Sequence record: PZ386958.1
Reading direction: 5' to 3' (one strand)
DNA length: 64,000 nt
From: a phage
Position numbers and translations under genes: made by a program. Positions 1-64,000 of this stretch are shown here, one piece after another. The number at the start of each line of letters is the position of its first letter. Positions within the stretch are counted from its first letter, which is position 1. The notes beneath the pieces are model-generated. The model had not been told where the DNA came from, did no database searches, and saw only the letters and a list, made by a program, of their open reading frames with translations.

Positions 1-1602
1 ATGGACTTAAATGCTGTTAAGCAGAAGCGAGTGGAAGATGTTAGGAAAGTCCTAGCTGGAGAGTTGGGGCTTTCTGATGAAGTAAAAGAAATTATCAAAT
101 CATTCGGTAAAGACCCCTCTAAATTCCTTCCAACTCAAATTCTGACTTTATTAAGATACACACCAGACCAAGTTAGGCTTATCTTCAAATTGATGACTGA
201 TAAGAACTATGTAGCCCCTCAGCCGGGTTCTCAAGAGGTGTTTTTAAATACTAATGCTGACTTGGTTCTTTATGGTGGTGCTGCTGGTGCTGGTAAAACT
301 GCTGCATTGTTAATGGACTCTTTAAGATTTATTGAAGACCCTAACTATAATGCTGTATATTTCCGTCGAAATACAACACAGTTACAAGGTGGTTTATGGC
401 CTGCTGCAAAGAAACTATTTGGTAAGTTTGGTGGGATTCCTCACGAGCAGAAAATGACTATCACATTCCCTTCTGGGGCAACTATCAAGTTCACCTACCT
501 AGAACTTGAAAAGCACGCTGAAGGTCATCAGGGTATTGAATACTCAGCTATTTACTTTGACGAAGGTACACACTTCTCTGCTTCACAGATTTCATACCTA
601 CAGACCCGTCTACGTTCTGGTGCTGAAGGTGATTCATACATGAAGATTTCTATGAACCCAGATAGAGACCACTTCATTTATGATTGGGTAGAGCCATTCT
701 TAGATGAAGAAGGTTATCCAGACCCTGAAAAGTGTGGTCGTATTCGTTGGTATGTAATGAACGATGGTGTGATGGTTTCTGATTGGGAGAGAGATAAGAT
801 TCTTGAAATGTTCCCTCTTGAGATTCCTCAAACATACACCTTTATCTCTGGTACGATTGATGATAACCCAATCCTTGACTTCTTAGAGCCTAAGTACCGT
901 GGTAAGTTGGAAAACAACACCCCTGTAAACGTTGCAAGACTTCGTTTCGGTAACTGGAAGGCTCGTGCAGAAGGTTCAAACTATTGGCAAAGACAGTGGT
1001 GTGAGATTGTTGATTCACTCCCAGAAGATGTATTTGATGTCAGAGCATGGGACTTAGCAGCAACTTTACCATCTGAGATTAACCCTAATCCAGACTGGAC
1101 AGCGGGTGTTAAGATGGGTAAATCTAAAAAAGACGGTTGCTATTATATCATTGATGTAGTAAGATTTAGAGATAGACCCTCTGGAGTCGAAACACAAATT
1201 AATTTGACTGCTGAAAGTGACGGTAAGCGAACTGGTATTTTTATCCCTCAAGACCCAGGCGCTGCTGGTAAATCCTACGCAACATCCCTCATAAGGAAAC
1301 TTGCCGAGAAAGGCTATCGTGCAAGAGCTAAACCAACAAATAAAGATAAAGTTACCCGCTTTGCGGGATTTTCTGCTGCTTCTGAAGCTGGACTTGTAAA
1401 AGTCTTGAGAGGTAGTTGGAATGAAGCTTATTTTCAAGAGCTTGAAGGCTTTTGTGGTGATGGCAAAACTAAAGATGACCAAGTGGATGCTACCAGTGAT
1501 GCTTTCAACAGTCTTAACGAAGTTAAATTATTCAAGCCACCATCAATGGGTGCTCACACAGACTTAGTGAGAGGAAACCCATATGAGGGGCTTAGACGTT
1601 GA
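1..1602 (+). CDS. terminase large subunit (ATPase/nuclease); may begin upstream of window
   Basis: Walker A-like YGGAAGAGKT near the N-terminus; 533 aa; lies directly upstream of the portal-sized gene. Confidence 0.75.
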   Translation: MDLNAVKQKRVEDVRKVLAGELGLSDEVKEIIKSFGKDPSKFLPTQILTLLRYTPDQVRLIFKLMTDKNYVAPQPGSQEVFLNTNADLVLYGGAAGAGKTAALLMDSLRFIEDPNYNAVYFRRNTTQLQGGLWPAAKKLFGKFGGIPHEQKMTITFPSGATIKFTYLELEKHAEGHQGIEYSAIYFDEGTHFSASQISYLQTRLRSGAEGDSYMKISMNPDRDHFIYDWVEPFLDEEGYPDPEKCGRIRWYVMNDGVMVSDWERDKILEMFPLEIPQTYTFISGTIDDNPILDFLEPKYRGKLENNTPVNVARLRFGNWKARAEGSNYWQRQWCEIVDSLPEDVFDVRAWDLAATLPSEINPNPDWTAGVKMGKSKKDGCYYIIDVVRFRDRPSGVETQINLTAESDGKRTGIFIPQDPGAAGKSYATSLIRKLAEKGYRARAKPTNKDKVTRFAGFSAASEAGLVKVLRGSWNEAYFQELEGFCGDGKTKDDQVDATSDAFNSLNEVKLFKPPSMGAHTDLVRGNPYEGLRR

Positions 1603-1609
1603 TAGCTAG

Positions 1610-3085
1610 GTGAGAAGAATGGCAGATATTACAGAAACACAAGAAAGCTTACCACCATTTAGAATGGGTGAAGTAGGTTCTTTGGGTCTGAAGGTTAAGA
1701 ATGGAAGAATCTATGAAGAACCTCGTCAGGCACTAAGGTTCCCTGAAAATATTAAAACTTTCCAATTAATGATGCGTGACCCTGCTGTAGCAGCATCTGT
1801 AAATATTATTAAGATGTTTGTCAGAAAAGTCAACTGGAGATTCGTGCCTCCAAAGGGAAAAGAGCAAGACCCTAAAATGCTTGAAAGGGCAGACTTCTTT
1901 AATTCTTTAATGGATGACATGGAGCATGATTGGGCAGATTTTATTAACTCTGTAATGTCATTCTGCACTTATGGGTTCTGTGTTAATGAGAAAGTTTATA
2001 AGAAGCGTCAGGGTAAAAAAGGAAAGTACCAGTCAAAATTTGATGATGGTCTAATTGGATGGGCTAAATTACCAATCAGAAACCAATCAACACTTGATAA
2101 GTGGTATTTTGACGAAGACTTTAGAAAAGTTACTGGTGTTAGACAGAATCTGAGGAATGTTTCACATATTGCTGGAGCAATTAATCTCGGAGAAAGACCA
2201 CTAACAAGAAAACTTCCACGAGCTAAATTCATGCTGTTTAAGTATGACGATGAATATGGAAACCCAGAAGGTCGTTCACCATTACTTAATGCTTATGTAC
2301 CGTGGAAGTATAAAGTTCAGATTGAAGAGTATGAAGCTGTTGGTGTTTCAAGAGACTTGGTAGGGATGCCAAAGATTGGCTTACCACCAGATTATCTGGA
2401 TGAAAATGCAGAACCTGAAAAGAAAGCTTTCGTACAATACTGCAAAACTGTTGTTAATGATATGATTGCTAACGACAGAGCAGGTTTAATCTGGCCTAGA
2501 TATATCGACCCAGATACTAAAGAGGATATTTTTGAGTTCTCATTAGTTTCTAGACAGGGTGCTAAAGCATATGACACAGGCTCTATCATTGACAGATATT
2601 CCAAGCAGATTATGATGGCATTTATGTCAGATGTTCTTGCTATGGGTCAATCAAAATATGGTTCATTCTCTCTTGCAGATTCTAAGACAAGCTTACTAGC
2701 AATGTCAGTAGATGTTCTGCTGAAGCAAATTAAGAACGTAATTAACCGTGATTTAGTTGCACAGACTTATGCTCTTAATATGTGGGACGATGAAGAACAT
2801 GTACAAATCACATATGATGATATCGAAACCCCAGACCTTGAAGTAATTGGTTCTTATATCCAGAAGACTGTTGCAGTAGGTGCTTTGGAAGTTGACAAAG
2901 AGCTATCTAACAAGCTTAGAGAGCATATTGGTCTTCCTCCTGCTGATGAGTCTCAGCCAGTATCTGAAAAGCTTTCTCCAAATAGTCAAAGCCGTTCAGG
3001 AGATGGCTATAAGACCGCTGGAGAAGGTACTGCAAAGACACCTTCAGCGAAAGACCCAAGCACAGCAAATAAGGCAAATAAATAA
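1610..3085 (+). CDS. portal protein (putative)
   Basis: 491 aa ORF immediately after the large terminase and upstream of the prohead protease; call from synteny and size only. Confidence 0.5.
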   Translation: MRRMADITETQESLPPFRMGEVGSLGLKVKNGRIYEEPRQALRFPENIKTFQLMMRDPAVAASVNIIKMFVRKVNWRFVPPKGKEQDPKMLERADFFNSLMDDMEHDWADFINSVMSFCTYGFCVNEKVYKKRQGKKGKYQSKFDDGLIGWAKLPIRNQSTLDKWYFDEDFRKVTGVRQNLRNVSHIAGAINLGERPLTRKLPRAKFMLFKYDDEYGNPEGRSPLLNAYVPWKYKVQIEEYEAVGVSRDLVGMPKIGLPPDYLDENAEPEKKAFVQYCKTVVNDMIANDRAGLIWPRYIDPDTKEDIFEFSLVSRQGAKAYDTGSIIDRYSKQIMMAFMSDVLAMGQSKYGSFSLADSKTSLLAMSVDVLLKQIKNVINRDLVAQTYALNMWDDEEHVQITYDDIETPDLEVIGSYIQKTVAVGALEVDKELSNKLREHIGLPPADESQPVSEKLSPNSQSRSGDGYKTAGEGTAKTPSAKDPSTANKANK

Positions 3086-3585
3086 TGGCTGAAGTTATCT
3101 CTATTTCAAATGCTACACGAGTGCATTCGTATAGAGGTGTTCTTATCATTACTGATAAGTTATCTGTAGAGGCTGGCTCAAGGGTCAGCCTTTCAGGTTA
3201 TGTAAGTGATGGTGGAACCTCTGACGTTTTCACTATTTGCAGGTTACTTGATGCTCCAATGAGTGGAAAACCGTTTATTTTAGGAAATTGTAGTGAAATT
3301 GTTAAAATTCCATTTGACAGTTCATGCCTTTTGGGTGTAAAGTTATATAACTGCGAGAATAAACGTATCAATGTTAATAGCATTGAAGCCGCTTTCATTA
3401 CCCTCGACACTGCATTTCAATCTCCAATGACAGTTAATAAAGAAACAAACAGACTTGAGTACATTTTTTCACAAAATGATTACAAAGTACTTGTCAAAGG
3501 TAAAGTATATGGTATGATTGTAAATGTGGTAGATGAATCTGGTAACCATTCAACAGTCCTTAAACAAAAAGTAAGGTTTAATTAA
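3085..3585 (+). CDS. hypothetical head-module protein
   Basis: 166 aa ORF, start overlaps the upstream stop (ATGA). Confidence 0.3.
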   Translation: MAEVISISNATRVHSYRGVLIITDKLSVEAGSRVSLSGYVSDGGTSDVFTICRLLDAPMSGKPFILGNCSEIVKIPFDSSCLLGVKLYNCENKRINVNSIEAAFITLDTAFQSPMTVNKETNRLEYIFSQNDYKVLVKGKVYGMIVNVVDESGNHSTVLKQKVRFN

Positions 3586-3917
3586 TGGGAACATTAACTA
3601 TTGATGGTAAGAATAAAATCCTCGCCACGCTAACCCCAACGACTATTATTTTACACAATGTAGACCCAACGGCAGACCCTACAGCAAATAAGGTTACTCA
3701 GCCAGTGGCTATTTATTTTTCTGAACCGGATAATGGCTTAATTGCCTCAGAAGACACAGTTAACATTACTGTCCCAGCTTCTGCAACGGTCTCACACTAT
3801 AGCTTGTGGGATGCTAACGATAAATGCGTGGCAACTGGTGCTCTTAGCAAACCTCAATTCTTTGCTGAAGAAGGTATCTATGTTATCTCTTCAGTCTCTG
3901 TAGATTTAAACAAATAG
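3585..3917 (+). CDS. hypothetical head-module protein
   Basis: 110 aa ORF, start overlaps the upstream stop. Confidence 0.3.
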   Translation: MGTLTIDGKNKILATLTPTTIILHNVDPTADPTANKVTQPVAIYFSEPDNGLIASEDTVNITVPASATVSHYSLWDANDKCVATGALSKPQFFAEEGIYVISSVSVDLNK

Positions 3918-3928
3918 GGTGAGTAAAA

Positions 3929-5275
3929 ATGAGTTCGAATATCTTCAGACTTGCTGATAGATTATTCAACCAACCTTTACTAGCCACTGAATCATTAGCT
4001 CACTCAGCAGCAACTTATGTGAATAACAGATTGCTGGGTGATGTCCAAGCAGCAGTAAACTTTGATAAACCCAAAGGTGAAGCAAGAAGTCTTTTAAAAG
4101 TAAAAGATGACATTGCTATTATCCCTATTATGGGTGGTTTAACCCATCGTATGACATTCATTGATGCAATGTGTACAGGTGGATTAAGCTCTTATGAGGG
4201 TTTACGTAGAGGCTTTGACGAAGCTTTAGCAGATGAGTCAATTAAGACTATCGTTCTGCACATTGATTCTGGTGGTGGTGAAGCTTCAGGTTGCTTTGAA
4301 TTAGCACGTCACATTATGGCTTCAAGAGGCCAAAAGAAAATTATTGCTTATGTAGATGAGTTCGCTTGTTCCGCTGCATATGCTCTTGCATCTTCTGCTG
4401 AAGAAATTATTGCATCACCAGATGCAGATGTTGGTTCTATTGGTGTAATTATGGTTCATCAGGAATTAACTAAGGCATTTGAAAAGAATGGCGTAACAAT
4501 TAACGTCATCAAAGCTGGTGAGTTTAAAGGTATGGGTTCACCATTCCAAGCACTTTCAGAAGAAAGCAAAGAAAGACTTCAAAAGAGAATTAATGATACC
4601 TACGCAACCTTTACAGGTTTTGTAGCTGAATCTCGTAATCTCTCTGAAGAAGCTGTAAAGAATACTGAGGCGAATGTTTATTCTGCTCAGGAAGCTCTTG
4701 AACTTGGTTTAATTAACTCAATCATGTCTCAAGATGATTTCTTAAATTACTTACAAGGTTCTGAAGAGGCTCCTGTAAGTTTAAACGTTAACAATTCAGG
4801 TGAAGAAATGACTGAACAAGAAAAGCAAGAACTAGAAGCTTTGCGTCTTCAGGTTGCTCAAATGAAAGCTAAAGAACAGGAAGCTGCTTTGTCAGATTTG
4901 ACTAATAAGATTTCTGCTTCTGCTGAAGCTTTTGGGTTTGATGCAAAAGAAGCTGCAACGACTATTTTAGGTGCTGGTCTTGATAACCCTCTGAGCGTTC
5001 TGTTTATGAATGCTATGGAAGGTGCTAACCAGAAACTTAATGAAACTATCGCATCCCATACTTCTGCAATGGAAGAAAAAGAATCAGAAATTACCAAGCT
5101 AAAAGAAACTGCTGGTGCTGTTCTTGAACATTCCAACGCTATGGAAGAAGTGGGTAATGACGGCGAAGCTGATTTGGTTGAAGAAGAAAAAGAACCAGCT
5201 AAGAATGCTTCCGAAGACACCGCTGAACAACGCAAACTGGCTCTCCAGAATGCTCTAAAATCTCTTATCAAATAA
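3929..5275 (+). CDS. prohead serine protease (S49/SppA-like) with C-terminal coiled-coil scaffold-like domain
   Basis: S49-like core (IVLHIDSGGGEASG ... DEFACSAAYALASSAEEI ... GSIGVIM) followed by a Glu/Lys/Ala-rich coiled-coil tail; sits between portal and capsid. Confidence 0.65.
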   Translation: MSSNIFRLADRLFNQPLLATESLAHSAATYVNNRLLGDVQAAVNFDKPKGEARSLLKVKDDIAIIPIMGGLTHRMTFIDAMCTGGLSSYEGLRRGFDEALADESIKTIVLHIDSGGGEASGCFELARHIMASRGQKKIIAYVDEFACSAAYALASSAEEIIASPDADVGSIGVIMVHQELTKAFEKNGVTINVIKAGEFKGMGSPFQALSEESKERLQKRINDTYATFTGFVAESRNLSEEAVKNTEANVYSAQEALELGLINSIMSQDDFLNYLQGSEEAPVSLNVNNSGEEMTEQEKQELEALRLQVAQMKAKEQEAALSDLTNKISASAEAFGFDAKEAATTILGAGLDNPLSVLFMNAMEGANQKLNETIASHTSAMEEKESEITKLKETAGAVLEHSNAMEEVGNDGEADLVEEEKEPAKNASEDTAEQRKLALQNALKSLIK

Positions 5276-5286
5276 GGAACACAACA

Positions 5287-5664
5287 ATGGCATATCAAGG
5301 TTTTACTAAGTTAGGTAAAAGAGAACCTCTGAATGATATCATTCTTTGGGAACAGGTTACCCCAACAGGCCACTCTCGTAAAGAGTACACTCCACAGGCA
5401 TCTACAGAATATCGTGTAGGCGAAGTTCTGAAAGCAGATGGTACTAAAGTTACAGCAGGACAAGAAGCTCAGGCTGATTCAGTATGTATCGTTAACTTTT
5501 ATGCAGACCTGCAACTGTCTTACCACGGTCAGTTGAAAGTTGTTGGTATCTACCGCGACGCAGAACTAAAAGACCTGCTTACTCTTGAGTCAGGTGTTGA
5601 TGCTGCCGCAGTCAAGACAGCTCTGGCTGCTAAAGGTATTGATTTCGTACCAACTGGCCTGTAA
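5287..5664 (+). CDS. hypothetical head protein (decoration-like position)
   Basis: 125 aa ORF between protease/scaffold and capsid gene. Confidence 0.3.
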   Translation: MAYQGFTKLGKREPLNDIILWEQVTPTGHSRKEYTPQASTEYRVGEVLKADGTKVTAGQEAQADSVCIVNFYADLQLSYHGQLKVVGIYRDAELKDLLTLESGVDAAAVKTALAAKGIDFVPTGL

Positions 5665-5697
5665 TAACAATAATAAGACATTCTGGAGAATTTTACA

Positions 5698-6804
5698 ATG
5701 TTGACTAATTCTGAAAAAAGCAGATTTTTCCTTGCTGACCTGACTGGTGAAGTCCAGTCTATCCCAAATACTTATGGGTATATTTCCAACTTAGGTCTGT
5801 TCCGTTCAGCACCAATCACCCAAACTACTTTCCTGATGGATTTGACTGATTGGGATGTTAGCTTGCTTGATGCGGTAGACCGTGATAGCCGTAAAGCAGA
5901 GACTAGCGCACCTGAGCGTGTTCGTCAAATCAGCTTCCCAATGATGTACTTCAAAGAAGTTGAAAGCATTACTCCTGATGAGATTCAGGGTGTACGTCAG
6001 CCAGGCACTGCAAACGAACTAACTACTGAAGCTGTAGTACGTGCTAAGAAGCTGATGAAGATTCGTACCAAGTTCGATATTACTCGTGAGTTCCTGTTTA
6101 TGCAAGCTCTGAAGGGTAAAGTTGTCGATGCTCGTGGTACTCTGTACGCTGACCTGTACAAGCAGTTCGACGTTGAGAAGAAGACTGTTTACTTCGACCT
6201 TGCCAACCCTAATGCTGACATCGACGCTTCTATCGAAGAACTGCGTATGCACATGGAAGACGAAGCTAAGACTGGCACTGTAATCAACGGCGAAGAAATT
6301 CACGTAGTTGTTGACCGTGTATTCTTCAGTAAACTGGTTAAGCATCCTAAGATTCGTGACGCTTATCTTGCACAACAGACTCCGCTGGCTTGGCAACAGA
6401 TTACTGGTTCTCTGAGAACTGGTGGTACTGACGGCGTTCAGGCTCATATGAACACCTTCTACTACGGTGGTGTTAAGTTTGTCCAGTACAACGGTAAGTT
6501 CAAAGACAAGCGTGGTAAGGTTCACACTCTGGTTGGCATTGATGGTGTAGCAGCAACTGTTGGTGTTGGTCATGCCTTCCCTAACGTATCTATGCTGGGT
6601 GAAGCTAACAACATCTTCGAAGTGGCATATGGCCCATGTCCTAAGATGGGTTATGCAAATACACTTGGTCAGGAACTGTACGTATTTGAATACGAAAAAG
6701 ACCGTGACGAAGGTATTGACTTCGAAGCTCACTCTTACATGCTGCCATACTGCACTCGTCCTCAGTTGCTGGTAGATGTTCGCGCTGACGCTCAAGGTGG
6801 CTAA
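5698..6804 (+). CDS. major capsid protein (putative)
   Basis: 368 aa ORF downstream of protease/scaffold; GGAG-like RBS (tggaga) 10 nt upstream of the ATG; call from synteny and size. Confidence 0.55.
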   Translation: MLTNSEKSRFFLADLTGEVQSIPNTYGYISNLGLFRSAPITQTTFLMDLTDWDVSLLDAVDRDSRKAETSAPERVRQISFPMMYFKEVESITPDEIQGVRQPGTANELTTEAVVRAKKLMKIRTKFDITREFLFMQALKGKVVDARGTLYADLYKQFDVEKKTVYFDLANPNADIDASIEELRMHMEDEAKTGTVINGEEIHVVVDRVFFSKLVKHPKIRDAYLAQQTPLAWQQITGSLRTGGTDGVQAHMNTFYYGGVKFVQYNGKFKDKRGKVHTLVGIDGVAATVGVGHAFPNVSMLGEANNIFEVAYGPCPKMGYANTLGQELYVFEYEKDRDEGIDFEAHSYMLPYCTRPQLLVDVRADAQGG

Positions 6805-6824
6805 TAAACTTAGGAGGGTTATGA

Positions 6825-7274
6825 ATGTGTTATACAGGCGACCCAGCCAATAACCCTCTTGATAGAGTAAGAATCCTCTGCACAGACACTAATAATGATG
6901 AAATTCTTATTGAGCAGTCTGTGCTAGAGTGGTTCTATCAAGAATCTGGAAAGGATGAAAAGAAAGCAGCCATCAAAGCTCTTAAATATTTACTCTTTCA
7001 AGTAGCCAAGATGGGAGATGAGAAGGTTGGTGGTGTTTATTTACGTAACTCTTCCAGATTCAAATCTCTGAAAGCTGTTTATGATGACCTTGTTAAAAGC
7101 TCTGTTTCAGGACTGCCCTATGCAGGTGGTATTAATCAGTGCGATATTGACATGCGTCGTCAAAATCCTTGCTCTGTCAAGAAATACACAGAATATGGTG
7201 ATGCTGCCAGATACGAAGGCAGAGATTACTGCAACCGTGTTAATGGCGTATTTATTATCGAGCGAGATGAATAA
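6825..7274 (+). CDS. hypothetical head-tail joining protein
   Basis: 149 aa ORF in head-tail connector position. Confidence 0.3.
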   Translation: MCYTGDPANNPLDRVRILCTDTNNDEILIEQSVLEWFYQESGKDEKKAAIKALKYLLFQVAKMGDEKVGGVYLRNSSRFKSLKAVYDDLVKSSVSGLPYAGGINQCDIDMRRQNPCSVKKYTEYGDAARYEGRDYCNRVNGVFIIERDE

Positions 7275-7756
7275 TGGTTAAAAGGGTTATTCACCCCGCT
7301 AGAGCAAAATTAGTCGGGGCTATGAAGAACTTGCAAACGGCTAATGCTCAAGTTGGGTATTTTCAAGAACAAGGTCAACATAGCTCTGGTTTTTCTTATC
7401 CTGCTTTAATGTATTTACAAGAAGTTATTGGGGTTCCTTCAGCTTCTGGTAAAGTATATCGTAGGTTGTTTGAAATCACTATGATGCTAAACAAACAGAC
7501 CTTGTTAGAGCAGACTAAGAAGAATCTATATAAGCAACTTAGCAGTCTCAACACAGACCCTTCAAATACCTTAGAAGCATTTGCAAAGAATACTCAAAAG
7601 GCAATTAAAAGAGGTTTTGGTAATTCTGCTATTCTCCCTCCTAACGCACCTTCCACAGTCAAGAAAAAAGGTTTTAACGCACCTCTTGTTGAGACAGGTG
7701 ATTTAAGGGAGAACCTTGCTTATAAAATTTCTACTAAGAAGGGTATTAAAAAATGA
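7274..7756 (+). CDS. hypothetical head-tail joining protein
   Basis: 160 aa ORF, start overlaps upstream stop. Confidence 0.3.
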   Translation: MVKRVIHPARAKLVGAMKNLQTANAQVGYFQEQGQHSSGFSYPALMYLQEVIGVPSASGKVYRRLFEITMMLNKQTLLEQTKKNLYKQLSSLNTDPSNTLEAFAKNTQKAIKRGFGNSAILPPNAPSTVKKKGFNAPLVETGDLRENLAYKISTKKGIKK

Positions 7757-8154
7757 GGCTCTTAAACAGACACAGCTTTATAGTAAAGCGTAAAGTCTCT
7801 GAAGACGGTTATTATAATGATGATGGTGATTGGGTAGCTTCACAAGATATTGTAGAGGTTAACTGTAAAGGTAATATCCAGCCATACATCAAAGGTTCTG
7901 TAAAGAATGGTACACAGATTGCTTTACCGGAAGGTATTAGGCTTACCGATACAAGAATCCTGTATACCACATATAAACTTAGAACTTCAGATGATGTAGA
8001 GTGGAATGAGTCTGACATTGTTATGATTGATGGTCATGAGTATGAAGTATTTATGACTATGGATTGGTCACAGCAATTAGCCCATACGTCCCATTATGAA
8101 TATATCATTATTAGAAGGGATAAAATGAATGCAGTTAGAAACAGCAGAACTTGA
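7753..8154 (+). CDS. hypothetical head-tail joining protein
   Basis: 133 aa ORF, overlapping start/stop. Confidence 0.3.
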   Translation: MRLLNRHSFIVKRKVSEDGYYNDDGDWVASQDIVEVNCKGNIQPYIKGSVKNGTQIALPEGIRLTDTRILYTTYKLRTSDDVEWNESDIVMIDGHEYEVFMTMDWSQQLAHTSHYEYIIIRRDKMNAVRNSRT

Positions 8155-8728
8155 AAAAGGTCTAGTTAGAACCTTAGTGGATGTTATTGGTCACAGACTA
8201 GCTCGTGATAAAAATAATAGACCAAATGTAATTAGAGCTTACCCTTCTGATAACTCAAATGACAAAGGTTTAAAACCTGACCAGCCATTTATTACCGTAT
8301 ATTGTCAAGATGCTGCAACACCTTATGGTTGGGTTCTTGATAAGTTTGTTGAGGATGATGTAGTTTGCTACAGAATTGCTTTTCAGATTCCAGTATTAAT
8401 TACGGTGAATGGTAAAGGTGCTCACAGTATTATGCTTGAGCTTAAACAACGATTAGAGATGAGTTCAGTCAGGGATTTAATTCTTGAAGAAACAGGGGCA
8501 ACAGTTTTAGACACTGGAGCTATCCCGAATGACTATACTTATCTTAATACAGATTTCGAAAATTCTGCACCTCTTGTTGTAACTCTTGTAAAAAATTCAG
8601 TCCTGAAAGATGAACGTGGAGGTATTATTGAACGTGTCATTGTTGATGGTGAATTGGTTTACGAAGAAGGACAAGAGCCACCAGAATATACTATCCATCT
8701 AGATGTAGACTCCAAAGGGGTAAAATAA
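8129..8728 (+). CDS. hypothetical neck/tail terminator protein
   Basis: 199 aa ORF in the connector region. Confidence 0.3.
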   Translation: MQLETAELEKGLVRTLVDVIGHRLARDKNNRPNVIRAYPSDNSNDKGLKPDQPFITVYCQDAATPYGWVLDKFVEDDVVCYRIAFQIPVLITVNGKGAHSIMLELKQRLEMSSVRDLILEETGATVLDTGAIPNDYTYLNTDFENSAPLVVTLVKNSVLKDERGGIIERVIVDGELVYEEGQEPPEYTIHLDVDSKGVK

Positions 8729-10081
8729 ATGTGGAATCCAATTGTTAATGTAGATATTACATTGAACACCGCAGGAACTACAAGAGAAGGTTTTGGTCTA
8801 CCACTGTTTTTAGCTTCAACAGATAATTTTGAAGAAAGAGTCCGTGGTTACACTTCCTTAACTGAAGTTGCTGAAGATTTCGATGAAAACTCTGCTGCAT
8901 ATAAGGCTGCTAAACAACTTTGGAGTCAGACTCCTAAAGTAACCCAGCTTTATATTGGTAGACGTGCTATGCAGTACACTGTATCAATTCCTGACTCTGT
9001 TACTGAAAGTACCGATTATTCTTTGACTGTAGCTGTGAGCGGTGGAATCTCTCAGCCATTCCAGTATACTTCAAAGACATTAGATACTGCTGAGAAGGTG
9101 TTACAACAGCTTAAAACACAGATTGAAGCTGACCCAACAATTAAAGATAAGGTCACTGTGAATGTAACTGGTGCTGGCGGTTCAGCCACAATGGTAATCA
9201 CCAAAGCTGGTGTGAACGACTTCGTGAAGGTTACTTCTACAGCACAAACAGTGTCAATTGCAAGTACAACTGCTGACACAGCATCGACTGCTCTGGCAGC
9301 TATTGAAGCTTATTCAACTGACTGGTATTTCATTGCAGCAGAAGACAGAACTCAACAGTTTGTCTTAGCAATGGCTTCTGAGATTCAAGCTCGTAAGAAG
9401 ATTTTCTTTACAGCTAACTCTGATGTAACAGCACTGCAAGGTACAGAATTAGCTAGTGCAAATGATGTTCCAGCACAGCTTGCTAAGAGTCAGTACACTC
9501 GTACCGTTTGCTTGTGGCATCACACGGCAGCAGAAGACTATCCAGAAATGGCATACATTGCTTATGGTGCTCCATATGATGCAGGTTCGATTGCTTGGGG
9601 TAACGCACAGTTAACTGGCGTAGCTGCTTCTCTACAACCATCTAATCAGAGACCTCTGACAAGTATTCAGAAGTCAGCTTTAGATGCACGTCACTGTAAC
9701 TTTATTGACCTTGATGGTGGTGTTCCAGTGGTTCGTAGAGGTATTACTTCTGGTGGGGAATGGATTGATATCATCCGTGGTGTTGACTGGTTAGAATCAG
9801 ACCTGAAAACTTCTCTGAGAGACTTGCTAATTAATCAGAAGGGTGGTAAGATTACTTATGATGATACTGGTATTACCCGTATTCGTCAAGTCATTGAAAC
9901 CTCTCTACAGAGAGCAGTCAACAGAAACTTCCTGTCATCTTACACAGTTAATGTTCCTAAAGCCTCTCAAGTTGCTTTAGCAGACAAGAAAGCACGTATC
10001 CTGAAAGACGTTACCTTCTCAGGTATCTTAGCAGGGGCTATCTTGGATGTTGACTTGAAAGGTACAGTGGCTTACGAATAA
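8729..10081 (+). CDS. tail sheath protein (putative)
   Basis: 450 aa ORF directly before a 148 aa tube-sized ORF and upstream of chaperone and tape-measure genes; synteny only. Confidence 0.4.
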   Translation: MWNPIVNVDITLNTAGTTREGFGLPLFLASTDNFEERVRGYTSLTEVAEDFDENSAAYKAAKQLWSQTPKVTQLYIGRRAMQYTVSIPDSVTESTDYSLTVAVSGGISQPFQYTSKTLDTAEKVLQQLKTQIEADPTIKDKVTVNVTGAGGSATMVITKAGVNDFVKVTSTAQTVSIASTTADTASTALAAIEAYSTDWYFIAAEDRTQQFVLAMASEIQARKKIFFTANSDVTALQGTELASANDVPAQLAKSQYTRTVCLWHHTAAEDYPEMAYIAYGAPYDAGSIAWGNAQLTGVAASLQPSNQRPLTSIQKSALDARHCNFIDLDGGVPVVRRGITSGGEWIDIIRGVDWLESDLKTSLRDLLINQKGGKITYDDTGITRIRQVIETSLQRAVNRNFLSSYTVNVPKASQVALADKKARILKDVTFSGILAGAILDVDLKGTVAYE

Positions 10082-10096
10082 TAGAGGTAAATTGGA

Positions 10097-10543
10097 ATGG
10101 CTATGTATCAGCAATATTCCCCTAAAGACGTTGTATGTAGCTGGAACGGCATTGCTATTGAAGGCTTTGCTCCAGATTCATTCTTGCGTCTACAGAGAAC
10201 ATCACCACTTATTACACCAGTTGTAGGTGCGGGTGGTCAGGTTGCTCTGACAAGAAATGCAGACAAGACAGGCACTATTGAGATTGAGCTAATGCAGACT
10301 TCTCTCTCTAATCAGATGCTTTCTGCAATTCAAGCTAAACAAGACAATATGGAACTTGAAGAAGATATCTCTTCTAACTTCGTAATCTACGACCCATCAG
10401 GCTCTGTTCTGGCAACTGGTATTAATGCTTGGTTGCAGGAACTACCACAGATTGAACTTGGTCGTGACCAGAACTCTAAGACTTGGATTTTTGGTTGTGA
10501 GAAGCTAGACTACACTTCTACAATTCCAGCGTCAAGTGTTTAA
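10097..10543 (+). CDS. tail tube protein (putative)
   Basis: 148 aa ORF after the sheath candidate, followed by an intrinsic terminator. Confidence 0.4.
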   Translation: MAMYQQYSPKDVVCSWNGIAIEGFAPDSFLRLQRTSPLITPVVGAGGQVALTRNADKTGTIEIELMQTSLSNQMLSAIQAKQDNMELEEDISSNFVIYDPSGSVLATGINAWLQELPQIELGRDQNSKTWIFGCEKLDYTSTIPASSV

Positions 10544-10555
10544 TAAATCCTATAA

Positions 10556-10587
10556 GGGGGAGACTTTAAAAGGTCTTCCCCTTTTTT
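10556..10587 (+). terminator. rho-independent terminator
   Basis: GGGGGAGAC / GTCTTCCCC stem followed by TTTTTTGTTTCTTTT. Confidence 0.6.
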
Positions 10588-10616
10588 GTTTCTTTTAAAA
10601 GTATTAAGGAATCACA

Positions 10617-11015
10617 ATGAAAACAGAATCTAGAGTAATTAATGGTAAGAAAGTAAATATCATTCTGCTTGGGGCAAGAGATGGTATTAAGATGTCTATG
10701 AAGTTGGGTAAAATTGTTGTTCCAACTTTTGCACAGATGCTGTCAAGTCTGACTGATAAAGATAAGAAAGAAGTCCCAATGGTTCCATTTAAAGAACTTG
10801 TTGAGGCTTGTTTTGACAGAATTGAAGAAATTAACCTTGAAGAAATGGCTACCATGTTATTTCAAGGGGCAACTGTTGATGACTTCCCACTTAATATTGA
10901 CACATACTTCCAAGCAAACTATGGTGAATTTATTGATTACTTAGCATTTGCGCTGGAGGCAAACTTCGGAAGTTTTTTCGAAGCAAGCATTTTCAAAAGC
11001 CTAACTTCTCAGTAA
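10617..11015 (+). CDS. tail assembly chaperone (putative)
   Basis: 132 aa acidic ORF immediately upstream of the tape measure gene. Confidence 0.35.
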   Translation: MKTESRVINGKKVNIILLGARDGIKMSMKLGKIVVPTFAQMLSSLTDKDKKEVPMVPFKELVEACFDRIEEINLEEMATMLFQGATVDDFPLNIDTYFQANYGEFIDYLAFALEANFGSFFEASIFKSLTSQ

Positions 11016-11017
11016 AC

Positions 11018-11256
11018 ATGGGTAACACTCTACAGACACCACTAACTGATGCTGCTGTAGAGGCAACCTATGAAGAAGCAGACGAGATGAAATTTGTGCT
11101 TGCTATTTATGGTATGGAAGGGTGTAAAGAAACACTTGACCAACTCTTTGCTATGACATTCTCTGATTTATTATCATTGAGACAATTTCTTGAAATTCAG
11201 AGGTCGTATAAAGAGGAAATTGCTTACAACGAACTTAGAAGAGCAGGAAAAATGTA

Positions 11257-11257
<1 letters not shown>
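11018..11257 (+). CDS. tail assembly chaperone (putative)
   Basis: 79 aa ORF between chaperone and tape measure; stop overlaps the tape measure start. Confidence 0.3.
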
Positions 11258-16641
<5,384 letters not shown>

Positions 16642-16642
<1 letters not shown>

Positions 16643-18111
16643 TGGCAGGACTAACTACAACAGGATTACAAACTCTAAGATATCAGGAGATTTTTGATAA
16701 TATCAAATCAAGACTTCTTAGAGATATTTCACAAAACCTTGACGTTTCTGAAGACAGTCAATTAGGACTCTTCCTAGCTTCAATTGCAAGGTCTTTAGCA
16801 GATACTCATGAGATTCTATCAGAAGTCTATGACGGTGGAACAATTGACAAGGCCGAGGGCTTTAACCTTGATGATATTACCGCTTTAAACGCTGTATATA
16901 GGTATGTTGCACAGGCAACAAGAGGTCAGGTGGAGTTTACTGGAACAACTGGTGCTACCATTCCTTCAACAACAAGATTAAGAAGTACTGCCGGAAACAT
17001 CTTTTATCCAGTTAACAACATTACCCTTACCCCATCATATTGTGTTGAAGCTGTCCTTGAAGTTAACTCTTTACGAACTGATGCAGATTATGTTATTATT
17101 ATTGATAACGTCATTTTCTCATATAAACCAACCTCATCAGACACAATCACCACACTTCTAACAAAACTAGCAGAAGCTATTAATGGTGGTATTGTAGCAA
17201 AGTCAGAAGTCATTAATGACGGAGCCGCATTAAGAATCTATAAAGATGAGGGTGATATCATTGCAAGAACAAACCCTATGGTTGTCACTGCAACAACATT
17301 TCTGACCTTTACAAAAATTACAACTATTTCAGATGTAGTAGCTGAAGAGGTTGGTGATACCCCTGCTTTGGCTGGTACGCTTATTGAGATTGAGACAACT
17401 GTTGATGGTCTTGACAGTATTTATAACAGGTATGATTTAACAACTGGTAGAAACGAAGAAACTGACACAGAACTTAGACAGAGATATTTAGAGTCTTTAG
17501 CAGTTACTGGTGTAGGGACTTTAGATGCAATTGTGGCTGCTGTTAAAAGAGTTCAAGGTGTCTCAGATGCTTCAGGTGTTGAAAATGATACTGAAGAGAC
17601 AAACTCAGAAGGTCTTCCACCAAAATCTTTTAAGATTGTTGTGGTTGGTGGTCAAAATGATAATGTTGCTCAAGCAATCTGGGATACAAAACCTGCTGGT
17701 ATTAGAGCTTATGGCTCAATTTTTGGTACAGCCCATGATTTAGGTGGTTTGGCACATAATATTTATTTTAGCAGACCAACACCAAAATACGCATTTGTTA
17801 AAGTCTCTTACTCTTTATATGATGAAGAAAGCTTGACAATCCCTGAAGAGGATATCAGAGACAGCATTGTACAAGGTATTAATGCCTACGGAAGAACTCT
17901 TAAGGTTGGTAATGATGTTATCCCTAACAGAATCTATGGATATATCTATGACGTAATTAAAGGTATTGAGATTAATGAGGTTAAAGTAGCCTTATCAAAC
18001 AGCCAATCAGTCCCACCTAGTGACGGGCAGTATACTACAGCAAGAATTACTGTTGACGGTGACCAATATACTGTTTGGGAAAGCAGCCAGTATACCATCA
18101 CTAAGGAGTAA
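16642..18111 (+). CDS. baseplate J-like protein (putative)
   Basis: 489 aa ORF in the position and size range of baseplate J-family proteins. Confidence 0.35.
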
Positions 18112-18113
18112 TA

Positions 18114-18968
18114 ATGTTTGAAAAGATTGATAGTGTTTATTACAAAACACTTGATGAAAGGACTGTAACACAGTTTAAAGATAAATTTATCTATACAAGT
18201 ATCTTGAAAGCAATCACTGATGAATTACAAACTCTAGAGGATGTTTGCTGGCAGATGCACACAGAGAGAAATATCAGGACGTCAGTAGGCCAACAACTTG
18301 ATAACATTGGCTCACTGATTAAAGTTCCTAGACCTTTAGGTGCAGATGATGAAACATATAGGGCTATGCTTTATATCCAAATCTTCCTAAGACGCTCTGA
18401 CACCACCCCAACATTCTTGCAAAAAGCAATTATGACGCTATATGGTGCAACTTTCTCTCAGATTTTTGAGCATATTACTCCTAAGACTGGTGGTATCGTT
18501 ATCCGTATCAACACTAGAAAAAGCGTTCTAGATGCTGCATATACATTGTCAAAGATTTCTGCAACAACTACTGGCTCCGCTGTTATCTTAAGAGATGTTA
18601 CTTTAAAAGGAACTGCTTGGACACCTGTAGAGGTTGCTGATTCAGCGCTTGCCATTGTTGATGATAAAGAGAACTGGTTTGTAACTGATGCTAACAGAGG
18701 TCTTGTCACAAATAACACTGGTGGCTCTCTGGAGTCTAACCTAGTAGGGAGTCTTGCAGATGCTGGTGTTATTGATGGTTACTTTAGGGTTGACAGAACA
18801 GCAAACTCACAGAGTGATGACTATATGACTGTAGATGGGTCTAATAACAGTGGCTATTTTATCGTTGGTAAAGAAGCTATTGCAGGTGGTGCATACGGAA
18901 TCATGGCTGAGGTTGCACAAATTGTCAAAGGTAGAAAAGATAAATCACAACAAGAAGGAAATTCTTAA
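18114..18968 (+). CDS. baseplate/tail protein (hypothetical)
   Basis: 284 aa ORF following the J-like gene. Confidence 0.3.
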
Positions 18969-19270
18969 TGGCAGTTTTAAATTGGTCTACGAATGAAGTG
19001 GATACTGATGGTAATCAGTTAAAAGTTTTACCACCACAGGAAATTCAAGAGACAGGTCTTTTAAAGGGTGAGCCTATGGGTAGACAGTGGTTCAACTATA
19101 TTATCAACTACCTGCTGAATAAAGTAAATGGCACTGTTGGTGAAGTTCGCTCCTATGCAACCGAGCAACCAGATTTAGTGGCTAATGGCTGGAATCTAAT
19201 TAAGTCTGAGACAGGGACTGCATCAACAAGTACAAGAAACCTTTACACATATGAATATGTAGGAGCTTAA
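18968..19270 (+). CDS. hypothetical tail protein
   Basis: 100 aa ORF preceding the tail fiber genes. Confidence 0.3.
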
Positions 19271-19272
19271 TA

Positions 19273-20448
19273 ATGGCAGTAGGTGAAATTCAAATTAGTG
19301 CCTTGCCACAAGCGGCCTTACCAATTGATTTGAGTGATATCTTCCATCTTAAGCAAGGTGTTGAGGATAAAAGATGTACGCTTGAGCAATTGTTAGCACC
19401 TCACGCATCTCTGAGGAATAATCCTCATGGTGTAACCAAATCACAAGTGGGTCTTGATAATGTTATTAACTCACTCCAATTGGTCGCAGCTAATAACTTG
19501 TCAGACATTGTAGATGTTGCTGAGGCAAGAGCAAATCTACAGATTATGTCGTCAGATGAAGTGAACAGTTTAATTCAGAGACATATCGACGACAAAAGTA
19601 ACCCACACAATACAACGAAAGCACAGGTAGGGTTAAGTAATGTCCAGAACTGGACAACATCCAACTTGTACAATGAAGATGCTGATAAGTATGCTACCGC
19701 GAGAGCAGTGAATAATTTATACAAAGCTATCCAAGCATCTTATCCAGTGGGTACTATTCATCTATCTGTTAACTCTGCTAACCCATCCACTTACTTGCTT
19801 TGTGGAGGTACTTGGGAGTTAGTTTCTAAAGGTAGAGCACTAGTTGGTTATGATACAGATTCTAGACCTGTTGGTTCAACGTTTGGTTCTCAGACTGTAG
19901 CATTAACAAATAATAATTTACCAGCACATACTCACTCTATCTATTTAACAGGTGGTGGTCATACACACTCTGCAAGCGTATCTGTCTCTAGTTTTGATTA
20001 TGGTTCAAAAAGTACATCAACTTTTGATTATGGTACGAAGGCAACCGATGGTGCTGGTGCTCACGCTCACACGTTTAGTGGTACAACAAGTAATGAAGGT
20101 AACCATAACCATAGAGTGCCTATGAGGGGTAACGACAGAGGTGGGTCAAACGCTATTACTGCATCCGCTGATGCTGGTGTTGGGTATGCTGTGTATACTG
20201 ATTTGGCTGGTGCTCACACCCATAGCTTCTCAGGCACAACTGCATCATCTGGTGCTCATAGCCACACTGTTGCAATTGGTGCTCATAGCCACACTGTTAA
20301 TATTGGTTCACACAGTCATACGGGCACTGTTACTGTCTCTAGCTCTGAACATACACACTCAGGAACATCTGGTTCTGTTGGTGGTGGTCAAGCATTCAGT
20401 GTTGAGCAGCCATCTTTTGTAGTATATGTGTGGCAGAGAACAGCTTAA
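19273..20448 (+). CDS. tail fiber protein (short) with phage-fiber repeats and His-rich distal tip
   Basis: Tandem N-terminal motifs NPHGVTKSQVGLDNV and NPHNTTKAQVGLSNV; C-terminal HTHS/AHSHTV repeats; ends WQRTA. Confidence 0.7.
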   Translation: MAVGEIQISALPQAALPIDLSDIFHLKQGVEDKRCTLEQLLAPHASLRNNPHGVTKSQVGLDNVINSLQLVAANNLSDIVDVAEARANLQIMSSDEVNSLIQRHIDDKSNPHNTTKAQVGLSNVQNWTTSNLYNEDADKYATARAVNNLYKAIQASYPVGTIHLSVNSANPSTYLLCGGTWELVSKGRALVGYDTDSRPVGSTFGSQTVALTNNNLPAHTHSIYLTGGGHTHSASVSVSSFDYGSKSTSTFDYGTKATDGAGAHAHTFSGTTSNEGNHNHRVPMRGNDRGGSNAITASADAGVGYAVYTDLAGAHTHSFSGTTASSGAHSHTVAIGAHSHTVNIGSHSHTGTVTVSSSEHTHSGTSGSVGGGQAFSVEQPSFVVYVWQRTA

Positions 20449-20458
20449 TTTCTTTACA

Positions 20459-20478
20459 GGGGCTTTATAGCCCCTTTT
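20459..20478 (+). terminator. rho-independent terminator
   Basis: GGGGCT / AGCCCC stem, TTAT loop, then TTTT. Confidence 0.5.
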
Positions 20479-20494
20479 AAGAGGAAAATTCATA

Positions 20495-22849
20495 ATGGCA
20501 GATTACAAATTGAGTCAATTAAACTCAATCGACACAATTCGTTCAGAAGACCTATTGCACATCAGAGTTAAGAAAAGACCTGAAATGTTGGGTGACGAAG
20601 ACCGTAGAATGACCTATCAAGACTTCTTAGCTTCCTTCAAACTAGAAAGGTTTGTTCAGATTGCTGGAAGCACTATGACTGGGGATTTAGGTATTGTCAA
20701 GTTACTTTACGGTGGAAAGTCTGTATTTGACCCTACAGGCTCTTCTGAGATTACTATTGGGGATGTTTTAAAGACTTTTAAACTTAACGCAAATGGTCTT
20801 AAACTAACTATTGCAGACTCTTCAAGGTCAGCAACTGTTTATCATACTCTGAATAAGCCAAGTCCTAATGAGCTTGGTATGAGAACTAATGAAGAGAATG
20901 ATGCAAGATATGCAATACTTGCTGTTACAAACACATTCTCTGGGACTCAGAACATTCAAGGTGATGCTAACTTACTTCGCCTTAGAAACCAAAATGCAAA
21001 TAATGCACAATACATTGAAGGTGTAAACCTAGATGGTTCAGCTAGATGGTGGGTTGGCATTGGTAGTAATGGCTCTGACGAAGTAAAACTGTACAATAAC
21101 AAATACAACTCAGCCTTGACTGTTGCAAGTAATATCTCTGTTAATAAATCTTTAGCAATCACTGGTCAAGTCCAACCTTCTGATTTCTCTAACTTAGATG
21201 CTAGATACTTTACTCAGACGGCAGCTAATCAGAGATTTGCACAGTTAGCTGGTAATAACACATTTAGAGGCTCTAACACTTTCACTAATTTTGTTATTAA
21301 GAAGAATGCTAATGCTATTACTATTCAAAATGTAGATACAACTGCACCTTTGTATATCCAAGCAAGGAAGTCAGATGGAACTAATAAGTGGTACATTGGT
21401 AATGACGGTGATGAAAACATTGTAAACATCTACAACTATTTAGCAAAAACACACGTCTCACTAGGTAACACCATTACCATGAGCAAAACAGTCCAAATCA
21501 CTGGTCAGGTTCAACCTTCGGATTGGACTAATATTGATTCTAGATATATTCCGGCAGCAACATTAAGTACAATTGCAAGAACTAATACTACTAACACATT
21601 CTCTGCACAACAGATTATCAACTCTGATGGTGAAGCTCTTGTGTTACGAGCAAAAACTGCAACGGCCTTATACATTAAGGGAAAGGCTGTTGATGGAACC
21701 AGCAAGTGGTATATCGGTAATGGTGATGCCAGTGGTGACATCTTAAACCTATATAACTACAAGACAGGTAAAGGTCTTAACATTGGTTCAGTATTTGAAA
21801 TGAATGCAAATTTATCAATCACTGGACAAGTTCAACCTTCAGATTTCTCTAACTTAGATGCTAGATATTTCTTAAAAACAAAGCTGTTAAACCAATCTTT
21901 AATGACAAGGACAACTAATAGATTGGATGACCCATCATCATTCAATAAAGATTTTTCAGGGTTTGTAAGAAACAATGGTATTGAGCAGGGTCTGAAAGAT
22001 TTAGCCATCCACGTAGCACATGCTGCTGGTATTGCTCATGCCAGAGGTATTGCTTTTACATATGGGTCTAAAAATCTTGATGTCTTCACATATGCTTATG
22101 GAGCAGATGGAGCATATGTTGGAGAGGCGCAGTTGTACTCAACGGCATTTAAACCATCTCCTTCAGATATTGGTGCATACACTAAAGCAGAAACTGACCA
22201 GAAGATTGCACAGGCAGTAAGTGACTCTACAGACCTTAATAAAATCTATCCAGTAGGTATTGTAACGTGGTTTAACAGTAATGTTAACCCTAATACAGCA
22301 CTTCCTGGTCTAACTTGGACGTACCTGAACAATGGTGTTGGTAGAACTATTAGAATTGCAGCAGCAAATGGTTCAGATGTTGCTACAACTGGTGGTTCAG
22401 ACTCTGTAACGTTGTCTGTTGGTAACTTACCTTCACATACACACAGTTTCTCCGCTACCACTTCATCATTTGATTATGGTACTAAGACAACCAACACTAC
22501 TGGTGACCATAGCCACAACAGAGGTAACATGGAAATCTCTGGTGTGTTTGGTTGGTTCAGAAGCGACAGTGGTGCATTTTACACTGCGAGTGGTGCGTTT
22601 GTGATGGGTGGTAGTCAGGCTTCGCATGGCTTCACAGGCTCTCAATTCACTTACGGTGCTCCTGTTGATTTCCACGCGTCAAGAACTTGGACAGGTGTAA
22701 CAAATACAACCGGTAACCATGCTCACAGTGTTGGTATTGGTGCTCACAACCACACAGTTAGTGGTAATACTGGTGGTACAGGTTCTGGTTCAGCATTTAG
22801 TGTTACTAACCAGTTCTATAAGTTAATGGCTTGGGTAAGGACTGCTTAA
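20495..22849 (+). CDS. tail fiber protein (long) with three internal domain repeats and His-rich distal tip
   Basis: 784 aa; three repeats of ITGQVQPSD(F/W)(S/T)N(L/I)D(A/S)RY; C-terminal LPSHTHSFS / FDYGTKTT / NHAHSVGIGAHNHTV; ends WVRTA like the preceding fiber. Confidence 0.7.
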   Translation: MADYKLSQLNSIDTIRSEDLLHIRVKKRPEMLGDEDRRMTYQDFLASFKLERFVQIAGSTMTGDLGIVKLLYGGKSVFDPTGSSEITIGDVLKTFKLNANGLKLTIADSSRSATVYHTLNKPSPNELGMRTNEENDARYAILAVTNTFSGTQNIQGDANLLRLRNQNANNAQYIEGVNLDGSARWWVGIGSNGSDEVKLYNNKYNSALTVASNISVNKSLAITGQVQPSDFSNLDARYFTQTAANQRFAQLAGNNTFRGSNTFTNFVIKKNANAITIQNVDTTAPLYIQARKSDGTNKWYIGNDGDENIVNIYNYLAKTHVSLGNTITMSKTVQITGQVQPSDWTNIDSRYIPAATLSTIARTNTTNTFSAQQIINSDGEALVLRAKTATALYIKGKAVDGTSKWYIGNGDASGDILNLYNYKTGKGLNIGSVFEMNANLSITGQVQPSDFSNLDARYFLKTKLLNQSLMTRTTNRLDDPSSFNKDFSGFVRNNGIEQGLKDLAIHVAHAAGIAHARGIAFTYGSKNLDVFTYAYGADGAYVGEAQLYSTAFKPSPSDIGAYTKAETDQKIAQAVSDSTDLNKIYPVGIVTWFNSNVNPNTALPGLTWTYLNNGVGRTIRIAAANGSDVATTGGSDSVTLSVGNLPSHTHSFSATTSSFDYGTKTTNTTGDHSHNRGNMEISGVFGWFRSDSGAFYTASGAFVMGGSQASHGFTGSQFTYGAPVDFHASRTWTGVTNTTGNHAHSVGIGAHNHTVSGNTGGTGSGSAFSVTNQFYKLMAWVRTA
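21158..21870 (+). repeat. three tandem ~330-bp coding repeats inside the long tail fiber gene
   Basis: Near-identical ~50-nt cores ATCACTGG(T/A)CA(A/G)GT(C/T)CAACCTTC... starting near 21158, 21497 and 21818. Confidence 0.7.
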
Positions 22850-22866
22850 TCACCTGTTGACTGATT

Positions 22867-22895
22867 GTTAAGATGGTGTTAATATTCTTTATAGG
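22867..22895 (+). promoter_or_regulatory. sigma70-like promoter with extended -10 (TTGACT-17-TGTTAATAT)
   Basis: TTGACT at 22867-22872, 17-nt spacer, TGT then TAATAT at 22890-22895; overlapped by a 9-bp inverted repeat AAGATGGTG (22880-22888) / CACCATCTT (22912-22920). Confidence 0.5.
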
Positions 22896-22928
22896 TATTC
22901 TCACCATCTTGGCTGATGAGGTGATTAA

Positions 22929-23126
22929 ATGCCTACAATCCTAGCAATTCTTCTAAAAAATCTAGGTAGCTTCTTCTGGAAACTCATTTTATCCCTTCTA
23001 AGTGAATACATGATTGAGAAAGTGTTCTTTAAGCTTGCAAGATACCTTGCGAGTAAAACAGATACACCTATTGATGATGAGTTCGTAGATAACTTAGAAA
23101 AAGCTTTTAAGGGGGAGAATAAATGA
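22929..23126 (+). CDS. small membrane protein (holin-like candidate)
   Basis: 65 aa with hydrophobic N-terminal segment (ILAILLKNLGSFFWKLILSLL). Confidence 0.3.
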   Translation: MPTILAILLKNLGSFFWKLILSLLSEYMIEKVFFKLARYLASKTDTPIDDEFVDNLEKAFKGENK

Positions 23127-23494
23127 AGTGGCTAGAGGAAGCTTTTAAAAATAATATTGGTGCAATTGTTGTTGGTATTTTTAGTGTTATTGGGATGTAT
23201 ACCACCATGCAAGTTTCAAGTGGTAAGCAAGAAGTGTCTGTCACAACAAAGTTACAGCAGCTAGATAATTATTCCAAAGGTAACTATTCAGCTATTCGTG
23301 ATTTACAGTCTGACATGAGACTGATTCAGCTAGGGATGGAGAACCAGAAAGTTCAGTTAGAGAATGTTAAGGGTGAAAACGCAAAACTTACCAAAACCCT
23401 TGATAAATTCTCTGACAGTGTGAACAATCTGGCTCAATCAGTATCAGCCTTGCAAGCTATTACTGAAAAGAACACAAAGAATACTGAAAAATAA
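23123..23494 (+). CDS. membrane-anchored coiled-coil protein (hypothetical)
   Basis: 123 aa with N-terminal TM segment (IGAIVVGIFSVIGMY) and a Gln/Leu-rich predicted coil. Confidence 0.3.
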   Translation: MKWLEEAFKNNIGAIVVGIFSVIGMYTTMQVSSGKQEVSVTTKLQQLDNYSKGNYSAIRDLQSDMRLIQLGMENQKVQLENVKGENAKLTKTLDKFSDSVNNLAQSVSALQAITEKNTKNTEK

Positions 23495-23500
23495 AATTTA

Positions 23501-23527
23501 AGGCTCCTTTTTACGGGAGCCTTTTTG
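23501..23527. terminator. bidirectional rho-independent terminator between convergent units
   Basis: AGGCTCC / GGAGCCT stem flanked by A-run upstream and T-run downstream; lies between the + strand 23494 stop and the - strand 23531 stop. Confidence 0.65.
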
Positions 23528-23530
23528 TTT

Positions 23531-24430
23531 TTACTTGCCTACTGACAGAGGTGCTTCAATCTTTCCTGCATGTTGGTAGTTGTTAATGCCACCAATAAAA
23601 TCACTTGCAGTAAGATGTTTCAGGTCACTTAAAGTATTAAGTGGGATACCAATCTCAAAAGTAGGTGCATGGAACTCTTCATTGCTCATCAGTTCATAAA
23701 CCTGCTTCATATGGTTCTGATAAATCTGAGTATCCCCAAAGACACCTATCAAGTATCGTGGAGTATATCCAGTCATCTTGCAAAGAACTTCCAGAATAAA
23801 ACCATAGGATGCAATGTTAAATGGAAGTCCTAAAAAGGTGTCTACAGAACGCTGATACCATTGTAAGTCAACTTCACCTTCGTTAGTGATATAAATCTGA
23901 AACAGAACATGACAAGGTGCTAAAGCCATTGAGTTAGCTGCAATATCTGCTGCATTCCAAGCATTAACAAGCATGTAGCGGTCTGTGATATCACCCTTCA
24001 TCTTCGTTACTAAGGTCTCTAGCTGGTCTACAACACAACCGTTATGACCTTCAAAGTTTCTCCACTGAACCCCATAGATTCTTCCACCTGCATCTTCTAA
24101 CCAATCTTGTTCAGAAGAATAATTAGAACTTAACCAGCGTTTAAAATCATCTGACCAGATAGTCCAGCGTTCTCCGTCATTTTCATCCCAAGTACGGTAA
24201 CGAAGTTCACCCAGCTTATTCTCACCATTCAGGAACCATAAAGCTTCCCCAATAACTTGCCGTGTAAACACCTGTTTAGATGTTAAGAGCGGGAAACCAG
24301 TCCTCATATCAAAACGAAACTGAGGTGGAGCAAAAGCAGAGATAACATCTCCAGTTCGTGTAGTACGCAGTTCGCCAACTGATAAAACATGGTTCAGGAT
24401 ATTTTTGTAACTTGAATCTGCTTGTGACAT
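23531..24430 (-). CDS. td: thymidylate synthase
   Basis: ThyA hallmarks including the active-site region MALAPCHVLFQIY; 299 aa. Confidence 0.85.
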   Translation of the reverse strand: MSQADSSYKNILNHVLSVGELRTTRTGDVISAFAPPQFRFDMRTGFPLLTSKQVFTRQVIGEALWFLNGENKLGELRYRTWDENDGERWTIWSDDFKRWLSSNYSSEQDWLEDAGGRIYGVQWRNFEGHNGCVVDQLETLVTKMKGDITDRYMLVNAWNAADIAANSMALAPCHVLFQIYITNEGEVDLQWYQRSVDTFLGLPFNIASYGFILEVLCKMTGYTPRYLIGVFGDTQIYQNHMKQVYELMSNEEFHAPTFEIGIPLNTLSDLKHLTASDFIGGINNYQHAGKIEAPLSVGK

Positions 24431-24431
24431 A

Positions 24432-24977
24432 TCAAAAGTGTCCTTTTACTTGTGGAGCATAAGTTTCAAAAGTTGCTTTACCATCCTCTGATGGTTTTGA
24501 CTGTACCTTTGTAAATATACGGTTATCATACAACTTTTCAAAGAAGTTTTCAAAAGGTAAATGAACAGTAGCCTCTTCAGTAACTTTATGGAAAACTGTA
24601 TGGAACACTACATCAGCATACGGTAAAGCATTGACAAGAACACCTGCACCACCAATTACAAAGACATCTTCATCAATAGAGCTATCAAGATACTTCAAAA
24701 ATGCTCCAAATGACTCTTTAGTGGCCTTAGCATACATTATCTCATCTTTGTCAAATTCTATGCCTAAATACGGTACAGAGTTTGTTAAGATAAGGTTTGC
24801 ACGTTCTGGTAAAGGTTTACTACCCAGAGTCTTAAAAGTCTCGTTACCCATCACTACTAAGTTGTTTTTAGTGAGTCTCTTAAACTCTTGCATATCCTGT
24901 TTATGTCGAGGCCACGGCATACCAGTTGGAGTACCAAACTCACCGTTTTCACCACTTGCAAATATTAGCTTAATCAT
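24432..24977 (-). CDS. frd: dihydrofolate reductase
   Basis: DHFR N-terminal pattern MIKLIFASGENGEFG ... MPW ... VVMGNETFKTLG; directly upstream of td. Confidence 0.8.
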   Translation of the reverse strand: MIKLIFASGENGEFGTPTGMPWPRHKQDMQEFKRLTKNNLVVMGNETFKTLGSKPLPERANLILTNSVPYLGIEFDKDEIMYAKATKESFGAFLKYLDSSIDEDVFVIGGAGVLVNALPYADVVFHTVFHKVTEEATVHLPFENFFEKLYDNRIFTKVQSKPSEDGKATFETYAPQVKGHF

Positions 24978-25234
24978 TTTGTAAACCCTTTCTTAATGAA
25001 CCAATTGATAACATTCTTCACAGCTTTATTGCTATGGTAGATTAAGTGTGGTGTGGGTTGATATGAACCATAAGCCCAGAAAGCAATGATTTCACTACAC
25101 CCTGTGCACCTCGTACTCTCTTCAGCAATATGACCGTTGACTATTTCACTCACCTCACCTTGTAAGTCTGTACACCCACAATGTGGACAACGGATAGGTG
25201 TTCCATCAGACTCATAGCAGTGTTCAATTTTCAT
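24974..25234 (-). CDS. zinc-ribbon protein (hypothetical)
   Basis: 86 aa with CPHCGC ... CTGC cysteine pairs. Confidence 0.4.
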   Translation of the reverse strand: MKIEHCYESDGTPIRCPHCGCTDLQGEVSEIVNGHIAEESTRCTGCSEIIAFWAYGSYQPTPHLIYHSNKAVKNVINWFIKKGFTK

Positions 25235-25753
25235 CTATTTAACCTCAAAAACTGGCTCAAGAACCAATATAAAGTCTACACAGTCATCTTCTTCATCCAG
25301 AATACCATCAAAGTTCTTAGGAACGAAGTCGAAGAGGCTCATAACAAAGCAGTCAGAAGTAACCCTAATAGTGCCTCCCATATTCTCTACAGTCAACACT
25401 GTACGGCTTTCTTTTACCTCTCTCAGAAGATTACTCACAAAGTCATCTAAGAAGTACTTCATCAGTGACTTAAAACCTTTAGGGTAATCTGTACCAGAGT
25501 ATGTTTCAATCTGAGGCACAAGCTTAACATTTATGCTAGTCTTTGCTAATAAGAATGTGCTAGAGAATATGCTATCAGGTAGCTTGCAAACAATCTTTCC
25601 AGTACCTTCATGTTCAATCTCAACAAAACCAGCTTCATCGCCACATGTAACTATTTTAAAAGATGCTTCATTCTCACACTGTGAAGCCATAAACTTCTTA
25701 AGCATCACTTTAAGGAAATCTGCATGAGCATCTTGTAAGTAGATATCAATCAT
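25235..25753 (-). CDS. hypothetical protein
   Basis: 172 aa ORF, coding density and co-orientation. Confidence 0.4.
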   Translation of the reverse strand: MIDIYLQDAHADFLKVMLKKFMASQCENEASFKIVTCGDEAGFVEIEHEGTGKIVCKLPDSIFSSTFLLAKTSINVKLVPQIETYSGTDYPKGFKSLMKYFLDDFVSNLLREVKESRTVLTVENMGGTIRVTSDCFVMSLFDFVPKNFDGILDEEDDCVDFILVLEPVFEVK

Positions 25754-25766
25754 AGTTAATCACCTA

Positions 25767-26126
25767 TTATGGGAACAGACACTTAATGTCGTCGTTTTTG
25801 AAAACGAAACTTGTGTAGTTGTGACCGTCAACATCCAGCCAAACAGCCTGAACATCTACACCATCAAGATTTTGGTAAAGCTCTTTGATGAAGTGGTCTT
25901 TTACAATCTGACTGCTAGTTGTTTCCAGTTTAATATTCGAGATTGCTGAACCTACAGCCATATAACCCATGACACGTTTCTTCTCAGTATGCTTAATCTT
26001 TCCATCTTTGTAAGCCATAATGAGATTGGAAAGAATTTTTACACCATAATACTTTTCAAGGTGAGTAGGTACACCATAAAAGCCTAATGCGAAATTTTCA
26101 GAGTGGATAATGTTTTCACGTTTCAT
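25767..26126 (-). CDS. hypothetical protein
   Basis: 119 aa ORF. Confidence 0.4.
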   Translation of the reverse strand: MKRENIIHSENFALGFYGVPTHLEKYYGVKILSNLIMAYKDGKIKHTEKKRVMGYMAVGSAISNIKLETTSSQIVKDHFIKELYQNLDGVDVQAVWLDVDGHNYTSFVFKNDDIKCLFP

Positions 26127-26127
26127 A

Positions 26128-26457
26128 TTAATCTGCCAACCTTAAATTGAAATTAACACCAAATTTTTCACATACTGCCAACATATACTCAAGGGAAACA
26201 TTCCCAGTAAGGTGGATTATGTTGGATACACGAGCCTGAGAGATACCACAAATTTTAGCAACTTGCTCTTGAGAAAGACCTCTGGATTTAATCTCTCTCT
26301 TAAAACGATGTGCAACGAAATCTCTCATTTCGTCTACATCCATTGGACAAATATAACTCTCCATTTCATCCTCTCTATCAGCCTCCCAATCATCTTGTGG
26401 GGCATAAGGGTCAAAAACCTCATTCATCTTTCTTCTTCCGTTTGCGTGAAGTGTCAA
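26128..26457 (-). CDS. HTH (XRE-like) DNA-binding protein
   Basis: LSQEQVAKICGISQARVSNIIHLTGNVSLEYMLAVCEKFG matches a helix-turn-helix of the XRE/Cro type. Confidence 0.55.
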   Translation of the reverse strand: MTLHANGRRKMNEVFDPYAPQDDWEADREDEMESYICPMDVDEMRDFVAHRFKREIKSRGLSQEQVAKICGISQARVSNIIHLTGNVSLEYMLAVCEKFGVNFNLRLAD

Positions 26458-26632
26458 TCAACGAATCTATGTTTGTAGCCCTAACCTTTTCACGTTCATC
26501 GTTAAGATAATCATCAAGAGCCTTTTCAATCTGTGAATCATCTTGACAGATAACTGTAAAGACTGTAAAGCCATCTGTATCGTCAATTATCTTACCATAA
26601 CCGCTTCTGGGATGTAACTTTTTAAGAGCCAT
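26420..26632 (-). CDS. hypothetical protein
   Basis: 70 aa ORF overlapping the HTH gene start, basic C-terminus. Confidence 0.3.
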   Translation of the reverse strand: MALKKLHPRSGYGKIIDDTDGFTVFTVICQDDSQIEKALDDYLNDEREKVRATNIDSLIDTSRKRKKKDE

Positions 26633-26633
26633 A

Positions 26634-27017
26634 TCAAATACCTGTGCAGCTTCTGTTTTCTAAGAAATACTCAACACCATACATAGCTTTTTGCATCAAA
26701 TCTTCTTTAAACTGGATACGGTGGTTGAGCATCGCCTGTACATCAATATCATCATGGTGCTTCTCTTTAATGTTTGCAGATTGCAGGAAATACTCTGCAA
26801 GAACACGATACTGATAGTCAGTTACCTTATCAGTCATCTCTGTTAAAGACTCTTCAGAGATTGGTTTAAGTAACTCACCATTAGTCAAAGCAACACCTTT
26901 AACAATCTGGCAAGTGTCTTTTGGAACACCTGATAAGTCCACATTTGGAAGTTCTGTTGCATTGACTGGTAAATTCATTGCCATAACCATTGCAGCAGCT
27001 AATAAAGTCTTTTTCAT
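26634..27017 (-). CDS. secreted/periplasmic protein with signal peptide (hypothetical)
   Basis: N-terminal MKKTLLAAAMVMAMNLPVNA signal-peptide-like segment; preceded by a long structured leader. Confidence 0.45.
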   Translation of the reverse strand: MKKTLLAAAMVMAMNLPVNATELPNVDLSGVPKDTCQIVKGVALTNGELLKPISEESLTEMTDKVTDYQYRVLAEYFLQSANIKEKHHDDIDVQAMLNHRIQFKEDLMQKAMYGVEYFLENRSCTGI

Positions 27018-27061
27018 AATGACCTCAAAGTTATATTAAATTTTGTATTACATTGAGTATA

Positions 27062-27090
27062 AAAATAAGCTATAACACCTGACTTGTCAA
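27062..27090 (-). promoter_or_regulatory. sigma70-like promoter (TTGACA-17-TATTTT) on minus strand
   Basis: Reverse complement reads TTGACA AGTCAGGTGTTATAGCT TATTTT. Confidence 0.4.
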
Positions 27091-27196
27091 CAGATTTTAT
27101 AGCTTATTTGGCAGATTTTTTATAAGGCTACTGCCACCCTTCCATACCAGACCACACCATGCAAAACCAGACTTCACATCACCCGACCGTGCAATA

Positions 27197-27235
27197 CATC
27201 ACTTAAAAACCCTCTTAGAAGACTCTTAAGTGATG
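27197..27235. promoter_or_regulatory. perfect 10-bp inverted repeat (CATCACTTAA N19 TTAAGTGATG), operator or RNA stem candidate
   Basis: Exact reverse-complementary arms at 27197-27206 and 27226-27235. Confidence 0.4.
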
Positions 27236-27236
27236 C

Positions 27237-27278
27237 TGGTGAGTACCCGTTGGTTTATGCTGCTCAGTATACTCACCA
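27237..27278 (-). other. stem-loop (9-bp stem TGGTGAGTA / TACTCACCA, 24-nt loop)
   Basis: Perfect complementarity between 27237-27245 and 27270-27278, downstream of the ligase stop on the minus strand; no U-run, so not called a terminator. Confidence 0.35.
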
Positions 27279-27293
27279 AATTTTCTATGTCAA
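27266..27293 (-). promoter_or_regulatory. sigma70-like promoter (TTGACA-16-TATACT) on minus strand
   Basis: Reverse complement reads TTGACA TAGAAAATTTGGTGAG TATACT. Confidence 0.45.
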
Positions 27294-27299
27294 CAACTT

Positions 27300-28400
27300 T
27301 TATTCATAATCTCGTATAACTAACCCAACAGGGAACTGTAAAGACCCCTTACGAGTCATCTTCTGGAACTGAACCGTTAAAGGTTTCCCGATAAACTCTT
27401 CAGGATGTTCAGCAAGATACTGTTTCTTCTCGTGTGTAGTTTTCCATGAAACATCTACAAAGACGTTAGGAAGAGTCTCTACAACGAACTTACCATGACC
27501 ACGCTTATCAGTCTTTACACCAGTCACTTTAAACTCTTCAGTGTGCATCTTCTTGTGTTTAATCAAGAAGTATGAACGGTGACAACACTCATAGAAGGAG
27601 TCTTCAGAGATTGAACGGTACATTGCACCTTCAAACTGAGCTTCAACCCACTTATCATGGGCTTCATCAAACTCTTCCCAAGAATTTACACGACGAGACT
27701 TAACAGGAACAACTTTACAGCCGTCTCTGAAGTCATTCAATGGTGAAGTCTCAATAATATCTCTACGCTCAGGCCATGTCTTAGTGCTGTCACAGATATC
27801 GTACCAGTAGAACTGGAGTAGATGTCGGTCTGGATTGTCAGCATTCTTAATCATAGACACAATGTCTTCTAAGTCCCAGCCATGAGCATAAATCTCGCCA
27901 TCAAAGTCTTCAACTTGTGGATGTAATTTAAGCAACAAAAGCAAATCTGGGATTAGTTCTGCTGGAACGTTGTAAACAGTATTCTCACGAGAATAAGCCG
28001 TGAAACTAACTGTATCAGCATCTCTTGAAATTCTACAACGGACACCATCAAGTTTTGGTTGAGCATCAGCAGGAAACTTCAGATACTTTGCATGGCTAAC
28101 CTTTGCAGCATCATGAGCAAGCTGTACACCTACCTTCTCAGTATTCTGTGCAGACTCTTTTGTGTAAGCATAGCCTTTGCGGTCAATTTGCTTTTTATAC
28201 TTAGCAGCAACTTCAAAGAGAGCTTGCTGTTCAGCATTACGCTCATTCTTTTTACCGATGTTTTTAGGTTCTGCTGTGTACTCTTCAAACATCATCTTGC
28301 CATTTTCTTTACCGTAGGTTGTAATAACTTTGTCACCTACAGCAACGCATGACCAGACGTTAAAAGAACCATCTTTATTTTGTTTGTACAGTGTTGTCAT
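27300..28400 (-). CDS. ATP-dependent DNA ligase
   Basis: Adenylation motif I KxDG present as QPKLDGVRC; 366 aa, T7-ligase-like size. Confidence 0.8.
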   Translation of the reverse strand: MTTLYKQNKDGSFNVWSCVAVGDKVITTYGKENGKMMFEEYTAEPKNIGKKNERNAEQQALFEVAAKYKKQIDRKGYAYTKESAQNTEKVGVQLAHDAAKVSHAKYLKFPADAQPKLDGVRCRISRDADTVSFTAYSRENTVYNVPAELIPDLLLLLKLHPQVEDFDGEIYAHGWDLEDIVSMIKNADNPDRHLLQFYWYDICDSTKTWPERRDIIETSPLNDFRDGCKVVPVKSRRVNSWEEFDEAHDKWVEAQFEGAMYRSISEDSFYECCHRSYFLIKHKKMHTEEFKVTGVKTDKRGHGKFVVETLPNVFVDVSWKTTHEKKQYLAEHPEEFIGKPLTVQFQKMTRKGSLQFPVGLVIRDYE

Positions 28401-28603
28401 TTTCTCTTACCACCAATCTCTACGTCGATAACTTGAACATCGCCAGCAACATCAAACTTATGAATGATGCTTTCCACAGTGTAAGTACAACCATCAATGC
28501 GAACCAACTCACCTTCTCGTGGGACGATTGGGTTACGTTGAGCTACGGTTGCAGTGGAGTGAATAACATCATAACAGTAGATATAGTTTACTAGGACTTC
28601 CAT
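28397..28603 (-). CDS. hypothetical protein
   Basis: 68 aa ORF, overlapping start/stop with neighbours. Confidence 0.3.
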   Translation of the reverse strand: MEVLVNYIYCYDVIHSTATVAQRNPIVPREGELVRIDGCTYTVESIIHKFDVAGDVQVIDVEIGGKRK

Positions 28604-28612
28604 AGTTTTCCC

Positions 28613-28846
28613 TTAAAAGACTAAGTCAATATCAATACGTTCACCCTTAAGTACTCCAGTACGGTCTTTTGCAATCTTCCCTTCAACAATAAGAATGTGT
28701 GCAGACCTTAAAGTGTCGCTGTTAAAGGCTTTTACGAACTTGCTAGGCATCACTACAATACACATCTCCTGAATCAACTCTGGAGTATAGCAATTGTCGT
28801 GAAGTTGCTGAATAACGTCTGCAAGTGTCATTTTTGATGTCTCCAA
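28613..28846 (-). CDS. hypothetical protein
   Basis: 77 aa ORF. Confidence 0.3.
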   Translation of the reverse strand: METSKMTLADVIQQLHDNCYTPELIQEMCIVVMPSKFVKAFNSDTLRSAHILIVEGKIAKDRTGVLKGERIDIDLVF

Positions 28847-29037
28847 TATTCAATATCTACAAGTTCTTGTGCAATGCTTTTTAGATTACCTTTCAAGAAA
28901 ACCTTCTCAGAACCTGAAAGAGATGAATTGTCAATTAACCTGTTCATTCTCTCAAACAACTTCTGCTTACGGTTCTTGATAGTTTCCTTTGAAGCACCTT
29001 TCATCATCGCTGCATGGGTTCTTCCACGGTGGCTCAT
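28828..29037 (-). CDS. hypothetical protein
   Basis: 69 aa basic ORF downstream of the polymerase. Confidence 0.3.
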   Translation of the reverse strand: MSHRGRTHAAMMKGASKETIKNRKQKLFERMNRLIDNSSLSGSEKVFLKGNLKSIAQELVDIEYWRHQK

Positions 29038-29098
29038 AAGCCCTCCTATACAAGATATAGTATAAGGTACTCTTCCATGAGCACCTTGTCAATACTAA

Positions 29099-29655
29099 TT
29101 AGTGTACCTCATACCAGCTTTTACCAACCTTACCAGTACCTGTAACAAGTGTTTCTTTCTTAAGACCTAAGTTCTTAGAAGCTTGTCCATAATACCAGTC
29201 AGTAACTGCTTTCACTTCTGCCGTCATACTTTCTGGACATTCCCAACTCGTCTCGTCGTGATAGGAGCACAATAAACGAGCACCTATAGCTGGCTTGCGA
29301 CCGTTCAACTTCATCAAACCTTCGTCAATCATACGACGGCAAGCAAGGTTAATTGCTTCATTCTGAACCTGTGCTTCCGAACTCATCAGGAGGTAGTTCA
29401 GTAGTTTATGTGGAGATTTGCACCATATCCATGCTCCAGCGACCCTGATATAACCACCTTTAGCAATTGAAGAGTTCTTCCCGAAAACCTCTTCCAGAGC
29501 CTTTTTAGACGCCTTAAAATCGGCTTCTAAGCTATCAAGTAACTTCTTAATCTTTGGCAGACGCATATAGTAAGTTTGTTTAGTCAATGCACCTTCTTCC
29601 GTAGATGATGCCTTGATAGTTTTTGCAAACTTCTCGTCACCTGCACCGAACAATA
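29099..29655 (-). CDS. DNA polymerase (family A), exon 2
   Basis: Begins with TA completing a Leu codon; encodes LFGAGDEKFAK (distal half of motif B) and the motif C-like HDE (LLCSYHDETSWE); reading frame differs from exon 1. Confidence 0.75.
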
Positions 29656-29923
29656 CATCTGGTCAATACACTCGCAAGGTGTACCAGTTCTCTTATGAAC
29701 TTCTCCGCATTTCTACGGAGTGTCGGACTATATCACGTAGTAGTAATACTACCGTTGCACTTGGGAATGGTCATTAGCTTACCACCCTACTCTACTCAGT
29801 TCATACATTAAGTATGCTTTTCGATAGTCTCTGAACGTTTCTCTTAAGAGGCTTCGCTGCTGATTACCATATCTTTACAGACTTAGGCTTCCAGCAATTC
29901 ACAACGTTTTACATGCGCCACTG
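29656..29923 (-). ncRNA. group I self-splicing intron (ORF-less, 268 nt) interrupting the DNA polymerase gene
   Basis: 5' exon ends in U; internal guide GCGCAU at intron nt 6-11 pairs with exon AUGCGU (6-bp P1 with U-G at the splice site); P-, Q-, R- and S-like elements AATTGCTGGAA, AATCAGCAGCG, GTTCAGAGACTA, GATATAGTCCGAC in canonical order; terminal G; no ORF. Confidence 0.8.
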
Positions 29924-32066
29924 ACGCATAAATGCCATTTTTGGCTTTCTTACGACCTTTTGTAATCTCGTGGAGAAGTTCCTCATCCTGTGTCTCCCTA
30001 CAACGAACAATATCTTCTTCCTTGTTCAGACCAAAGTAAATACTGTTCAGTGTATGCGCATCAGTCCCTGTGTAGACTTCATAGAGGTCGTTCTCAGCAT
30101 CATAACGAAGATACTTGTCAGTTTCTGGATTAAGATACTTATCGAGATGCTTGCAATAGTATCTGCCATCATCCTGTTTAGTGAACTCTACAAACTCTTT
30201 ACCCTCAGTTACTGCTTTAGTGAACTCTTTATCACCCATAAAGTTACAAAGGAGAACTAGCTGGGCTGAGTTCATATCAACGGAGACTACGTTGGTTCCC
30301 TCCTCACAAATCCAAACCTCCCTCATCGGTGCTCCATAGACAGCAGCACCAGACGGTACGTTTACAATGCCATATTGTGTCATACGTCCAGTTGAAGTAC
30401 CAAACACCATTGCACCAGCACTAAGGCGACCATCAGGACGAATCTGGTTCAACCAACCTTTTTCATCATCCTTTGAGTTCTCAATAGTTCTGCGTCGGTG
30501 CATCAAAGTGTAGTATTTAGCAATCTTCTGTCCAAGCTCACCTTCAATCGTATCATAAGATGATTCAGTAAGTTTTGGTGAAGTACGGATTAAGCAAGGC
30601 TCAAGCAAATCTGTGTATTTCTTCACAGACCAGTTATGCTCAATGTACTGTACACCTTCATGTTCAACATAACTCAAACCACACCGCTCAACCATTTCCT
30701 GCCACTTAGGATGTTTTGTAATCATCTTTTTATTGTCTTTGAAACGACAAACTTTGACAGGACGACCATCTGAGTCTTTCTTGTAGTTCCAGTCATCTGG
30801 AATCCAACCAACTGATTTCAAGTAGTCTTTAACAACGGCTACCTGAGTCATACGAGAAACTTCAAACTCAATTGGTGTATATGGTGCATCAATCAAACCT
30901 GTGTAGCGACTTGACTCAAGTTCAAAGTGGTTAACAACGTGGCTGTTATAGTACTTCACAGTCTTGACTGTTTTTACTGGTTTCCAGTCTTTGCATTTTT
31001 TGCCAATCTTTGCATTCAACTCGTTGCAGATTGCACGAGCATCCTTCATTGCTACAAAGCCTTCCTTGTATTCTTCACCAGTTACAGTGTTGGTTGGCGT
31101 ATAGCAATTCCTTTTTTCAATGTTAAAAATCTTTGTAGTTGGCTTACCAAATGGCTTGATTTCATATGTCTGCATCTCACCGTTACGTACCTGCTGACGA
31201 TACTTTGTCTTAGGGTACTTGGTAATTCTCTTCAGTCCATCTGCGTGACCAAATGCTTCAACATACTCATTCCAAGCTTTTGCAAACTCTTCTCCAGTAA
31301 CTTTACCTTTGGTCTTAATAGTTGGAGGTAGATGTGGTTCAACCTCTGAAGCAAGCTCATTAGTCAACTTGTCAAGTTCCTTTACATGGAACTCCATAAG
31401 CTCTTTATCAGCTTTCCAACCATTGATAGCTTGTTGACTCATCCAGAAAGATGTTTCTTTAGCTCGCATGTAGGTTTCATAAGTGTCTATGCCACACTTC
31501 TTAAGCTTGAGATACTCGTTATCAAGTGCCCGTTTAGTTTTGGCGTTAATACGGATATCTTCTACAACACGAGTGAAGATTTCTGCATTCCACACACCCC
31601 AATGCTCAATCTCTGGCTTACGAACACCAACACGAGCACCCCATGCAGCCAAGCCATGAGCACCTTTATAACCCTTTGGAGTTGGTCTATCCATCCACTG
31701 AACACGAGACTGAATAAGAGAATCCTGAAAGAAATTACTCCACGGCTTACATTTTGGATTATCAAAGTTCCATAAATCAGGTGCAATGTGATTGAAAACC
31801 CACCAGTCATAGCCGAGACCATTATGGATGCAAAGACGTTTTGCCTTTAACGCAAATTCAACACCTTCACGTAAGCCGCCCTTGATGTACTTGGTATACT
31901 TGTGACCGAGGATAGGCTCGTCTGTAAAGACCCATACAGGCGGCTCTTCATCGTCAGATTTATAATCTGCGAAAGCCATTACGTGCACTTTAGTGAACTC
32001 AAGGAGTAAACCATCAGTTTCTGTATCACCAACCAAATGTAAGTTTTTAAAATCTACGTTTTCCAT
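29924..32066 (-). CDS. DNA polymerase (family A, with 3'-5' exonuclease), exon 1
   Basis: Exo I motif DTETDGL; motif A VSVDMNSAQL; proximal motif B RKKAKNGIYA; start taken as the ATG at 32066 (MENVDF) preceded by GAGGGAG. Confidence 0.8.
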
Positions 32067-32261
32067 TTTTACTCCCTCTAAAATCATTAACCACATACAT
32101 TACTGCAAAAAATTATAAAAAGCAAGTTGACAATGTACTTGACAAGGTGTTAATCTTTGCGAAGTGGGTTTTTACTTAAAAGGTTACTTAACAGTTTAAC
32201 TATACAGATACTTTAAAACTCTTAAAAGATTATTTAATAGCTTTTAAAAAGCTTTAAAGTA

Positions 32262-32280
32262 TAACGTATAGAATACGTTA
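32262..32280. promoter_or_regulatory. 19-bp palindrome TAACGTAT-AGA-ATACGTTA (operator candidate)
   Basis: Perfect 8-bp arms around a 3-nt centre, about 45 bp upstream of the first + strand gene in the divergent intergenic region. Confidence 0.4.
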
Positions 32281-32323
32281 AGATAAAAGATTAAAACTTA
32301 ATAGTTACTTAAAAGAGGCTTAC

Positions 32324-32746
32324 ATGCAGAAAATGTTTGTTCACCCAGACATAGCTGACTTTGTTAGAGCTTTGCAGAAGTTGGAAGAACTTGACATTGC
32401 TGCTCAACGAGAATATGCTCACCATCACAGGAGAATGGTTGATATACAACATGAAATAGAGTTGTCTGAAAACTATGAAGATGACTTAAAATGCTCTGTG
32501 TTTGAGCATATGAAAGATGTTGCTACAGCTAGACGTAAAGCTAAAGACACAGTTGCTTTACTAGATTCTCTTAAAAAGAGGTTGCAAAGTGGTACAGACC
32601 TGTGTAATCTAGCATCACTGATTAATGATGTTGAAACTTCTTGGGATAGACACTACTATCCACGTTCTGAAAAGACACTTGACTTTTCTTCATCTGAAAA
32701 CTTAAAATGTTCTAGAAAGAAACTTAACCAACTGAGAGAGAAATAA
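32324..32746 (+). CDS. hypothetical protein
   Basis: 140 aa ORF, first gene of the rightward unit. Confidence 0.4.
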   Translation: MQKMFVHPDIADFVRALQKLEELDIAAQREYAHHHRRMVDIQHEIELSENYEDDLKCSVFEHMKDVATARRKAKDTVALLDSLKKRLQSGTDLCNLASLINDVETSWDRHYYPRSEKTLDFSSSENLKCSRKKLNQLREK

Positions 32747-32747
32747 T

Positions 32748-33560
32748 ATGAATATCGATGTAGAAAAGATGCTTGAAGAGAAAGGTATTGACGAAGCGTT
32801 CTTAATCAATGCCGTAGAAAGCATGGCTATGATTCTTCGTGGGAACAACTACACAGAACAGTTTATGCCTGCAAGCTATAACTTGCCTGAAGACAAGTCT
32901 GATAACGGTGCTTTTGCAGAACAGGTTAACATGATGTTGTGTGATAAAACACTTGCTTTAGCATCTATCGTTGTAGGTGTTGATGCTCTTGCAGAGTTCA
33001 TTTTTTATGAGATGCAGAAAAATGACTATATTGCCATGACCTCTGAAGAAAAAGACTCGCTACTGCTCTTAGGTTATGATGAGCTAGTTAACCTATTAAT
33101 TTCGTCAACGAGTGCTGTTATGGCTGCTCTTGAGAAGCGAATGGAAGAGAAGCTGTCACGATATGAAAAGCTTGATTGGGGTGTAGAAGAGTTAAACCCA
33201 CGAATCAAAGAGATTATCCAGCAAACAAAAGATTCTTTGGAAGAAGCTGTGAAAAATGATTCTGTAGCTGACATAGAGCCACTTCAGGTGAAAGTTGCAT
33301 TGATGATTCCAGCCATCTCCACGATGATGAATATCGTTGCACTAATCCAGCTTTCACAGATGATGGGCACAAGCATTGAGTTCATTGAGAGTATGACTTG
33401 TGGTGTGAGTATGCAAGCAATCAATGATGTTCTGGTGAGCATTGGTGCTTCAATCATTGAAGAGAAGCTGCGCATTAACTTTGGTGATGATTTTGTGAAG
33501 CAAATCTCAGCTATGGCTGAAAAAGAGTATTCACAGACTAATACTGACCAACTGCACTAA
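32748..33560 (+). CDS. hypothetical protein
   Basis: 270 aa acidic ORF. Confidence 0.4.
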   Translation: MNIDVEKMLEEKGIDEAFLINAVESMAMILRGNNYTEQFMPASYNLPEDKSDNGAFAEQVNMMLCDKTLALASIVVGVDALAEFIFYEMQKNDYIAMTSEEKDSLLLLGYDELVNLLISSTSAVMAALEKRMEEKLSRYEKLDWGVEELNPRIKEIIQQTKDSLEEAVKNDSVADIEPLQVKVALMIPAISTMMNIVALIQLSQMMGTSIEFIESMTCGVSMQAINDVLVSIGASIIEEKLRINFGDDFVKQISAMAEKEYSQTNTDQLH

Positions 33561-33577
33561 GTCTTTATAAATCTTAC

Positions 33578-33603
33578 AAGCCTCCTTAGTTGGGGGCTTT
33601 TTA
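33578..33603 (+). terminator. rho-independent terminator
   Basis: AAGCCTCC / GGGGGCTT stem (one G-U) followed by TTTT. Confidence 0.5.
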
Positions 33604-33621
33604 GTAATTAATGGAGATAAA

Positions 33622-34365
33622 ATGAGTAATATTATCGCGTTTACTGGAAAGGCACGTTCTGGAAAGGACACCTCTTGTTCTATTGTGAAGAACATCTTAG
33701 AAGATGAATACGGCTATAATGTTGCTGTAATGGCTTATGCAGACAACCTTAAGCTATCTGCATCAAAGATATTTGACCTGACTTGGAATGACCTGTACGG
33801 TGAAACTAAAGAGACTCCACAGGTTTTTGATTTAACATACTCTGAACTTATGCCTAAAGTTACGGAGGCTATCGAGTTCACCTTCAGAGATGAACGTTAC
33901 CATATGGACTTTAAGCTTATGTCAGAGTTAACCGGACGATTAGTCATGGAGCTTAAGAAGGTCGCTAAACCGACTCTATTGACACGTCTAGGGTTTAGTA
34001 AAAAGTATAAATTCTCATCAAGGCAAATTCAACAGATTTGGGGTACTGAAGTCATCCGTAAAGTTATGGGTGACAAATTCTGGGCTAAAGACCTTGAAAA
34101 ACGAATGGCTCGCTTCTTTGAATCTTGTTCACTTATGAATCAAGAGGGTGTTGTTTTAATCAGTGACTTAAGGTTTGACTCTGAAGCTGAGTGGCTGAGT
34201 AGATTTGCACACCAGACTATTGAAGTAAAAAGATACAATGTGGACAAAGTTTCATCACATGTTTCAGAAAATGGGATTTCTACAAAATATGAGCGTGACA
34301 TTATTCATAATAATGGTACTCTTGCAGACCTTGAGAGCAAGCTAAGAGCTATCCTTAAAATTTAA
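33622..34365 (+). CDS. deoxynucleoside monophosphate kinase (T4 gp1-like)
   Basis: N-terminal P-loop variant FTGKARSGKDT resembling T4 dNMP kinase; 247 aa. Confidence 0.6.
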   Translation: MSNIIAFTGKARSGKDTSCSIVKNILEDEYGYNVAVMAYADNLKLSASKIFDLTWNDLYGETKETPQVFDLTYSELMPKVTEAIEFTFRDERYHMDFKLMSELTGRLVMELKKVAKPTLLTRLGFSKKYKFSSRQIQQIWGTEVIRKVMGDKFWAKDLEKRMARFFESCSLMNQEGVVLISDLRFDSEAEWLSRFAHQTIEVKRYNVDKVSSHVSENGISTKYERDIIHNNGTLADLESKLRAILKI

Positions 34366-34373
34366 AAGAGAGA

Positions 34374-34574
34374 ATGAAGATGAGAGTAAAAGACAATTTT
34401 AAAGTTATTGACCACCGTTTAGTGGAACTCTCATCTCTTTCCAATGAGGTAATGATTGAACGTCTTAAGAGAGTTGAATCACGAAGGAAAGAGATTGCAG
34501 ATGAAATTCATGAACTGGACAAGATTGAAAACGGATTGAAGGCAGAACTACAACGAAGAGGTGCTAATGTCTAA
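34374..34574 (+). CDS. hypothetical coiled-coil protein
   Basis: 66 aa ORF. Confidence 0.3.
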   Translation: MKMRVKDNFKVIDHRLVELSSLSNEVMIERLKRVESRRKEIADEIHELDKIENGLKAELQRRGANV

Positions 34575-36552
34575 AGGTCGTAAATTGAAAGAGGCTGGTC
34601 AGTTTATTGGTCATTGTGCATGTCCACGTTGTGGTTCATCAGATGCTGGTTCAATCTACCACCATGACGATGATTCTTATTCGATGACTTGCTTTAGCTG
34701 TAACAAAGGTTTCCCAGAGTGGGATTTTGATAAAGGACAAATCGTGAGCACTTATTCTACTGGTTCAGATAACAAAAGCCGTACTTTCCGTGGAATGGAT
34801 TTAGACGATGTAAAAGAAAACCTAGAAGCAATGGACTTGAAAGATAGGAAGATTCCTGCAAAAGTCCTTGAACGCTTAGGTATCAAGGTTGACATTGACA
34901 GTGACGGTGAAATTGATGCGCACTTCTATCCAACTTACAAACGTAATGAAGATGGTAAGCTAGAACATGTTGGCTACCGTGTTCGTCACCGTTACCCAGA
35001 AGACCATCCAAAAGAGCACCTACGTGGTAAGCTAAAAGACTTTTCTGGTGGTGTTGGGGACATTAAAGGTGAACTGGCAATGTTCGGTTCATGGATTGCT
35101 CCAGAAGGTGGTAACCGTCTATTCATTTGGGAAGGTGAGATGGAATGTGCGACAGCAATCTATATGACTTCTCTTGCGATTAAGGACAAATCTCGTCGTA
35201 AGAATTACTGTCACGTATCTGTTCCATCAGGTGCAAACATTAAGTCTATCAAAGACAACTATCAGTACATCACATCATTTGACGAGATTTACTTGTGTTT
35301 TGATAACGATGAAGCAGGTGCTAAAGCTACCAAAGAAGCTGCTGGTATCCTACCTATTGAGAAGGTTCGTTTATTCCAGTATCCAGAGGGTGTAAAAGAC
35401 CTTAACGAATGGTGGACAAAGTTTTATAAAGAGAAAGATACAGTTCTGGAAGGATTCAAGCAGCGTATCTACAATGCACCTCGTTACTGCCCTGCTGGTA
35501 TCAAGAACTTTGCAGACGGTTTTGAGGCAATGAAGAATCGTGGTCAGATTCCATTGATTCCTTTCCCAGAATCTTTCGGGGATTTGAACAGACTGACTTA
35601 TGGTGGTTACGGTTTAGGCGAGATTACGACTATTGCAGCACCATCTTCAGTAGGTAAGTCAGCTTACACCCGTGAGATGATTTATTCAGCTTGGAAAGAA
35701 ACTGATTATAATATTGGTGTAATTCCTGTAGAAGATACCTATGAAGAGTTGATGGAGATGCTCTGTGCAATCCACCTTAGCAAGCAGATTTCTGAGATTC
35801 CTTATGATGAACGTGATTGGGATGAATTGAAGGTGGCACACGCAGAGCTATCTAAAGGTCGTCGTATCCATATCGTTGACCATCAAGGGGCAATTGACCA
35901 AGATAACCTGCTGGAGTTTGTTGACTATCTTGTTAATAGTTTAGACTGTAAGATTATTATTCTTGACCCTATTACGTTAGCTCTGTCACGTTCTGATACG
36001 GATGAAGAGGAAGTATTGTCTGAACTATTGCGTCGTTGCAAACGCTACCAGTATGCACAGGTAAACGTCTGTCACGTTCGTAAGAGTGCAGGTGGTCAGA
36101 AAGCTAACTCTGAAGGTGGAGATATCTCTGAAGAGGATATTAAGGGTTCTGGTGCGTATTTCCAGATTTCCATGAACAACATTCTGTTAATGCGTAACAA
36201 GGTTGACCCAGACCCTGTTAAGAAAAACTTGACAAAAATCAAGTTAACTAAGTGTCGTCGTCATGGTAAGTCAACAGGTATTGCTGGTCATACTTGGTAC
36301 AATCCAGACACAGGGCGTCTTATCAAAGCTTCTGGGTGTGGTGTTGACATTGATGGTGCAGCAGAAAATATCCGTCAACAGTTTGGTATTGGTGAAGCTG
36401 AAGACCATTATGACGACTCTTTACCTCATTATGAGGATGAAGTGTTTGACCGTGAGACTGGTGAAGTCTATACTGAAGAACAGCGTCAAAGCTCAATGAT
36501 TCCACCTGTATTAAGCGAGGATGCAGATGACTGCCCATTCGAAACTGAGTGA
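34567..36552 (+). CDS. DNA primase-helicase (T7 gp4-like)
   Basis: Zinc ribbon CPRCGSSD ... CFSCNKG, TOPRIM-like acidic core, Walker A APSSVGKSAY of a DnaB-family helicase; start taken at the ATG at 34567. Confidence 0.8.
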   Translation: MSKGRKLKEAGQFIGHCACPRCGSSDAGSIYHHDDDSYSMTCFSCNKGFPEWDFDKGQIVSTYSTGSDNKSRTFRGMDLDDVKENLEAMDLKDRKIPAKVLERLGIKVDIDSDGEIDAHFYPTYKRNEDGKLEHVGYRVRHRYPEDHPKEHLRGKLKDFSGGVGDIKGELAMFGSWIAPEGGNRLFIWEGEMECATAIYMTSLAIKDKSRRKNYCHVSVPSGANIKSIKDNYQYITSFDEIYLCFDNDEAGAKATKEAAGILPIEKVRLFQYPEGVKDLNEWWTKFYKEKDTVLEGFKQRIYNAPRYCPAGIKNFADGFEAMKNRGQIPLIPFPESFGDLNRLTYGGYGLGEITTIAAPSSVGKSAYTREMIYSAWKETDYNIGVIPVEDTYEELMEMLCAIHLSKQISEIPYDERDWDELKVAHAELSKGRRIHIVDHQGAIDQDNLLEFVDYLVNSLDCKIIILDPITLALSRSDTDEEEVLSELLRRCKRYQYAQVNVCHVRKSAGGQKANSEGGDISEEDIKGSGAYFQISMNNILLMRNKVDPDPVKKNLTKIKLTKCRRHGKSTGIAGHTWYNPDTGRLIKASGCGVDIDGAAENIRQQFGIGEAEDHYDDSLPHYEDEVFDRETGEVYTEEQRQSSMIPPVLSEDADDCPFETE

Positions 36553-36622
36553 TAGTTATAAAAGAGAGGGGTTTATACCCTTCTTTGAAGAAAAAAGTTT
36601 AAATAAATTTCAGGAAGAGTGT

Positions 36623-36651
36623 TTGACAAAGATTGATAGGTTCTATAGAAT
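36623..36651 (+). promoter_or_regulatory. sigma70-consensus promoter (TTGACA-17-TAGAAT)
   Basis: TTGACA at 36623-36628, 17-nt spacer, TAGAAT at 36646-36651, in an ORF-poor 250-bp gap. Confidence 0.5.
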
Positions 36652-36804
36652 GCTCCACATGAAATGCGATGGAGAAGTTGAAATAGAACAACAGTTCCAT
36701 CAAAGTATAATTACAGTCATCATTACACTGCCTCAGCATAATATTGGTTGGCTGTTTATAATGAAAGAAAATGTGTTTGAATATCAAGTATATCGGAGAA
36801 TATC

Positions 36805-36954
36805 ATGAAACACTCTAAAGCATTTGAAAAAGTTTTTGGGGATTCCTTAAAAGCCACTGCTGGTAAACCAGCAAAATACTATGAAGAGAAGCGTGTAAGA
36901 ACTGGAAAAACTGCACGTAAAGCAGCTTCTAAAGATAAGCACAACTTCCAGTAA
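36805..36954 (+). CDS. small basic protein (49 aa, below ORF-track cutoff)
   Basis: ATG at 36805 preceded by GGAG 9 nt upstream; Lys-rich 49 aa ORF ending TAA at 36952-36954. Confidence 0.3.
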   Translation: MKHSKAFEKVFGDSLKATAGKPAKYYEEKRVRTGKTARKAASKDKHNFQ

Positions 36955-36961
36955 TTAATGT

Positions 36962-36990
36962 TTGACAATAGAGTATCAACAAATTAGAAT
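36962..36990 (+). promoter_or_regulatory. sigma70-consensus promoter (TTGACA-17-TAGAAT) upstream of SSB gene
   Basis: TTGACA at 36962-36967, 17-nt spacer, TAGAAT at 36985-36990. Confidence 0.55.
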
Positions 36991-37026
36991 TGGTACTCTT
37001 CATAAATTGAGATAGAGGTTTAAATA

Positions 37027-37884
37027 ATGTCTAAAGTTGTTAAAATGAAAGCTCCGGTAGAGAAGTACAATGGTACTGAACGTCAAACTCTGCGTTACCT
37101 TCTGAAAGATGTTTGGTTTTATTACCTGAACACTTCACCACGTCCGGGAAAAGGTAAATCCATTGACAAGAAATTCCCAGGCAAAGACTGTAACTACAGT
37201 GTTTCAATTCTGGCAGAAGATGGTAATAAACTATTTAAAGAGTTTACTAAGTCTAAGAAAAACCCAGAAGGTTGGGATAAAGTTACTACTGAAGCAGTTG
37301 ATGCAGATGACTTCGAAGAGAAGTTTGGTTGCAAACCACCATTTGAAGCAGACACTTACTACATCTTGAAAGTAAGTCGTGCAGCAGCTTATAAGGATGG
37401 TGCTGTGTGGACAGCTAAACAGTCATTCCCTGTAATGCTGATTGAAGAAGTAAATGGTAAGCGTGTAGCTGTTAAACAGCCGATGAAGAAAATCAAAGCT
37501 CAAGCATCTGATAAACATGAAGATGACAAGAACTATGATGTAATTCATCCAGATATTGCAGTTGGTAACGGTTCTTTCGGTAGTGTGATTCTCTCTACTC
37601 ACTTCTACACTTTTGAGAACAATGTTCTGACAAAACCTATTCAGGAACAGTTTATCATTGACACTCTTGTACCTTACACTGGTGGTAACGGTGCTAATGG
37701 TGAACCTGAACTGGATGAAGATGAACTGGCTATGCTTGGTCTTGATGGTGTTGAAGATAACGGTGAAATCACTGAAGAAGATGCAAAAGACCACAAACCT
37801 TCGAATGATTCTGATGATGGTGACGATGAAGACTTGCCAGACCCAGACGACGAAGAAGATGAAGACTTCGATACAGAAGACTAA
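37027..37884 (+). CDS. single-stranded DNA-binding protein (T7 gp2.5-like)
   Basis: 285 aa with extremely acidic C-terminal tail (DDGDDEDLPDPDDEEDEDFDTED); position between primase-helicase and exonuclease. Confidence 0.6.
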   Translation: MSKVVKMKAPVEKYNGTERQTLRYLLKDVWFYYLNTSPRPGKGKSIDKKFPGKDCNYSVSILAEDGNKLFKEFTKSKKNPEGWDKVTTEAVDADDFEEKFGCKPPFEADTYYILKVSRAAAYKDGAVWTAKQSFPVMLIEEVNGKRVAVKQPMKKIKAQASDKHEDDKNYDVIHPDIAVGNGSFGSVILSTHFYTFENNVLTKPIQEQFIIDTLVPYTGGNGANGEPELDEDELAMLGLDGVEDNGEITEEDAKDHKPSNDSDDGDDEDLPDPDDEEDEDFDTED

Positions 37885-37901
37885 TCTTTAAAAGTTACTT
37901 T

Positions 37902-37930
37902 AAAGCCCTGTACTTAGTATGGGGCTTTTT
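37902..37930 (+). terminator. rho-independent terminator
   Basis: AAAGCCC ... GGGCTTT stem followed by TTTTT. Confidence 0.5.
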
Positions 37931-37946
37931 CATATGGAGAGCCACA

Positions 37947-38993
37947 ATGGAGAAGTACACGCTAACAAAACTTCCCGATTCAGTTACACATGTCTTTATT
38001 GACTCTGATAGTATTGCCTATAAAGGTGCTTGTGTAGTTGAGAAAGCAAAATATAAGTATGTCAATAAACTCACAGCAGAAGAATCTGAACCATTTGATA
38101 ATGCAAAAGATGCCGCAAGATGGTTAGCAGACCAGAGAATCCTTGTAGAAGAGCTTGGCCTAGCATTTGATGAAGATGAATGGGAAAGACAGACTTGGAA
38201 AGAAGCTAAGAGTGAAAAAGAAGCTATCATGGCTACTCAGCAGGTTCTTCAGGAATGGCTTAAGGTTGTTGGTAAAGAAAGAACTTGGGTAGGTTATTTA
38301 ACAGAGAAGGGTGTGCATAAACATAAAGACATTAAAGGTCTTGAGCACCAATATCAAGGTAACCGTAAAGATGCCGTCACACCAACACACTTAGTCGCTT
38401 GTCGTGAATACCTTCTGTCAAGACCAGAGTTTAAGCTGATTCTTGATGGATTTGAAGCTGACTCTATCGTAATTGCTAAAGCTGAAAAGATGGGTAAAAA
38501 GGCTGCCTTAATGAGTATTGATAAAGACCTTCGACAAGCTGAAGGTACTTACTGCATTGATATGACCTATGAAAAATCACCTTTAATTTTTATTGCTGAT
38601 AACAACGTTGGTGAAATTTGGGATTGCCCAATAAAATCGACACCAAAAGCTAAGAAGACAGTTGGGGTAGGTTTTAAATTTCTTTGTTATCAAGCTGTGT
38701 CTGGTGATAATGCAGATAACTATTTTGGTTTAAAGGGCGTTGGTAAGGTTGCTGTAATGAAAGCCCTTGAGGGTAAAACCACTTACAAAGAGTGTCTTGA
38801 TGCAATTTATGAGCTTTATGCTAAGAAAGAGTCATACACTTATGTCTCGTGGGATGGTCAAACAATTACCAGAACACCCTTAGAGCTAATGCAGCAACAT
38901 TTCTGGATAGCTTATCAGGAAAGAAATAAGAAAGATGATTTCACTTTTGATAAGTATGGGTGGACACCAAATGTTAACTCAACAAACTCTTAA
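37947..38993 (+). CDS. 5'-3' exonuclease (T7 gp6 / FEN-like)
   Basis: Acidic-cluster pattern typical of FEN/5'-3' exonucleases (FIDSDSIAYKG, ILDGFEADSIV, MSIDKDLRQ, VSGDNADNYFGLKGVGKV). Confidence 0.6.
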   Translation: MEKYTLTKLPDSVTHVFIDSDSIAYKGACVVEKAKYKYVNKLTAEESEPFDNAKDAARWLADQRILVEELGLAFDEDEWERQTWKEAKSEKEAIMATQQVLQEWLKVVGKERTWVGYLTEKGVHKHKDIKGLEHQYQGNRKDAVTPTHLVACREYLLSRPEFKLILDGFEADSIVIAKAEKMGKKAALMSIDKDLRQAEGTYCIDMTYEKSPLIFIADNNVGEIWDCPIKSTPKAKKTVGVGFKFLCYQAVSGDNADNYFGLKGVGKVAVMKALEGKTTYKECLDAIYELYAKKESYTYVSWDGQTITRTPLELMQQHFWIAYQERNKKDDFTFDKYGWTPNVNSTNS

Positions 38994-39471
38994 AGAGTAC
39001 CTACACTATGACCCCGAAACAGGGGTCTTTACTTGGTTAGTTGATAGAAAAGGTAAGGCCAAAGCTGGTTCAGTGGCAGGTGTTAAACACCATAGTGGTT
39101 ATATCTATATAAAACTCCTCGGAAAAAGATATGGAGCACACAGGCTGGCCTTCTTATACATGAAAGGCTACCTCCCAAAATTTGTTGACCATAAGAATTG
39201 TATCAGGTATGACAACTGGTTCGACAATTTGAGAGAATGTAGCAGGTCAGATAATAACTGTAATGCAGTCAAAAGAAGGGATAATAAGTCTGGCGTGAAG
39301 GGTGTATACTACCACAAGCTAACAGGTAGGTGGGCTGCACAAGTTAAGCATAATAAGGTTTGCTATCATCTAGGTCTGTTTGACTCTGTTGCTGATGCTG
39401 AATCAGTTGTCAAAAAGAAAAGAGAAGAACTACATAAAGAGTTTTCAAATCACGGAGAAGCTTATGAATGA
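38971..39471 (+). CDS. HNH homing endonuclease with AP2-like DNA-binding region
   Basis: YDPETGVFTW, KRYGAHRLAF, VDHKNC, DNLREC, SGVKGVYY, ELHKEF; paralogous to 51784..52275; start taken at the ATG at 38971. Confidence 0.7.
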   Translation: MLTQQTLKEYLHYDPETGVFTWLVDRKGKAKAGSVAGVKHHSGYIYIKLLGKRYGAHRLAFLYMKGYLPKFVDHKNCIRYDNWFDNLRECSRSDNNCNAVKRRDNKSGVKGVYYHKLTGRWAAQVKHNKVCYHLGLFDSVADAESVVKKKREELHKEFSNHGEAYE

Positions 39472-39965
39472 AGATTAAAGGATTTGGTAATTGCCCCACC
39501 TATGGTCATTGGGTATCTTTATGTGGGGAAGTTGACCCCACTAAACATTTTGGTTTTGTCTATTTAGTACACTGTAAGAAAACCGGACAATACTATATCG
39601 GAAAGAAACAGCTTAATAGTGTGACCAAAAGAAAAGTTGCTGGCAAGACTCGGAAGAAGGTAGTCACTAAGGAAAGTGATTGGATGACTTATGAGACTTC
39701 TTCTGAGTATATTAAAAAAGATATTGAGAGCTTTGGAAAAGAATTTTTTGACTTTTACATTATTCAGACCTACTACACAAAAGGTGGTCTAGTTTATGGT
39801 GAAGCAAACCTTCAACATAAGTTCGATGTAATGACAAAAAGGATTGACTCGAAGCTCAGACTCTTCTACAATGCCAATATTGCAGCAATTAAGTTTATTA
39901 CTAAAGAAACTTATGAAGATGCTGAAAAAAGAATCCATAAGGTAATGAAAGCAAATTGTACTTGA
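39468..39965 (+). CDS. GIY-YIG family endonuclease (putative)
   Basis: GFVYLVHCKKTGQYYIGKK fits the GIY-(10 aa)-YIG spacing; free-standing next to an HNH gene. Confidence 0.5.
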   Translation: MKIKGFGNCPTYGHWVSLCGEVDPTKHFGFVYLVHCKKTGQYYIGKKQLNSVTKRKVAGKTRKKVVTKESDWMTYETSSEYIKKDIESFGKEFFDFYIIQTYYTKGGLVYGEANLQHKFDVMTKRIDSKLRLFYNANIAAIKFITKETYEDAEKRIHKVMKANCT

Positions 39966-39986
39966 CAACTATTGAGAGAGAATAAA

Positions 39987-40235
39987 ATGTTTAACAAAAG
40001 TAAAGCTGTGAGTCATGTAGCAAAGGTTGACAGCAAGATTGAAGAACTTGAGCGCATTCTTGCAAATGCCAGAGAGTCAATAATTAAAGAGGTTGAAGCT
40101 GTTGAATCTCAAATGCAGCACCTAATGCTTAAACGTCAAGAACTACGTGAGCATCTAGAATATATTGAAACACGAGAGCTAAAGGTTAACAAATATTTTA
40201 AGGAGTCCGAATGTTTAACTCAAGAGAATCAGTAA
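39987..40235 (+). CDS. hypothetical coiled-coil protein
   Basis: ATG at 39987 (MFNKSK) chosen over the upstream TTG listed in the ORF track. Confidence 0.3.
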   Translation: MFNKSKAVSHVAKVDSKIEELERILANARESIIKEVEAVESQMQHLMLKRQELREHLEYIETRELKVNKYFKESECLTQENQ

Positions 40236-40966
40236 AAAACTGGAACCTGCGTTGTGGAAACACTCAAAAGCAACCTTACAGTAATGAGTATTGGGAATCT
40301 TTAAAATCTCAATCTCTGTGTATGCTTGAAGAAGCAAAAGAGCTTGTAAAAGCAATTGAAGAGAAAGACCCCATTGAGACACTGGATGCTCAGGCAGATT
40401 TGCAATATGTTCTTGACGGCTTGATTTATCTGTCACAACATGACCATAACGGTGCTATGAAAGCTGTTTGCCATAATAATGACCTGAAGTACACAGATGA
40501 CTATGAAGAAGCTTTAAAACGTCTTGCAGACATTGAAAAGCGTACTGGTCAAGAGTGTATTATCAGGATGTCAGTAGTTGACGGTAAAGAGTGGTATGCG
40601 ATTGTTCGTGCAGCCGATGGGAAGACTATGAAGCAATCAAATCTACCTAAAGTACAGCTTGGTGAATACATTGTAGAACTTGAAAGCCAAGAACTTTTTG
40701 TGGTAGTATCTGAGACATGCGTTATCTGCAAAGGTATTGTAGGTAGCTTAAAGGATTTGGGTGTAGATGGTTTTGTAGAAGTTAATCCAATTACCTCTAA
40801 AGCAGATAAAGACTTCTGTAAAGAGAACGGACTATGGATTGCAGATATTGTCTACTATGATGGTGAGCAGTTCCATGTAACCTCATACCCGAAACTGAAT
40901 TATGATGCTAATAACCTGAAGTGCTGGTTAAAAGGGGTTGGTTATAATGGATTCACAGAACATTAA
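40211..40966 (+). CDS. MazG-like nucleotide pyrophosphohydrolase domain protein (putative)
   Basis: N-terminal EExxE ... ExxD arrangement (LEEAKELVKAIEEKDPIETLDAQADLQYVLDGLIYL); C-terminal ~150 aa unassigned. Confidence 0.4.
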   Translation: MFNSRESVKNWNLRCGNTQKQPYSNEYWESLKSQSLCMLEEAKELVKAIEEKDPIETLDAQADLQYVLDGLIYLSQHDHNGAMKAVCHNNDLKYTDDYEEALKRLADIEKRTGQECIIRMSVVDGKEWYAIVRAADGKTMKQSNLPKVQLGEYIVELESQELFVVVSETCVICKGIVGSLKDLGVDGFVEVNPITSKADKDFCKENGLWIADIVYYDGEQFHVTSYPKLNYDANNLKCWLKGVGYNGFTEH

Positions 40967-41270
40967 TAAAGAGGGTGTGGCTCAGAAGAGCCACTTCTCA
41001 AACTACAATATCTCTATGACGGTGTTTATGAATGACCCGTTACTTGAGAAGTATGGTGAGACTCCAGATACACTTCTGGACAATGAACAAGTTTTAAAAG
41101 CAGTTCTGTACAAATACGGGATTGATATTGAGAAAGAGTATTCTTTTGAAATCTGTCAACACAGGAATACTTTTGGTAAAGTTGTGATGGCTCCACTTTT
41201 TATGGGTGTAGAAAGGACTGACTACGGTTGGTTATATCTAAAAAGAAACTTGGAGAAATACCGTGTTTAA
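40938..41270 (+). CDS. hypothetical protein
   Basis: 110 aa ORF. Confidence 0.3.
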   Translation: MVIMDSQNINKEGVAQKSHFSNYNISMTVFMNDPLLEKYGETPDTLLDNEQVLKAVLYKYGIDIEKEYSFEICQHRNTFGKVVMAPLFMGVERTDYGWLYLKRNLEKYRV

Positions 41271-41598
41271 AGCAAAGAAGTTAGATTACGATGCCATTAT
41301 CTCTGGTGCTAAATTAGGTGTTGACAGTCTCGGACGGGACGTTAAACACGGAGACACAGTTATGTACTGTGATGACCGAAGAGGAAGAAGTTCAATCTTG
41401 TTTGGAAAAGTTGTATGTAAAATACGCGGTAATTATGTTGTTTCAGATATGGATGGCAACGTCGCACAAAAGCTCAAAATAATCATGGATAGCAAGACTC
41501 CATCATGGCTCTTAAATTGTATGCACGCTTCGTCTATCACAAAAGTAAGTGATAAGTTTTACGATATGTGGCAGAATGAGCAAATTTTCAAGATTTAA
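41263..41598 (+). CDS. hypothetical protein
   Basis: 111 aa ORF followed by a terminator. Confidence 0.3.
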   Translation: MFKAKKLDYDAIISGAKLGVDSLGRDVKHGDTVMYCDDRRGRSSILFGKVVCKIRGNYVVSDMDGNVAQKLKIIMDSKTPSWLLNCMHASSITKVSDKFYDMWQNEQIFKI

Positions 41599-41603
41599 AC
41601 TAG

Positions 41604-41629
41604 GGAGCCTCTTCGGAGGCTCTTTTCAT
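41604..41629 (+). terminator. rho-independent terminator
   Basis: GGGAGCCTC TTCG GAGGCTC stem with UUCG tetraloop, then TTTTC. Confidence 0.6.
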
Positions 41630-41644
41630 CTGTAGGATTCGAAA

Positions 41645-43879
41645 ATGATTAAGACAATTAAAAAATCAAATGGTACAGTAGTAAGCTTTGACCCAGAAAG
41701 ACTGAATAAGTGGGCATCATGGGCAGATAAACGTGGAATTATCTGGTCAGAAGTCACTATGGAAGCTATGAAACGTGTCTATGAGGGTTGCACTACAAAA
41801 GAGATGCACCAAGCCATGATTGATGTTTGTGTTGATAAACAAACTCAAGAGTACTCAGATATGGCTGGACGACTGCTTTTGGGTATTATCTACAAAGAAG
41901 CCTTTGGAGGCTTTACTAAGGTTCCTACGCTGATTACCTTCGTTAAAAATATGGAGAGAGCAGGACTTTGGGAGAAGATGGATTATTCACAGGAAGAGCT
42001 TGAATACCTGCAAGGTTACATCGTGCACTCAAAAGATATCTCTTACGGTTATGCAGTCCTGAAACAGTTCAGAGACAAGTATGGTATCCGTGATATTAAA
42101 ACGGGAAGACTTTTTGAGTCACCACAATTTATGTTTATGGGTATGGCTATGAAAGCCTTTGAGAAGCAACCAAAGCACCGTAGACTGCAAGATGTTATCA
42201 AGCTGTACACTTACCTATCTGACCTGAAGATTAATGCTCCTACGCCTTATCTGAATGGTTTAAGAGCTACTAAATCAGGTTATGCGTCATGCTGTTTGAT
42301 TAAAGCGAATGATACCGCTGAATCACTTGGTATTGCTGCAAAGGTTGCTTATGATATGACTACAAAGCAAGCTGGTATTGGTATGCTGATGGAGACTCGT
42401 ACTATTGGTGATGGTATCCGTCAAAACACTATTGAGCACATGGGTAAGCTACCTTATTATAAGCTTGTACGTTCATCTGTAGAGGCAAATAAACAGAAGA
42501 GTCGTGGTGGTTCAGCTAATAACTTCTACACTGCTCTAGACCCGCAGATTGAAGATTTACTGCGTTTGAAGCACCCTACAACGGTTCCTTCTAAACGTAT
42601 TAACGAGATGGACTACTCATTCGGTACAAACGATTATTTCTGGCAGTGTGTTCAGTATGATACAGATTGGTTGCTATTCTCTTACAAAGATGCACCAAAA
42701 CTTTATGATATGTTCTACACCGCATCTGCCGATGAGTTTGCTATGGCAGTTGGTCACGCAGTACATTCTGGTGTTAAACACAGACGAGTAAAGGCTCGTG
42801 AAATTGCTAAACTGTTTATCCAGCAACGTTATGCAACAGGTCGTGTGTATCCATTCTTCACAAATAATGCAAACACACATACACCATTTAAAGAACCTTT
42901 GAAGATGTCAAATCTTTGTATGGAAATTGTGTTGCCAGTGTACGGCTTTGAGAAGGAGACAGACCTTTACAGAGATGATGCTGTGAAAGAGGATGGTGAG
43001 GTGGCTCTTTGCTTCCTAGCTAGTTTGGTTGCAGGGAGAATTTCAGAAGATGAATACGCTGACGTTGCTTATTATGCTCTGGCAATGGTTGATTCCGTTA
43101 TTGACCTTATGGATTATCCGTATCCGTCGATGCGTAACCATGTTCAGAAGCGTCGCTCTGTTGGCATTGGCCTTACAAATGTGGCTCATTACCTTGCGAA
43201 AAACTACGTGAACTATTCTTCAAGAGCAGGTAAGACAAAGCTTCACGAACTTGCAGAGATGCACTCTTACTATCTGCATGAAGCTTCTTTAAGACTTGCT
43301 AAAGAACGTGGTGTACCTGAGTATATGCAGTTCACTAAGTACCCTGAAGGCTGGGTTCCTCCGAAGACAGCTAACAAGAAGATTGATGAAAAGCATGATG
43401 CAAAACTACGATATGATTGGGATGACTTAGCACAACGTATCAAAGAAAATGGTGGAATCCGAAACTCTGTATTAGAGGCTTACATGCCTAATGAGAGTTC
43501 TTCACTAGCAACTAATACGACAAATGGCTTGTACCCAATTCGTGACTTTATTTTAACTAAAAAGTCTGCAACTGGTAACGTGCTGTTTATTGTTCCAGAT
43601 TATGAAGAGTTGAAGTATGTCTATGAAATTGCTTGGGATATCAACACCTTTGATATGATTGATTGTTATGCAATTGTTCAAAAGTTCACTGGTCAAGCTA
43701 TCTCTTCGGATTTCTATGTTGACTATGCAAAGTCTAAGAAGGTATCATTGGCTCAAGCTCTGAAGTACATGATTTATGCCAACTCGGTAGGTATGAAAAC
43801 CATGTACTACCTTAACAGTCGCATTGGTGTAGGCAAATCTGCACTGCAAGATGCTTATTGCGAGGGTTGTGGTGTTTAG
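41645..43879 (+). CDS. nrdA: ribonucleotide reductase class Ia large subunit
   Basis: Active-site region SNLCMEIVLP and C-terminal Cys pair YCEGCGV; 744 aa. Confidence 0.85.
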   Translation: MIKTIKKSNGTVVSFDPERLNKWASWADKRGIIWSEVTMEAMKRVYEGCTTKEMHQAMIDVCVDKQTQEYSDMAGRLLLGIIYKEAFGGFTKVPTLITFVKNMERAGLWEKMDYSQEELEYLQGYIVHSKDISYGYAVLKQFRDKYGIRDIKTGRLFESPQFMFMGMAMKAFEKQPKHRRLQDVIKLYTYLSDLKINAPTPYLNGLRATKSGYASCCLIKANDTAESLGIAAKVAYDMTTKQAGIGMLMETRTIGDGIRQNTIEHMGKLPYYKLVRSSVEANKQKSRGGSANNFYTALDPQIEDLLRLKHPTTVPSKRINEMDYSFGTNDYFWQCVQYDTDWLLFSYKDAPKLYDMFYTASADEFAMAVGHAVHSGVKHRRVKAREIAKLFIQQRYATGRVYPFFTNNANTHTPFKEPLKMSNLCMEIVLPVYGFEKETDLYRDDAVKEDGEVALCFLASLVAGRISEDEYADVAYYALAMVDSVIDLMDYPYPSMRNHVQKRRSVGIGLTNVAHYLAKNYVNYSSRAGKTKLHELAEMHSYYLHEASLRLAKERGVPEYMQFTKYPEGWVPPKTANKKIDEKHDAKLRYDWDDLAQRIKENGGIRNSVLEAYMPNESSSLATNTTNGLYPIRDFILTKKSATGNVLFIVPDYEELKYVYEIAWDINTFDMIDCYAIVQKFTGQAISSDFYVDYAKSKKVSLAQALKYMIYANSVGMKTMYYLNSRIGVGKSALQDAYCEGCGV

Positions 43880-43934
43880 TTTTAACAACTATGAGGGTCG
43901 TAAAAGACCCTCTAAAAATAACTTTGGAGAGACC

Positions 43935-44192
43935 ATGAAAGATTTAATAGAAAAACATGAGCGACCTATATACTTGCTCCACAAGCCTCGGAAAACGATG
44001 TACTATGTGAGTAGCACAGACATGATGATAAAACAAAATGATGACTCATGGGTTGCTGGTATCTCTTACATCTCTACAGCAGATGGTAAAATCTACGCAA
44101 GACCTTATGAGATGTTTAACAAAGAAAATTGGGAAGTTTTAGACAGAAAACAAGCCTTAGAAATGATAAAGAAAGGAGAAATCACGCTATGA
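43935..44192 (+). CDS. hypothetical protein
   Basis: ATG at 43935 preceded by GGAGAG; 85 aa between nrdA and nrdB. Confidence 0.3.
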   Translation: MKDLIEKHERPIYLLHKPRKTMYYVSSTDMMIKQNDDSWVAGISYISTADGKIYARPYEMFNKENWEVLDRKQALEMIKKGEITL

Positions 44193-45262
44193 TTAACCAG
44201 CACCCAATCTTTTTAGGTGGTGAGAGAAAAACTTTTGACTCACTTAATAAGCACTACCCAAAAATCTTTGAACTTTATAAACAACAAAAAGCACAAGATT
44301 GGTCAGAAGATGAGTTCCCTTTTGAACAATCACGTCTTGATTTTGAGAGTGTACCAGCATCAATGTCAGGTGTAATGCTTGAGATTCTTAAGTGGCAGTG
44401 GGAAGCAGATACTCAAGTTGCTAAGAGCTTGGCATTTGCCTTTGCACCATTTATCTCTGATGACATCTATGCAACTGCAATTATGAAGCAGTCTGAGATT
44501 GAAAACCTACATGCTCTTACTTACTCAGAGATTGTAAGGCAATGTATTAAAAACCCTGAAACAATCTTAGATGAGATTAACCAGAATGTTGCTGTACAAG
44601 ACCGATTAAAAACTGTGAATCGTGTTCTTGAAGAATTACTGGATGAAGGTATAAACTATCGTCTGAGTTATGTGCGTGATTCACTTCTGGACAAAGACCC
44701 TTTACACTTCCATAAAGTGATTCTGAAAGGGCTATTTGCAGTGACTGCACTTGAAGGTATATCTTTTATGGCATCCTTTGCATGTACTTTTGCACTTGAT
44801 GCTCAAGATAAATTTCAGGGTATTGCTCAAGCGGTACAAAAAATTATGCTTGACGAAATCCTTCACACCAAAATTGATATTGAAGTTTTAAAAGAAACTT
44901 TAAGAGATGATGAGTGGCAGAAAGCTTTTCAACAAATTCTTCCAGAGATTAAAGTAATCTTAGATGAAGTAGTTGAAAGTGAAGAGAAATGGTCGTATTA
45001 TATCTTCTCCGAAGGGCGTGCTGTAGTTGGCTTAAATACAAAGCTTCTTCATGAGTGGGTTTACTATAATGCTGCCCCACTGTATGATATGTTTGGCATT
45101 CAAAGAGATTTTGTAGCTCCTAAAGAACCACCTTTGAAGTACATGATTAAGAAGATGGAAATTGATAAAGAGCAGAATGCTAATCAGGAGCAGCAGAACG
45201 GTGCGTATTTATTGAATACTGTTGTAGATGATTTGAATAGTGGATTTTTAGAGGTTCCTTAA
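44189..45262 (+). CDS. nrdB: ribonucleotide reductase class Ia small subunit
   Basis: Di-iron ligand-like E/H motifs (EADTQVAKSLAF, ALEGISFMASF, DEILHT); start taken at the ATG at 44189 preceded by AGGAG. Confidence 0.8.
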   Translation: MINQHPIFLGGERKTFDSLNKHYPKIFELYKQQKAQDWSEDEFPFEQSRLDFESVPASMSGVMLEILKWQWEADTQVAKSLAFAFAPFISDDIYATAIMKQSEIENLHALTYSEIVRQCIKNPETILDEINQNVAVQDRLKTVNRVLEELLDEGINYRLSYVRDSLLDKDPLHFHKVILKGLFAVTALEGISFMASFACTFALDAQDKFQGIAQAVQKIMLDEILHTKIDIEVLKETLRDDEWQKAFQQILPEIKVILDEVVESEEKWSYYIFSEGRAVVGLNTKLLHEWVYYNAAPLYDMFGIQRDFVAPKEPPLKYMIKKMEIDKEQNANQEQQNGAYLLNTVVDDLNSGFLEVP

Positions 45263-45504
45263 TGACTTATGTAATTTACTCCAAAACTGGATGCCCTCAG
45301 TGTGAGACTGCAAAGAATTTTGCAAAGGCTCGTGGTATTGACCATGTTGTGAGAATGTTAGGGCAGGATTATGAGTTATCAGACCTGATGGATATTGCAC
45401 AGATGCCAGTTCGTCAGATGCCATTCATCATGAGAACTGATGGTCAAAATCTAAAACCTGTTGGAACACTACAGAATTTTATGGCAGAGGTGAATAATGC
45501 TTAA
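45262..45504 (+). CDS. glutaredoxin-like protein (NrdH-like redoxin)
   Basis: 80 aa with CPQC redox motif (SKTGCPQCETAKNF); sits between nrdB and nrdD. Confidence 0.65.
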   Translation: MTYVIYSKTGCPQCETAKNFAKARGIDHVVRMLGQDYELSDLMDIAQMPVRQMPFIMRTDGQNLKPVGTLQNFMAEVNNA

Positions 45505-45703
45505 ACGCCTTTGGGAAGGTTTGGTTGTTGATGCGCCAGCTATTGTGATTGGTATGCTTGTTGTTAACCTATTTACTGATTTTGAACAAGGTTCATTGTT
45601 TGGAGCCATGTTACTATGGGTTATCTTTGAAATATTAGAGATACAGCTAGGCATTACTGAAAAACTAAGAAAACTCGTTTCAAAGTTTTCTAAAAAGATT
45701 TAA
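45497..45703 (+). CDS. small membrane protein (hypothetical)
   Basis: 68 aa, two hydrophobic segments. Confidence 0.3.
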   Translation: MLKRLWEGLVVDAPAIVIGMLVVNLFTDFEQGSLFGAMLLWVIFEILEIQLGITEKLRKLVSKFSKKI

Positions 45704-45707
45704 AATG

Positions 45708-45731
45708 AAAGGGTCTCTTCGGAGACCTTTT
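45708..45731 (+). terminator. rho-independent terminator
   Basis: GGTCTC TTCG GAGACC stem then TTTTT. Confidence 0.6.
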
Positions 45732-45751
45732 TAGCATGTAAAGGGGCAATA

Positions 45752-47896
45752 ATGAACAAAGTACAGATTATTAAAAAGAATGGCTCACTTGAAGAACCTG
45801 ATATCAAAAAAGTTTTAGCAGCAGTAACTAAGTCAGCTAACAGGGTTGGTTATAAAGAACTTCCACCAGATGTTACCCAAGCTCTTGAGTCAGCATTTAT
45901 GAGGATTCTGGTAAAGTCCACTAAGCAGAATAATTTGCTCATCTCGGTAAATGACATTCACAGTATTGTTGAGGGTGCTTTGGCAGAAGTCAACCACGAG
46001 ATTTACGAGTCTTACTCAACATATAGAAATTACCGTAAAGAGGTTGCTCAAAATTGGGATGAGCTTTACCAAAAGACTAGAGATACACTCTTCTTAGGTG
46101 ACCGTGAAAATGCTAACTTTGACAGTAGTCTAATTTCTACAAAAGGTTCAATTATTCGTGGTTATCTGACTAAAGAAATCTTTAAGCAGTACCATTTAAC
46201 ACCAGAGGAACTTGAAGCCATTGAAAAAGGGTTTATCTATATTCATGATTTAAGAGACCTTATTTTTGGTGGTATCAACTGTTGCCTGTTTGACATTGGT
46301 AAAGTACTAAAAGGTGGCTTTGAGATGTCTGGAATTGAATACTGTGAACCGAAGTCTGTGCTGTCAGCCTTACAGGTTATTGGTGATGTAGTTCTTTCAG
46401 CAACTGCACAGCAATTTGGCGGCTTTACTTTAGCAGAGCTTGATAAGGTACTTGTACCGTATGCTAAGAAGTCTCTACGTTACCATGCTGAGAAAGCAGC
46501 ATCTTATGGTATTCCTAAAGAACATTACCATAATTATGTCATGGAGCAGCTACAGCTTGAATTGACTCAAGGTTTTCAATCACTTGAGATGAAACTAAAT
46601 ACTGTACCTTGCAGCCGTGGTGATTTTGCATTCACAACTTTAACATTTGGTTTACTTGACTCAGACATGTCTAATGAAGACAACCGGCTACAATACATGA
46701 TTGCAAACACTATTCTTGATGTTCGTATGAATGGACAAGGTAAGAGTAAGAAGCCTGTTGTATTCCCTAAACTGGTTTATATTTATGACCAGAAGAGACA
46801 CGATGAGAATATCTGTCAAGGCCAACTGTACAGTAAAGCTATTGAGTGTTGCTCTAAAGCAATGTATCCAGATTTCTTAAGTGTATCTGGTCATGGTGCT
46901 GTAGCAGAGGCTTTTGAGCGTTCTGGCAAGGTAATTTCACCGATGGGTTGCAGAGCTTTCTTATCCCCATATCTTAACGAGAATGGAGAAGAGTTCTACG
47001 TTGGTCGTGCTAACATTGGTGCTGTATCTTTGAACTTACCAATGATTTACCAGTATTCTAAAGAGAATGGTTTAGATTTCTGGAAAGAGCTTGATAAGTA
47101 CCTAGAGATGATTCGCAGCTTCCACAAGAAACGCTACGAAATGATTGCTAATATGCCAGCAAGTTCTAACCCTCTTGCATTCACACAAGGTGGTCTGTAC
47201 AAAGGGACTAAGAAACCTACTGACAAGGTTGGTTGGGATATCGTGAAGTCCTTCACAGCTTCTTTTGGGGTTACTGCGCTTGATGAGTTATCTGTTCTTG
47301 CTGAAGGTAAACGACTTCATGAAGTTGGAAGTTCTAGTTTTGCATACGATGTTCTGGCATACATTAACATGAAAACTGAAGAGTTTAAGAATGAAGATGG
47401 CTTCCTGTATGCAGTATATGGCACTCCAGCAGAGTCATTGTGTGGAACTCAGCTAAAACAGTTCAGAGATATGTTTGGCGTTATCAAAGGTGTTTCTGAT
47501 AAGGAATACTTTACAAACAGTTTCCATATGAATGTTGCAGCAGATATCTCACCATTTGAGAAGCAGGACTTAGAAGAACCATTCTTCCATATCTGTAGAG
47601 GCGGCAGAATCCAGTATGTAAGGGTAGCTAACCCAGAAAACTTAACAGCACTTAAAAGTTGTATTACAAGAGGGATGTTGAAAGGTTTCTATCAGGGACT
47701 TAACTTTGACTTAGCAATCTGCGAACATTGTGGCAACAGACCAAAGGCTGATGTTGAAGAATGTGAGGTTTGCCATTCACATGACATCTCTGTGATTAAC
47801 AGAGTGTGTGGGTATCTTGGGTGGACTAAGATTAAAGGTGAATCCCGAATGAATGATGCAAAAATTGCTGAGATTCGTGATAGGGTTTCTATGTAA
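45752..47896 (+). CDS. nrdD: anaerobic ribonucleotide reductase (class III)
   Basis: C-terminal zinc ribbon CEHCGNRP ... CEVCHSHD followed by the glycine-radical region RVCGYLG; 714 aa. Confidence 0.85.
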   Translation: MNKVQIIKKNGSLEEPDIKKVLAAVTKSANRVGYKELPPDVTQALESAFMRILVKSTKQNNLLISVNDIHSIVEGALAEVNHEIYESYSTYRNYRKEVAQNWDELYQKTRDTLFLGDRENANFDSSLISTKGSIIRGYLTKEIFKQYHLTPEELEAIEKGFIYIHDLRDLIFGGINCCLFDIGKVLKGGFEMSGIEYCEPKSVLSALQVIGDVVLSATAQQFGGFTLAELDKVLVPYAKKSLRYHAEKAASYGIPKEHYHNYVMEQLQLELTQGFQSLEMKLNTVPCSRGDFAFTTLTFGLLDSDMSNEDNRLQYMIANTILDVRMNGQGKSKKPVVFPKLVYIYDQKRHDENICQGQLYSKAIECCSKAMYPDFLSVSGHGAVAEAFERSGKVISPMGCRAFLSPYLNENGEEFYVGRANIGAVSLNLPMIYQYSKENGLDFWKELDKYLEMIRSFHKKRYEMIANMPASSNPLAFTQGGLYKGTKKPTDKVGWDIVKSFTASFGVTALDELSVLAEGKRLHEVGSSSFAYDVLAYINMKTEEFKNEDGFLYAVYGTPAESLCGTQLKQFRDMFGVIKGVSDKEYFTNSFHMNVAADISPFEKQDLEEPFFHICRGGRIQYVRVANPENLTALKSCITRGMLKGFYQGLNFDLAICEHCGNRPKADVEECEVCHSHDISVINRVCGYLGWTKIKGESRMNDAKIAEIRDRVSM

Positions 47897-47905
47897 AACT
47901 TGACA

Positions 47906-47944
47906 AGGTGGTGTGAGTCTTGATAGGCTTACATCACCTTTTTA
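47906..47944 (+). terminator. rho-independent terminator overlapping a TTGACAAGG motif
   Basis: 12-bp stem AGGTGGTGTGAG / CTTACATCACCT (two G-U) then TTTTT; TTGACA immediately 5' at 47900-47905. Confidence 0.5.
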
Positions 47945-48049
47945 TTGGATGTTAGATATGGCAGAGAGCATCATTGGCCTGTTCATAGGTTCTGTCTTAC
48001 TGGGGTTCTTTTTAGGACTCTCTTATTGTGAGTTGAGAGATAAGTTAAA

Positions 48050-48250
48050 ATGTTTAAAATATCAAAAACGTTGATATACATACTTCACATTCTAATCTTC
48101 TTCTTTGGAGTTAGTGTTATGGTATGGGGTTTTTCAGACCCACAATGGAGTTTCACATATCATGGTCAGATGGATTTATGGTCATGCTTCAAACCATTTT
48201 TAGGGTTAGCTATAGCATTCAGTGTATTGCCAACTAAGGTGAAATTATGA
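48050..48250 (+). CDS. small membrane protein (hypothetical)
   Basis: 66 aa with hydrophobic segments. Confidence 0.3.
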   Translation: MFKISKTLIYILHILIFFFGVSVMVWGFSDPQWSFTYHGQMDLWSCFKPFLGLAIAFSVLPTKVKL

Positions 48251-48642
48251 TTAAGTTGAACAAAAAACAGTTAGAGTGGATTAAAGATTACGCCTCAGAG
48301 TGTGACTCTTGCGAAAAGAATCACGTAAGATACTCAACATTCCATACGGTCTTCACATTGTACATAGGTGACAACGTTCTAAGTGATTCCGTAGAAGATG
48401 GTGTAGCGTTGCCTAATGAATTGCTTGACAAATTAGCTATAGTCACTGGAACTTGGTCTGAAGAAGACGGTCATGAATTATTTGACAATGTTGTCTTCTA
48501 CACCATTGAAAATATTATGAATCCAGAGTACATTATGCTAATGACGTGTGCACAAGACTGTGTGCCATTACAAAACTTCATTAAAGAACACTGTGAAGAA
48601 TTTATTACTAAACAAGTTCCTTGTCAGGTAGTGTTTGAATGA
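48247..48642 (+). CDS. hypothetical Cys-containing protein
   Basis: 131 aa ORF. Confidence 0.35.
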   Translation: MIKLNKKQLEWIKDYASECDSCEKNHVRYSTFHTVFTLYIGDNVLSDSVEDGVALPNELLDKLAIVTGTWSEEDGHELFDNVVFYTIENIMNPEYIMLMTCAQDCVPLQNFIKEHCEEFITKQVPCQVVFE

Positions 48643-48677
48643 GTAAAACAATTAAATAATATTGGTGAGGTAACGAG

Positions 48678-49163
48678 ATGAATTACATGGAGATTCGACC
48701 ATTTGACACAGCTAATGGTGAAGGGGTTCGGATAAGCCTCTTCGTAGCTGGCTGTAAACATCACTGTGAAGGCTGCTTTAACAGGGAGTCTTGGAAGTTT
48801 AATGCTGGTAAAGGGTTTACTTATGCAAACCTCTACGGCATCATTAAGTTAATGGATGATGAGGCCATAAGTGGGTTGTCAATACTCGGTGGAGAACCTC
48901 TGGATGATAGAAATATTCGAGAGGTCACCAACATTTGTAAACGTATTAAAACTGTTTACCCAGAAAAGTCTATCTGGCTCTGGACAGGTTTCCAGTTACA
49001 CGAAAAAATCCACCTAGATGTGATGAAATATGTTGACGTGGTGATTGATGGTAAGTATGATTCATCTAAACCAACAGTTAAACCATATCGTGGTTCAGAC
49101 AACCAAAACTTGTGGAGAAAAGAGTATGGATGGCAAGGTGATTGTCAATGGCGAGCAGAATAA
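48678..49163 (+). CDS. nrdG: anaerobic ribonucleotide reductase activating protein (radical SAM)
   Basis: CxxxCxxC cluster motif CKHHCEGC near the N-terminus; 161 aa; downstream of nrdD. Confidence 0.75.
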   Translation: MNYMEIRPFDTANGEGVRISLFVAGCKHHCEGCFNRESWKFNAGKGFTYANLYGIIKLMDDEAISGLSILGGEPLDDRNIREVTNICKRIKTVYPEKSIWLWTGFQLHEKIHLDVMKYVDVVIDGKYDSSKPTVKPYRGSDNQNLWRKEYGWQGDCQWRAE

Positions 49164-49503
49164 ATCTCGTCGTAAAATTGGCTACGGTAAAGGTGAGATA
49201 ATGATTATCTCTTTTAATAGTGCTTTATTAGGCACTTATAAGGTCAAGACCGAACTCCTTGATGAGTGGAAAAAGTATACAAACTCACTGTTCGGTAATG
49301 TTGGAATGGAAGCTTTAGCAGAGATTGAGAAGGCGGGAACATTCGAAGTTGTTGGTAAAGGCCACTTTACAATGTTCTACAGAACAAACCTAAACGTTGG
49401 TGACAGTATTGTTGGTGTCACTGAAGAAGAACTTAAAACATTTTGTGAAAAGATTGAGAGAGATACGAAATGGGAATCTGGAACAGTTTTAAATCAAAAA
49501 TAA
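49126..49503 (+). CDS. hypothetical protein
   Basis: ATG at 49126 preceded by GGAG; overlaps the nrdG 3' end in another frame. Confidence 0.3.
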   Translation: MDGKVIVNGEQNKSRRKIGYGKGEIMIISFNSALLGTYKVKTELLDEWKKYTNSLFGNVGMEALAEIEKAGTFEVVGKGHFTMFYRTNLNVGDSIVGVTEEELKTFCEKIERDTKWESGTVLNQK

Positions 49504-49718
49504 AAGCAGCACTGGCATCACTAGGTATGCTCACTGGTGTTGACGTTACTCATCTCATGCAGAACTTCAAGATGGATGAGAAACTAGCTAATGAGATTAT
49601 GGAAAGCATCTACGTAGGTCGTGGAAAAGGTGGTAAAAAACAAGCACATCGACCAACTGGTGCAGCAGCAATTAAACGTGCAGCTAAGAAAGCTCGTAAC
49701 CGTAAACGTAACAAATAA
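49470..49718 (+). CDS. hypothetical protein with basic C-terminus
   Basis: 82 aa, Lys/Arg-rich tail. Confidence 0.3.
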   Translation: MGIWNSFKSKIKAALASLGMLTGVDVTHLMQNFKMDEKLANEIMESIYVGRGKGGKKQAHRPTGAAAIKRAAKKARNRKRNK

Positions 49719-49729
49719 GGGTAGCTAAC

Positions 49730-50041
49730 ATGAAAAAGATTTATAACACTCGTAAGATTCAGATTGCAGTTCTGTGTCAGTTTATGGTTGAGCAACATAA
49801 CGCACATTATTGTGGTACGGGATTTCTAACCTTTGGTGGTGAACACATCCCATTTAAGAAAGCTGTGAAGATGTACAATGAATCTCTTGATGGTAGTAAA
49901 GAGCTAGAACAGCTTAAACTAACTTACAACAAGAAAGACAAGAAGATTGTATGTCTAAACCATTCTATTAAACCTACAAATTACATTATAAGCAACATTG
50001 GTGAAGAAGGATTCCTCAAAGTGTTGAAAATCTCACAGTAA
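49730..50041 (+). CDS. hypothetical protein
   Basis: 103 aa ORF followed by a terminator. Confidence 0.35.
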   Translation: MKKIYNTRKIQIAVLCQFMVEQHNAHYCGTGFLTFGGEHIPFKKAVKMYNESLDGSKELEQLKLTYNKKDKKIVCLNHSIKPTNYIISNIGEEGFLKVLKISQ

Positions 50042-50053
50042 GACTATATGATT

Positions 50054-50086
50054 AGGGAACTGTAAAGGTTCCCTTTTTATTTTTAT
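50054..50086 (+). terminator. rho-independent terminator
   Basis: AGGGAAC / GTTCCCT stem followed by TTTTTATTTTTAT. Confidence 0.6.
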
Positions 50087-50095
50087 GGAGGCACT

Positions 50096-50611
50096 ATGTA
50101 TCTGTCAAACCTGAAACGTTCGGCTGCAATGTCAGTTCTAAGACTCAGTTTTGAGGAACGTCAAGAGTTCATTGACTCCCACCAATACGACCCTTCTAAC
50201 TCAAATCACATGATTCTTTGGAATCGTGATAACTTCCGTGAAAGAGCACTTGTCCGTTATTACCCACACTACACAATAGACAACCTGTATGAATGGTGTG
50301 TCGTGAAGAACACTATTGCAACACTGAACAATCTTTGCAGGTATACAGGTAAGCAAACATTCACACTAGGCCATCATAAACCTGTTACAAAAGGTGGTGA
50401 GCATCACTGTGCGAACTGGTTTATCCAAACTAAAGCTGATAACCAGAAGCAAGGAGATAACCTCCTAAGCACTCCTAAGATGACCTATGAAGAGCAAGAG
50501 AAATATATCAAAAATAATATGCCAGATGTGCTTGACAACAACTATACAGATTTGGCAATATCTCTCCTGTTGAAGTTCGAGACAGTTTATAGGGCAACTT
50601 ACAATGGCTAA
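50096..50611 (+). CDS. HNH nuclease domain protein (putative)
   Basis: GHHKPVTKGGEHHCANWFIQTKADNQKQGDN resembles an HNH core (HH ... N ... N). Confidence 0.4.
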   Translation: MYLSNLKRSAAMSVLRLSFEERQEFIDSHQYDPSNSNHMILWNRDNFRERALVRYYPHYTIDNLYEWCVVKNTIATLNNLCRYTGKQTFTLGHHKPVTKGGEHHCANWFIQTKADNQKQGDNLLSTPKMTYEEQEKYIKNNMPDVLDNNYTDLAISLLLKFETVYRATYNG

Positions 50612-50882
50612 AGAGAAGTGGGAGATTTTACCACTAGTCAGTGAGGGTGGGAATGGTTGTGAAATGTACATAATACGTGGTCATGTTCCAGAACCAATTG
50701 CACTTGAGATGATAAACAATTTTACAGATGGTTCTTACAAAGATTTAGGAGAGCCAACTATAAAGCATCAATGGGTCAAACCTGTACCAGACAGCACAGG
50801 TAACTGTAGTGTACTTTATCACGTTGTAGACCCTGCAAAATGCAAATCTGCAATGGCAGTAACAAACATAACCTTTGATTGA
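50604..50882 (+). CDS. hypothetical protein
   Basis: 92 aa ORF translationally coupled to the Prs-like gene. Confidence 0.3.
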   Translation: MAKEKWEILPLVSEGGNGCEMYIIRGHVPEPIALEMINNFTDGSYKDLGEPTIKHQWVKPVPDSTGNCSVLYHVVDPAKCKSAMAVTNITFD

Positions 50883-51775
50883 GAGAGAAAACTATGAAAA
50901 CTGTTATTGAAGTCGTTGTCACCGCACAAGAGAAATTCTTCCACACAGAAAAATTTAATATCATCCAATTCCCATCTGGAGAAATTGGTGGAAACTTCTC
51001 TGAAGATTTTGTTAAGTTTACTGAGCGTAATGCTGGTAAGGTTGACAATGTTATACTTACTGTGCAGGGATATGATAAAGATACACTGTTTGCATTAGCT
51101 TTGGCTAAGGATGCCGTTGACAGTCTTGTCCCACATAAATCAGCGATGAAAACCGTTGTTTTCGGGTTCTTACCGAATGCTCGATATGACCGACATATGT
51201 TCAAAGGTGATTCAGCAGCACTGAAAGCTTTTGCCAACCTCGTTAATGCAATGGGCTTTGATGCAGTATGTGCTCTTGACCCTCACAGTAATGTTGCAGA
51301 AAACTTATTTAAGTGCTTTCAGAGCATGAAGCAAAAAGATGTGGCAGTACACTTTGCAAGTGACCCGCGCATTGATTTCTTGGTAGCCCCAGATGCAGGT
51401 GCAGCTAAGAAGACTGAAGAGACTGCTAAAGAGGTGGATAAACCATACATCACAATGACTAAAATGCGTAACCTTAAGACTGGTGAAATTACTGGTATGC
51501 GAATCCTTGATGATGTTGATTTGACCGATAAAACTGTTATGATTCTCGACGATATCTGTGATGGTGGTCGAACCTTCATAGAAGCAGCTAAACATCTTCG
51601 TGAAGCAGGTGCAAAACGTGTGGAACTCTATGTAACTCATGGCATTTTCTCTAAAGGTGTTGAAAGCTTACTTGACAATGGCATTGACCATATCTACACT
51701 ACAAACACTTTAGGTGAAGCTAAAGACCGTGGCTTAACACATTATGGCCAAGTTACTGTAGCAACCATTGATTAG
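50879..51775 (+). CDS. ribose-phosphate pyrophosphokinase homologue (PRPP synthetase fold; possibly an ADPR-pyrophosphate synthetase)
   Basis: Prs-like architecture with PRPP-binding loop MILDDICDGGRTF and an upstream ARYDRH / DPHS region; 298 aa. Confidence 0.75.
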   Translation: MREKTMKTVIEVVVTAQEKFFHTEKFNIIQFPSGEIGGNFSEDFVKFTERNAGKVDNVILTVQGYDKDTLFALALAKDAVDSLVPHKSAMKTVVFGFLPNARYDRHMFKGDSAALKAFANLVNAMGFDAVCALDPHSNVAENLFKCFQSMKQKDVAVHFASDPRIDFLVAPDAGAAKKTEETAKEVDKPYITMTKMRNLKTGEITGMRILDDVDLTDKTVMILDDICDGGRTFIEAAKHLREAGAKRVELYVTHGIFSKGVESLLDNGIDHIYTTNTLGEAKDRGLTHYGQVTVATID

Positions 51776-51783
51776 GTAACAGT

Positions 51784-52275
51784 ATGAATAAGGGTTATTT
51801 TGAAAAATACCTAATATATGAACCAGATACAGGTTTATTAATTTGGAGAGTAACCCTTTGCAGTACCGCTATTGCTGGTAATGTGGCTGGCACAAGGTCT
51901 AAGAAGGGTTATATCCAAGTCCAGATAAATAAGAAGAGGTACTATGCACATAATATTGCATGGATTATGTCTGGAGGTGAGATACCAAGTGGATATGAGG
52001 TAGACCACATAGACCTTGATAAAGCTAATAATAAGTTGGAGAACTTAAGACTTAGCACAAAGTCACAAAATCAGAGGAATAGAGGTATATACAAGAATAA
52101 TAAAACTGGTGTGAAGGGTGTAAGTTTTTGTAAACAAACAGGTCTTTACAAAGCAAGAGTCATGCTTTACCATAAAGAATACTTTTGTGGAAGATTTAAA
52201 ACGGTAGAAGAAGCAAAAGAAGCTGTAATTAAAAAGCGAATAGAACTTCATGGTGAGTTTGCAAGACATAACTAA
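51784..52275 (+). CDS. HNH homing endonuclease with AP2-like DNA-binding region
   Basis: YEPDTGLLIW, KRYYAHNIAW, VDHIDLDKANNKLENLR, TGVKGVSF, ELHGEF; paralogue of 38971..39471; inserted between the Prs-like and Nampt-like genes. Confidence 0.7.
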   Translation: MNKGYFEKYLIYEPDTGLLIWRVTLCSTAIAGNVAGTRSKKGYIQVQINKKRYYAHNIAWIMSGGEIPSGYEVDHIDLDKANNKLENLRLSTKSQNQRNRGIYKNNKTGVKGVSFCKQTGLYKARVMLYHKEYFCGRFKTVEEAKEAVIKKRIELHGEFARHN

Positions 52276-52289
52276 GAGAGAGATAAAAT

Positions 52290-54071
52290 ATGAGTAAGTC
52301 ACTTTACGCAGTACCAGCAGGTCTTAATGCAGATGCTTACAAGGCATCACATATATATCAGTATCCAGATGCTACGCAATATCTTATGTTGAACCTGACA
52401 CCACGTAGTGACAAATGGTTTAACAGTCCCTTAGCAATTGATGGTGTAGTGGCTTTTGGTATTCAACGTTTTGTTAAAGATTACTTGATAGACCACTGGA
52501 ATACCACCTTCTTTGAACGTGACAAAAAAGAAGCAATTGACGAAATCTTAGAAGTCATGAATGGTGTTCTGGGTAAAGATGCTATTGGTCGAGAACATTG
52601 GGAAGCACTTCACGACTTAGGTTATCTACCAGTTGAAGTATACGCTGTAGAAGAAGGCACAGTTGTCCCTATGCGTGTACCAATGATTGTCTTCCAGAAC
52701 ACTGTTTCGGGTTTCCATTGGGTAGCGGGGTATCTGGAAGATGCTTTCTCTGCTGAGATTTGGAAGGCTTGTACCATTGCAACTATTGCATTGCACTACA
52801 AACGTATCTGTAAGAAGTGGGCTGACCTTACTTGTGACAACGCCTTACATTTACCTTACCAGTGCCATGACTTTGCCATGCGTGGTATGTCTGGCTTTAC
52901 TGATGACGCATTTAACGCTGTAGGTCACTTAACCAGCTTTAAAGGGACTGATAGCTTCCCTGCTGTGTATACAGCTAAACGCATCTATGGACAGTCCTAC
53001 CCAATCTCTGATATTGGTAGTTCTGTACCAGCCACTGAACACTCTGTAATGTGTGCAAACATTGCTTGGGAAGGTGGTAACGAGTTGATTGAAGAAGAAA
53101 GACGCTTTAAAGGTGAGTTACAAACCTTCCGTCGTTTCTTAACAGAGACTTACCCGACTGGTATTGCAAGTGTTGTTTCAGACACTTATAACTTCTGGAG
53201 AACTGTATCAGTCATATTACCAGAACTCCGTAAAGAGATTATGGAACGTGATGGAAAACTGGTAATTCGTCCTGACTCTGGAGACCCTGTACATATTGTC
53301 ACAGGCTATAAAGCAATCCACTTAGAGTGTGCTAAAAAGGCTTATTACGAACACCTAAGCAAGCTGGAAGCCAGCGACACAATGTTGAATGCTGTTCTGA
53401 ACATGAAGCTTGAAAACATCAATTATGGTATTGCTGGATGGCTATTGTCAGAAGGCTACGAAATGGTTGTTGACAGAGAAGACTTTGAAGTTGCTGATAC
53501 AGTGCTGTTGAAAAATGCTTATATGGTTGGTTCTGCAAACGTTGTAACACGTCCTGTAGCGGAGATTGATGGAGCTATCAAGACACTGTATAACATCTTT
53601 GGAGGAACTATCAACGCTAAAGGTTTTAAAGTACTGGATGAGCATATCGGACTTATTTATGGTGACTCTATCACGTTGGAACGTGCAAACGAAATCCTGA
53701 AGCGTTTGTATGAAATGGGTTTTGCAAGCTCTAACGTAGTGTTTGGTGTAGGTTCTTACACTTACCAGTACATGACTCGTGACACCTTTGCATTTGCTGT
53801 CAAAGCAACTCTTGCAAGCATTGGTGGTAAAGAGATTATGCTTGCAAAAGACCCTAAAACAGATAGCGGTGTTAAGAAGTCTGCTTTTGGTGGTGTAGCA
53901 CCTATGTGGGATGGTGATAAACTGAAAGCTGTAGATGGCTATGGATTCCAGAGCTTTGCAGATGTGCTTGAACATCCAGCTTGTGCTTTACGTTTAGTCT
54001 TTAGCGACTCTGAGCAGTTCGGTTACACAACTCTTGGTGATATTCGAAATAATATTGACAAGCAACTTTAA
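52290..54071 (+). CDS. nicotinamide phosphoribosyltransferase family protein (Nampt/NadV-like)
   Basis: Nampt signatures DAYKASHIYQYP, LHDFAMRGMSG, FKGTDSFPAV, SVPATEHSVM, VVSDTYNFW, VIRPDSGDPV; 593 aa. Confidence 0.8.
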   Translation: MSKSLYAVPAGLNADAYKASHIYQYPDATQYLMLNLTPRSDKWFNSPLAIDGVVAFGIQRFVKDYLIDHWNTTFFERDKKEAIDEILEVMNGVLGKDAIGREHWEALHDLGYLPVEVYAVEEGTVVPMRVPMIVFQNTVSGFHWVAGYLEDAFSAEIWKACTIATIALHYKRICKKWADLTCDNALHLPYQCHDFAMRGMSGFTDDAFNAVGHLTSFKGTDSFPAVYTAKRIYGQSYPISDIGSSVPATEHSVMCANIAWEGGNELIEEERRFKGELQTFRRFLTETYPTGIASVVSDTYNFWRTVSVILPELRKEIMERDGKLVIRPDSGDPVHIVTGYKAIHLECAKKAYYEHLSKLEASDTMLNAVLNMKLENINYGIAGWLLSEGYEMVVDREDFEVADTVLLKNAYMVGSANVVTRPVAEIDGAIKTLYNIFGGTINAKGFKVLDEHIGLIYGDSITLERANEILKRLYEMGFASSNVVFGVGSYTYQYMTRDTFAFAVKATLASIGGKEIMLAKDPKTDSGVKKSAFGGVAPMWDGDKLKAVDGYGFQSFADVLEHPACALRLVFSDSEQFGYTTLGDIRNNIDKQL

Positions 54072-54085
54072 AAGTATATGATAAG

Positions 54086-54111
54086 AGGCTCCTACGGGAG
54101 CCTTTTTAATT
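54086..54111 (+). terminator. rho-independent terminator
   Basis: AGGCTCC TACG GGAGCCT then TTTTAATTT. Confidence 0.6.
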
Positions 54112-54124
54112 TCTGGAGAAGATT

Positions 54125-54460
54125 ATGAAAATCAAAGAGATGAACATCAACATTGTCTTAGAAGAACGTTGGGAGAACATCAAGAAGCCTGAAGATGGTC
54201 ATAAGTTCCTTAACAAAATCTTGGTAGCAGCTAAAGAAGAACTGACTGGCAAGGTCTCAGCAGCAATCACAATAAAGGTCTGCGTAAAAGGTCTTCCGCA
54301 ACATCACCAATTTGCACTTGACGAGTTTAAAGAGAGCTTCTATAATCCAAACAAACAGATGCTTGAAAGTAACTTTGCAGTGTCTACAAGTATCGTCCAT
54401 GACAGAAGCTTTATCCTTTACAAAAATATGAGAGGTGAGTCATGCAAGCATATTGGATAG
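54125..54460 (+). CDS. hypothetical protein
   Basis: 111 aa ORF. Confidence 0.35.
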   Translation: MKIKEMNINIVLEERWENIKKPEDGHKFLNKILVAAKEELTGKVSAAITIKVCVKGLPQHHQFALDEFKESFYNPNKQMLESNFAVSTSIVHDRSFILYKNMRGESCKHIG

Positions 54461-54618
54461 AAATTTTACTGTCACTTGGTAGTGTAGCAGTATTTGTTTA
54501 CCTTCTTTGCAAGTACTATGCAGAACACAAAAAATGTGACTTCTGTAATGGGGAAGGTTATACAAGAGCAGGTTGCTGCCCTATGTGTGGTGGTTCTGGT
54601 AAAATGTTTAATAAGTAA
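54442..54618 (+). CDS. small membrane-anchored zinc-ribbon peptide (58 aa, below ORF-track cutoff)
   Basis: ATG at 54442 preceded by AGAGGTGAG; hydrophobic N-terminus then CDFCNGEG ... CPMCGGSG. Confidence 0.3.
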   Translation: MQAYWIEILLSLGSVAVFVYLLCKYYAEHKKCDFCNGEGYTRAGCCPMCGGSGKMFNK

Positions 54619-54646
54619 TTTAACAGTAAACTAAGAGGAAAGTATT

Positions 54647-57013
54647 ATGCGCATGGTAAACGACCACGCAGAAGTGATTAAGAGTTCAACTTCTTTAGAG
54701 ACGTCTCAAGCACAGATTACAATGACACCTGAAATGTTCAGCCTTTTGAGTTCTGGTGTATATACCTTTAAAGAAAGGGCAGTGATTCGTGAACTGTCAT
54801 GTAACGCAGTAGATGCTCAGAAAGAAGCTGGAAAAGAGAATATTCCGTTCCATGTGCATTTACCTACTCGTTTTGAACCTTACTTTGAAGTCCGTGATTT
54901 TGGAACTGGATTGACTCATGATAAAGTTATGAGTTTGTACCTAAACTACGGGGCTTCTACGAAGAATGACTCTAATGACTACATTGGTGCAATGGGTATC
55001 GGCTCAAAATCACCATTTGCAATTGCTCAGTCATTCACAGTGTCTAGCTATGTTGACGGTGTTGTTAATAAGTACTCTGTTTATCTTGAGAATGGTATCC
55101 CTCAAGTAACTAAACTGACCACTAACCCAACAAAAGAACCTAATGGTTTAGCTGTACGTGTAGCAGTTGCTGACCACCGTATCTCAAAGTTCTTTGAAGA
55201 AGCTGGTCATGTATACTCATACTTTGCTGTAAAACCAGAAAGTAATATCGAGTATGATGATGTATTAGCAGATATGAATGTCATTGCCCGTGAAGAAGGT
55301 GTTTATGATGCCATGATTCATAAGCAAAGCTGGCGTTCTAGTGGTAACAGGACAGAGTTTAACGTGGTAATGGGTAACATTGCCTATCCAGTGAATATGG
55401 AAGCATTACTTGGTGATGATTTCTTCAAAGTATTGCCAGAATTTTTCCGTAGGAGCGTAGACCTTGTAAACATATACATGCCTATTGGTTCAGTTGCTAT
55501 CGCAGCTTCTCGTGAAGCATTGCAGATGAATGACACGACAAAAAATGTTATCATCGAGGCTACTAAAAAGATAACTGAAGCAATTACAAAGGATGTTATC
55601 AAGAAAGTTAACAGTCAACCTACACTCATGGATGCTGCACAGGCTTATGCTGAGTTACGTTTGAACTCACGAGAGATGTTTAATGCTGTGTGTCCAAAGC
55701 TAGAGTGGGGAGGCGTTAAGCTTGATTCTCTGGAAGAAGAATTGCTAAACATTCGTCGTGGAATTATCTACGCAGAAGACGGCTCAGTCATCTATGAACG
55801 TGATGGTAAGGGTAATATTAAGGTTGACAGCAAAGGAAACAATATCCCTAAAGTTGACTACCTATACAATCCAGTTGCTTATGTTAAGTTTAACTCTTTA
55901 GAGAGTAAGATTCGTGCAACAGCACTTTCCTACACTCAAGAGGCGAGCATGTTCAATATCTTTGGTGCAATGCGTAAAAGCCAAATTGAACAGTTTTTGT
56001 TCGTGATTAATGACCGTCGCAATAAAAACGGTACTGAGAAGACTGTAGGCCGCAATCAGATTCTGCGTGGTGCATGTCGAGACTACGCCAGTGAGTCCAG
56101 TCTGTTTCACAGATATAATGGTATTGTGTTTGTATTCTCGACTGAAAAAGAGTTAGATGATTTAATCAATCTACACAAACTTGATAAAAGCTTGCTAAAG
56201 ATTGTGAAAATGTCTGATAAGGAACACCATTACCAGCGTAAAGAAGCTGTAAGAGGTGTTGTAAAACTCTGGAAAGCTGTTCCAGCAGAAGGTGTAGCCT
56301 CCTACAAAGAGGTGTCAGAGGACTTAGACACAATTGAAGAACCTCAGCTTTACATTAAGGCAATTGGTGACACAGTTGATGGTGAATGTTTTTGCTCATC
56401 CCCAGAAGATGTAGCTAAGTCAGTTGCTAATGTTATTGGAAAGACAGTCTATGTTTTCCGAAAAGCAAATTGGAAAAAGATACCAGAAGACTGGATTGAA
56501 GTAGATGAGAAGCTCTTGAACGACAGCTTAACTGATGTTCATTGGATTAATCATAACAGGTATATGACACGCATCTACATGAATGGTGTTCTTGACCTTA
56601 CAAGTAGCTGGATTATTGCCAGAAACTTTACATTCAATAATAGGAAGATTTCTCGTGGTTATTGCTATTCACGGGATACAAACAAAACTATCTTCCTAGA
56701 AGGTAATGAAGAGGCTGTAGAGGCAATGTTCGGTAAAATCCAATACGTTGCTGCACCGTTTGCATACACTTACACTGTTAGTAGATTGCAAACTTTGAAA
56801 GAATGCCTTGACAATGATACAAAGCTGTACAAGAAAATTAAGAAAGCTGGTGACCGTATGGTCATTAAGGTGACAAACTATCTTTCAAAAAGAAAACAAG
56901 AAAACTTCTTGCTTTCTCATTTAGATTGGAATAAAGTGTCACCCATCGAAGTGAGTAAGTTCTTAGGTTTTGATGTGAAGTGTGTTCCAGAGGGGACTAC
57001 AATTTACGATTAA
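54647..57013 (+). CDS. rIIA: rIIA-like protein (GHKL/HATPase-type ATPase domain)
   Basis: GHKL boxes IRELSCNAVDA, VRDFGTGL, NDYIGAMGIGSKSPF in the order seen in T4 rIIA; 788 aa; followed by rIIB. Confidence 0.8.
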   Translation: MRMVNDHAEVIKSSTSLETSQAQITMTPEMFSLLSSGVYTFKERAVIRELSCNAVDAQKEAGKENIPFHVHLPTRFEPYFEVRDFGTGLTHDKVMSLYLNYGASTKNDSNDYIGAMGIGSKSPFAIAQSFTVSSYVDGVVNKYSVYLENGIPQVTKLTTNPTKEPNGLAVRVAVADHRISKFFEEAGHVYSYFAVKPESNIEYDDVLADMNVIAREEGVYDAMIHKQSWRSSGNRTEFNVVMGNIAYPVNMEALLGDDFFKVLPEFFRRSVDLVNIYMPIGSVAIAASREALQMNDTTKNVIIEATKKITEAITKDVIKKVNSQPTLMDAAQAYAELRLNSREMFNAVCPKLEWGGVKLDSLEEELLNIRRGIIYAEDGSVIYERDGKGNIKVDSKGNNIPKVDYLYNPVAYVKFNSLESKIRATALSYTQEASMFNIFGAMRKSQIEQFLFVINDRRNKNGTEKTVGRNQILRGACRDYASESSLFHRYNGIVFVFSTEKELDDLINLHKLDKSLLKIVKMSDKEHHYQRKEAVRGVVKLWKAVPAEGVASYKEVSEDLDTIEEPQLYIKAIGDTVDGECFCSSPEDVAKSVANVIGKTVYVFRKANWKKIPEDWIEVDEKLLNDSLTDVHWINHNRYMTRIYMNGVLDLTSSWIIARNFTFNNRKISRGYCYSRDTNKTIFLEGNEEAVEAMFGKIQYVAAPFAYTYTVSRLQTLKECLDNDTKLYKKIKKAGDRMVIKVTNYLSKRKQENFLLSHLDWNKVSPIEVSKFLGFDVKCVPEGTTIYD

Positions 57014-57020
57014 AAATGTT

Positions 57021-57036
57021 TGACAAGGGGCTTCAA
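57021..57036 (+). other. GC stem-loop GGGGCT TCAA AGCCCC overlapping a TTGACAAGG motif
   Basis: 6-bp stem immediately after the rIIA stop; only a short U tract follows, so terminator function is uncertain. Confidence 0.3.
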
Positions 57037-57095
57037 AGCCCCTTAGAATAACCTCACAAAATGATTTATTAACTAACAAAAGAGAGAGTAACAAG

Positions 57096-58205
57096 ATGAC
57101 TACTAAAACTAAAGCACAGATTGACGCAGAAATTTACAAACTGGTTAAAGAAGGCAAGCTGACTAAAACAGCTATTGCACAGAAGTTCAATACTTCAACC
57201 CGTTCAGTTGGTCGTGCTGTAGAGCGTCATGAAGCAACCTTAAAGGGTAAGAAAAAGGCAACTTCTACACCAGCTACGAAGACTTTGAAACAAGTTGCTA
57301 AGACTTTTAAAAAGAAAGCTGGCAAACCAGTTGAAAAGGTTGTTAAAGATGCTGTACAGAAAGCTCCAGTAAATAAACTGCATGAAGCTATGCAGAATGG
57401 CGACCAGATTGAGTACATGATTACTGGTGACTCTGTTATCATGACTTTCGGTGCAGATTCTGAAATTGTTGAATCTACCCATCCGAACTACAAAGAAATC
57501 GTGATGGCTGTTGTATCCGGTGAGTATAAGAAAGCTTTCGAACTGATGAACATTCGTAAGTCTATCGAAAACTTCACTCAGGGTGCTATCACCATCAAAG
57601 GTGACAAGTTATTCTACGGTGCTGTTGAGATGCGTTCTACTCTGGTTGACCGTATTCTTCACATGATGAAGACTGGAGATAAAGGTTTTGAACGCCTTGT
57701 GATGTTCTTCGAAAAACTGATGGAAAACCCATCTAAAGATTCTGTAGAACAACTTTGGGGATTCGTATCTCACCTTGATGTTGAAATTGATGAAGAAGGT
57801 TACATCATTGGTTGGAAGAAAGTCTCTACTCATGAAGGCAAGCTGGTTGACTCCCACACCTACAGAGTACCTAATGATTTGGGTAACATTGTAGAAATGC
57901 CACGTTGGATGGTTGATAATAACCGTAACGTGACTTGCTCTCAGGGTCTTCACGTTGGTGCTTGGGATTATGTTCGTTGCTTCTCAGGTGATACAATCCT
58001 GAAGGTTCGTGTCCATCCACGAGATGTTGTATCTGTTCCAACTGATTACAACGATATGAAGATGCGTTCGTCTCGTTATGAAGTTGCAGCAATCGTTGAT
58101 AATCAACGTAAAGTGCTGAAAGAATGGGATGGCAAGACTGAAGCTTTGCATGTCATCGTTGGCACTGCTGGTGAACTAATCTCCCAACGTAAACGTGAAA
58201 TCTAA
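57096..58205 (+). CDS. rIIB: rIIB-like protein
   Basis: N-terminal pattern AEIYKLVKEGKLTKTAIAQKFNTSTRSVGRAVERHEA resembles the T4 rIIB N-terminus; immediately follows rIIA. Confidence 0.7.
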   Translation: MTTKTKAQIDAEIYKLVKEGKLTKTAIAQKFNTSTRSVGRAVERHEATLKGKKKATSTPATKTLKQVAKTFKKKAGKPVEKVVKDAVQKAPVNKLHEAMQNGDQIEYMITGDSVIMTFGADSEIVESTHPNYKEIVMAVVSGEYKKAFELMNIRKSIENFTQGAITIKGDKLFYGAVEMRSTLVDRILHMMKTGDKGFERLVMFFEKLMENPSKDSVEQLWGFVSHLDVEIDEEGYIIGWKKVSTHEGKLVDSHTYRVPNDLGNIVEMPRWMVDNNRNVTCSQGLHVGAWDYVRCFSGDTILKVRVHPRDVVSVPTDYNDMKMRSSRYEVAAIVDNQRKVLKEWDGKTEALHVIVGTAGELISQRKREI

Positions 58206-58220
58206 TAAGTAATTTCTTAA

Positions 58221-58245
58221 AAGGCTGCTTCGGCGGCCTTTTTTA
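58221..58245 (+). terminator. rho-independent terminator
   Basis: GGCTGC TTCG GCGGCC stem (one G-U) then TTTTTT. Confidence 0.6.
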
Positions 58246-58246
58246 T

Positions 58247-58274
58247 TTGTATTTTGTGCAGAGTGCTGTATAAT
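58247..58274 (+). promoter_or_regulatory. sigma70-like promoter (TTGTAT-16-TATAAT)
   Basis: Perfect TATAAT at 58269-58274 preceded by TG-containing GCTG; TTGTAT 16 nt upstream. Confidence 0.5.
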
Positions 58275-58305
58275 TGTTGTCACGATAAACTAAACAGGAG
58301 AACCA

Positions 58306-58854
58306 ATGAAGAAATTGATTCTAGGTTTGTGCTTAATGTTTACAGCACACTTATCTTATGCAGTTGACTGCCCAGAGCTATCAATTAGTCAAAAAGTAAA
58401 CATGTTAAAAGCTTACCAGTATGGTGAGAATAACATGGGCAAAGGTTGGGGTATCACTCTAGCTGCTATAGCCTTACAAGAGTCAGAGTTAGGTCTGAAG
58501 GTAGAGAATAAAAAGACACATGATTATGGTATTTTCCAGAATCACTTGAAGACTGTTGTAAAGCGTAACAAAATTAGTCCTAATGTGGCTAAAAAGAAAC
58601 TTTTAAAAGACTTTGACTATGCTGCGAAGGAAACCCACAAAGAACTTGAGTTTTGGACAAAGGTGCATGGTCAGCCAAAGTCAAAGAAAACTTTACAAAA
58701 AGTTTTAGCATCATATAATGCTGGGTATTCGTACAGAATCCCTAAAGCTAAGAAATATTCTCAAGATGTTTATAACAACATGAAAGTTATTGCCCAATGT
58801 GAATTTGCAACAAACATTTCTAAGGTAAACCATGAAAAAATTAAGAAAGTCTGA
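58306..58854 (+). CDS. secreted lytic transglycosylase-like protein (SLT domain; endolysin candidate)
   Basis: Signal peptide MKKLILGLCLMFTAHLSYA; SLT-like motifs AIALQESELG, YGIFQ, SYNAGYSY. Confidence 0.5.
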   Translation: MKKLILGLCLMFTAHLSYAVDCPELSISQKVNMLKAYQYGENNMGKGWGITLAAIALQESELGLKVENKKTHDYGIFQNHLKTVVKRNKISPNVAKKKLLKDFDYAAKETHKELEFWTKVHGQPKSKKTLQKVLASYNAGYSYRIPKAKKYSQDVYNNMKVIAQCEFATNISKVNHEKIKKV

Positions 58855-59527
58855 TGAAGTATTGTGCCATGCTTATGACTTGCATCCTCATGAGTTAGGT
58901 CTTGATTCCTGTGTATGGACTCCAGAACAGTGTAGGGATTTTGAAGACACCGCAAGAGAAGTTGTATGCTCACTTGAAGAGTTCCACACATCAGAACCAA
59001 TTGTGAACGTTGTGGACAAAGAGACTGGACAATCCATAGGTGTAAAACGTGACAGTTTAGTCATAGTCAATAAAGACCTTGTAGAAAAAGGGAATCTTAT
59101 CTTAGCAGATATTGATGGTGTTCTTACAAATTTTAATCACGAAGATTGTTCAACAGAATTGACTGATGGTTCATTTTCACAGTACACTAATCTTCTTGAC
59201 TCTGTAAGAGCAAAACCAACGTATGTTTTCAATATCATTGATGCAATTGCTAATCATGCTGCTGTTGGACTCTTGACAGCCAGAGGTGATTCTCAGAGAA
59301 TACCTACTGAGATGTTCTTGAGGCACAATATAGAGCATGATTACATGCTTTTTATGCGTGGTTTTGGAACTAACTCTCTAAGTGCAGAAAGTTTAAAAGT
59401 GAGGATGATTCAGTCTTGCATTCTTCCTTACTTTAATATAGTATGTTTTATAGAAGATACAGAGAAGAATGTTCAGAAGGTAAACAGAATCCTTCCACAC
59501 ATCAAAACCATGTTAGTTAAACATTGA
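58832..59527 (+). CDS. hypothetical protein with HAD-like DxDG motif
   Basis: ILADIDGVLTNFNHED resembles HAD phosphatase motif I; otherwise unassigned. Confidence 0.3.
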   Translation: MKKLRKSDEVLCHAYDLHPHELGLDSCVWTPEQCRDFEDTAREVVCSLEEFHTSEPIVNVVDKETGQSIGVKRDSLVIVNKDLVEKGNLILADIDGVLTNFNHEDCSTELTDGSFSQYTNLLDSVRAKPTYVFNIIDAIANHAAVGLLTARGDSQRIPTEMFLRHNIEHDYMLFMRGFGTNSLSAESLKVRMIQSCILPYFNIVCFIEDTEKNVQKVNRILPHIKTMLVKH

Positions 59528-59537
59528 GAGAAAACTT

Positions 59538-60002
59538 ATGAACAATATCATTACGGTAGCACTGGACGTTACGGAAAACAAATCTGAAGTAGTTCGTAAC
59601 ATTATCAAGAGCAACTTTGAGGGTAAAATCTTCCGCGCTGTCAATGTAAAAGCAGACGGCAATATCCGAGAGTATCGTGCTCTTCTGAATGTTAAGAAAC
59701 ACGTCAAAGGTGCTGGTTCAACGACAGCACACAAAGAAAATTTGATGACAATCTATGATATGGGTATGGCTTCAGAGTTAGGTGCTGAAGGTATCGTTAA
59801 AGAAGGTGCTCCGTATCGCTCTTTCAATCTGGAAACTGCTCTTATGCTTTCCTTTACAAGTGGTTCTAAAACAACTACTTATCTCTTTACTGATGCTGCA
59901 ACGGTATCTGCTATTAAGGATAGCACTGTCAAAGCTGGGGTAGCTGCTGCTGCAAAAGCTTCTTCGATGGCTGCAAATGTCCTTGCTAAAGTCCTCAGTT
60001 AA
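59538..60002 (+). CDS. hypothetical protein
   Basis: 154 aa ORF with Ala-rich C-terminus; terminator follows. Confidence 0.35.
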   Translation: MNNIITVALDVTENKSEVVRNIIKSNFEGKIFRAVNVKADGNIREYRALLNVKKHVKGAGSTTAHKENLMTIYDMGMASELGAEGIVKEGAPYRSFNLETALMLSFTSGSKTTTYLFTDAATVSAIKDSTVKAGVAAAAKASSMAANVLAKVLS

Positions 60003-60013
60003 GGTTAAGATAC

Positions 60014-60036
60014 AGGCTCCTTCGGGAGCCTTTTTA
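60014..60036 (+). terminator. rho-independent terminator
   Basis: AGGCTCC TTCG GGAGCCT then TTTTT; identical to the hairpin at 61768. Confidence 0.65.
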
Positions 60037-60053
60037 AATTTCAAGGAGTATTA

Positions 60054-60938
60054 ATGAAACCAATGTTCAAATATCTTGGTGGTAAAACAAGAATATTAAA
60101 AGAGTATGAGCGTTTAGGTGTCTTTCCAGACAACTGTAAAAACTTCTATGACCTGTTTTCAGGTGGTGGTTCAGTAGCTATCTGGGCTTATAACAGATAC
60201 CCAGAGGCAAAAGTGTTTATTAATGAGATAAATAAACATATTATAGGTCTTTACACAACTTTCAGAGATGACTATGAAAACTTCATGGAAGAATTTGAGT
60301 ACTTGTCAAAGAGGTACTTAGCCTTACCTATGCAGGAAGAGTATGCCGTGAAAGGCCAGCGTCATAACCGTCTACGCTATAAAATGTATTACAGTGTAAG
60401 AGAAGAACTTCTTTTGCTTGGTGAAGAAGGAACATATGACTACAGGTACTATGCCAGACAGTTTTTCCTTCAAAAACTAAGTTTTGGTGGAGTATGGCAG
60501 ACTACTAAAGAGATGAGAGGTCACTATGCAACACCTTGTGGGTATTTACTGGAAGAAGAGATTTTCTTCACAAAAACTAAAAAATCACTATCCGAGTTTT
60601 ACAGTTTTATCACCGATGAAAGGGTAATACTTAGCAGTGAACCTTATGACAGGGTTGACATAAAACATGGAGAAGACACAGTTATTTACTGTGACCCTCC
60701 ATATATCAACACCAACCAGAAATATGGTGTAAAGTTTGACATTGAGATGTCTGTAAAATTATGCGAAGATATGGTTTCTTGGGGGGAGTTAGGCTCTAAA
60801 GTTTTGATGTCAAACTCTCAGTGGGATGGATGGGCAAACCTAATTCCTGAAAATTTTAACTTGACAGAGGTTAGTCATTCATACACAATACATGCACAGA
60901 GAAGCAAAGATATTAGCGAAGTAATTATTCACAACTAA
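60054..60938 (+). CDS. dam: DNA adenine methyltransferase (Dam family)
   Basis: N-terminal KYLGGKTR and FSGGGSV, catalytic DPPY motif (CDPPYINT); 294 aa. Confidence 0.8.
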   Translation: MKPMFKYLGGKTRILKEYERLGVFPDNCKNFYDLFSGGGSVAIWAYNRYPEAKVFINEINKHIIGLYTTFRDDYENFMEEFEYLSKRYLALPMQEEYAVKGQRHNRLRYKMYYSVREELLLLGEEGTYDYRYYARQFFLQKLSFGGVWQTTKEMRGHYATPCGYLLEEEIFFTKTKKSLSEFYSFITDERVILSSEPYDRVDIKHGEDTVIYCDPPYINTNQKYGVKFDIEMSVKLCEDMVSWGELGSKVLMSNSQWDGWANLIPENFNLTEVSHSYTIHAQRSKDISEVIIHN

Positions 60939-60949
60939 GGTATCAAGTT

Positions 60950-61762
60950 ATGGCAAACAGCATCAATGTAGCACTGAATGGCAAGGTTGTTAAAATTCAC
61001 ACTAAGATTATCAGTGTCGAGGATTTTCTTAATGAAAAACGTTACAAAGAAAACCCTCGTCAACGAAATACACTTAAGCGTCTGAAAAGCAAACACCTTA
61101 ATGGTGACGTATCACCAGACCAAACAGTAGTTCATGTGGCTAAGTTCGGTAGTTCACTGTTCATCATTGATGGGCACTCACGTCGAGAGGCATGGAAAGT
61201 TGGTAACCTGACACGACCAGAAAACTTGATTGCAGTTATATACCATGTGAACTCCATATTGGATGTCACAGATTTGTACACTCATTTTGACTCTGAGTTA
61301 GCAAGAGAAAAACCTTCAGAAGTTTATTACGGAAATATGAAGATGATTTCTTTCAACCCAGAGTCAGAACTGATGAAAGCATCTTGGGCAACTGCTATTA
61401 AGTATGTTGCTGCATATTACGGTGTGCAACAAGTCTCTAACACTGAAACAGTTAAATACCTTAATGACTTTAAAAATGAGCTGGAACAAATTGATTCTCT
61501 TGAAGTACAGCTTAAAGGTGTAGTAAACGCAAAACGGAAGTATTCTTCTGGGATTCGTGCAGCAATGTTAATTACACTACGCCTATATGGTGATGCTGCA
61601 TTTTCCTTTTGGGAAGACTATAATGACTACTGTGAAGGTATGTCTAACAAATATGTTACAGAGGCATACCAACTTGCATTACAAGCTGGTCGCGGAGCAC
61701 AGGCTGATAAGTTGTTGATGAATCAAGCGATTTCACTTGTCAACTATTACAGTCAAGAATAA
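60950..61762 (+). CDS. ParB-like nuclease domain protein (putative)
   Basis: FIIDGHSRREAW matches the ParB N-terminal domain core (IDGHHR-like); follows Dam. Confidence 0.5.
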   Translation: MANSINVALNGKVVKIHTKIISVEDFLNEKRYKENPRQRNTLKRLKSKHLNGDVSPDQTVVHVAKFGSSLFIIDGHSRREAWKVGNLTRPENLIAVIYHVNSILDVTDLYTHFDSELAREKPSEVYYGNMKMISFNPESELMKASWATAIKYVAAYYGVQQVSNTETVKYLNDFKNELEQIDSLEVQLKGVVNAKRKYSSGIRAAMLITLRLYGDAAFSFWEDYNDYCEGMSNKYVTEAYQLALQAGRGAQADKLLMNQAISLVNYYSQE

Positions 61763-61767
61763 TACAC

Positions 61768-61790
61768 AGGCTCCTTCGGGAGCCTTTTTC
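61768..61790 (+). terminator. rho-independent terminator
   Basis: AGGCTCC TTCG GGAGCCT then TTTTC. Confidence 0.65.
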
Positions 61791-61808
61791 ATTTCAGGAG
61801 ATTGTTAA

Positions 61809-62156
61809 ATGACATTTAAAGAGTTCTGTCAAGCTACTTTCATAATTGTTTTCTTAGTTGGTGCAGGTGTCTGGGGAGGATACTCTTACAGAGACTATCA
61901 AGTTGCTGAAACTGAGCTAAACAATCAAAAGCTCATAAGTGTTGCTAAAGATGCTTATCAGGAAGGATTAGTTACACTGAGCACCAATTACAAAAATGAT
62001 TTGAAAGATGTGCTTGCTAAGAATAAGCATACAAAAGAGGTACTAACATATGAAAAAACTAAGCCAGAGTTTTATAATGTTTGTGTTACTGATAACTATG
62101 TCAGGGTGTTCAACGAACAAAGTGAGCAGTACATTCAAAAACTCCCAAGTAAGTGA
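61809..62156 (+). CDS. i-spanin-like protein (type II membrane protein)
   Basis: N-terminal TM segment FIIVFLVGAGVWGGY followed by a charged periplasmic portion; 3' end overlaps a lipoprotein gene in another frame. Confidence 0.4.
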   Translation: MTFKEFCQATFIIVFLVGAGVWGGYSYRDYQVAETELNNQKLISVAKDAYQEGLVTLSTNYKNDLKDVLAKNKHTKEVLTYEKTKPEFYNVCVTDNYVRVFNEQSEQYIQKLPSK

Positions 62157-62319
62157 GAGCGATAAGTACACTCAAGAAGAATCACGGTATATCATCAAAG
62201 GCAACACAGGCAGCGATGTAGCAGCAGCCCTTGAGTTCTATCGTGACGGCTTTTACCAGTGCACAATCAAAGCTAATAACCTTATTGATATGATTTTATT
62301 AGGAAACAAACAGCAATGA
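62050..62319 (+). CDS. o-spanin-like outer-membrane lipoprotein
   Basis: Lipoprotein-type signal MKKLSQSFIMFVLLITMSGC with Cys at 20; start embedded in the 3' end of the i-spanin-like gene. Confidence 0.4.
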   Translation: MKKLSQSFIMFVLLITMSGCSTNKVSSTFKNSQVSESDKYTQEESRYIIKGNTGSDVAAALEFYRDGFYQCTIKANNLIDMILLGNKQQ

Positions 62320-62585
62320 CAGAGAATGAAGACACTTTCTATGTAGAAGGGTACTTACTGCTACCACGACCAAAAGAAACTTATATGCGGTTTGATTTCT
62401 CACCAACCATTATGGATAATGTGATGTGTCATATCTTTATGCAAGGTGTCACAGCACAGCTTAAGCATGTTGGTAAAGAGTGCAAAATAAAGGTTGACAC
62501 TCATCCAGAAATCAAAGAGAATCACTACACATGGTTCTTACCAGACTCTAAAGAAATCTTAGCAGTTCTAAAAACGAGGAAGTAA
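62316..62585 (+). CDS. hypothetical protein
   Basis: 89 aa ORF, start overlaps the upstream stop. Confidence 0.3.
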   Translation: MTENEDTFYVEGYLLLPRPKETYMRFDFSPTIMDNVMCHIFMQGVTAQLKHVGKECKIKVDTHPEIKENHYTWFLPDSKEILAVLKTRK

Positions 62586-62587
62586 CT

Positions 62588-62911
62588 ATGCAGATTAATG
62601 GAAGAGACTTTGTAGCCGTTTACTATGAGAACGATAAAGAAGTTGGTGTAGCACAGGTAACCTATGGCAATGGTAAGTGGCTATATGGAACAATCGCAGT
62701 AGTTGGAACAAGAAGTGATACAAAAACTTTTAAAGATTGTGTTGACCTTCTTGAAGAATCCATCCACAATCATTGGTGTCTGATATGGATGACTGATAAC
62801 GAAGTGATAGAACGCTTCAAAAAGATTGGTATCAACATTGATAGCATTGAGCATGTTGATTTGTATGAGCTAACTGAGAAGGTAAGCTATGAAAGCTCTA
62901 GAGGTAATTGA
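62588..62911 (+). CDS. hypothetical protein
   Basis: 107 aa ORF. Confidence 0.3.
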   Translation: MQINGRDFVAVYYENDKEVGVAQVTYGNGKWLYGTIAVVGTRSDTKTFKDCVDLLEESIHNHWCLIWMTDNEVIERFKKIGINIDSIEHVDLYELTEKVSYESSRGN

Positions 62912-63116
62912 CAAAGATACTGGAGAAGTCACGTCAGCATGTGTTTTCGTGAGTCACGACACAGTGATACCATTTTACAGCCTCGACAGTTTTAGTTTTA
63001 CAGGGACAACTCCAGAGGAATACTTTGAAGACCTCACCTTTGCCAGAATCTCTATAGACACATTCTATAAATGCTTCTATGATGAAGGTAAAGAATTACG
63101 AGAAACTGAACTATAA
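62889..63116 (+). CDS. hypothetical protein
   Basis: 75 aa ORF overlapping its neighbour. Confidence 0.3.
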   Translation: MKALEVIDKDTGEVTSACVFVSHDTVIPFYSLDSFSFTGTTPEEYFEDLTFARISIDTFYKCFYDEGKELRETEL

Positions 63117-63128
63117 GGTGTATATTAT

Positions 63129-63329
63129 ATGGCTGACTTCTGCAAAGACTGTTCTATCGAAATGTTCGGACGTGATACAGGTGACTTAAAAGGTCTCATC
63201 ACTGAAGATGACTTTAAAGCTGGTTATGCAATGCCAGTAATCTGTGAAGGTTGCGGGTGTATCTGGGTAGACCACGAAGGACAACGTGTAAAACCTTCAG
63301 AAGATAAAGAATCTTGGGAGAGATGTTAA
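63129..63329 (+). CDS. small zinc-binding protein (hypothetical)
   Basis: 66 aa with CKDC ... CEGCGC cysteine pairs; stop abuts the next ATG. Confidence 0.3.
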   Translation: MADFCKDCSIEMFGRDTGDLKGLITEDDFKAGYAMPVICEGCGCIWVDHEGQRVKPSEDKESWERC

Positions 63330-64000
63330 ATGGGTATTGTAAAAATCATCAATGGGGATATCTTCTCCGCATTTGATAAAGGTAAGTTTGATATCATTGG
63401 TCACGGTTGCAACTGTATGAACTTAATGGGTTCAGGTATCGCTGACAAGATTTCTAAACTTTACCCAAAAGTGTATGATACTGACACAGAAGTTTACCTG
63501 TTTGCAGGCGGCATTCGTCACAAACCCTGTGAAAATTTACTAGGTAATTTATCTGTAGCACGTTTAAAACAAGGTCGTATAGCTAACCTTTACACCCAAC
63601 TTCATACTGGTAAAGATGCCCGATATAGTGCTTTAGAGTCATCTTTGAAACAGCTTAACAGATACTGTGAAGTCAATCAGTTGAAGAAAGTCGGGTTACC
63701 TATGATTGGTGCAGGCATCGGTGGGCTAGACCCTCAAGCCGTCACAGTTATCATTAATCAAGTGATGAAGAGTGTAGATGTGTATCTGTATGTCTATGAA
63801 GGAGAGATGTACCACAAGTTACGCTCAGGTTGGAAGAACTACTGTGAACCAGAATACTTTGCAGGTGTAGTAACGTTCACAGACAATACAGTTACCCTCT
63901 TCAGACGAAGAAAAGGTAAGATACATCAAAGTAACCCTCCGGTTGAAAAGATGTCTCTTAGTAACGCTCTAGTTACCCACCTGTCGAAGAGCAATCACAG
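63330..64000 (+). CDS. macro-domain-like protein (ADP-ribose binding/hydrolase fold), 3' end beyond window
   Basis: ATG at 63330; open through the window end (not in ORF track); VKIINGDIF ... FDIIGHGCNCMNLMGSGIADKI ... GLPMIGAGIGGLDP resembles macro-domain glycine-rich loops. Confidence 0.5.
   Translation, partial: MGIVKIINGDIFSAFDKGKFDIIGHGCNCMNLMGSGIADKISKLYPKVYDTDTEVYLFAGGIRHKPCENLLGNLSVARLKQGRIANLYTQLHTGKDARYSALESSLKQLNRYCEVNQLKKVGLPMIGAGIGGLDPQAVTVIINQVMKSVDVYLYVYEGEMYHKLRSGWKNYCEPEYFAGVVTFTDNTVTLFRRRKGKIHQSNPPVEKMSLSNALVTHLSKSNH

Follow-up and report, generated by a model that had tools for sequence, protein, structure and literature searches.

Two nuclease genes that stand in tandem behind the exonuclease gene of a Felix O1-like phage probably differ in kind. 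The first, encoding an HNH-AP2 protein (ORF A), appears to be a free-standing homing endonuclease gene carried on an optional cassette, and the second, encoding a GIY-YIG nuclease (ORF B), a fixed, non-mobile gene of the phage core. For ORF A, this reading is based on the optional cassette, the several alleles found at one site and the mosaic, divergent flanks; its homing activity and target are predicted from distribution. Insertions have landed repeatedly, and to the exact nucleotide, at the exonuclease/GIY junction, which occurs naturally in empty and in occupied form; this makes the Felixounaviruses a convenient system for tests of HNH-AP2 homing.

The tandem nuclease genes and their families

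The window analysed here (the whole stretch of 64,000 nucleotides, record PZ386958.1) is from a Felixounavirus and is about 95% identical to Felix O1. Locus-level comparisons covered about 40 loci, and the wider Ounavirinae set was included through summary counts. An earlier note on this DNA, made without database searches, had described two endonuclease-like ORFs that follow the exonuclease gene and whose start and stop codons overlap, and the ORF coordinates confirm this layout. The features of the locus are as follows:

37947..38993, plus strand: T7 gp6-like 5'-3' exonuclease gene (weak Pfam 5_3_exonuc matches)
38376..38963: mosaic, unusually divergent left flank, the 3' part of the exonuclease gene (identity to relatives)
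38964..39454, plus strand: HNH cassette of 491 nt, missing in empty-site relatives (aligned with JLBYU32 and with 20 further empty-site loci)
38971..39471, plus strand: ORF A, HNH(HNN)-AP2 gene, allele 1 (Felix O1 type), 166 amino acids (Pfam HNH_3, phrog_99)
39454..39467, plus strand: 3' end of the cassette (comparison of empty and occupied junctions)
39468..39965, plus strand: ORF B, SegE-type GIY-YIG nuclease gene, 165 amino acids, catalytic domain only
39473..39672: divergent right flank, the 5' part of the GIY-YIG gene (identity to haplotypes)

The exonuclease gene, which the records of relatives label exodeoxyribonuclease, overlaps ORF A by 23 nt, and the TGA stop codon of ORF A (39469-71) overlaps the ATG start codon of ORF B (39468-70) in the letters ATGA. 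A Shine–Dalgarno sequence, GGTGG, can be read 7 nt 5' of the ORF A start codon. Sigma-70-like sites that could serve as a promoter for the HNH or the GIY gene itself are not enriched (11 versus 10.1 expected).

ORF A matches Pfam HNH_3 above threshold (E 1.2e-11; 44.5 bits, cut-off 24.8) and, over its full length, the PHROG family phrog_99 'HNH endonuclease' (E 1e-73). Its AP2 match has an E value of 7e-6, but at 26.7 bits it lies below the cut-off of 33.3. PADLOC returned a generic 'HEase' match for ORF A and nothing else, an NCBIfam search of four ORFs gave no match for any of them, and comparison of ORF A, ORF B and a third ORF (50096..50611) with PDB sequences gave no meaningful match. The catalytic D-H...N...N motif is kept in all alleles (VDH, DN, NL..DN), and a dN/dS of about 0.11 suggests that the HNH protein is still functional.

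Felix O1-like phages are already known to have several free-standing HNH endonuclease genes, the kind of gene already annotated in this group, and dozens of relatives in GenBank already have annotations for both ORFs, so the finding as the earlier note stated it is routine. ORF A resembles known free-standing phage HNH genes (T4 MobE, the T5 hegs, the HNN-AP2 genes of Xp10/Xop411 and the six copies of Felix O1) in having an HNH_3 (HNN-type) motif followed by a putative AP2 domain, a length of about 165 amino acids, a position between essential genes, presence or absence in close relatives and several paralogues per genome. The Felix O1 copies are described in PMC3185647 and the phages of Xoo in PMC2248197, and PMC4237383 (citing Magnani 2004) notes the HNH-AP2 of 'Felix 01'. 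Unlike in these systems, at least three diverged alleles alternate here at one nucleotide-exact site and have an invariant 18-nt palindrome; the Felixounavirus copies are putative endonucleases.

An optional HNH cassette and its insertion site

We mapped the HNH insertion to the nucleotide by comparison with relatives that lack the gene, as the earlier note had proposed. At the ancestral exonuclease/GIY junction, the cassette separates TGG from GAG, and the matched span is 2509-2510 nt in many records versus 3001 nt. The empty junction has the letters TGGGAGCCGTGTATGAATG and the occupied junction CACGGAGAAGCTTATGAATG. In the DNA, the empty junction reads ...AAATATAATTGGGAGCCGTGTATGAATG....

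The cassette supplies the last ~10 codons of the exonuclease gene, the product of which ends in ...KYGWTPNVNSTNS in the window and in ...KYNWEPCMNED in empty-site phages. At its other end, positions 39454..39467 re-create a GGAG ribosome-binding site and its spacing for the GIY-YIG gene, followed by the ATGA overlap. With a substitute exonuclease C terminus, a ribosome-binding site of its own, and a rebuilt GGAG and stop/start overlap for the GIY gene, the insertion would be neutral for expression. A transposon-like insertion was rejected, as the HNH cassette is not bounded by direct or inverted repeats and the short repeats present are those expected by chance.

The site is empty in about two thirds of relatives, Alf5 and JLBYU32 among them. 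Among 32 loci from IMG/VR, 20 are empty, 4 have allele 1 and 8 have other alleles; GenBank phages include 43 records with allele 1, 28 with allele 2 and 21 with allele 3, and 298 with the neighbouring GIY gene. At least three HNH-AP2 alleles thus occur at the same site, with 55% amino-acid identity and with ends that are conserved and shared on both the 5' and the 3' side. In the outgroups, which comprise Hafnia and Erwinia phages as well as more distantly related contigs, the site is empty throughout and the stop codon of the exonuclease gene overlaps the start of the GIY gene; we therefore take the insertion to be the derived state. Repeated precise deletions could in principle give the same pattern of presence and absence, but the empty outgroups speak against them. 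The relative Si3 has a frameshifted HNH copy, as expected in the life cycle of a homing endonuclease. The suggestion that the HNH-AP2 gene is mobile is supported by an exact insertion site, several alleles at that site and a majority of endonuclease-free alleles.

The sequences on either side of the cassette are mosaic. The left flank (38376..38963) is 72-84% identical to some relatives, against a background of about 96%, and its haplotypes assort independently of the presence of the HNH gene. Across the first 100 nt of the right flank, identity is 77-79% to Felix O1-type haplotypes versus 95-99% to other haplotypes. We hypothesize that, in mixed infections, the HNH enzyme makes a cut or nick in the empty allele close to the exonuclease/GIY junction and that repair templated by HNH-carrying genomes brings in the cassette along with short tracts of its flanks; such cut-and-repair copying would account for the patchy distribution as well as for the mosaic, divergent flanks. 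HNH-AP2 alleles may then swap at the site by recombination through their common 5' and 3' ends. Comparable endonuclease genes at exchange boundaries (Barth, Dunham & Seed 2023, PMC10055350) likewise lie beside essential genes at a mosaic haplotype breakpoint and have alleles that are alike at their ends and different in the centre. Unlike those systems (ICP1 T5orf172 and IPA-HNH genes), ORF A is found in another phage group and belongs to another endonuclease family.

Alternatively, ORF A could be an accessory gene that does not home and benefits the phage, either by cutting the genomes of competitors (marker exclusion, but with no self-propagation) or by serving as a DNA-binding regulator of the AP2 type, and its patchiness would come from the usual recombinational gain and loss of genes. 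The purifying selection on the gene (dN/dS ~0.11) is compatible with this, and the conserved allele ends permit plain homologous exchange. Furthermore, AP2 is reported in PMC6781369 to bind poly(G)/poly(C), and ORF A has a C4N6G4 palindrome in its own gene. We nevertheless consider an accessory role unlikely, given that the catalytic D-H...N...N motif is intact in all alleles and that the pattern of flank divergence fits homing. The three alleles and the paralogues also lie at intergenic junctions by essential genes (the exonuclease, the DNA polymerase and prs/nadV), which are typical locations of homing endonucleases.

The GIY-YIG gene of the replication module

ORF B belongs to the SegE-type GIY-YIG catalytic domain family (Pfam PF19835, 97 bits). 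The domain spans residues 21-138, no other Pfam match was found in the protein, and its best structural match is I-TevI. Residues Y32, Y43, E112 and N135 never vary, and R62 hardly does. ORF B therefore has the same catalytic domain as the Seg- and I-TevI-type homing endonucleases (T4 SegE; PF19835), with GIY, YIG, R, E and N conserved. Unlike those enzymes, it has no linker and no distinct DNA-binding module at its C terminus (NUMOD3, zinc finger or HTH), it is neither sporadic in distribution nor present in multiple copies, and it occurs throughout the subfamily in conserved gene order. Longer relatives (lengths of 230-390 and of 267-393 amino acids) with NUMOD3 or HTH tails exist; the 165-amino-acid ORF B has no such tail.

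By nucleotide matches, ORF B occurs at the same position and in one copy in 298 of 298 related records, including those of Erwinia phages, in each case immediately behind the exonuclease gene or, where the HNH gene is present, behind the exonuclease and HNH genes; an empty allele was found in none of these 298. A tblastn search placed it at 819 places in 816 records. Its surroundings form a DNA-metabolism module (the exonuclease, a MazG-like gene and nrdA). ORF B diverges together with the exonuclease, and purifying selection on it is just as strong (dN/dS 0.01-0.05 versus 0.03-0.07 for the exonuclease). In the Erwinia phages it is the better conserved of the two (62% versus 53% amino-acid identity). 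Because it is universal, single-copy and syntenic, has the dN/dS of a core gene and lacks a DNA-binding tail, we conclude that ORF B does not move in this lineage and is probably a domesticated nuclease fixed in the Ounavirinae core. It belongs to the replication and nucleotide-metabolism module, in which its translation was ancestrally coupled to that of the exonuclease.

A functional parallel may be T4 endonuclease II (DenA; PDB 2wsh), which is likewise small, consists of a GIY-YIG domain alone, lies among nucleotide-metabolism genes and is fixed in its lineage. Like a housekeeping GIY-YIG nuclease, ORF B has the catalytic domain only, is lineage-fixed and sits in a DNA-metabolism module, and its behaviour is that of a fixed nuclease, made up of the catalytic domain alone, in replication modules. 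We infer that it most likely serves as a DNase, either general or structure-specific, that acts together with the exonuclease in tasks such as the breakdown of host DNA or the processing of recombination intermediates.

The earlier note read ORF A and ORF B as active homing endonucleases that had arrived independently in tandem. Both families are rich in homing endonucleases, GenBank often labels ORF B 'GIY-YIG homing endonuclease', and its longer relatives have the classical architecture of a nuclease followed by NUMOD3. However, the note itself had named orthologues at identical positions with no endonuclease-free alleles as evidence to the contrary, and that is what was found for the GIY-YIG gene in all 298 records. 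Together with synteny that extends to the Erwinia phages, a single copy, the missing DNA-binding tail and a dN/dS equal to that of core genes, this makes mobility of both genes very improbable. An ancient homing gene that had been swept to fixation would also be universal, and fixation does not prove domestication, but decay would then be expected rather than a dN/dS of 0.01-0.05. The tandem arrangement could also mean that the two proteins form a two-component nuclease, in which HNH-AP2 recognizes DNA for the tail-less GIY-YIG protein: the genes adjoin with an ATGA overlap, ORF B has no DNA-binding module and ORF A has a putative AP2 domain. Most phages with ORF B have no HNH gene at the site, however, Erwinia phages and cyanophages have ORF B homologues alone, and the gene to which ORF B was ancestrally coupled is the exonuclease gene rather than the HNH gene. 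On this distribution we dropped the two-component nuclease, which seems to us extremely improbable.

Many records mislabel ORF B 'NAD synthetase'. We rejected this name, which comes from phrog_447 and a gene cluster of T4-like cyanophages; the sequence is a GIY-YIG domain. Both 'NAD synthetase' and 'GIY-YIG homing endonuclease' are probably wrong for ORF B and for its 800+ phage homologues.

Related genes and a palindrome within ORF A

Further features of the window bear on the HNH-AP2 gene:

29656..29925, minus strand: group I intron without an ORF in the DNA polymerase gene (Rfam RF00028 and comparison with SP22)
39010..39027, plus strand: perfect 18-nt palindrome GACCCCGAAACAGGGGTC, a candidate cis element (codons D-P-E-T-G-V)
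50096..50611, plus strand: ORF with an HNH-like motif, GHHKP..GG..N..N (phrog_2214 'HNH endonuclease', E 1.8e-6, partial)
51784..52275, plus strand: paralogous HNH-AP2 gene between prs and nadV, without the palindrome, present or absent among relatives

The gene at 51784..52275 is a paralogue of ORF A (39% identity over 157 amino acids, E 2e-34), and the two share exactly the motif blocks that had been listed for them, including SGVKGV...W.A. The earlier note left open whether the pair arose by duplication or by independent homing. Given an identity of just 39%, independent insertions of old family members explain it better; a recent duplication was rejected on this identity and on the lack of the palindrome in the paralogue. 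A tblastn search of the window found no further HNH-AP2 or GIY-YIG copies.

The third HNH-like ORF that had been reported, at 50096..50611, retains its motif and its partial PHROG match; it has no Pfam, NCBIfam, PDB or PADLOC match, and its full-length match is to a family of unknown function. Its assignment to the HNH family is therefore weak. The polymerase intron is supported by Rfam RF00028 (63 bits at 29703..29986, minus strand) and by 270 extra nt (29656..29925) relative to the intronless polymerase gene of SP22. It was correctly described as carrying no endonuclease ORF, but that description was incomplete: in relatives, a free-standing HNH-AP2 gene, missing from the window, lies immediately downstream of the polymerase.

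The palindrome in ORF A, of the form C4N6G4, lies 17-50 nt past the stop codon of the upstream essential gene and is nucleotide-invariant in ten genes from six HNH-AP2 lineages (35-55% amino-acid identity, two genomic sites). Each of its six consecutive codons is a single codon in all ten genes, whereas 25 of 26 other invariant degenerate columns vary synonymously, and none of 108 unrelated viral genes that encode YDPETGV[L/F]TW uses the 18-mer. The identical codons in six lineages and the absence of the 18-mer from the unrelated genes point to selection at the nucleotide level. Complete invariance leaves no covariation to score for a hairpin, and the local fold has a z-score of -0.98. The palindrome is the sole terminator-like match in 37800..41700, with a weak tail (TTTACTTGGT) and a count not above the shuffled expectation.

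We tentatively propose, as a possibility somewhat short of probable, that the palindrome is a cis-acting nucleic-acid element under direct selection and that the neighbouring GIY-YIG gene derives by domestication from a Seg-type homing endonuclease. The palindrome could be an operator for the AP2 domain of the enzyme itself, as the reported preference of this domain for poly(G)/poly(C) may suggest (Magnani et al. 2004, as cited in PMC6781369), or an RNA hairpin or attenuator. In either role, it would control the expression (or mobility) of every Ounavirinae HNH-AP2 homing-endonuclease lineage. We found no published description of the invariant palindrome in a limited literature; if functional, it would add a new case of regulation by an element that lies within the coding sequence of a selfish nuclease gene. 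An example of a synonymous version of the palindrome is GATCCAGAAACTGGTGTT.

Tandem endonuclease genes in a replication module

Megablast with 37000..42000 matched 259 phage records, nearly all of which are Felix O1-like myoviruses (Ounavirinae, Felixounavirus) at 90–95% identity. The records that match this Felixounavirus region best or nearly best at nucleotide level include MG065664 and MG065668 ('Campylobacter phage A132/A126') and GU169904 ('Staphylococcus phage SA1'); contamination, chimerism or mislabelling of these records is probable. The two endonuclease genes, here ORF A and ORF B, lie on the + strand within a T7-like module for replication and nucleotide metabolism.

Features of the module and of the sites discussed in the text
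29656..29925, −, ORF-less group I intron in the DNA polymerase gene (Rfam, 63 bits)
34561..36552, +, primase/helicase of the replication module
between primase/helicase and exonuclease, +, 285-aa protein
37947..38993, +, gp6-like exonuclease
38964..39454, HNH cassette insert, 491 nt, from alignment with empty-site relatives
38971..39471, +, ORF A, HNH-AP2, 166 aa
39010..39027, palindrome GACCCCGAAACAGGGGTC, 18 nt, ORF A codons 14–19 (D-P-E-T-G-V)
39468..39965, +, ORF B, GIY-YIG, 165 aa
between ORF B and the MazG-like gene, +, small coiled-coil ORF
40211..40966, +, MazG-like pyrophosphatase
41645..43879, +, nrdA

The earlier note described two endonuclease-like ORFs with overlapping start and stop codons after the exonuclease, and family matches and gene overlaps bear this out. 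ORF A matches Pfam HNH_3 above threshold (E 1.2e-11), Pfam AP2 below the gathering score (E 7e-6) and, over its full length, the PHROG family phrog_99 'HNH endonuclease'; ORF B matches Pfam SegE_GIY-YIG (E 9.4e-28). The last 23 nt of the exonuclease ORF are shared with ORF A, and the TGA stop of ORF A overlaps the ORF B start in an ATGA. The proposed paralogy of ORF A with the gene at 51784..52275 also holds (39% identity, E 2e-34, all of the motif blocks listed for the pair present), and tblastn of the 64-kb window found no further copy of either family. A third HNH-like ORF, suggested at 50096..50611, has a partial PHROG HNH match (E 1.8e-6) but no support from Pfam, NCBIfam, PDB or PADLOC.

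The tandem arrangement as such is already known, because six HNH homing endonuclease copies are published for the Felix O1 genome (PMC3185647) and GenBank relatives already carry ORF A and ORF B annotated as HNH and GIY-YIG homing endonucleases. The 'Felix 01' HNH-AP2 proteins have been cited as relatives of plant AP2 domains (PMC4237383), scattered and decaying HNN-AP2 genes occur in Xanthomonas phages (PMC2248197), and homing endonuclease genes adjoin essential genes at recombination boundaries in ICP1 and other phages (PMC10055350). What we add is a distinction between the HNH-AP2 and GIY-YIG genes, a nucleotide-exact landing site together with its series of alleles, and an invariant palindrome.

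Landing site and probable history of the HNH-AP2 cassette

Sensitive blastn with 38000..41000 showed that many relatives span this interval in 2,509–2,510 nt instead of 3,001 nt. In phage JLBYU32 the empty site reads ...AAATATAATTGG / GAGCCTTGTATGAATGAAG, and the exonuclease reads through to a TAA, overlapping the start of the ORF B homologue by 11 nt. The occupied site in the window reads TGG / ACACCAAATG...AATCACG / GAGAAGCTTATGAATG, so comparison of the two junctions delimits the 491-nt insert to 38964..39454. The cassette supplies a new exonuclease C-terminus (WTPNVNSTNS* in place of WEPCMNED*), equips the HNH gene with a ribosome-binding site, GGTGG, and ends in a GGAG at the same distance from the ORF B ATG as in the empty allele; with these provisions, its insertion should have little effect on either neighbouring gene.

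At least three HNH alleles occupy this site, and in the GenBank phage set their counts are: the ORF A allele (allele 1, Felix O1 type) in 43 records, a wV8/Moogle type in 28 and a VpaE1/Sf14 type in 21. The proteins of the latter two are only ~55% identical to ORF A, yet their insertion site is exactly the same. Set against the 298 records with ORF B, these counts leave roughly two thirds of enterobacterial Ounavirinae with an empty site; 32 informative IMG/VR loci comprise 20 empty sites, 4 of allele 1 and 8 other alleles. No outgroup carries the insert: in Erwinia Kolesnikvirus phages, one Hafnia phage and two contigs of more distant origin, the exonuclease stop overlaps the start of the next gene, and on this comparison the HNH insertion is the derived state.

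Around the locus, sliding-window identity to relatives is ~96%, but particular relatives are only 72–84% identical over the 3' ~600 nt of the exonuclease gene and 77–79% over the 5' 100 nt of ORF B. Flank haplotypes and HNH state are shuffled against each other: both haplotypes of the exonuclease gene include empty sites, and allele 1 comes with two different 5' haplotypes of ORF B. Alleles 1 and 2 are near-identical at their ends (~70 nt at the 5' end, ~90 nt at the 3' end) and only ~50% identical in the centre. ORF A is under purifying selection (dN/dS ~0.11, Nei–Gojobori script). In Salmonella phage Si3 (IMG/VR copy, ~2521..2560), a 1-nt deletion within the palindrome (GACCCGAAACAGGGGTC) frameshifts the HNH gene at the exonuclease site; either the copy is decaying or the deletion is a sequencing error in a homopolymer. 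Divergent, reshuffled flanks, shared allele ends and purifying selection are the footprints expected of a free-standing homing endonuclease gene, and would fit a putative history of flank gene conversion, allele replacement and occasional decay.

The paralogue at 51784..52275 is likewise present or absent, with ~470 nt between prs and nadV missing in many records. It lies within 50879..54071 between NAD-salvage genes, PRPP synthetase and then a 593-aa gene annotated in relatives as nicotinamide phosphoribosyltransferase. Both HNH-AP2 sites in the window are junctions of two conserved genes, this pair being metabolic.

Distribution of the GIY-YIG gene

The homing interpretation suits the HNH-AP2 gene, a patchy cassette with empty sites, but not ORF B, which every related record has once and in the same gene order (298 GenBank records, one place in each). 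By tblastn, ORF B has 819 matching places in 816 phage records. Its amino-acid identity in Erwinia phages exceeds that of the exonuclease (62% versus 53%), and its dN/dS is 0.01–0.05 versus 0.03–0.07 (Nei–Gojobori script). Y32 (GIY), Y43 (YIG), E112 and N135 are invariant, and R62 nearly so, across 13 homologues down to 48% identity. Short homologues are near-universal and single-copy in T4-like cyanophages, and that of Roseobacter phage CRP-7 lies within the replication module.

Among 1.8 billion representative proteins, a profile search recovered 2,266 ORF B relatives in two length classes, one of the domain only (~135–180 aa) and one long (~230–390 aa). In all ten long members scanned, the shared domain is followed by NUMOD3 or HTH DNA-binding modules; ORF B has neither module. 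By these comparisons ORF B does not act like a mobile element; it is a fixed GIY-YIG nuclease, probably domesticated, that consists of the catalytic domain only. It may partner the exonuclease in DNA breakdown or recombination.

The widespread label 'NAD synthetase', from phrog_447 and the name of T4-like cyanophage gene cluster 213, has no sequence support for ORF B and appears to be a propagated misannotation on this gene and its homologues (for example, 2872..3357 of locus L112). The homologue in Erwinia phage Omen is named 'HNH homing endonuclease'.

The palindrome and the polymerase site

GACCCCGAAACAGGGGTC is a perfect palindrome with a 6-bp stem and 6-nt loop. The pattern C4N6G4 occurs once in the 64-kb window (0.08 expected by chance), and the palindrome is the sole terminator-like match within 37800..41700. 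The same 18 nt recur unchanged in every allele at the exonuclease site and in three other HNH-AP2 lineages, which other Felixounaviruses carry directly after their DNA polymerase gene; the paralogue at 51784..52275 is without it. In a codon alignment of ten HNH-AP2 genes from six lineages (35–55% amino-acid identity), each of the six palindrome codons is a single codon throughout; of the 26 other amino-acid columns that are invariant and degenerate, 25 are encoded by at least two codons. The peptide does not force the palindrome, because 108 genes from unrelated viral contigs that encode YDPETGV[L/F]TW use 77 different 18-mers and none has it; all 21 Ounavirinae matches with this peptide carry the identical palindrome.

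Lying 17–50 nt past the stop of the upstream gene, the palindrome could possibly act as an RNA hairpin or weak attenuator. It is also a possible DNA target of the AP2 domain; for HNH-AP2 enzymes, a passage in PMC6781369 that cites Magnani 2004 reports AP2 binding to poly(G)/poly(C). The palindrome may be a cis-regulatory element common to all HNH-AP2 homing genes of Ounavirinae.

Introns were stated to be absent in the Felix O1 genome paper (PMC3185647). We compared the polymerase intron across related loci L087, L088 (SP22) and L089. SP22 has an intronless polymerase with a free-standing HNH-AP2 gene right after its stop, BPS17W1 and warpig have both intron and polymerase-site HNH, and the window has the intron with an empty HNH site at ~29092/29098. 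Polymerase exon 2 is 82.6% identical to SP22, versus 91–95% in the flanks. This pattern resembles 'collaborative' or trans homing, in which a neighbouring endonuclease would mobilize an ORF-less intron. Between the DNA polymerase and DNA ligase genes, next to the endonuclease landing site, lies a variable patch in which ~410 nt of small ORFs in SP22 are missing from the window (28396..29098 versus 2960..3371 of L088).

Follow-up and report, generated by a model that had tools for sequence, protein, structure and literature searches.

The locus analysed here raises the question of whether a Prs-like and a Nampt-like gene, encoded to either side of an HNH endonuclease gene, rebuild NAD+ through the NARP1 pathway or make NMN by classical salvage, and of what the intervening gene contributes. 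The window (the whole 64,000-nucleotide stretch of phage DNA that was analysed) derives from a Felix O1-like phage (Felixounavirus).

Gene layout and orthology to Bas63

The predicted Prs-like/Nampt-like pair with an HNH gene between its members was confirmed as three co-oriented ORFs on the + strand, followed by a terminator-like hairpin:

50894..51775, + strand: adps, predicted ADP-ribose pyrophosphate synthetase (Prs-like), 293 aa
51784..52275, + strand: predicted free-standing HNH homing endonuclease gene, 492 nt, 163 aa
52290..54071, + strand: namat, predicted nicotinamide ADP-ribose transferase (Nampt-like), 593 aa
54083..54106, + strand: terminator-like hairpin, 10-bp stem then a T run (consensus match only)

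The HNH gene alone occupies the 514 nt between adps and namat, spaced 8 and 14 nt from its neighbors, and the hairpin begins 12 nt past the namat stop codon. The start first given for adps, 50879, is a mechanically called TTG that overlaps the stop codon of the preceding ORF; it was replaced by the ATG at 50894, which is preceded by the ribosome-binding motif GAGAGAGA and is also where the gene begins in Bas63 and Felix O1. The peptides originally quoted from the Nampt-like protein (DAYKASHIYQYP, HDFAMRGMSG, FKGTDSFPAV and VIRPDSGDPV) all lie in the 593-aa ORF.

The closest relative with experimental data is the operon of Bas63 (Escherichia phage JohannRWettstein; MZ501086.1), a phage of the same genus with the pair in the same position, between small ORFs on the nrdG side and rIIA, and with products of equal length (293 and 593 aa). 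The two phages also share their gene order between nrdG and rIIA. The adps product is identical to bas63_0079 at 281 of 293 residues (96%) without gaps and in synteny, and the namat product to bas63_0080 at 574 of 593 (97%) over equal length. Of the 19 positions at which the two Namat proteins differ, eight lie within the first 35 residues, beside the HNH insertion site. The Bas63 locus differs in having a 45-nt hairpin spacer instead of the HNH gene and a TGA rather than a TAG stop codon for adps.

The statement that the window holds no further NAD machinery agreed with the Bas63 annotation and with Pfam scans, in which no NAD genes were found among the ORFs at 57-63 kb and the DNA ligase was of the ATP-dependent type. 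The ORFs upstream of adps gave no Pfam domain at E<=0.001. PADLOC returned weak phosphoribosyltransferase-domain matches (PsyrT/ShosT) and homing-endonuclease models in the window, nothing suggestive of a defense system. The NARP2 pathway (NadV plus NatV of KVP40) needs an NMN adenylyltransferase. No Nmnat was present in the syntenic Bas63 segments or the scanned window ORFs, and NARP2 was therefore rejected.

Probable assignment of the two enzymes to NARP1

NARP1 was found in Bas63, where deletion of genes 79-80 caused a ~20-fold plating loss on SIR2-HerA cells, metabolomics detected ADPR-PP solely with wild-type phage plus defense, and the effect was independent of host pncC and nadR (Osterman et al., bioRxiv 10.1101/2024.02.11.579819). 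Bas63 Adps failed to purify, and the in vitro biochemistry was done with the SpbetaL1 and ICP1 homologues (31-49% identical), the only ones for which pyrophosphorylation of ADP-ribose rather than ribose-5-phosphate has been demonstrated. In the proposed pathway, an NAD-depleting host defense (such as SIR2-HerA, Thoeris, DSR or prokaryotic Argonaute-Sir2 systems) would cleave NAD+ to ADP-ribose and nicotinamide. Adps would form ADPR-PP by pyrophosphorylating ADP-ribose at its terminal ribose with the beta,gamma-pyrophosphate of ATP, and Namat would swap the pyrophosphate of ADPR-PP for nicotinamide, regenerating NAD+ directly.

The competing model of classical salvage holds that ribose-5-phosphate is turned into PRPP by the first enzyme, and PRPP plus nicotinamide into NMN by the second, with host NadR or PncC completing NAD+. 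This is how database annotations read the pair: Pfam, PHROG and NCBIfam label one protein as a ribose-phosphate pyrophosphokinase and the other as a nicotinamide/nicotinate phosphoribosyltransferase, and both TIGR01251 and NF006629 exceed their curated cut-offs. Every Prs equivalog model, in contrast, fell far below its cut-off (110.9 versus 296 bits, for example). The adps product is a PRPS-like two-domain protein (PF14572/PF00156 and phrog_619) encoded near the Namat gene. A PDB sequence search with it recovered canonical Prs at no more than 68 bits and no solved Adps, so ICP1 Adps was taken from the genome record of that Vibrio phage and aligned directly. The two proteins are 31% identical and score 108 bits, above any solved Prs. 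The following Adps features were identified by this alignment:

51548..51577, + strand: PP loop DDICDGGRTF, aa 219-228, the motif quoted in the original prediction
51461..51463, + strand: Lys190, equivalent of ICP1 catalytic Lys185

The PP loop, which has a role in binding the ATP donor (PMC13586617), aligned with ICP1 D212-F221 (DDICDGAASF), such that D219, D220, I221, C222, D223, G224 and F228 correspond to ICP1 D212-G217 and F221; the E. coli Prs loop reads DDMIDTGGTL. Substitution K185A abolished the activity of ICP1 Adps (PMC13586617). Residues R97 (ICP1 Arg87), H131, D167 and K190 are all kept along with DDICDG. The window, Bas63 and ICP1 proteins also end ~20 residues short of E. coli Prs and lack the C-terminal alpha11-alpha12 filament/regulatory module, a described feature of Adps (PMC13586617). 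The adenine-contacting ICP1 residues Phe18 and Phe92 aligned with His17 and Met102, F15 and F16 adjoining the former, in an N-terminal alignment that is unreliable at this level of identity. The N-terminal domain of Adps was also seen to diverge sharply into two alleles.

The Nampt-like protein (PF04095 and PF18127) was likewise closer to characterized Namat than to Nampt, in both sequence and fold. Its best PDB sequence match was SpbetaL1 Namat (9w5w/9w5x; PMC12774641) at 434 bits, followed by Haemophilus ducreyi NadV (HdNadV; 357), Xanthomonas (Xcc) Nampt (176) and mammalian Nampt (147). The AF2 model (pLDDT 91) had Namat as its top structural match (TM 0.95 on target), with a Foldseek E of 1e-53 against 1e-46 and 1e-38 for Nampt. 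Two elements that set Namat apart were located:

53751..53783, + strand: selectivity-clamp helix (SCH) motif GSYTYQYMTRD, aa 488-498, Namat consensus match
52413..52418, + strand: selectivity-clamp loop (SCL) Lys42-Trp43, with Lys42 aligned to SpbetaL1 Namat Arg40

The SCH motif fits the published Namat consensus GSX-phi-X-phi-X-phi-TRD, with Y490 and Y494 as the aromatic X residues (motif positions 3 and 7) and Met at phi3, where Asn or Val is usual. SpbetaL1 has GSFTYQYNTRD at this site. Nampt/NadV enzymes, which include human NAMPT, share the fold and the nicotinamide/ribose-phosphate chemistry but prefer PRPP and lack the aromatic clamp residues; this holds for HdNadV, the closest bona fide Nampt (GAQTYQRNTRD), and for Xcc Nampt (GGALLQKVDRD). 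In the SCL of Namat, adenine is stacked by an Arg at position 3 or by the residue that follows a Lys/Tyr. The window loop, RSDKWFNSPL, is identical to that of Bas63, the Lys-type example, and its Trp43 directly follows Lys42, unlike the Arg40 of SpbetaL1. All listed catalytic-core residues of SpbetaL1 Namat, comprising those that bind nicotinamide and the ribose-phosphate and the catalytic His, are conserved (D15, Y17, F195, R198, D221, A248, H251, R327, D329, G458, D459, G488, S489, T496, R497 and D498).

The original prediction held that sequence alone cannot separate NARP1 from classical salvage. In this case it can, because the two products share 96-97% of their residues with their orthologues Bas63_0079/0080 and carry the published Adps and Namat signatures. 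Namat does show PRPP-dependent NMN formation in vitro, roughly half that of human Nampt, and some classical activity is therefore possible. However, Bas63 overcomes SIR2-HerA even when the host lacks both pncC and nadR, ADPR-PP but no PRPP-synthetase product is obtained with the SpbetaL1 homologue, and the Namat-specific clamp motif is present in the window protein; classical salvage is accordingly very unlikely to be the function of the pair. We conclude that the locus is very probably a NARP1 counter-defense operon, and by analogy with the characterized homologues its enzymes are expected to have the same activities and anti-defense phenotype. The operon is a near-identical copy of that of Bas63, from the phage genus of discovery.

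The HNH gene between adps and namat

The product of the intervening gene matched HNH_3 (PF13392) over profile positions 1-46 of 46 (E 3.9e-19) and phrog_99 (E 8e-68). For the AP2 part of its earlier HNH-AP2 label, the match (E 4.5e-4) reached 20.9 bits against a cut-off of 33.3. A paralogue at 38989-39456 in the window is 39% identical, and its AP2 score (27.5 bits) is also below the cut-off. The module had been described as split by this gene. It does lie between the two enzyme genes, but it interrupts neither; location in an intron or within a split gene was rejected, as the ORFs on both sides are complete and align collinearly with their Bas63 counterparts. The gene has clean boundaries, set by the stop codon of adps on one side and the ribosome-binding site of namat on the other.

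The same arrangement occurs in Salmonella phage Felix O1 (NC_005282; ORF127-ORF128-nadV), the HNH protein of which is 90% identical; that locus is annotated as classical NAD salvage, and the Adps encoded there combines both allele types in a mosaic. The Prs-like, free-standing HNH, Nampt-like order is also found in Pectobacterium phage CB7 (Certrevirus; CB7_242-246), where, in contrast to the intact window gene, a second HNH element breaks the Nampt-like gene into two ORFs (PMC7344957). Among 234 related phage records, 62, including Felix O1, have the HNH gene at the adps-namat junction; these cover the junction query whole, and most others cover just its two flanks (61%). About 170 records, Bas63 among them, lack the gene there.

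A middle gene in such an operon could itself be an accessory enzyme of an extended, three-gene NARP1 pathway, as functional third genes are documented in NARP1-AP (Adpp, a Macro-domain ADPR-1''-phosphate phosphatase) and RyDEP (a RyR-domain glycosidase) operons. The gene is indeed intact, 90-98% identical in five other phages, and packed tightly against its neighbors. Its product, however, is an HNH_3 endonuclease without a Macro or RyR match, a paralogue lies elsewhere in the window, and it is missing from about 170 of the 234 related records, including that of Bas63, for which two genes suffice; moreover, Felix O1-like genomes are known to differ mainly in which homing endonucleases they have gained or lost (PMC3728262). 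An accessory role in the pathway is thus extremely improbable, and operons of the NARP1-AP and RyDEP types were rejected, Macro and RyR proteins being absent.

Judged from its sequence, the gene is instead a free-standing selfish homing endonuclease gene lodged in the intergenic spacer, and the encoded protein is probably an active homing enzyme. That it is instead an inactive relic, or has been domesticated as a regulator, is improbable, though the idea has some basis: the namat 5′ haplotype common to all six HNH-carrying loci was also found in two of the five HNH-less loci. HNH gene and haplotype are thus imperfectly associated, and with 11 loci examined the link is a lead only; the sharing of the haplotype by all six HNH-carrying loci would give indirect support to cleavage of the empty allele followed by gene conversion. 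Against a relic, the ORF is not truncated, matches HNH_3 over the whole profile and is free of stop codons in all six phages that were compared (this one and five others). In addition, phages that differ by 20-40% across the 5′ half of adps show 98-100% nucleotide identity over the HNH gene and the 5′ end of namat, a pattern that fits recent lateral spread.

In Bas63, the spacer at this position contains a hairpin of -13.2 kcal/mol (GGGGCTTGAAAGCCCC) with a T run behind it. The HNH gene has invaded this spacer and taken the place of the hairpin while sparing adps, namat and the ribosome-binding site of the latter; since these were left intact, adps, the HNH gene and namat are presumably co-transcribed. 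The exchange of hairpin for HNH gene might have shifted the Adps:Namat expression ratio in about one quarter of Felix O1-like phages.

The Namat insertions and the meaning of the locus

The Nampt-like protein had been noted to be longer than typical NadV, with room for an extra domain. Other Namat and Nampt proteins are ~490-500 aa, and the ~100 extra residues are real. They correspond to two insertions that are missing from solved Namat (~490 aa):

53061..53114, + strand: short variable Namat insertion, aa ~258-275, from alignments
53313..53570, + strand: 85-aa insertion subdomain of Namat, aa 342-427, from alignments

The shorter insertion differs in length between long-form homologues. The longer was predicted with confidence to fold independently into a small alpha/beta subdomain, for which no structural relative was detectable. 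It is kept across Namat of the Ounavirinae type, down to 46% identity. The extra length is thus not peculiar to the window phage; the experimentally studied Bas63 Namat likewise has the insertion. The subdomain may be more than passive decoration and may provide a function absent from the 490-aa Namat enzymes. It could, for example, dock with hexameric Adps so that labile ADPR-PP is channeled, or it could confer allosteric control or shield the enzyme from a host-encoded inhibitor. A combined reading, in which the insertion adds a function and the replacement of the hairpin by the HNH gene retunes the Adps:Namat ratio, is speculative and on balance unlikely.

The locus adds nothing new to the known NARP1 repertoire, being a further copy of the founding operon. 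Its practical value lies in annotation: TIGR01251 and NF006629 still label such proteins as Prs and nicotinate phosphoribosyltransferase, and here the close identity to Bas63 together with the clamp motif allows a confident NARP1 call. The Namat insertion, the replacement of the hairpin and the two-allele divergence of Adps are modest topics for follow-up in the NAD-centered conflict between phages and their hosts.

Organization of the locus and kinship to Bas63

Three co-oriented ORFs were called on the + strand, and the features of the locus are as follows.

Features at the adps-namat locus
50024-50052: promoter-like site
50054-50074: terminator-like hairpin
50096-50611, +: conserved ORF (phrog_3500; weak HNH-like match, E 1.8e-6)
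50604-50882, +: conserved ORF (phrog_4726)
50879, +: TTG, alternative adps start (mechanical call), overlapping the stop codon of the ORF upstream
50894, +: ATG, adps start, as annotated in relatives; Prs-like protein of 293 aa
51784-52275, +: HNH gene, 163 aa
52290-54071, +: namat, Nampt-like protein of 593 aa
54083-54106: terminator-like hairpin 3′ of namat

The ATG at 50894 is the start annotated in relatives and is preceded by the ribosome-binding motif GAGAGAGA, which also lies 5′ of the 593-aa ORF; the Prs-like protein is therefore 293 aa. In Pfam searches this protein matched PF00156/PF14572, the 163-aa product matched HNH_3 (E 3.9e-19) with an AP2 match below threshold, and the 593-aa product matched PF04095 and PF18127. 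The PHROG names of the three ORFs were consistent with Pfam. Every peptide motif quoted in the original prediction was found in these ORFs, and the adjoining Prs-like and Nampt-like genes it described were borne out by ORF calls, Pfam, PHROG and motifs alike. The two conserved ORFs directly 5′ of adps belong to families of unassigned function and, from the sequence, appear to lie in one transcription unit with adps.

A 5-kb query around the locus matched 259 phage records at 90-95% nucleotide identity, nearly all Felix O1-like (Felixounavirus). NARP1, the NAD+ rebuilding pathway consisting of Adps (ADPR-PP synthetase) and Namat (nicotinamide ADPR transferase), was first found in the BASEL phage Bas63 (JohannRWettstein), itself a Felixounavirus (bioRxiv 10.1101/2024.02.11.579819). 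Without genes 79-80, Bas63 plated ~20-fold lower on SIR2-HerA cells and NAD+ recovery was lost; ADPR-PP was seen only when wild-type Bas63 infected defence-carrying cells, and host pncC and nadR were dispensable for the effect of the two genes (bioRxiv 10.1101/2024.02.11.579819). The order nrdG, small ORFs, gene 79, gene 80, rIIA was common to the window and the Bas63 record MZ501086.1. In gapless alignments, the window Adps was identical to Bas63_0079 at 281 of 293 residues (96%) and Namat to Bas63_0080 at 574 of 593 (97%). On these alignments the pair are assigned as orthologues of the founding NARP1 member, beyond distant resemblance. NARP1 is already known, and the window locus is closely orthologous to the type example of the pathway.

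Specificity signatures of Namat and Adps

The Namat selectivity clamp consists of a helix motif, GSX-phi-X-phi-X-phi-TRD, in which the aromatic X stacks on the adenine of ADPR-PP, and a variable loop giving a further stacking residue (PMC12774641).

Helix motifs of Namat and Nampt proteins
Window Namat, aa 488-498: GSYTYQYMTRD
SpbetaL1 Namat: GSFTYQYNTRD
H. ducreyi NadV (closest bona fide Nampt): GAQTYQRNTRD
Xanthomonas Nampt: GGALLQKVDRD

In the clamp loop, Lys42-Trp43 of the window protein aligned opposite Arg40-Val41 of SpbetaL1 Namat, the same Lys-then-stacker arrangement as that given for Bas63 Namat (PMC12774641), and all catalytic-core residues of Namat were kept. The best solved-structure match by sequence was Namat (9w5w/9w5x, 434 bits), with lower scores for HdNadV (357), Xcc Nampt (176) and mammalian Nampt (147). 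Namat was also the best fold match of the AlphaFold model (pLDDT 91; TM 0.95 on the target).

The window Adps was aligned with ICP1 Adps, which is biochemically and structurally characterised (PMC13586617), and with E. coli Prs. Residues R97, H131, D167 and the catalytic-hairpin lysine K190 (ICP1 K185) were kept, as was the remodelled PP loop (DDICDG...F versus DDMIDT in E. coli Prs), and ~20 C-terminal residues of Prs were missing, as they are from ICP1 Adps. The ICP1 adenine contacts Phe18 and Phe92 were unmatched in a poorly aligned region (31% identity). All Prs equivalog models in NCBIfam failed on the window Adps by a wide margin.

The original prediction had put forward a NARP1 reading, cautioning that sequence alone could not separate it from classical salvage, and had proposed profile searches of Adps/Namat against Prs/Nampt. 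The sequence, fold and model searches run here gave Namat as the top match and failure of the Prs equivalogs. At this locus the caution therefore falls away, and NARP1 is supported by Bas63 orthology together with the Adps and Namat signatures. Classical PRPP/NMN salvage by Prs-like and Nampt-like enzymes is contradicted by the dispensability of pncC and nadR in the Bas63 result, the substrate preference of the homologous enzymes and the clamp motif in the window Namat, although residual in vitro PRPP activity of Namat keeps its probability above zero. NARP2 was rejected, as it requires an NMN adenylyltransferase and none turned up among the window ORFs that were scanned or in the annotation of the syntenic Bas63 segments.

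Under NARP1, as demonstrated for homologues, a host NADase defence would cut NAD+ into ADP-ribose and nicotinamide, Adps would add pyrophosphate from ATP to the terminal ribose of ADP-ribose, and nicotinamide would replace the pyrophosphate via Namat to yield NAD+. We infer that the enzymes and phenotype of the window phage match those of Bas63.

Two curated NCBIfam models passed on the window enzymes: TIGR01251 (135.7 bits, cut-off 113) and the equivalog NF006629 (469.6, cut-off 405), which bears the name 'nicotinate phosphoribosyltransferase'. Automatic pipelines will therefore go on calling NARP1 enzymes Prs and NAPRTase. In PHROG, phrog_12872 (547 aa) matched Adps (aa 50-237) as well as Namat (aa 243-587), a double match implying that some phages may encode fused Adps-Namat proteins. 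The N- and C-terminal half-Namat families phrog_16547 and phrog_15800 imply probable split namat genes elsewhere; a split Nampt-like gene was reported in Certrevirus CB7 (PMC7344957).

The intervening HNH gene and local variation

The product of the HNH gene is a complete HNH_3 endonuclease whose C-terminus weakly resembles AP2, and the window holds a paralogue 39% identical to it.

Second HNH gene
38989-39456, +: HNH_3 ORF with weak AP2 match

Of 234 records, 62 covered the whole of a 1.3-kb junction query, Felix O1 among them; most of the remainder, including Bas63, matched the two flanks only. A base-by-base comparison took in eleven loci.

Junctions between adps and namat
Loci without the HNH gene (n=5): adps stop TGA; 45-47-nt spacer with hairpin GGGGCTTGAAAGCCCC and T run
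Loci with the HNH gene (n=6): adps stop TAG; HNH gene in place of the hairpin

The intergenic hairpin folds at -13.2 kcal/mol in Bas63 and carries a terminator annotation in phage AYO145A. Where the HNH gene is present, it starts 8 nt past the adps stop, and the namat ribosome-binding site (GAGAGAGA) is kept; with the hairpin gone, adps, the HNH gene and namat would be co-transcribed. The module had been described as split by a homing endonuclease, which holds for the operon but not for the enzyme genes, both of which are uninterrupted.

Functional third genes are known in NARP1 operons, namely a Macro-domain phosphatase and the RyDEP glycosidase, but the middle gene here is neither. Six phages have an intact HNH gene, 90-98% identical among them, and the unrelated Certrevirus CB7 has the same order of Prs-like, HNH and Nampt-like genes (PMC7344957). 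A functional three-gene pathway including the middle gene is unlikely, because most relatives can do without that gene and its product is an ordinary HNH endonuclease. Felix O1-like genomes are documented to differ mainly through homing endonucleases gained or lost (PMC3728262). Elsewhere, the Bas63 annotation (L014 46630-49516) gives the anaerobic ribonucleotide reductase gene nrdD as two joined pieces around a homing endonuclease gene, and in Si3 a homing endonuclease lies between nrdD and nrdG.

Adjoining the HNH insertion site, the first ~105 nt of namat (52290-52395) occurred as two haplotypes. The window haplotype was common to all six HNH-carrying loci, and three of the five loci without the gene (Bas63, AYO145A and Phi87) had ~20 clustered substitutions, their Namat residues 1-40 being 82-85% identical versus at least 95% over the rest of the protein. 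The pattern, an imperfect link in a small sample, fits either co-conversion or target-site divergence.

Felix O1-like genomes that are otherwise 90-100% identical carry two sharply distinct allele types of the N-terminal half of Adps. When the window/Bas63 type was set against the Si3/skuden/radambza type, residues 1-160 were 67-68% identical and residues 161-293 ~90%. When related phage loci L006, L012 and L013 were compared with L003, L008, L009 and L011 over the adps 5′ half (window 50876-51355), nucleotide identity between types fell to 57-82% over ~480 nt. The Felix O1 Adps resembles a mosaic of both types, and across the phage collection the window/Bas63 type seems to be the less common one. 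In Escherichia phage radambza (L013 2394-4190), Namat carries a 5-residue tandem duplication (WFNSL/WFNSP) within the selectivity-clamp loop, an element contacting the ADPR-PP adenine.

The Namat insertion

Alignment with SpbetaL1 Namat, ICP1 Namat and ~496-aa enterobacterial homologues placed two insertions in the window Namat, one short and variable (aa ~258-275) and one of 85 aa (aa 342-427). The long form is also found in Bas63 (593 aa), hence is not peculiar to the window phage, and in all ~590-610-aa homologues, down to 46% identity, from Felix O1-like, Suspvirus-like, Yersinia, Pectobacterium and other related phages. Structure prediction of the extra residues, as originally suggested, gave the 85-aa insertion pLDDT 92-95 inside the full protein, and pLDDT 93 with pTM 0.81 alone; it is confidently modelled as a compact alpha/beta unit. 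Bas63 Namat is aligned in PMC12774641, the main text of which does not discuss the insertion. The insertion is the sole part of the finding without an existing explanation, and what novelty is left at the locus comes from this subdomain and from the population genetics of the homing endonuclease's immediate surroundings.

Follow-up and report, generated by a model that had tools for sequence, protein, structure and literature searches.

The 64,000-bp stretch of phage DNA analysed here (the window) carries a two-gene cassette bounded by a pair of terminator-like hairpins (Table 1). Its neighbourhood comprises genes for a polynucleotide kinase, a 154-aa protein without assigned function, the methyltransferase of the cassette itself and spanins. 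The first gene, ORF1, is preceded by an AAGGAG sequence ahead of its ATG, and the second, ORF2, encodes the 270-aa protein that the preliminary description had placed directly after the methyltransferase, a placement that the 11-nt gap between the two genes confirms. No promoter-like site private to the ORF1-ORF2 pair was found.

Table 1. Coordinates of the cassette, its genes and motifs, and its bounding elements in the window.
Feature	Position	Strand	Remarks
Left terminator-like hairpin, AGGCTCC-UUCG-GGAGCCT + T5	60014..60035	+	Left direct-repeat copy bounding the cassette
Accessory unit (ORF1 + ORF2 + one terminator copy)	60036..61789	+	1,754 bp; optional in Felix O1-like phages
ORF1, 294 aa, divergent D12-class (alpha-group) N6-adenine DNA methyltransferase	60054..60938	+	PF02086, phrog_56, PADLOC MTase_II
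ORF1 motif I, FSGGGS (AdoMet binding), aa 35-40	60156..60173	+	Regular expression on the translation; aligns with the GGG motif of 7m6b
ORF1 motif IV, DPPY (catalytic), aa 214-217	60693..60704	+	Aligns with DPPY of E. coli Dam (2g1p) and of 7m6b
ORF2, 270 aa, phage family without annotation	60950..61762	+	Starts 11 nt past the ORF1 stop
ORF2 Box I-like motif, NPRQR, aa 35-39	61052..61066	+	Family consensus DNPxQRDT; cf. NPYQPR of B. subtilis ParB
ORF2 Box II-like motif, FIIDGHSRREAW, aa 71-82	61160..61195	+	Strand-to-helix junction
Right terminator-like hairpin	61768..61789	+	Same 22 nt as the left copy; i-spanin gene next
i-spanin gene	61809-62156		phrog_1152, Rz-like spanin

The exact 22-mer that bounds the cassette, AGGCTCCTTCGGGAGCCTTTTT, occurs twice in the window, against an expectation of none in 100 shuffles, and two near-copies lie at positions 54086 and 58222. 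Both exact copies are predicted to form a UUCG-capped stem of 7 bp with a U-run (-13.0 kcal/mol), and a terminator scan lists the left as well as the right one. They are spaced 1754 nt apart. In the related phage VSe11, the junction alignment revealed an empty site: one terminator, with the sequence to the left of copy 1 on one side and the sequence to the right of copy 2 on the other. What separates the two arrangements is thus an insertion or deletion of exactly 1,754 bp. Together, the repeated 22-mer and the VSe11 site bear out the earlier claim that identical terminators bracket the pair as a discrete cassette.

About 15 of 258 related phage records carry the unit; at least 80% of a 2.7-kb query was covered in 14 of the 258, and most records match the flanks alone. 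L079, a divergent Felix-like relative, carries the same cassette at the same site. Among the Felix-like records both genes occur together in 14, the methyltransferase occurs alone in one (ESCO56), and ORF2 occurs alone in none. ESCO56 has an internal deletion in ORF2, keeps the methyltransferase, and also carries the paralogue cassette described below. An unrelated 52-aa ORF occupies the same position in IME338, which marks the site as an accessory hot-spot. Recent foreign acquisition was considered and rejected: the GC content of the cassette equals that of its flanks, the cassette is devoid of GATC, and the L079 copy at the same site has diverged at least as much as the flanks. Purifying selection acts strongly on both genes, with dN/dS values relative to L079 of 0.08 for ORF1 and 0.035 for ORF2 at saturated dS, the latter making ORF2 the most constrained gene of its neighbourhood.

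ORF1 matched the Pfam model PF02086 with 84.8 bits (cut-off 22, E 1e-23), the whole profile (1-253 of 253) aligning with residues 7-279, and the PADLOC model MTase_II with an E value of 5e-30. The order of its motifs, with AdoMet motif I (FxGxG) N-terminal and DPPY C-terminal, is that of the alpha-group. Judged by its sequence, in which motifs I and IV are both intact, ORF1 is a real D12 methyltransferase. Scores against models of Dam proper were lower: 99.9 bits for NCBIfam TIGR00571 (Dam), under the 114.85 cut-off, and 24.6 bits for NF008152, the E. coli Dam equivalog, far under its cut-off of 441. The earlier assignment to the Dam family on the strength of DPPY thus stands at the superfamily level (PF02086, DPPY present) and fails for Dam itself. 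The likeness to E. coli Dam (2g1p) is remote (E 0.39), and in this weak HMMER alignment a Gln of ORF1, beside a 2-residue insertion, is aligned with Dam Arg124, which we take, from the Dam-DNA structure, to be the arginine of the DNA-recognition hairpin that serves GATC recognition. The closest solved relative is 7m6b, and the nearest relatives outside the Felix-like phages are D12 enzymes of cyanophages and Mydovirus, at about 28-30% identity. A word-indexed homologue search returned near-identical proteins only, for ORF1 and ORF2 alike. No restriction endonuclease was found beside ORF1, the methyltransferase being all that PADLOC and Pfam detect at the locus.

GATC is absent from the window (0 versus about 207 expected) and from the whole 87,510-bp genome of the cassette-bearing phage SP116 (0 versus about 292 expected). 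The cassette itself and L079 likewise contain none, and absence throughout the genus has been reported (PMC5477317, PMC4690856). GATC methylation of the phage's own DNA is therefore not the function of ORF1, and its specificity probably differs from GATC. The preliminary description had proposed DpnI/MboI digestion, with phage DNA unmethylated at GATC as a refutation; in a phage with zero GATC sites both are uninformative. In k-mer statistics GATC, CCWGG, GGWCC and many 6-bp palindromes were strongly depleted, and neither the depleted k-mers of the window and SP116 nor the solved relative 7m6b gave a pointer to the site methylated by ORF1. The case serves as a warning that membership in the "Dam family" is not the same as GATC methylation, here in a genus fully purged of GATC.

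ORF2 consists of a basic N-terminal ParB/sulfiredoxin (Srx)-like domain (approximately residues 1-120, pI 9.5) and an acidic, all-helical C-terminal domain (pI 5.3). Across its family R78 is invariant, R39, D74, G75 and H76 are conserved in at least 90% of members, and DGH[ST]R is found in 134 of 149 family representatives. In ORF2 the corresponding DGHSR (residues 74-78) bridges a predicted strand (69-74) and a predicted helix (76-84). The two boxes listed in Table 1 were matched to ParB Box I (NPxQPR-like) and Box II (GxxR) by pattern and position, with no significant alignment, and nothing in ORF2 corresponds clearly to Box III (ENLQR). The structure was predicted with confidence; its resemblance to ParB/Srx proteins is modest, and the predicted fold of ORF2 is the ParB/Srx fold.

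Searches with sequence and profile models gave little further. ORF2 matched nothing in Pfam (E<=1), NCBIfam or PADLOC, and in PHROGs only a family without known function; none of the 149 representatives matched PF02195 (ParB) or any other Pfam model (E<=0.01). Neither phmmer nor a family-profile search of the PDB produced a real match, even at E<=10, and matches to de novo TIM-barrel entries were dismissed as repeats of one short chance match. An hhalign comparison of the family profile with B. subtilis ParB (a sequence identical to 6sdk) gave a probability of 0.5%. What had been described as a core matching the ParB N-terminal domain hence survives as a predicted fold, without support from Pfam, NCBIfam, PADLOC, the PDB or hhalign, and the HMM search suggested for the second ORF matched no ParB model. 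Pfam, PADLOC and NCBIfam detected no nuclease family in ORF2 either, and the "nuclease domain" of the earlier wording comes from the name of a Pfam entry and does not describe a result. The NTP specificity of ParB-fold proteins is not predictable from sequence (PMC12704722). A partition ParB of the ParABS type was rejected, as the phage is virulent, ORF2 has no HTH match in Pfam, and ParA is missing both from the adjacent genes and from the annotation of the complete SP116 genome.

An exhaustive search of representatives placed ORF2 in a family of at least 502 clusters (50% identity) without annotation; the contexts sampled were those of phages. The DNA methyltransferases that family members adjoin belong to four Pfam families and come from several lineages, namely Felix-like phages, Mydovirus, a cyanophage and freshwater phages. 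A D12 enzyme lies next to a member in the present window and in L079, and also, with the gene order reversed, in Mydovirus Ro1/BIS47. A second Felix-like cassette, between rIIB and an SLT-like gene, pairs a PF02384-like enzyme with an ORF2 paralogue (27% identity). In cyanophage Syn19 a member sits beside a beta-class methylase and an annotated R.RsaI-like endonuclease, and at a further locus (L035) the neighbour is a PF05869 methyltransferase. PF01555 enzymes flank members on freshwater and IMG/VR phage contigs; several of these contigs have the order helicase-family-methylase in common and may not represent independent cases. At 31 IMG/VR loci, methyltransferases made up 9 of 92 ORFs within two genes of the family member and 1 of 126 ORFs farther away (Fisher p=0.002), N6_N4_Mtase being the commonest single Pfam family among the neighbours.

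The family is thus recurrently adjacent to methyltransferases, and the earlier suggestion that pairs of a methylase and a ParB-like protein are meaningful is strengthened, since relatives of ORF2 recur beside several unrelated methyltransferase classes. A family without annotation beside methyltransferases of four Pfam families is the new element here. An adjacent methyltransferase is nevertheless found in only about one-quarter to one-third of family contexts; the other neighbours are metallophosphoesterases, DUF3102 proteins, SNF2 helicases or nothing recognisable. The Kolesnikvirus member lies amid ribonucleotide-reductase genes with no adjoining methyltransferase, and the core activity of the family therefore cannot be methyltransferase-specific. 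No fusion to a methyltransferase was detected among the 149 representatives. Descent from an ancestral two-gene module of the Syn19 type was rejected: although the neighbour of the Syn19 methylase is a relative of ORF2, the methylase itself is of another class and has no full-length homology to ORF1.

Our preferred reading, held tentatively, is that the locus is an optional read-through cassette in which a D12 enzyme and a ParB/Srx-fold accessory factor would aid methylation of phage DNA against restriction. Situated in the early region between two genus-typical UUCG-hairpin terminators, the cassette would be expressed by read-through from upstream. ORF1, as a divergent D12-class N6-adenine methyltransferase, would modify a target on phage DNA other than GATC. 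The stand-alone, tightly conserved ORF2 may bind a nucleotide via its NPxQR and DGHxR motifs, contact DNA and/or the methyltransferase, and act in trans as an activator, loader or targeting subunit, such that new phage DNA would be methylated fast enough to evade host restriction. So understood, the cassette would be a two-gene counterpart of phage ParB-methyltransferase fusions and of the ParB-like proteins that activate phage thymine dioxygenases. ORF2 would be an NTP-binding accessory factor for the methyltransferase. What the sequences show directly is the identity of the genes (to superfamily or fold), the limits of the cassette, purifying selection and the repeated proximity to methyltransferases; binding of an NTP, coupling of the two proteins (physical or functional), the motif methylated and a benefit against restriction are inferred. 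There are precedents: fusions of a ParB fold to a methyltransferase are enriched in phages (PMC12704722), and cognate phage DNA dioxygenases are activated on dsDNA by ParB-like proteins (PMC13229309). One Felixounavirus is "remarkably sensitive" to restriction-modification (RM) systems (PMC8594841), which provides a selective rationale for a helper of methylation. An unlikely extension of the proposal would make the whole ORF2 family a general nucleotide-gated DNA clamp or adaptor, serving in particular slow orphan methyltransferases (D12, N6_Mtase, N6_N4, PF05869) as a class-independent activator or processivity factor, so that replicating phage DNA would be methylated completely; a methyltransferase with a ParB-fold helper would then represent a widespread two-component anti-restriction module.

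Among the observations that count against a helper role are the ESCO56 methyltransferase that persists without ORF2 and the majority of family contexts, in which other genes take the place of an adjoining methyltransferase. Both would be expected if ORF1 and ORF2 were independent cargo of one hot-spot, with ORF2 an NTP-dependent DNA-binding protein, regulator or nickase that targets host, competitor or phage DNA, or a defence system; the unrelated ORF at the IME338 site also agrees with such an arrangement. We consider it somewhat unlikely, given that methyltransferase adjacency is enriched over the same-locus control (p=0.002) and recurs with non-homologous methyltransferase classes in both gene orders, that ORF2 without ORF1 was never seen in Felix-like phages, and that the pair is separated by 11 nt and has no promoter-like site of its own.

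The presence of methyltransferase-only and the absence of ORF2-only records is, on the other hand, the loss pattern expected of RM decay, and the unit behaves as a discrete mobile module. Both features could point to an RM-like selfish module, in which an ORF2 nuclease would cleave DNA lacking the ORF1 mark, in the host or in co-infecting relatives, and ORF1 would shield the carrier. The Syn19 member adjoins an R.RsaI-like endonuclease and a methylase, and some ParB domains nick DNA, Bce_0392 and Osa being examples cited in PMC5512222. We nonetheless regard such a module as quite improbable: ORF2 matches no nuclease family in Pfam, PADLOC or NCBIfam, Syn19 already has its separate endonuclease, the known nuclease activities of ParB domains are sequence-nonspecific (PMC5512222), and many family members lack a methyltransferase in their vicinity, where a methylation-sensitive nuclease would kill its own carrier. 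Least probable by far is the literal form of the preliminary description, a GATC-specific Dam that methylates the phage genome beside a ParB nuclease. The D12/Dam-family HMM matches, the DPPY motif and the name "putative Dam family" methyltransferase given to an orthologue in GenBank records speak for it; against it stand hosts that are already Dam+, scores under the Dam cut-offs and, in a weak alignment (E 0.39), the Gln opposite Arg124. The lack of GATC in the window, the cassette, SP116, L079 and the genus at large (PMC5477317, PMC4690856) contradicts it outright for the phage's own DNA.

Orphan methyltransferases of phages are usually taken to be self-sufficient. If the helper reading is true, a trans-acting helper for several methyltransferase classes would alter the annotation and engineering of phage anti-restriction and epigenetic systems, and ParB-fold control of DNA-modifying enzymes would extend from dioxygenases to methyltransferases. 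Since the ORF2 family escapes the Pfam ParB model, surveys that start from this model do not include it. The present cassette offers a readily testable case because E. coli K-12 supports growth of the cassette-bearing phages tootiki and JLBYU28.

In its D12/alpha-group architecture ORF1 resembles E. coli Dam and the orphan phage enzymes of Dam type (T4/T2 Dam and P1 Dam), and like the latter it is phage-encoded without a cognate endonuclease. It differs from E. coli Dam in being only remotely similar (24.6 bits, E 0.39) and in belonging to a genome without GATC substrate. The cassette as a whole recalls the PeSL elements that Arbiol et al. reportedly described in 2010, stem-loop-flanked mobile gene cassettes in T4-type phages: accessory genes lie in an early hyperplastic region, repeated regulatory hairpins are potential recombination substrates, and the presence/absence breakpoint of the 1,754-bp unit falls exactly at the repeat. 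Unlike in PeSL elements, the repeats here are terminator hairpins without an evident promoter. To the DndB and DUF262 (GmrS, BrxU N-terminal) branch of the ParB/Srx superfamily ORF2 shows a resemblance at the level of the fold only; it differs in that it has no model match (Pfam, NCBIfam) and no nuclease domain fused to it, and that the surrounding genes include no dnd, ssp or dpd gene. A further comparison is with DpdB, the partner of DpdA in 7-deazaguanine DNA modification.

Closer parallels combine a ParB-like module with a DNA-modifying enzyme. The phage and prophage ParB-methyltransferase fusions (N6_N4_Mtase or Methyltransf_23; the "ParB-methylase" Bce_0392 of B. cereus) join a ParB/Srx module to an adenine methyltransferase, are enriched in early or accessory regions of phages and are presumed to act against defence systems (PMC12704722, PMC5512222). 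In the present case, unlike in these fusions, the two components are separate genes, ORF2 has its own helical C-terminal domain of about 150 residues and is missed by PF02195, and the partners of the family belong to at least four methyltransferase families, not one. The pairs of 5mYOX enzymes (5-methylpyrimidine/thymine dioxygenases) with ParB-like proteins share with the cassette a stand-alone ParB-like gene beside an enzyme that modifies DNA post-replicatively, and differ in that the partner of ORF2 is a SAM methyltransferase. In these pairs the enzyme needs its ParB-like partner in trans when it acts on dsDNA (O'Toole et al. 2026, PMC13229309), and we regard them as the best mechanistic precedent for ORF2.

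By the annotation of the related phage SP116, ORF1 and ORF2 belong to the early left arm. They sit within 2.7 kb that shares 91-98% identity with Felix O1-like phages (Felixounavirus), among them Salmonella phages HMD-P8 and SP116 and E. coli phages JLBYU28, tootiki and REP5. A sequence check recovered in place all ORFs, motifs and repeats of the preliminary description. Both copies of the exact 22-mer around the pair (0 expected in shuffles), spaced 1,754 bp apart, fold into a hairpin (7-bp stem, UUCG loop, then a U-run; -13 kcal/mol), bearing out the bracketing by identical terminators. The pair is also a discrete cassette, as had been claimed: at the empty site of phage VSe11, sequence flanking copy 1 on the left is joined to sequence flanking copy 2 on the right, leaving the 154-aa gene, a single terminator and then the spanin gene. 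The 18 nt that separate ORF1 from the left hairpin contain no promoter-like site; we infer that the cassette is presumably expressed by read-through from upstream.

Features of the cassette region and of comparison loci (window positions unless a retrieved locus, L, is named)
Feature	Position	Details
rIIA	54647-57013	
rIIB	57096-58205	
SLT-like gene	between rIIB and polynucleotide kinase	182 aa
Empty cassette B site	58206-58305	
Polynucleotide kinase	58832-59527	
154-aa gene	59538-60002	phrog_2267 (PHROG of unknown function); just upstream of cassette
22-mer AGGCTCCTTCGGGAGCCTTTTT	60014-60035 and 61768-61789	exact copies, two in window
Near-copies of 22-mer	54086-54107 and 58222-58243	
ORF1	60054-60938	294 aa; AAGGAG ribosome-binding site; motif I FSGGGS aa 35-40; DPPY aa 214-217
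ORF2	60950-61762	270 aa; starts 11 nt past ORF1 stop; FIIDGHSRREAW at aa 71-82
i-/o-spanin pair	61809-62319	directly 3' of cassette; i-spanin 61809-62156, o-spanin 62050-62319, overlapping
Cassette B	L002 2331-4368; L003 3833-5868; L028 2426-4455	
ESCO56 ORF2 deletion	L003 8590-8743	
IME338 cassette site	L002 6205-6363	52-aa ORF
Syn19 gene row	L027 1565-4032	
ORF2 family, metallophosphoesterase	L004 3357-5386; L032 3378-5347	Rhizobium phage V1VFA-S (L004)
Helicase, ORF2 family, methylase	L039-L044, L054-L056, L071, L075, L076	

Most of 258 related records align to the flanks only, and 14 cover at least 80% of the 2.7-kb query; ORF2 (≥95% identity) was found in 14 records, ORF1 (≥80% identity) in 15. 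The one record with ORF1 and without intact ORF2, ESCO56, has an internal deletion from the ORF2 start codon that leaves the last ~95 nt. A more divergent Felix-like contig, L079, also carries the cassette at this site, both hairpins included, at protein identities to the window of 72% (ORF1), 87% (ORF2) and 58-89% (flanking genes); the cassette is therefore old in the Felix-like gene pool. Judged by dN/dS against L079 (ORF1 0.08, ORF2 0.035; dS saturated), both genes are under strong constraint. The 154-aa gene is also highly constrained (0.08) and has only a faint WYL_2/SH3-like Pfam match (E 0.15). Near-identical GGCUnCUUCGGnnGCC hairpins with a U-run, located at both 22-mers and both near-copies, mark the boundaries of early-gene modules reminiscent of the stem-loop-flanked cassettes of T4-type phages, and appear to be recombination points for accessory-gene gain and loss. 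An unrelated ORF occupies the cassette site in IME338, and the position past the terminator of the 154-aa gene is therefore an insertion hot-spot.

An ORF2 paralogue (27% identity) is present in ten Felix-like phages. In the three inspected it belongs to a second accessory cassette, cassette B, which lies between rIIB and the SLT-like gene, combines a PF02384-like methyltransferase, the paralogue and a 77-aa ORF between UUCG-hairpin terminators, and is absent from the window; ESCO56 also holds it. Two further observations concern the region: the spanin pair belongs to the early region, at a great distance from the endolysin gene of the SP116 annotation, and two unannotated records, MG065664.1 and MG065668.1 ("Campylobacter phage A132/A126"; one of just 43 kb), share 97.5% identity with this enterobacterial Felix-like region and look mislabelled or contaminated.

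By its profile matches, ORF1 is a bona fide D12-class enzyme (PF02086 in Pfam, 84.8 bits over the whole profile; phrog_56; PADLOC MTase_II, 5e-30). The earlier label "Dam-family" holds for the D12/Dam superfamily, as PF02086 and DPPY indicate, but not for Dam proper: ORF1 falls under the NCBIfam cut-offs of the Dam subfamily (99.9 vs 114.85 bits) and of the E. coli Dam equivalog (24.6 bits, cut-off 441). It matched two solved structures only, 7m6b (E 6.5e-8) and, at a marginal E of 0.39, E. coli Dam 2g1p; in the weak 2g1p alignment Arg124 of the Dam recognition hairpin stands opposite a Gln beside a 2-residue insertion. Its nearest relatives in non-Felix phages are cyanophage and Mydovirus D12 enzymes (~28-30% identity).

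GATC is absent from the 64-kb window, cassette included (0 vs ~207 expected, maximal-order Markov model), from the complete 87,510-bp genome of the cassette carrier SP116 (0 vs ~292) and from L079. On such DNA an enzyme specific for GATC would find no substrate, and the hosts are already Dam+; ORF1 therefore probably methylates another motif. A literal GATC-Dam role on phage DNA, and with it the GATC methylation that the preliminary description proposed to test for, is excluded by these counts, which also make DpnI/MboI digestion of phage DNA uninformative. A genus-wide lack of MboI/GATC sites is on record (PMC5477317, PMC4690856). The SP116 genome is also purged of CCWGG (6 vs 94 expected) and GGWCC (7 vs 48), and 25 of 64 six-base palindromes are absent. 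The avoidance covers host Dam and Dcm target sites, beyond restriction sites.

ORF2 matched nothing in Pfam (E≤1), NCBIfam or PADLOC; in PHROG it matched only phrog_2615, a family of unknown function. A word-indexed search returned orthologues only; when 1.84 billion cluster representatives were scanned exhaustively with HMMER, 502 relatives came up at E≤1e-3, 163 of them at E≤1e-10. The consensus of the family is DNPxQRDT ... KLDGHTRxxLW ... LYxxFD(N/S)xxAxET, with R78 invariant and R39, D74, G75, H76, W82, Y110, D114, D182 and F220 conserved at ≥90%. None of 149 aligned representatives matched ParB, DndB or DUF262 models, the family profile retrieved nothing from the PDB at E≤10, and hhalign gave 0.5% probability against B. 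subtilis ParB (sequence verified against 6sdk).

With the family alignment as input, AlphaFold2 gave a confident model (pLDDT 95.6, pTM 0.84), whose top nine Foldseek matches in the PDB were all ParB or the ParB-like protein PadC, including B. subtilis ParB-CDP (6sdk; E 1.2e-3, probability 1.0) and M. xanthus and C. crescentus ParB; sulfiredoxin scored weakly at rank 11 (E 0.72, probability 0.69). Among viral models, the full-length matches were the family itself (V1VFA-S-type, IME338, Syn19, P-RSM4, Ro1, BIS47), followed by proteins annotated as ParB-like, DndB-like ("DNA-sulfur modification-associated") and GmrSD-N/DUF262. DGHSR runs from the end of strand 69-74 into the start of helix 76-84, the position of GERRxR in ParB, and NPRQR precedes it much as NPYQPR does there. 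Judged from this predicted model, with modest scores, the N-terminal ~120 residues (pI 9.5) likely have the ParB/Srx type of fold, including motifs like Box I and Box II, and are followed by an acidic helical domain (pI 5.3) particular to the family. The proposed ParB N-terminal domain is thus retained as a likeness of fold, but not at the level of sequence profiles.

Methyltransferases of several classes neighbour ORF2 relatives. In Mydovirus Ro1/BIS47 a member (hhalign probability 97.3%) lies directly upstream of a D12 methyltransferase, in cyanophage Syn19 one directly follows a beta-class methylase, and in freshwater phage contigs a PF01555 methylase comes right after the family gene; in S-CAM4 a methylase is two genes away, not adjacent, and at L017 an MT-A70 gene is four genes away. 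From IMG/VR, 45 loci were retrieved (27 clusters at 50% identity), and ORFs of at least 95 aa within two genes were scanned at 31 representative loci. PF01555 was the commonest neighbouring Pfam family (7/92 ORFs, all directly downstream), joined by one PF05869 Dam (L035, directly upstream) and one C5 methylase. Among the matches listed for 126 ORFs farther away in these loci there was one methylase (Fisher p=0.002; 0.02 allowing two unlisted methylases). A recurrent IMG/VR layout places the family protein between a ~455-aa SNF2/Helicase_C protein and a ~320-aa N6_N4 methyltransferase; overlapping start and stop codons suggest an operon-like module.

Three close precedents bear on how ORF2 might act. 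In phages, ParB-CTPase folds found with PF02195 often occur as fusions with N6_N4 and other methyltransferases, and which of CTP, ATP or GTP they bind is unpredictable (PMC12704722); in the ParB-methylase Bce_0392 the ParB domain nicks DNA (cited in PMC5512222); and phage thymine dioxygenases have stand-alone ParB-like proteins as their cognate activators on dsDNA (PMC13229309). The most economical model would make ORF2 a putatively NTP-binding factor that acts in trans on phage DNA to load, activate or target the adjacent methyltransferase. An alternative is an RM-like nuclease: besides the nicking by Bce_0392, the T4-like cyanophage Syn19 encodes an annotated R.RsaI-like endonuclease, a beta-class methylase and then a family member, a row that may be a phage-borne RM system with a ParB-fold protein attached. 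ORF2 could also be an independent DNA-acting or regulatory protein. A Kolesnikvirus member (369 aa, probability 98.6%) sits among ribonucleotide-reductase genes with no adjacent methyltransferase, and others without one lie by metallophosphoesterases, DUF3102, SNF2 helicases or nothing recognisable; the activity of the family would be broader than methyltransferases alone. A metallophosphoesterase lies directly 3' of the family gene in two unrelated phages, as does a DUF3102 protein in two unrelated temperate-phage early regions (L010, L019-L021); by gene order, both are other recurrent partners.

The interpretation in the preliminary description is partly supported. GenBank already lists the cassette genes as "DNA methyltransferase" and "hypothetical protein"; new are the assignment of a fold to an unannotated family (at least 502 clusters), the tie of that family to phage methyltransferases regardless of class, and the paradox that a GATC-free genome encodes a "Dam-family" enzyme. 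Given that a Felixounavirus proved "remarkably sensitive" to RM systems (PMC8594841), an accessory methyltransferase would be of obvious benefit. Returning to the methyltransferase-factor model, we propose ORF2 as the trans-acting equivalent of the fused ParB modules of phage methyltransferases.
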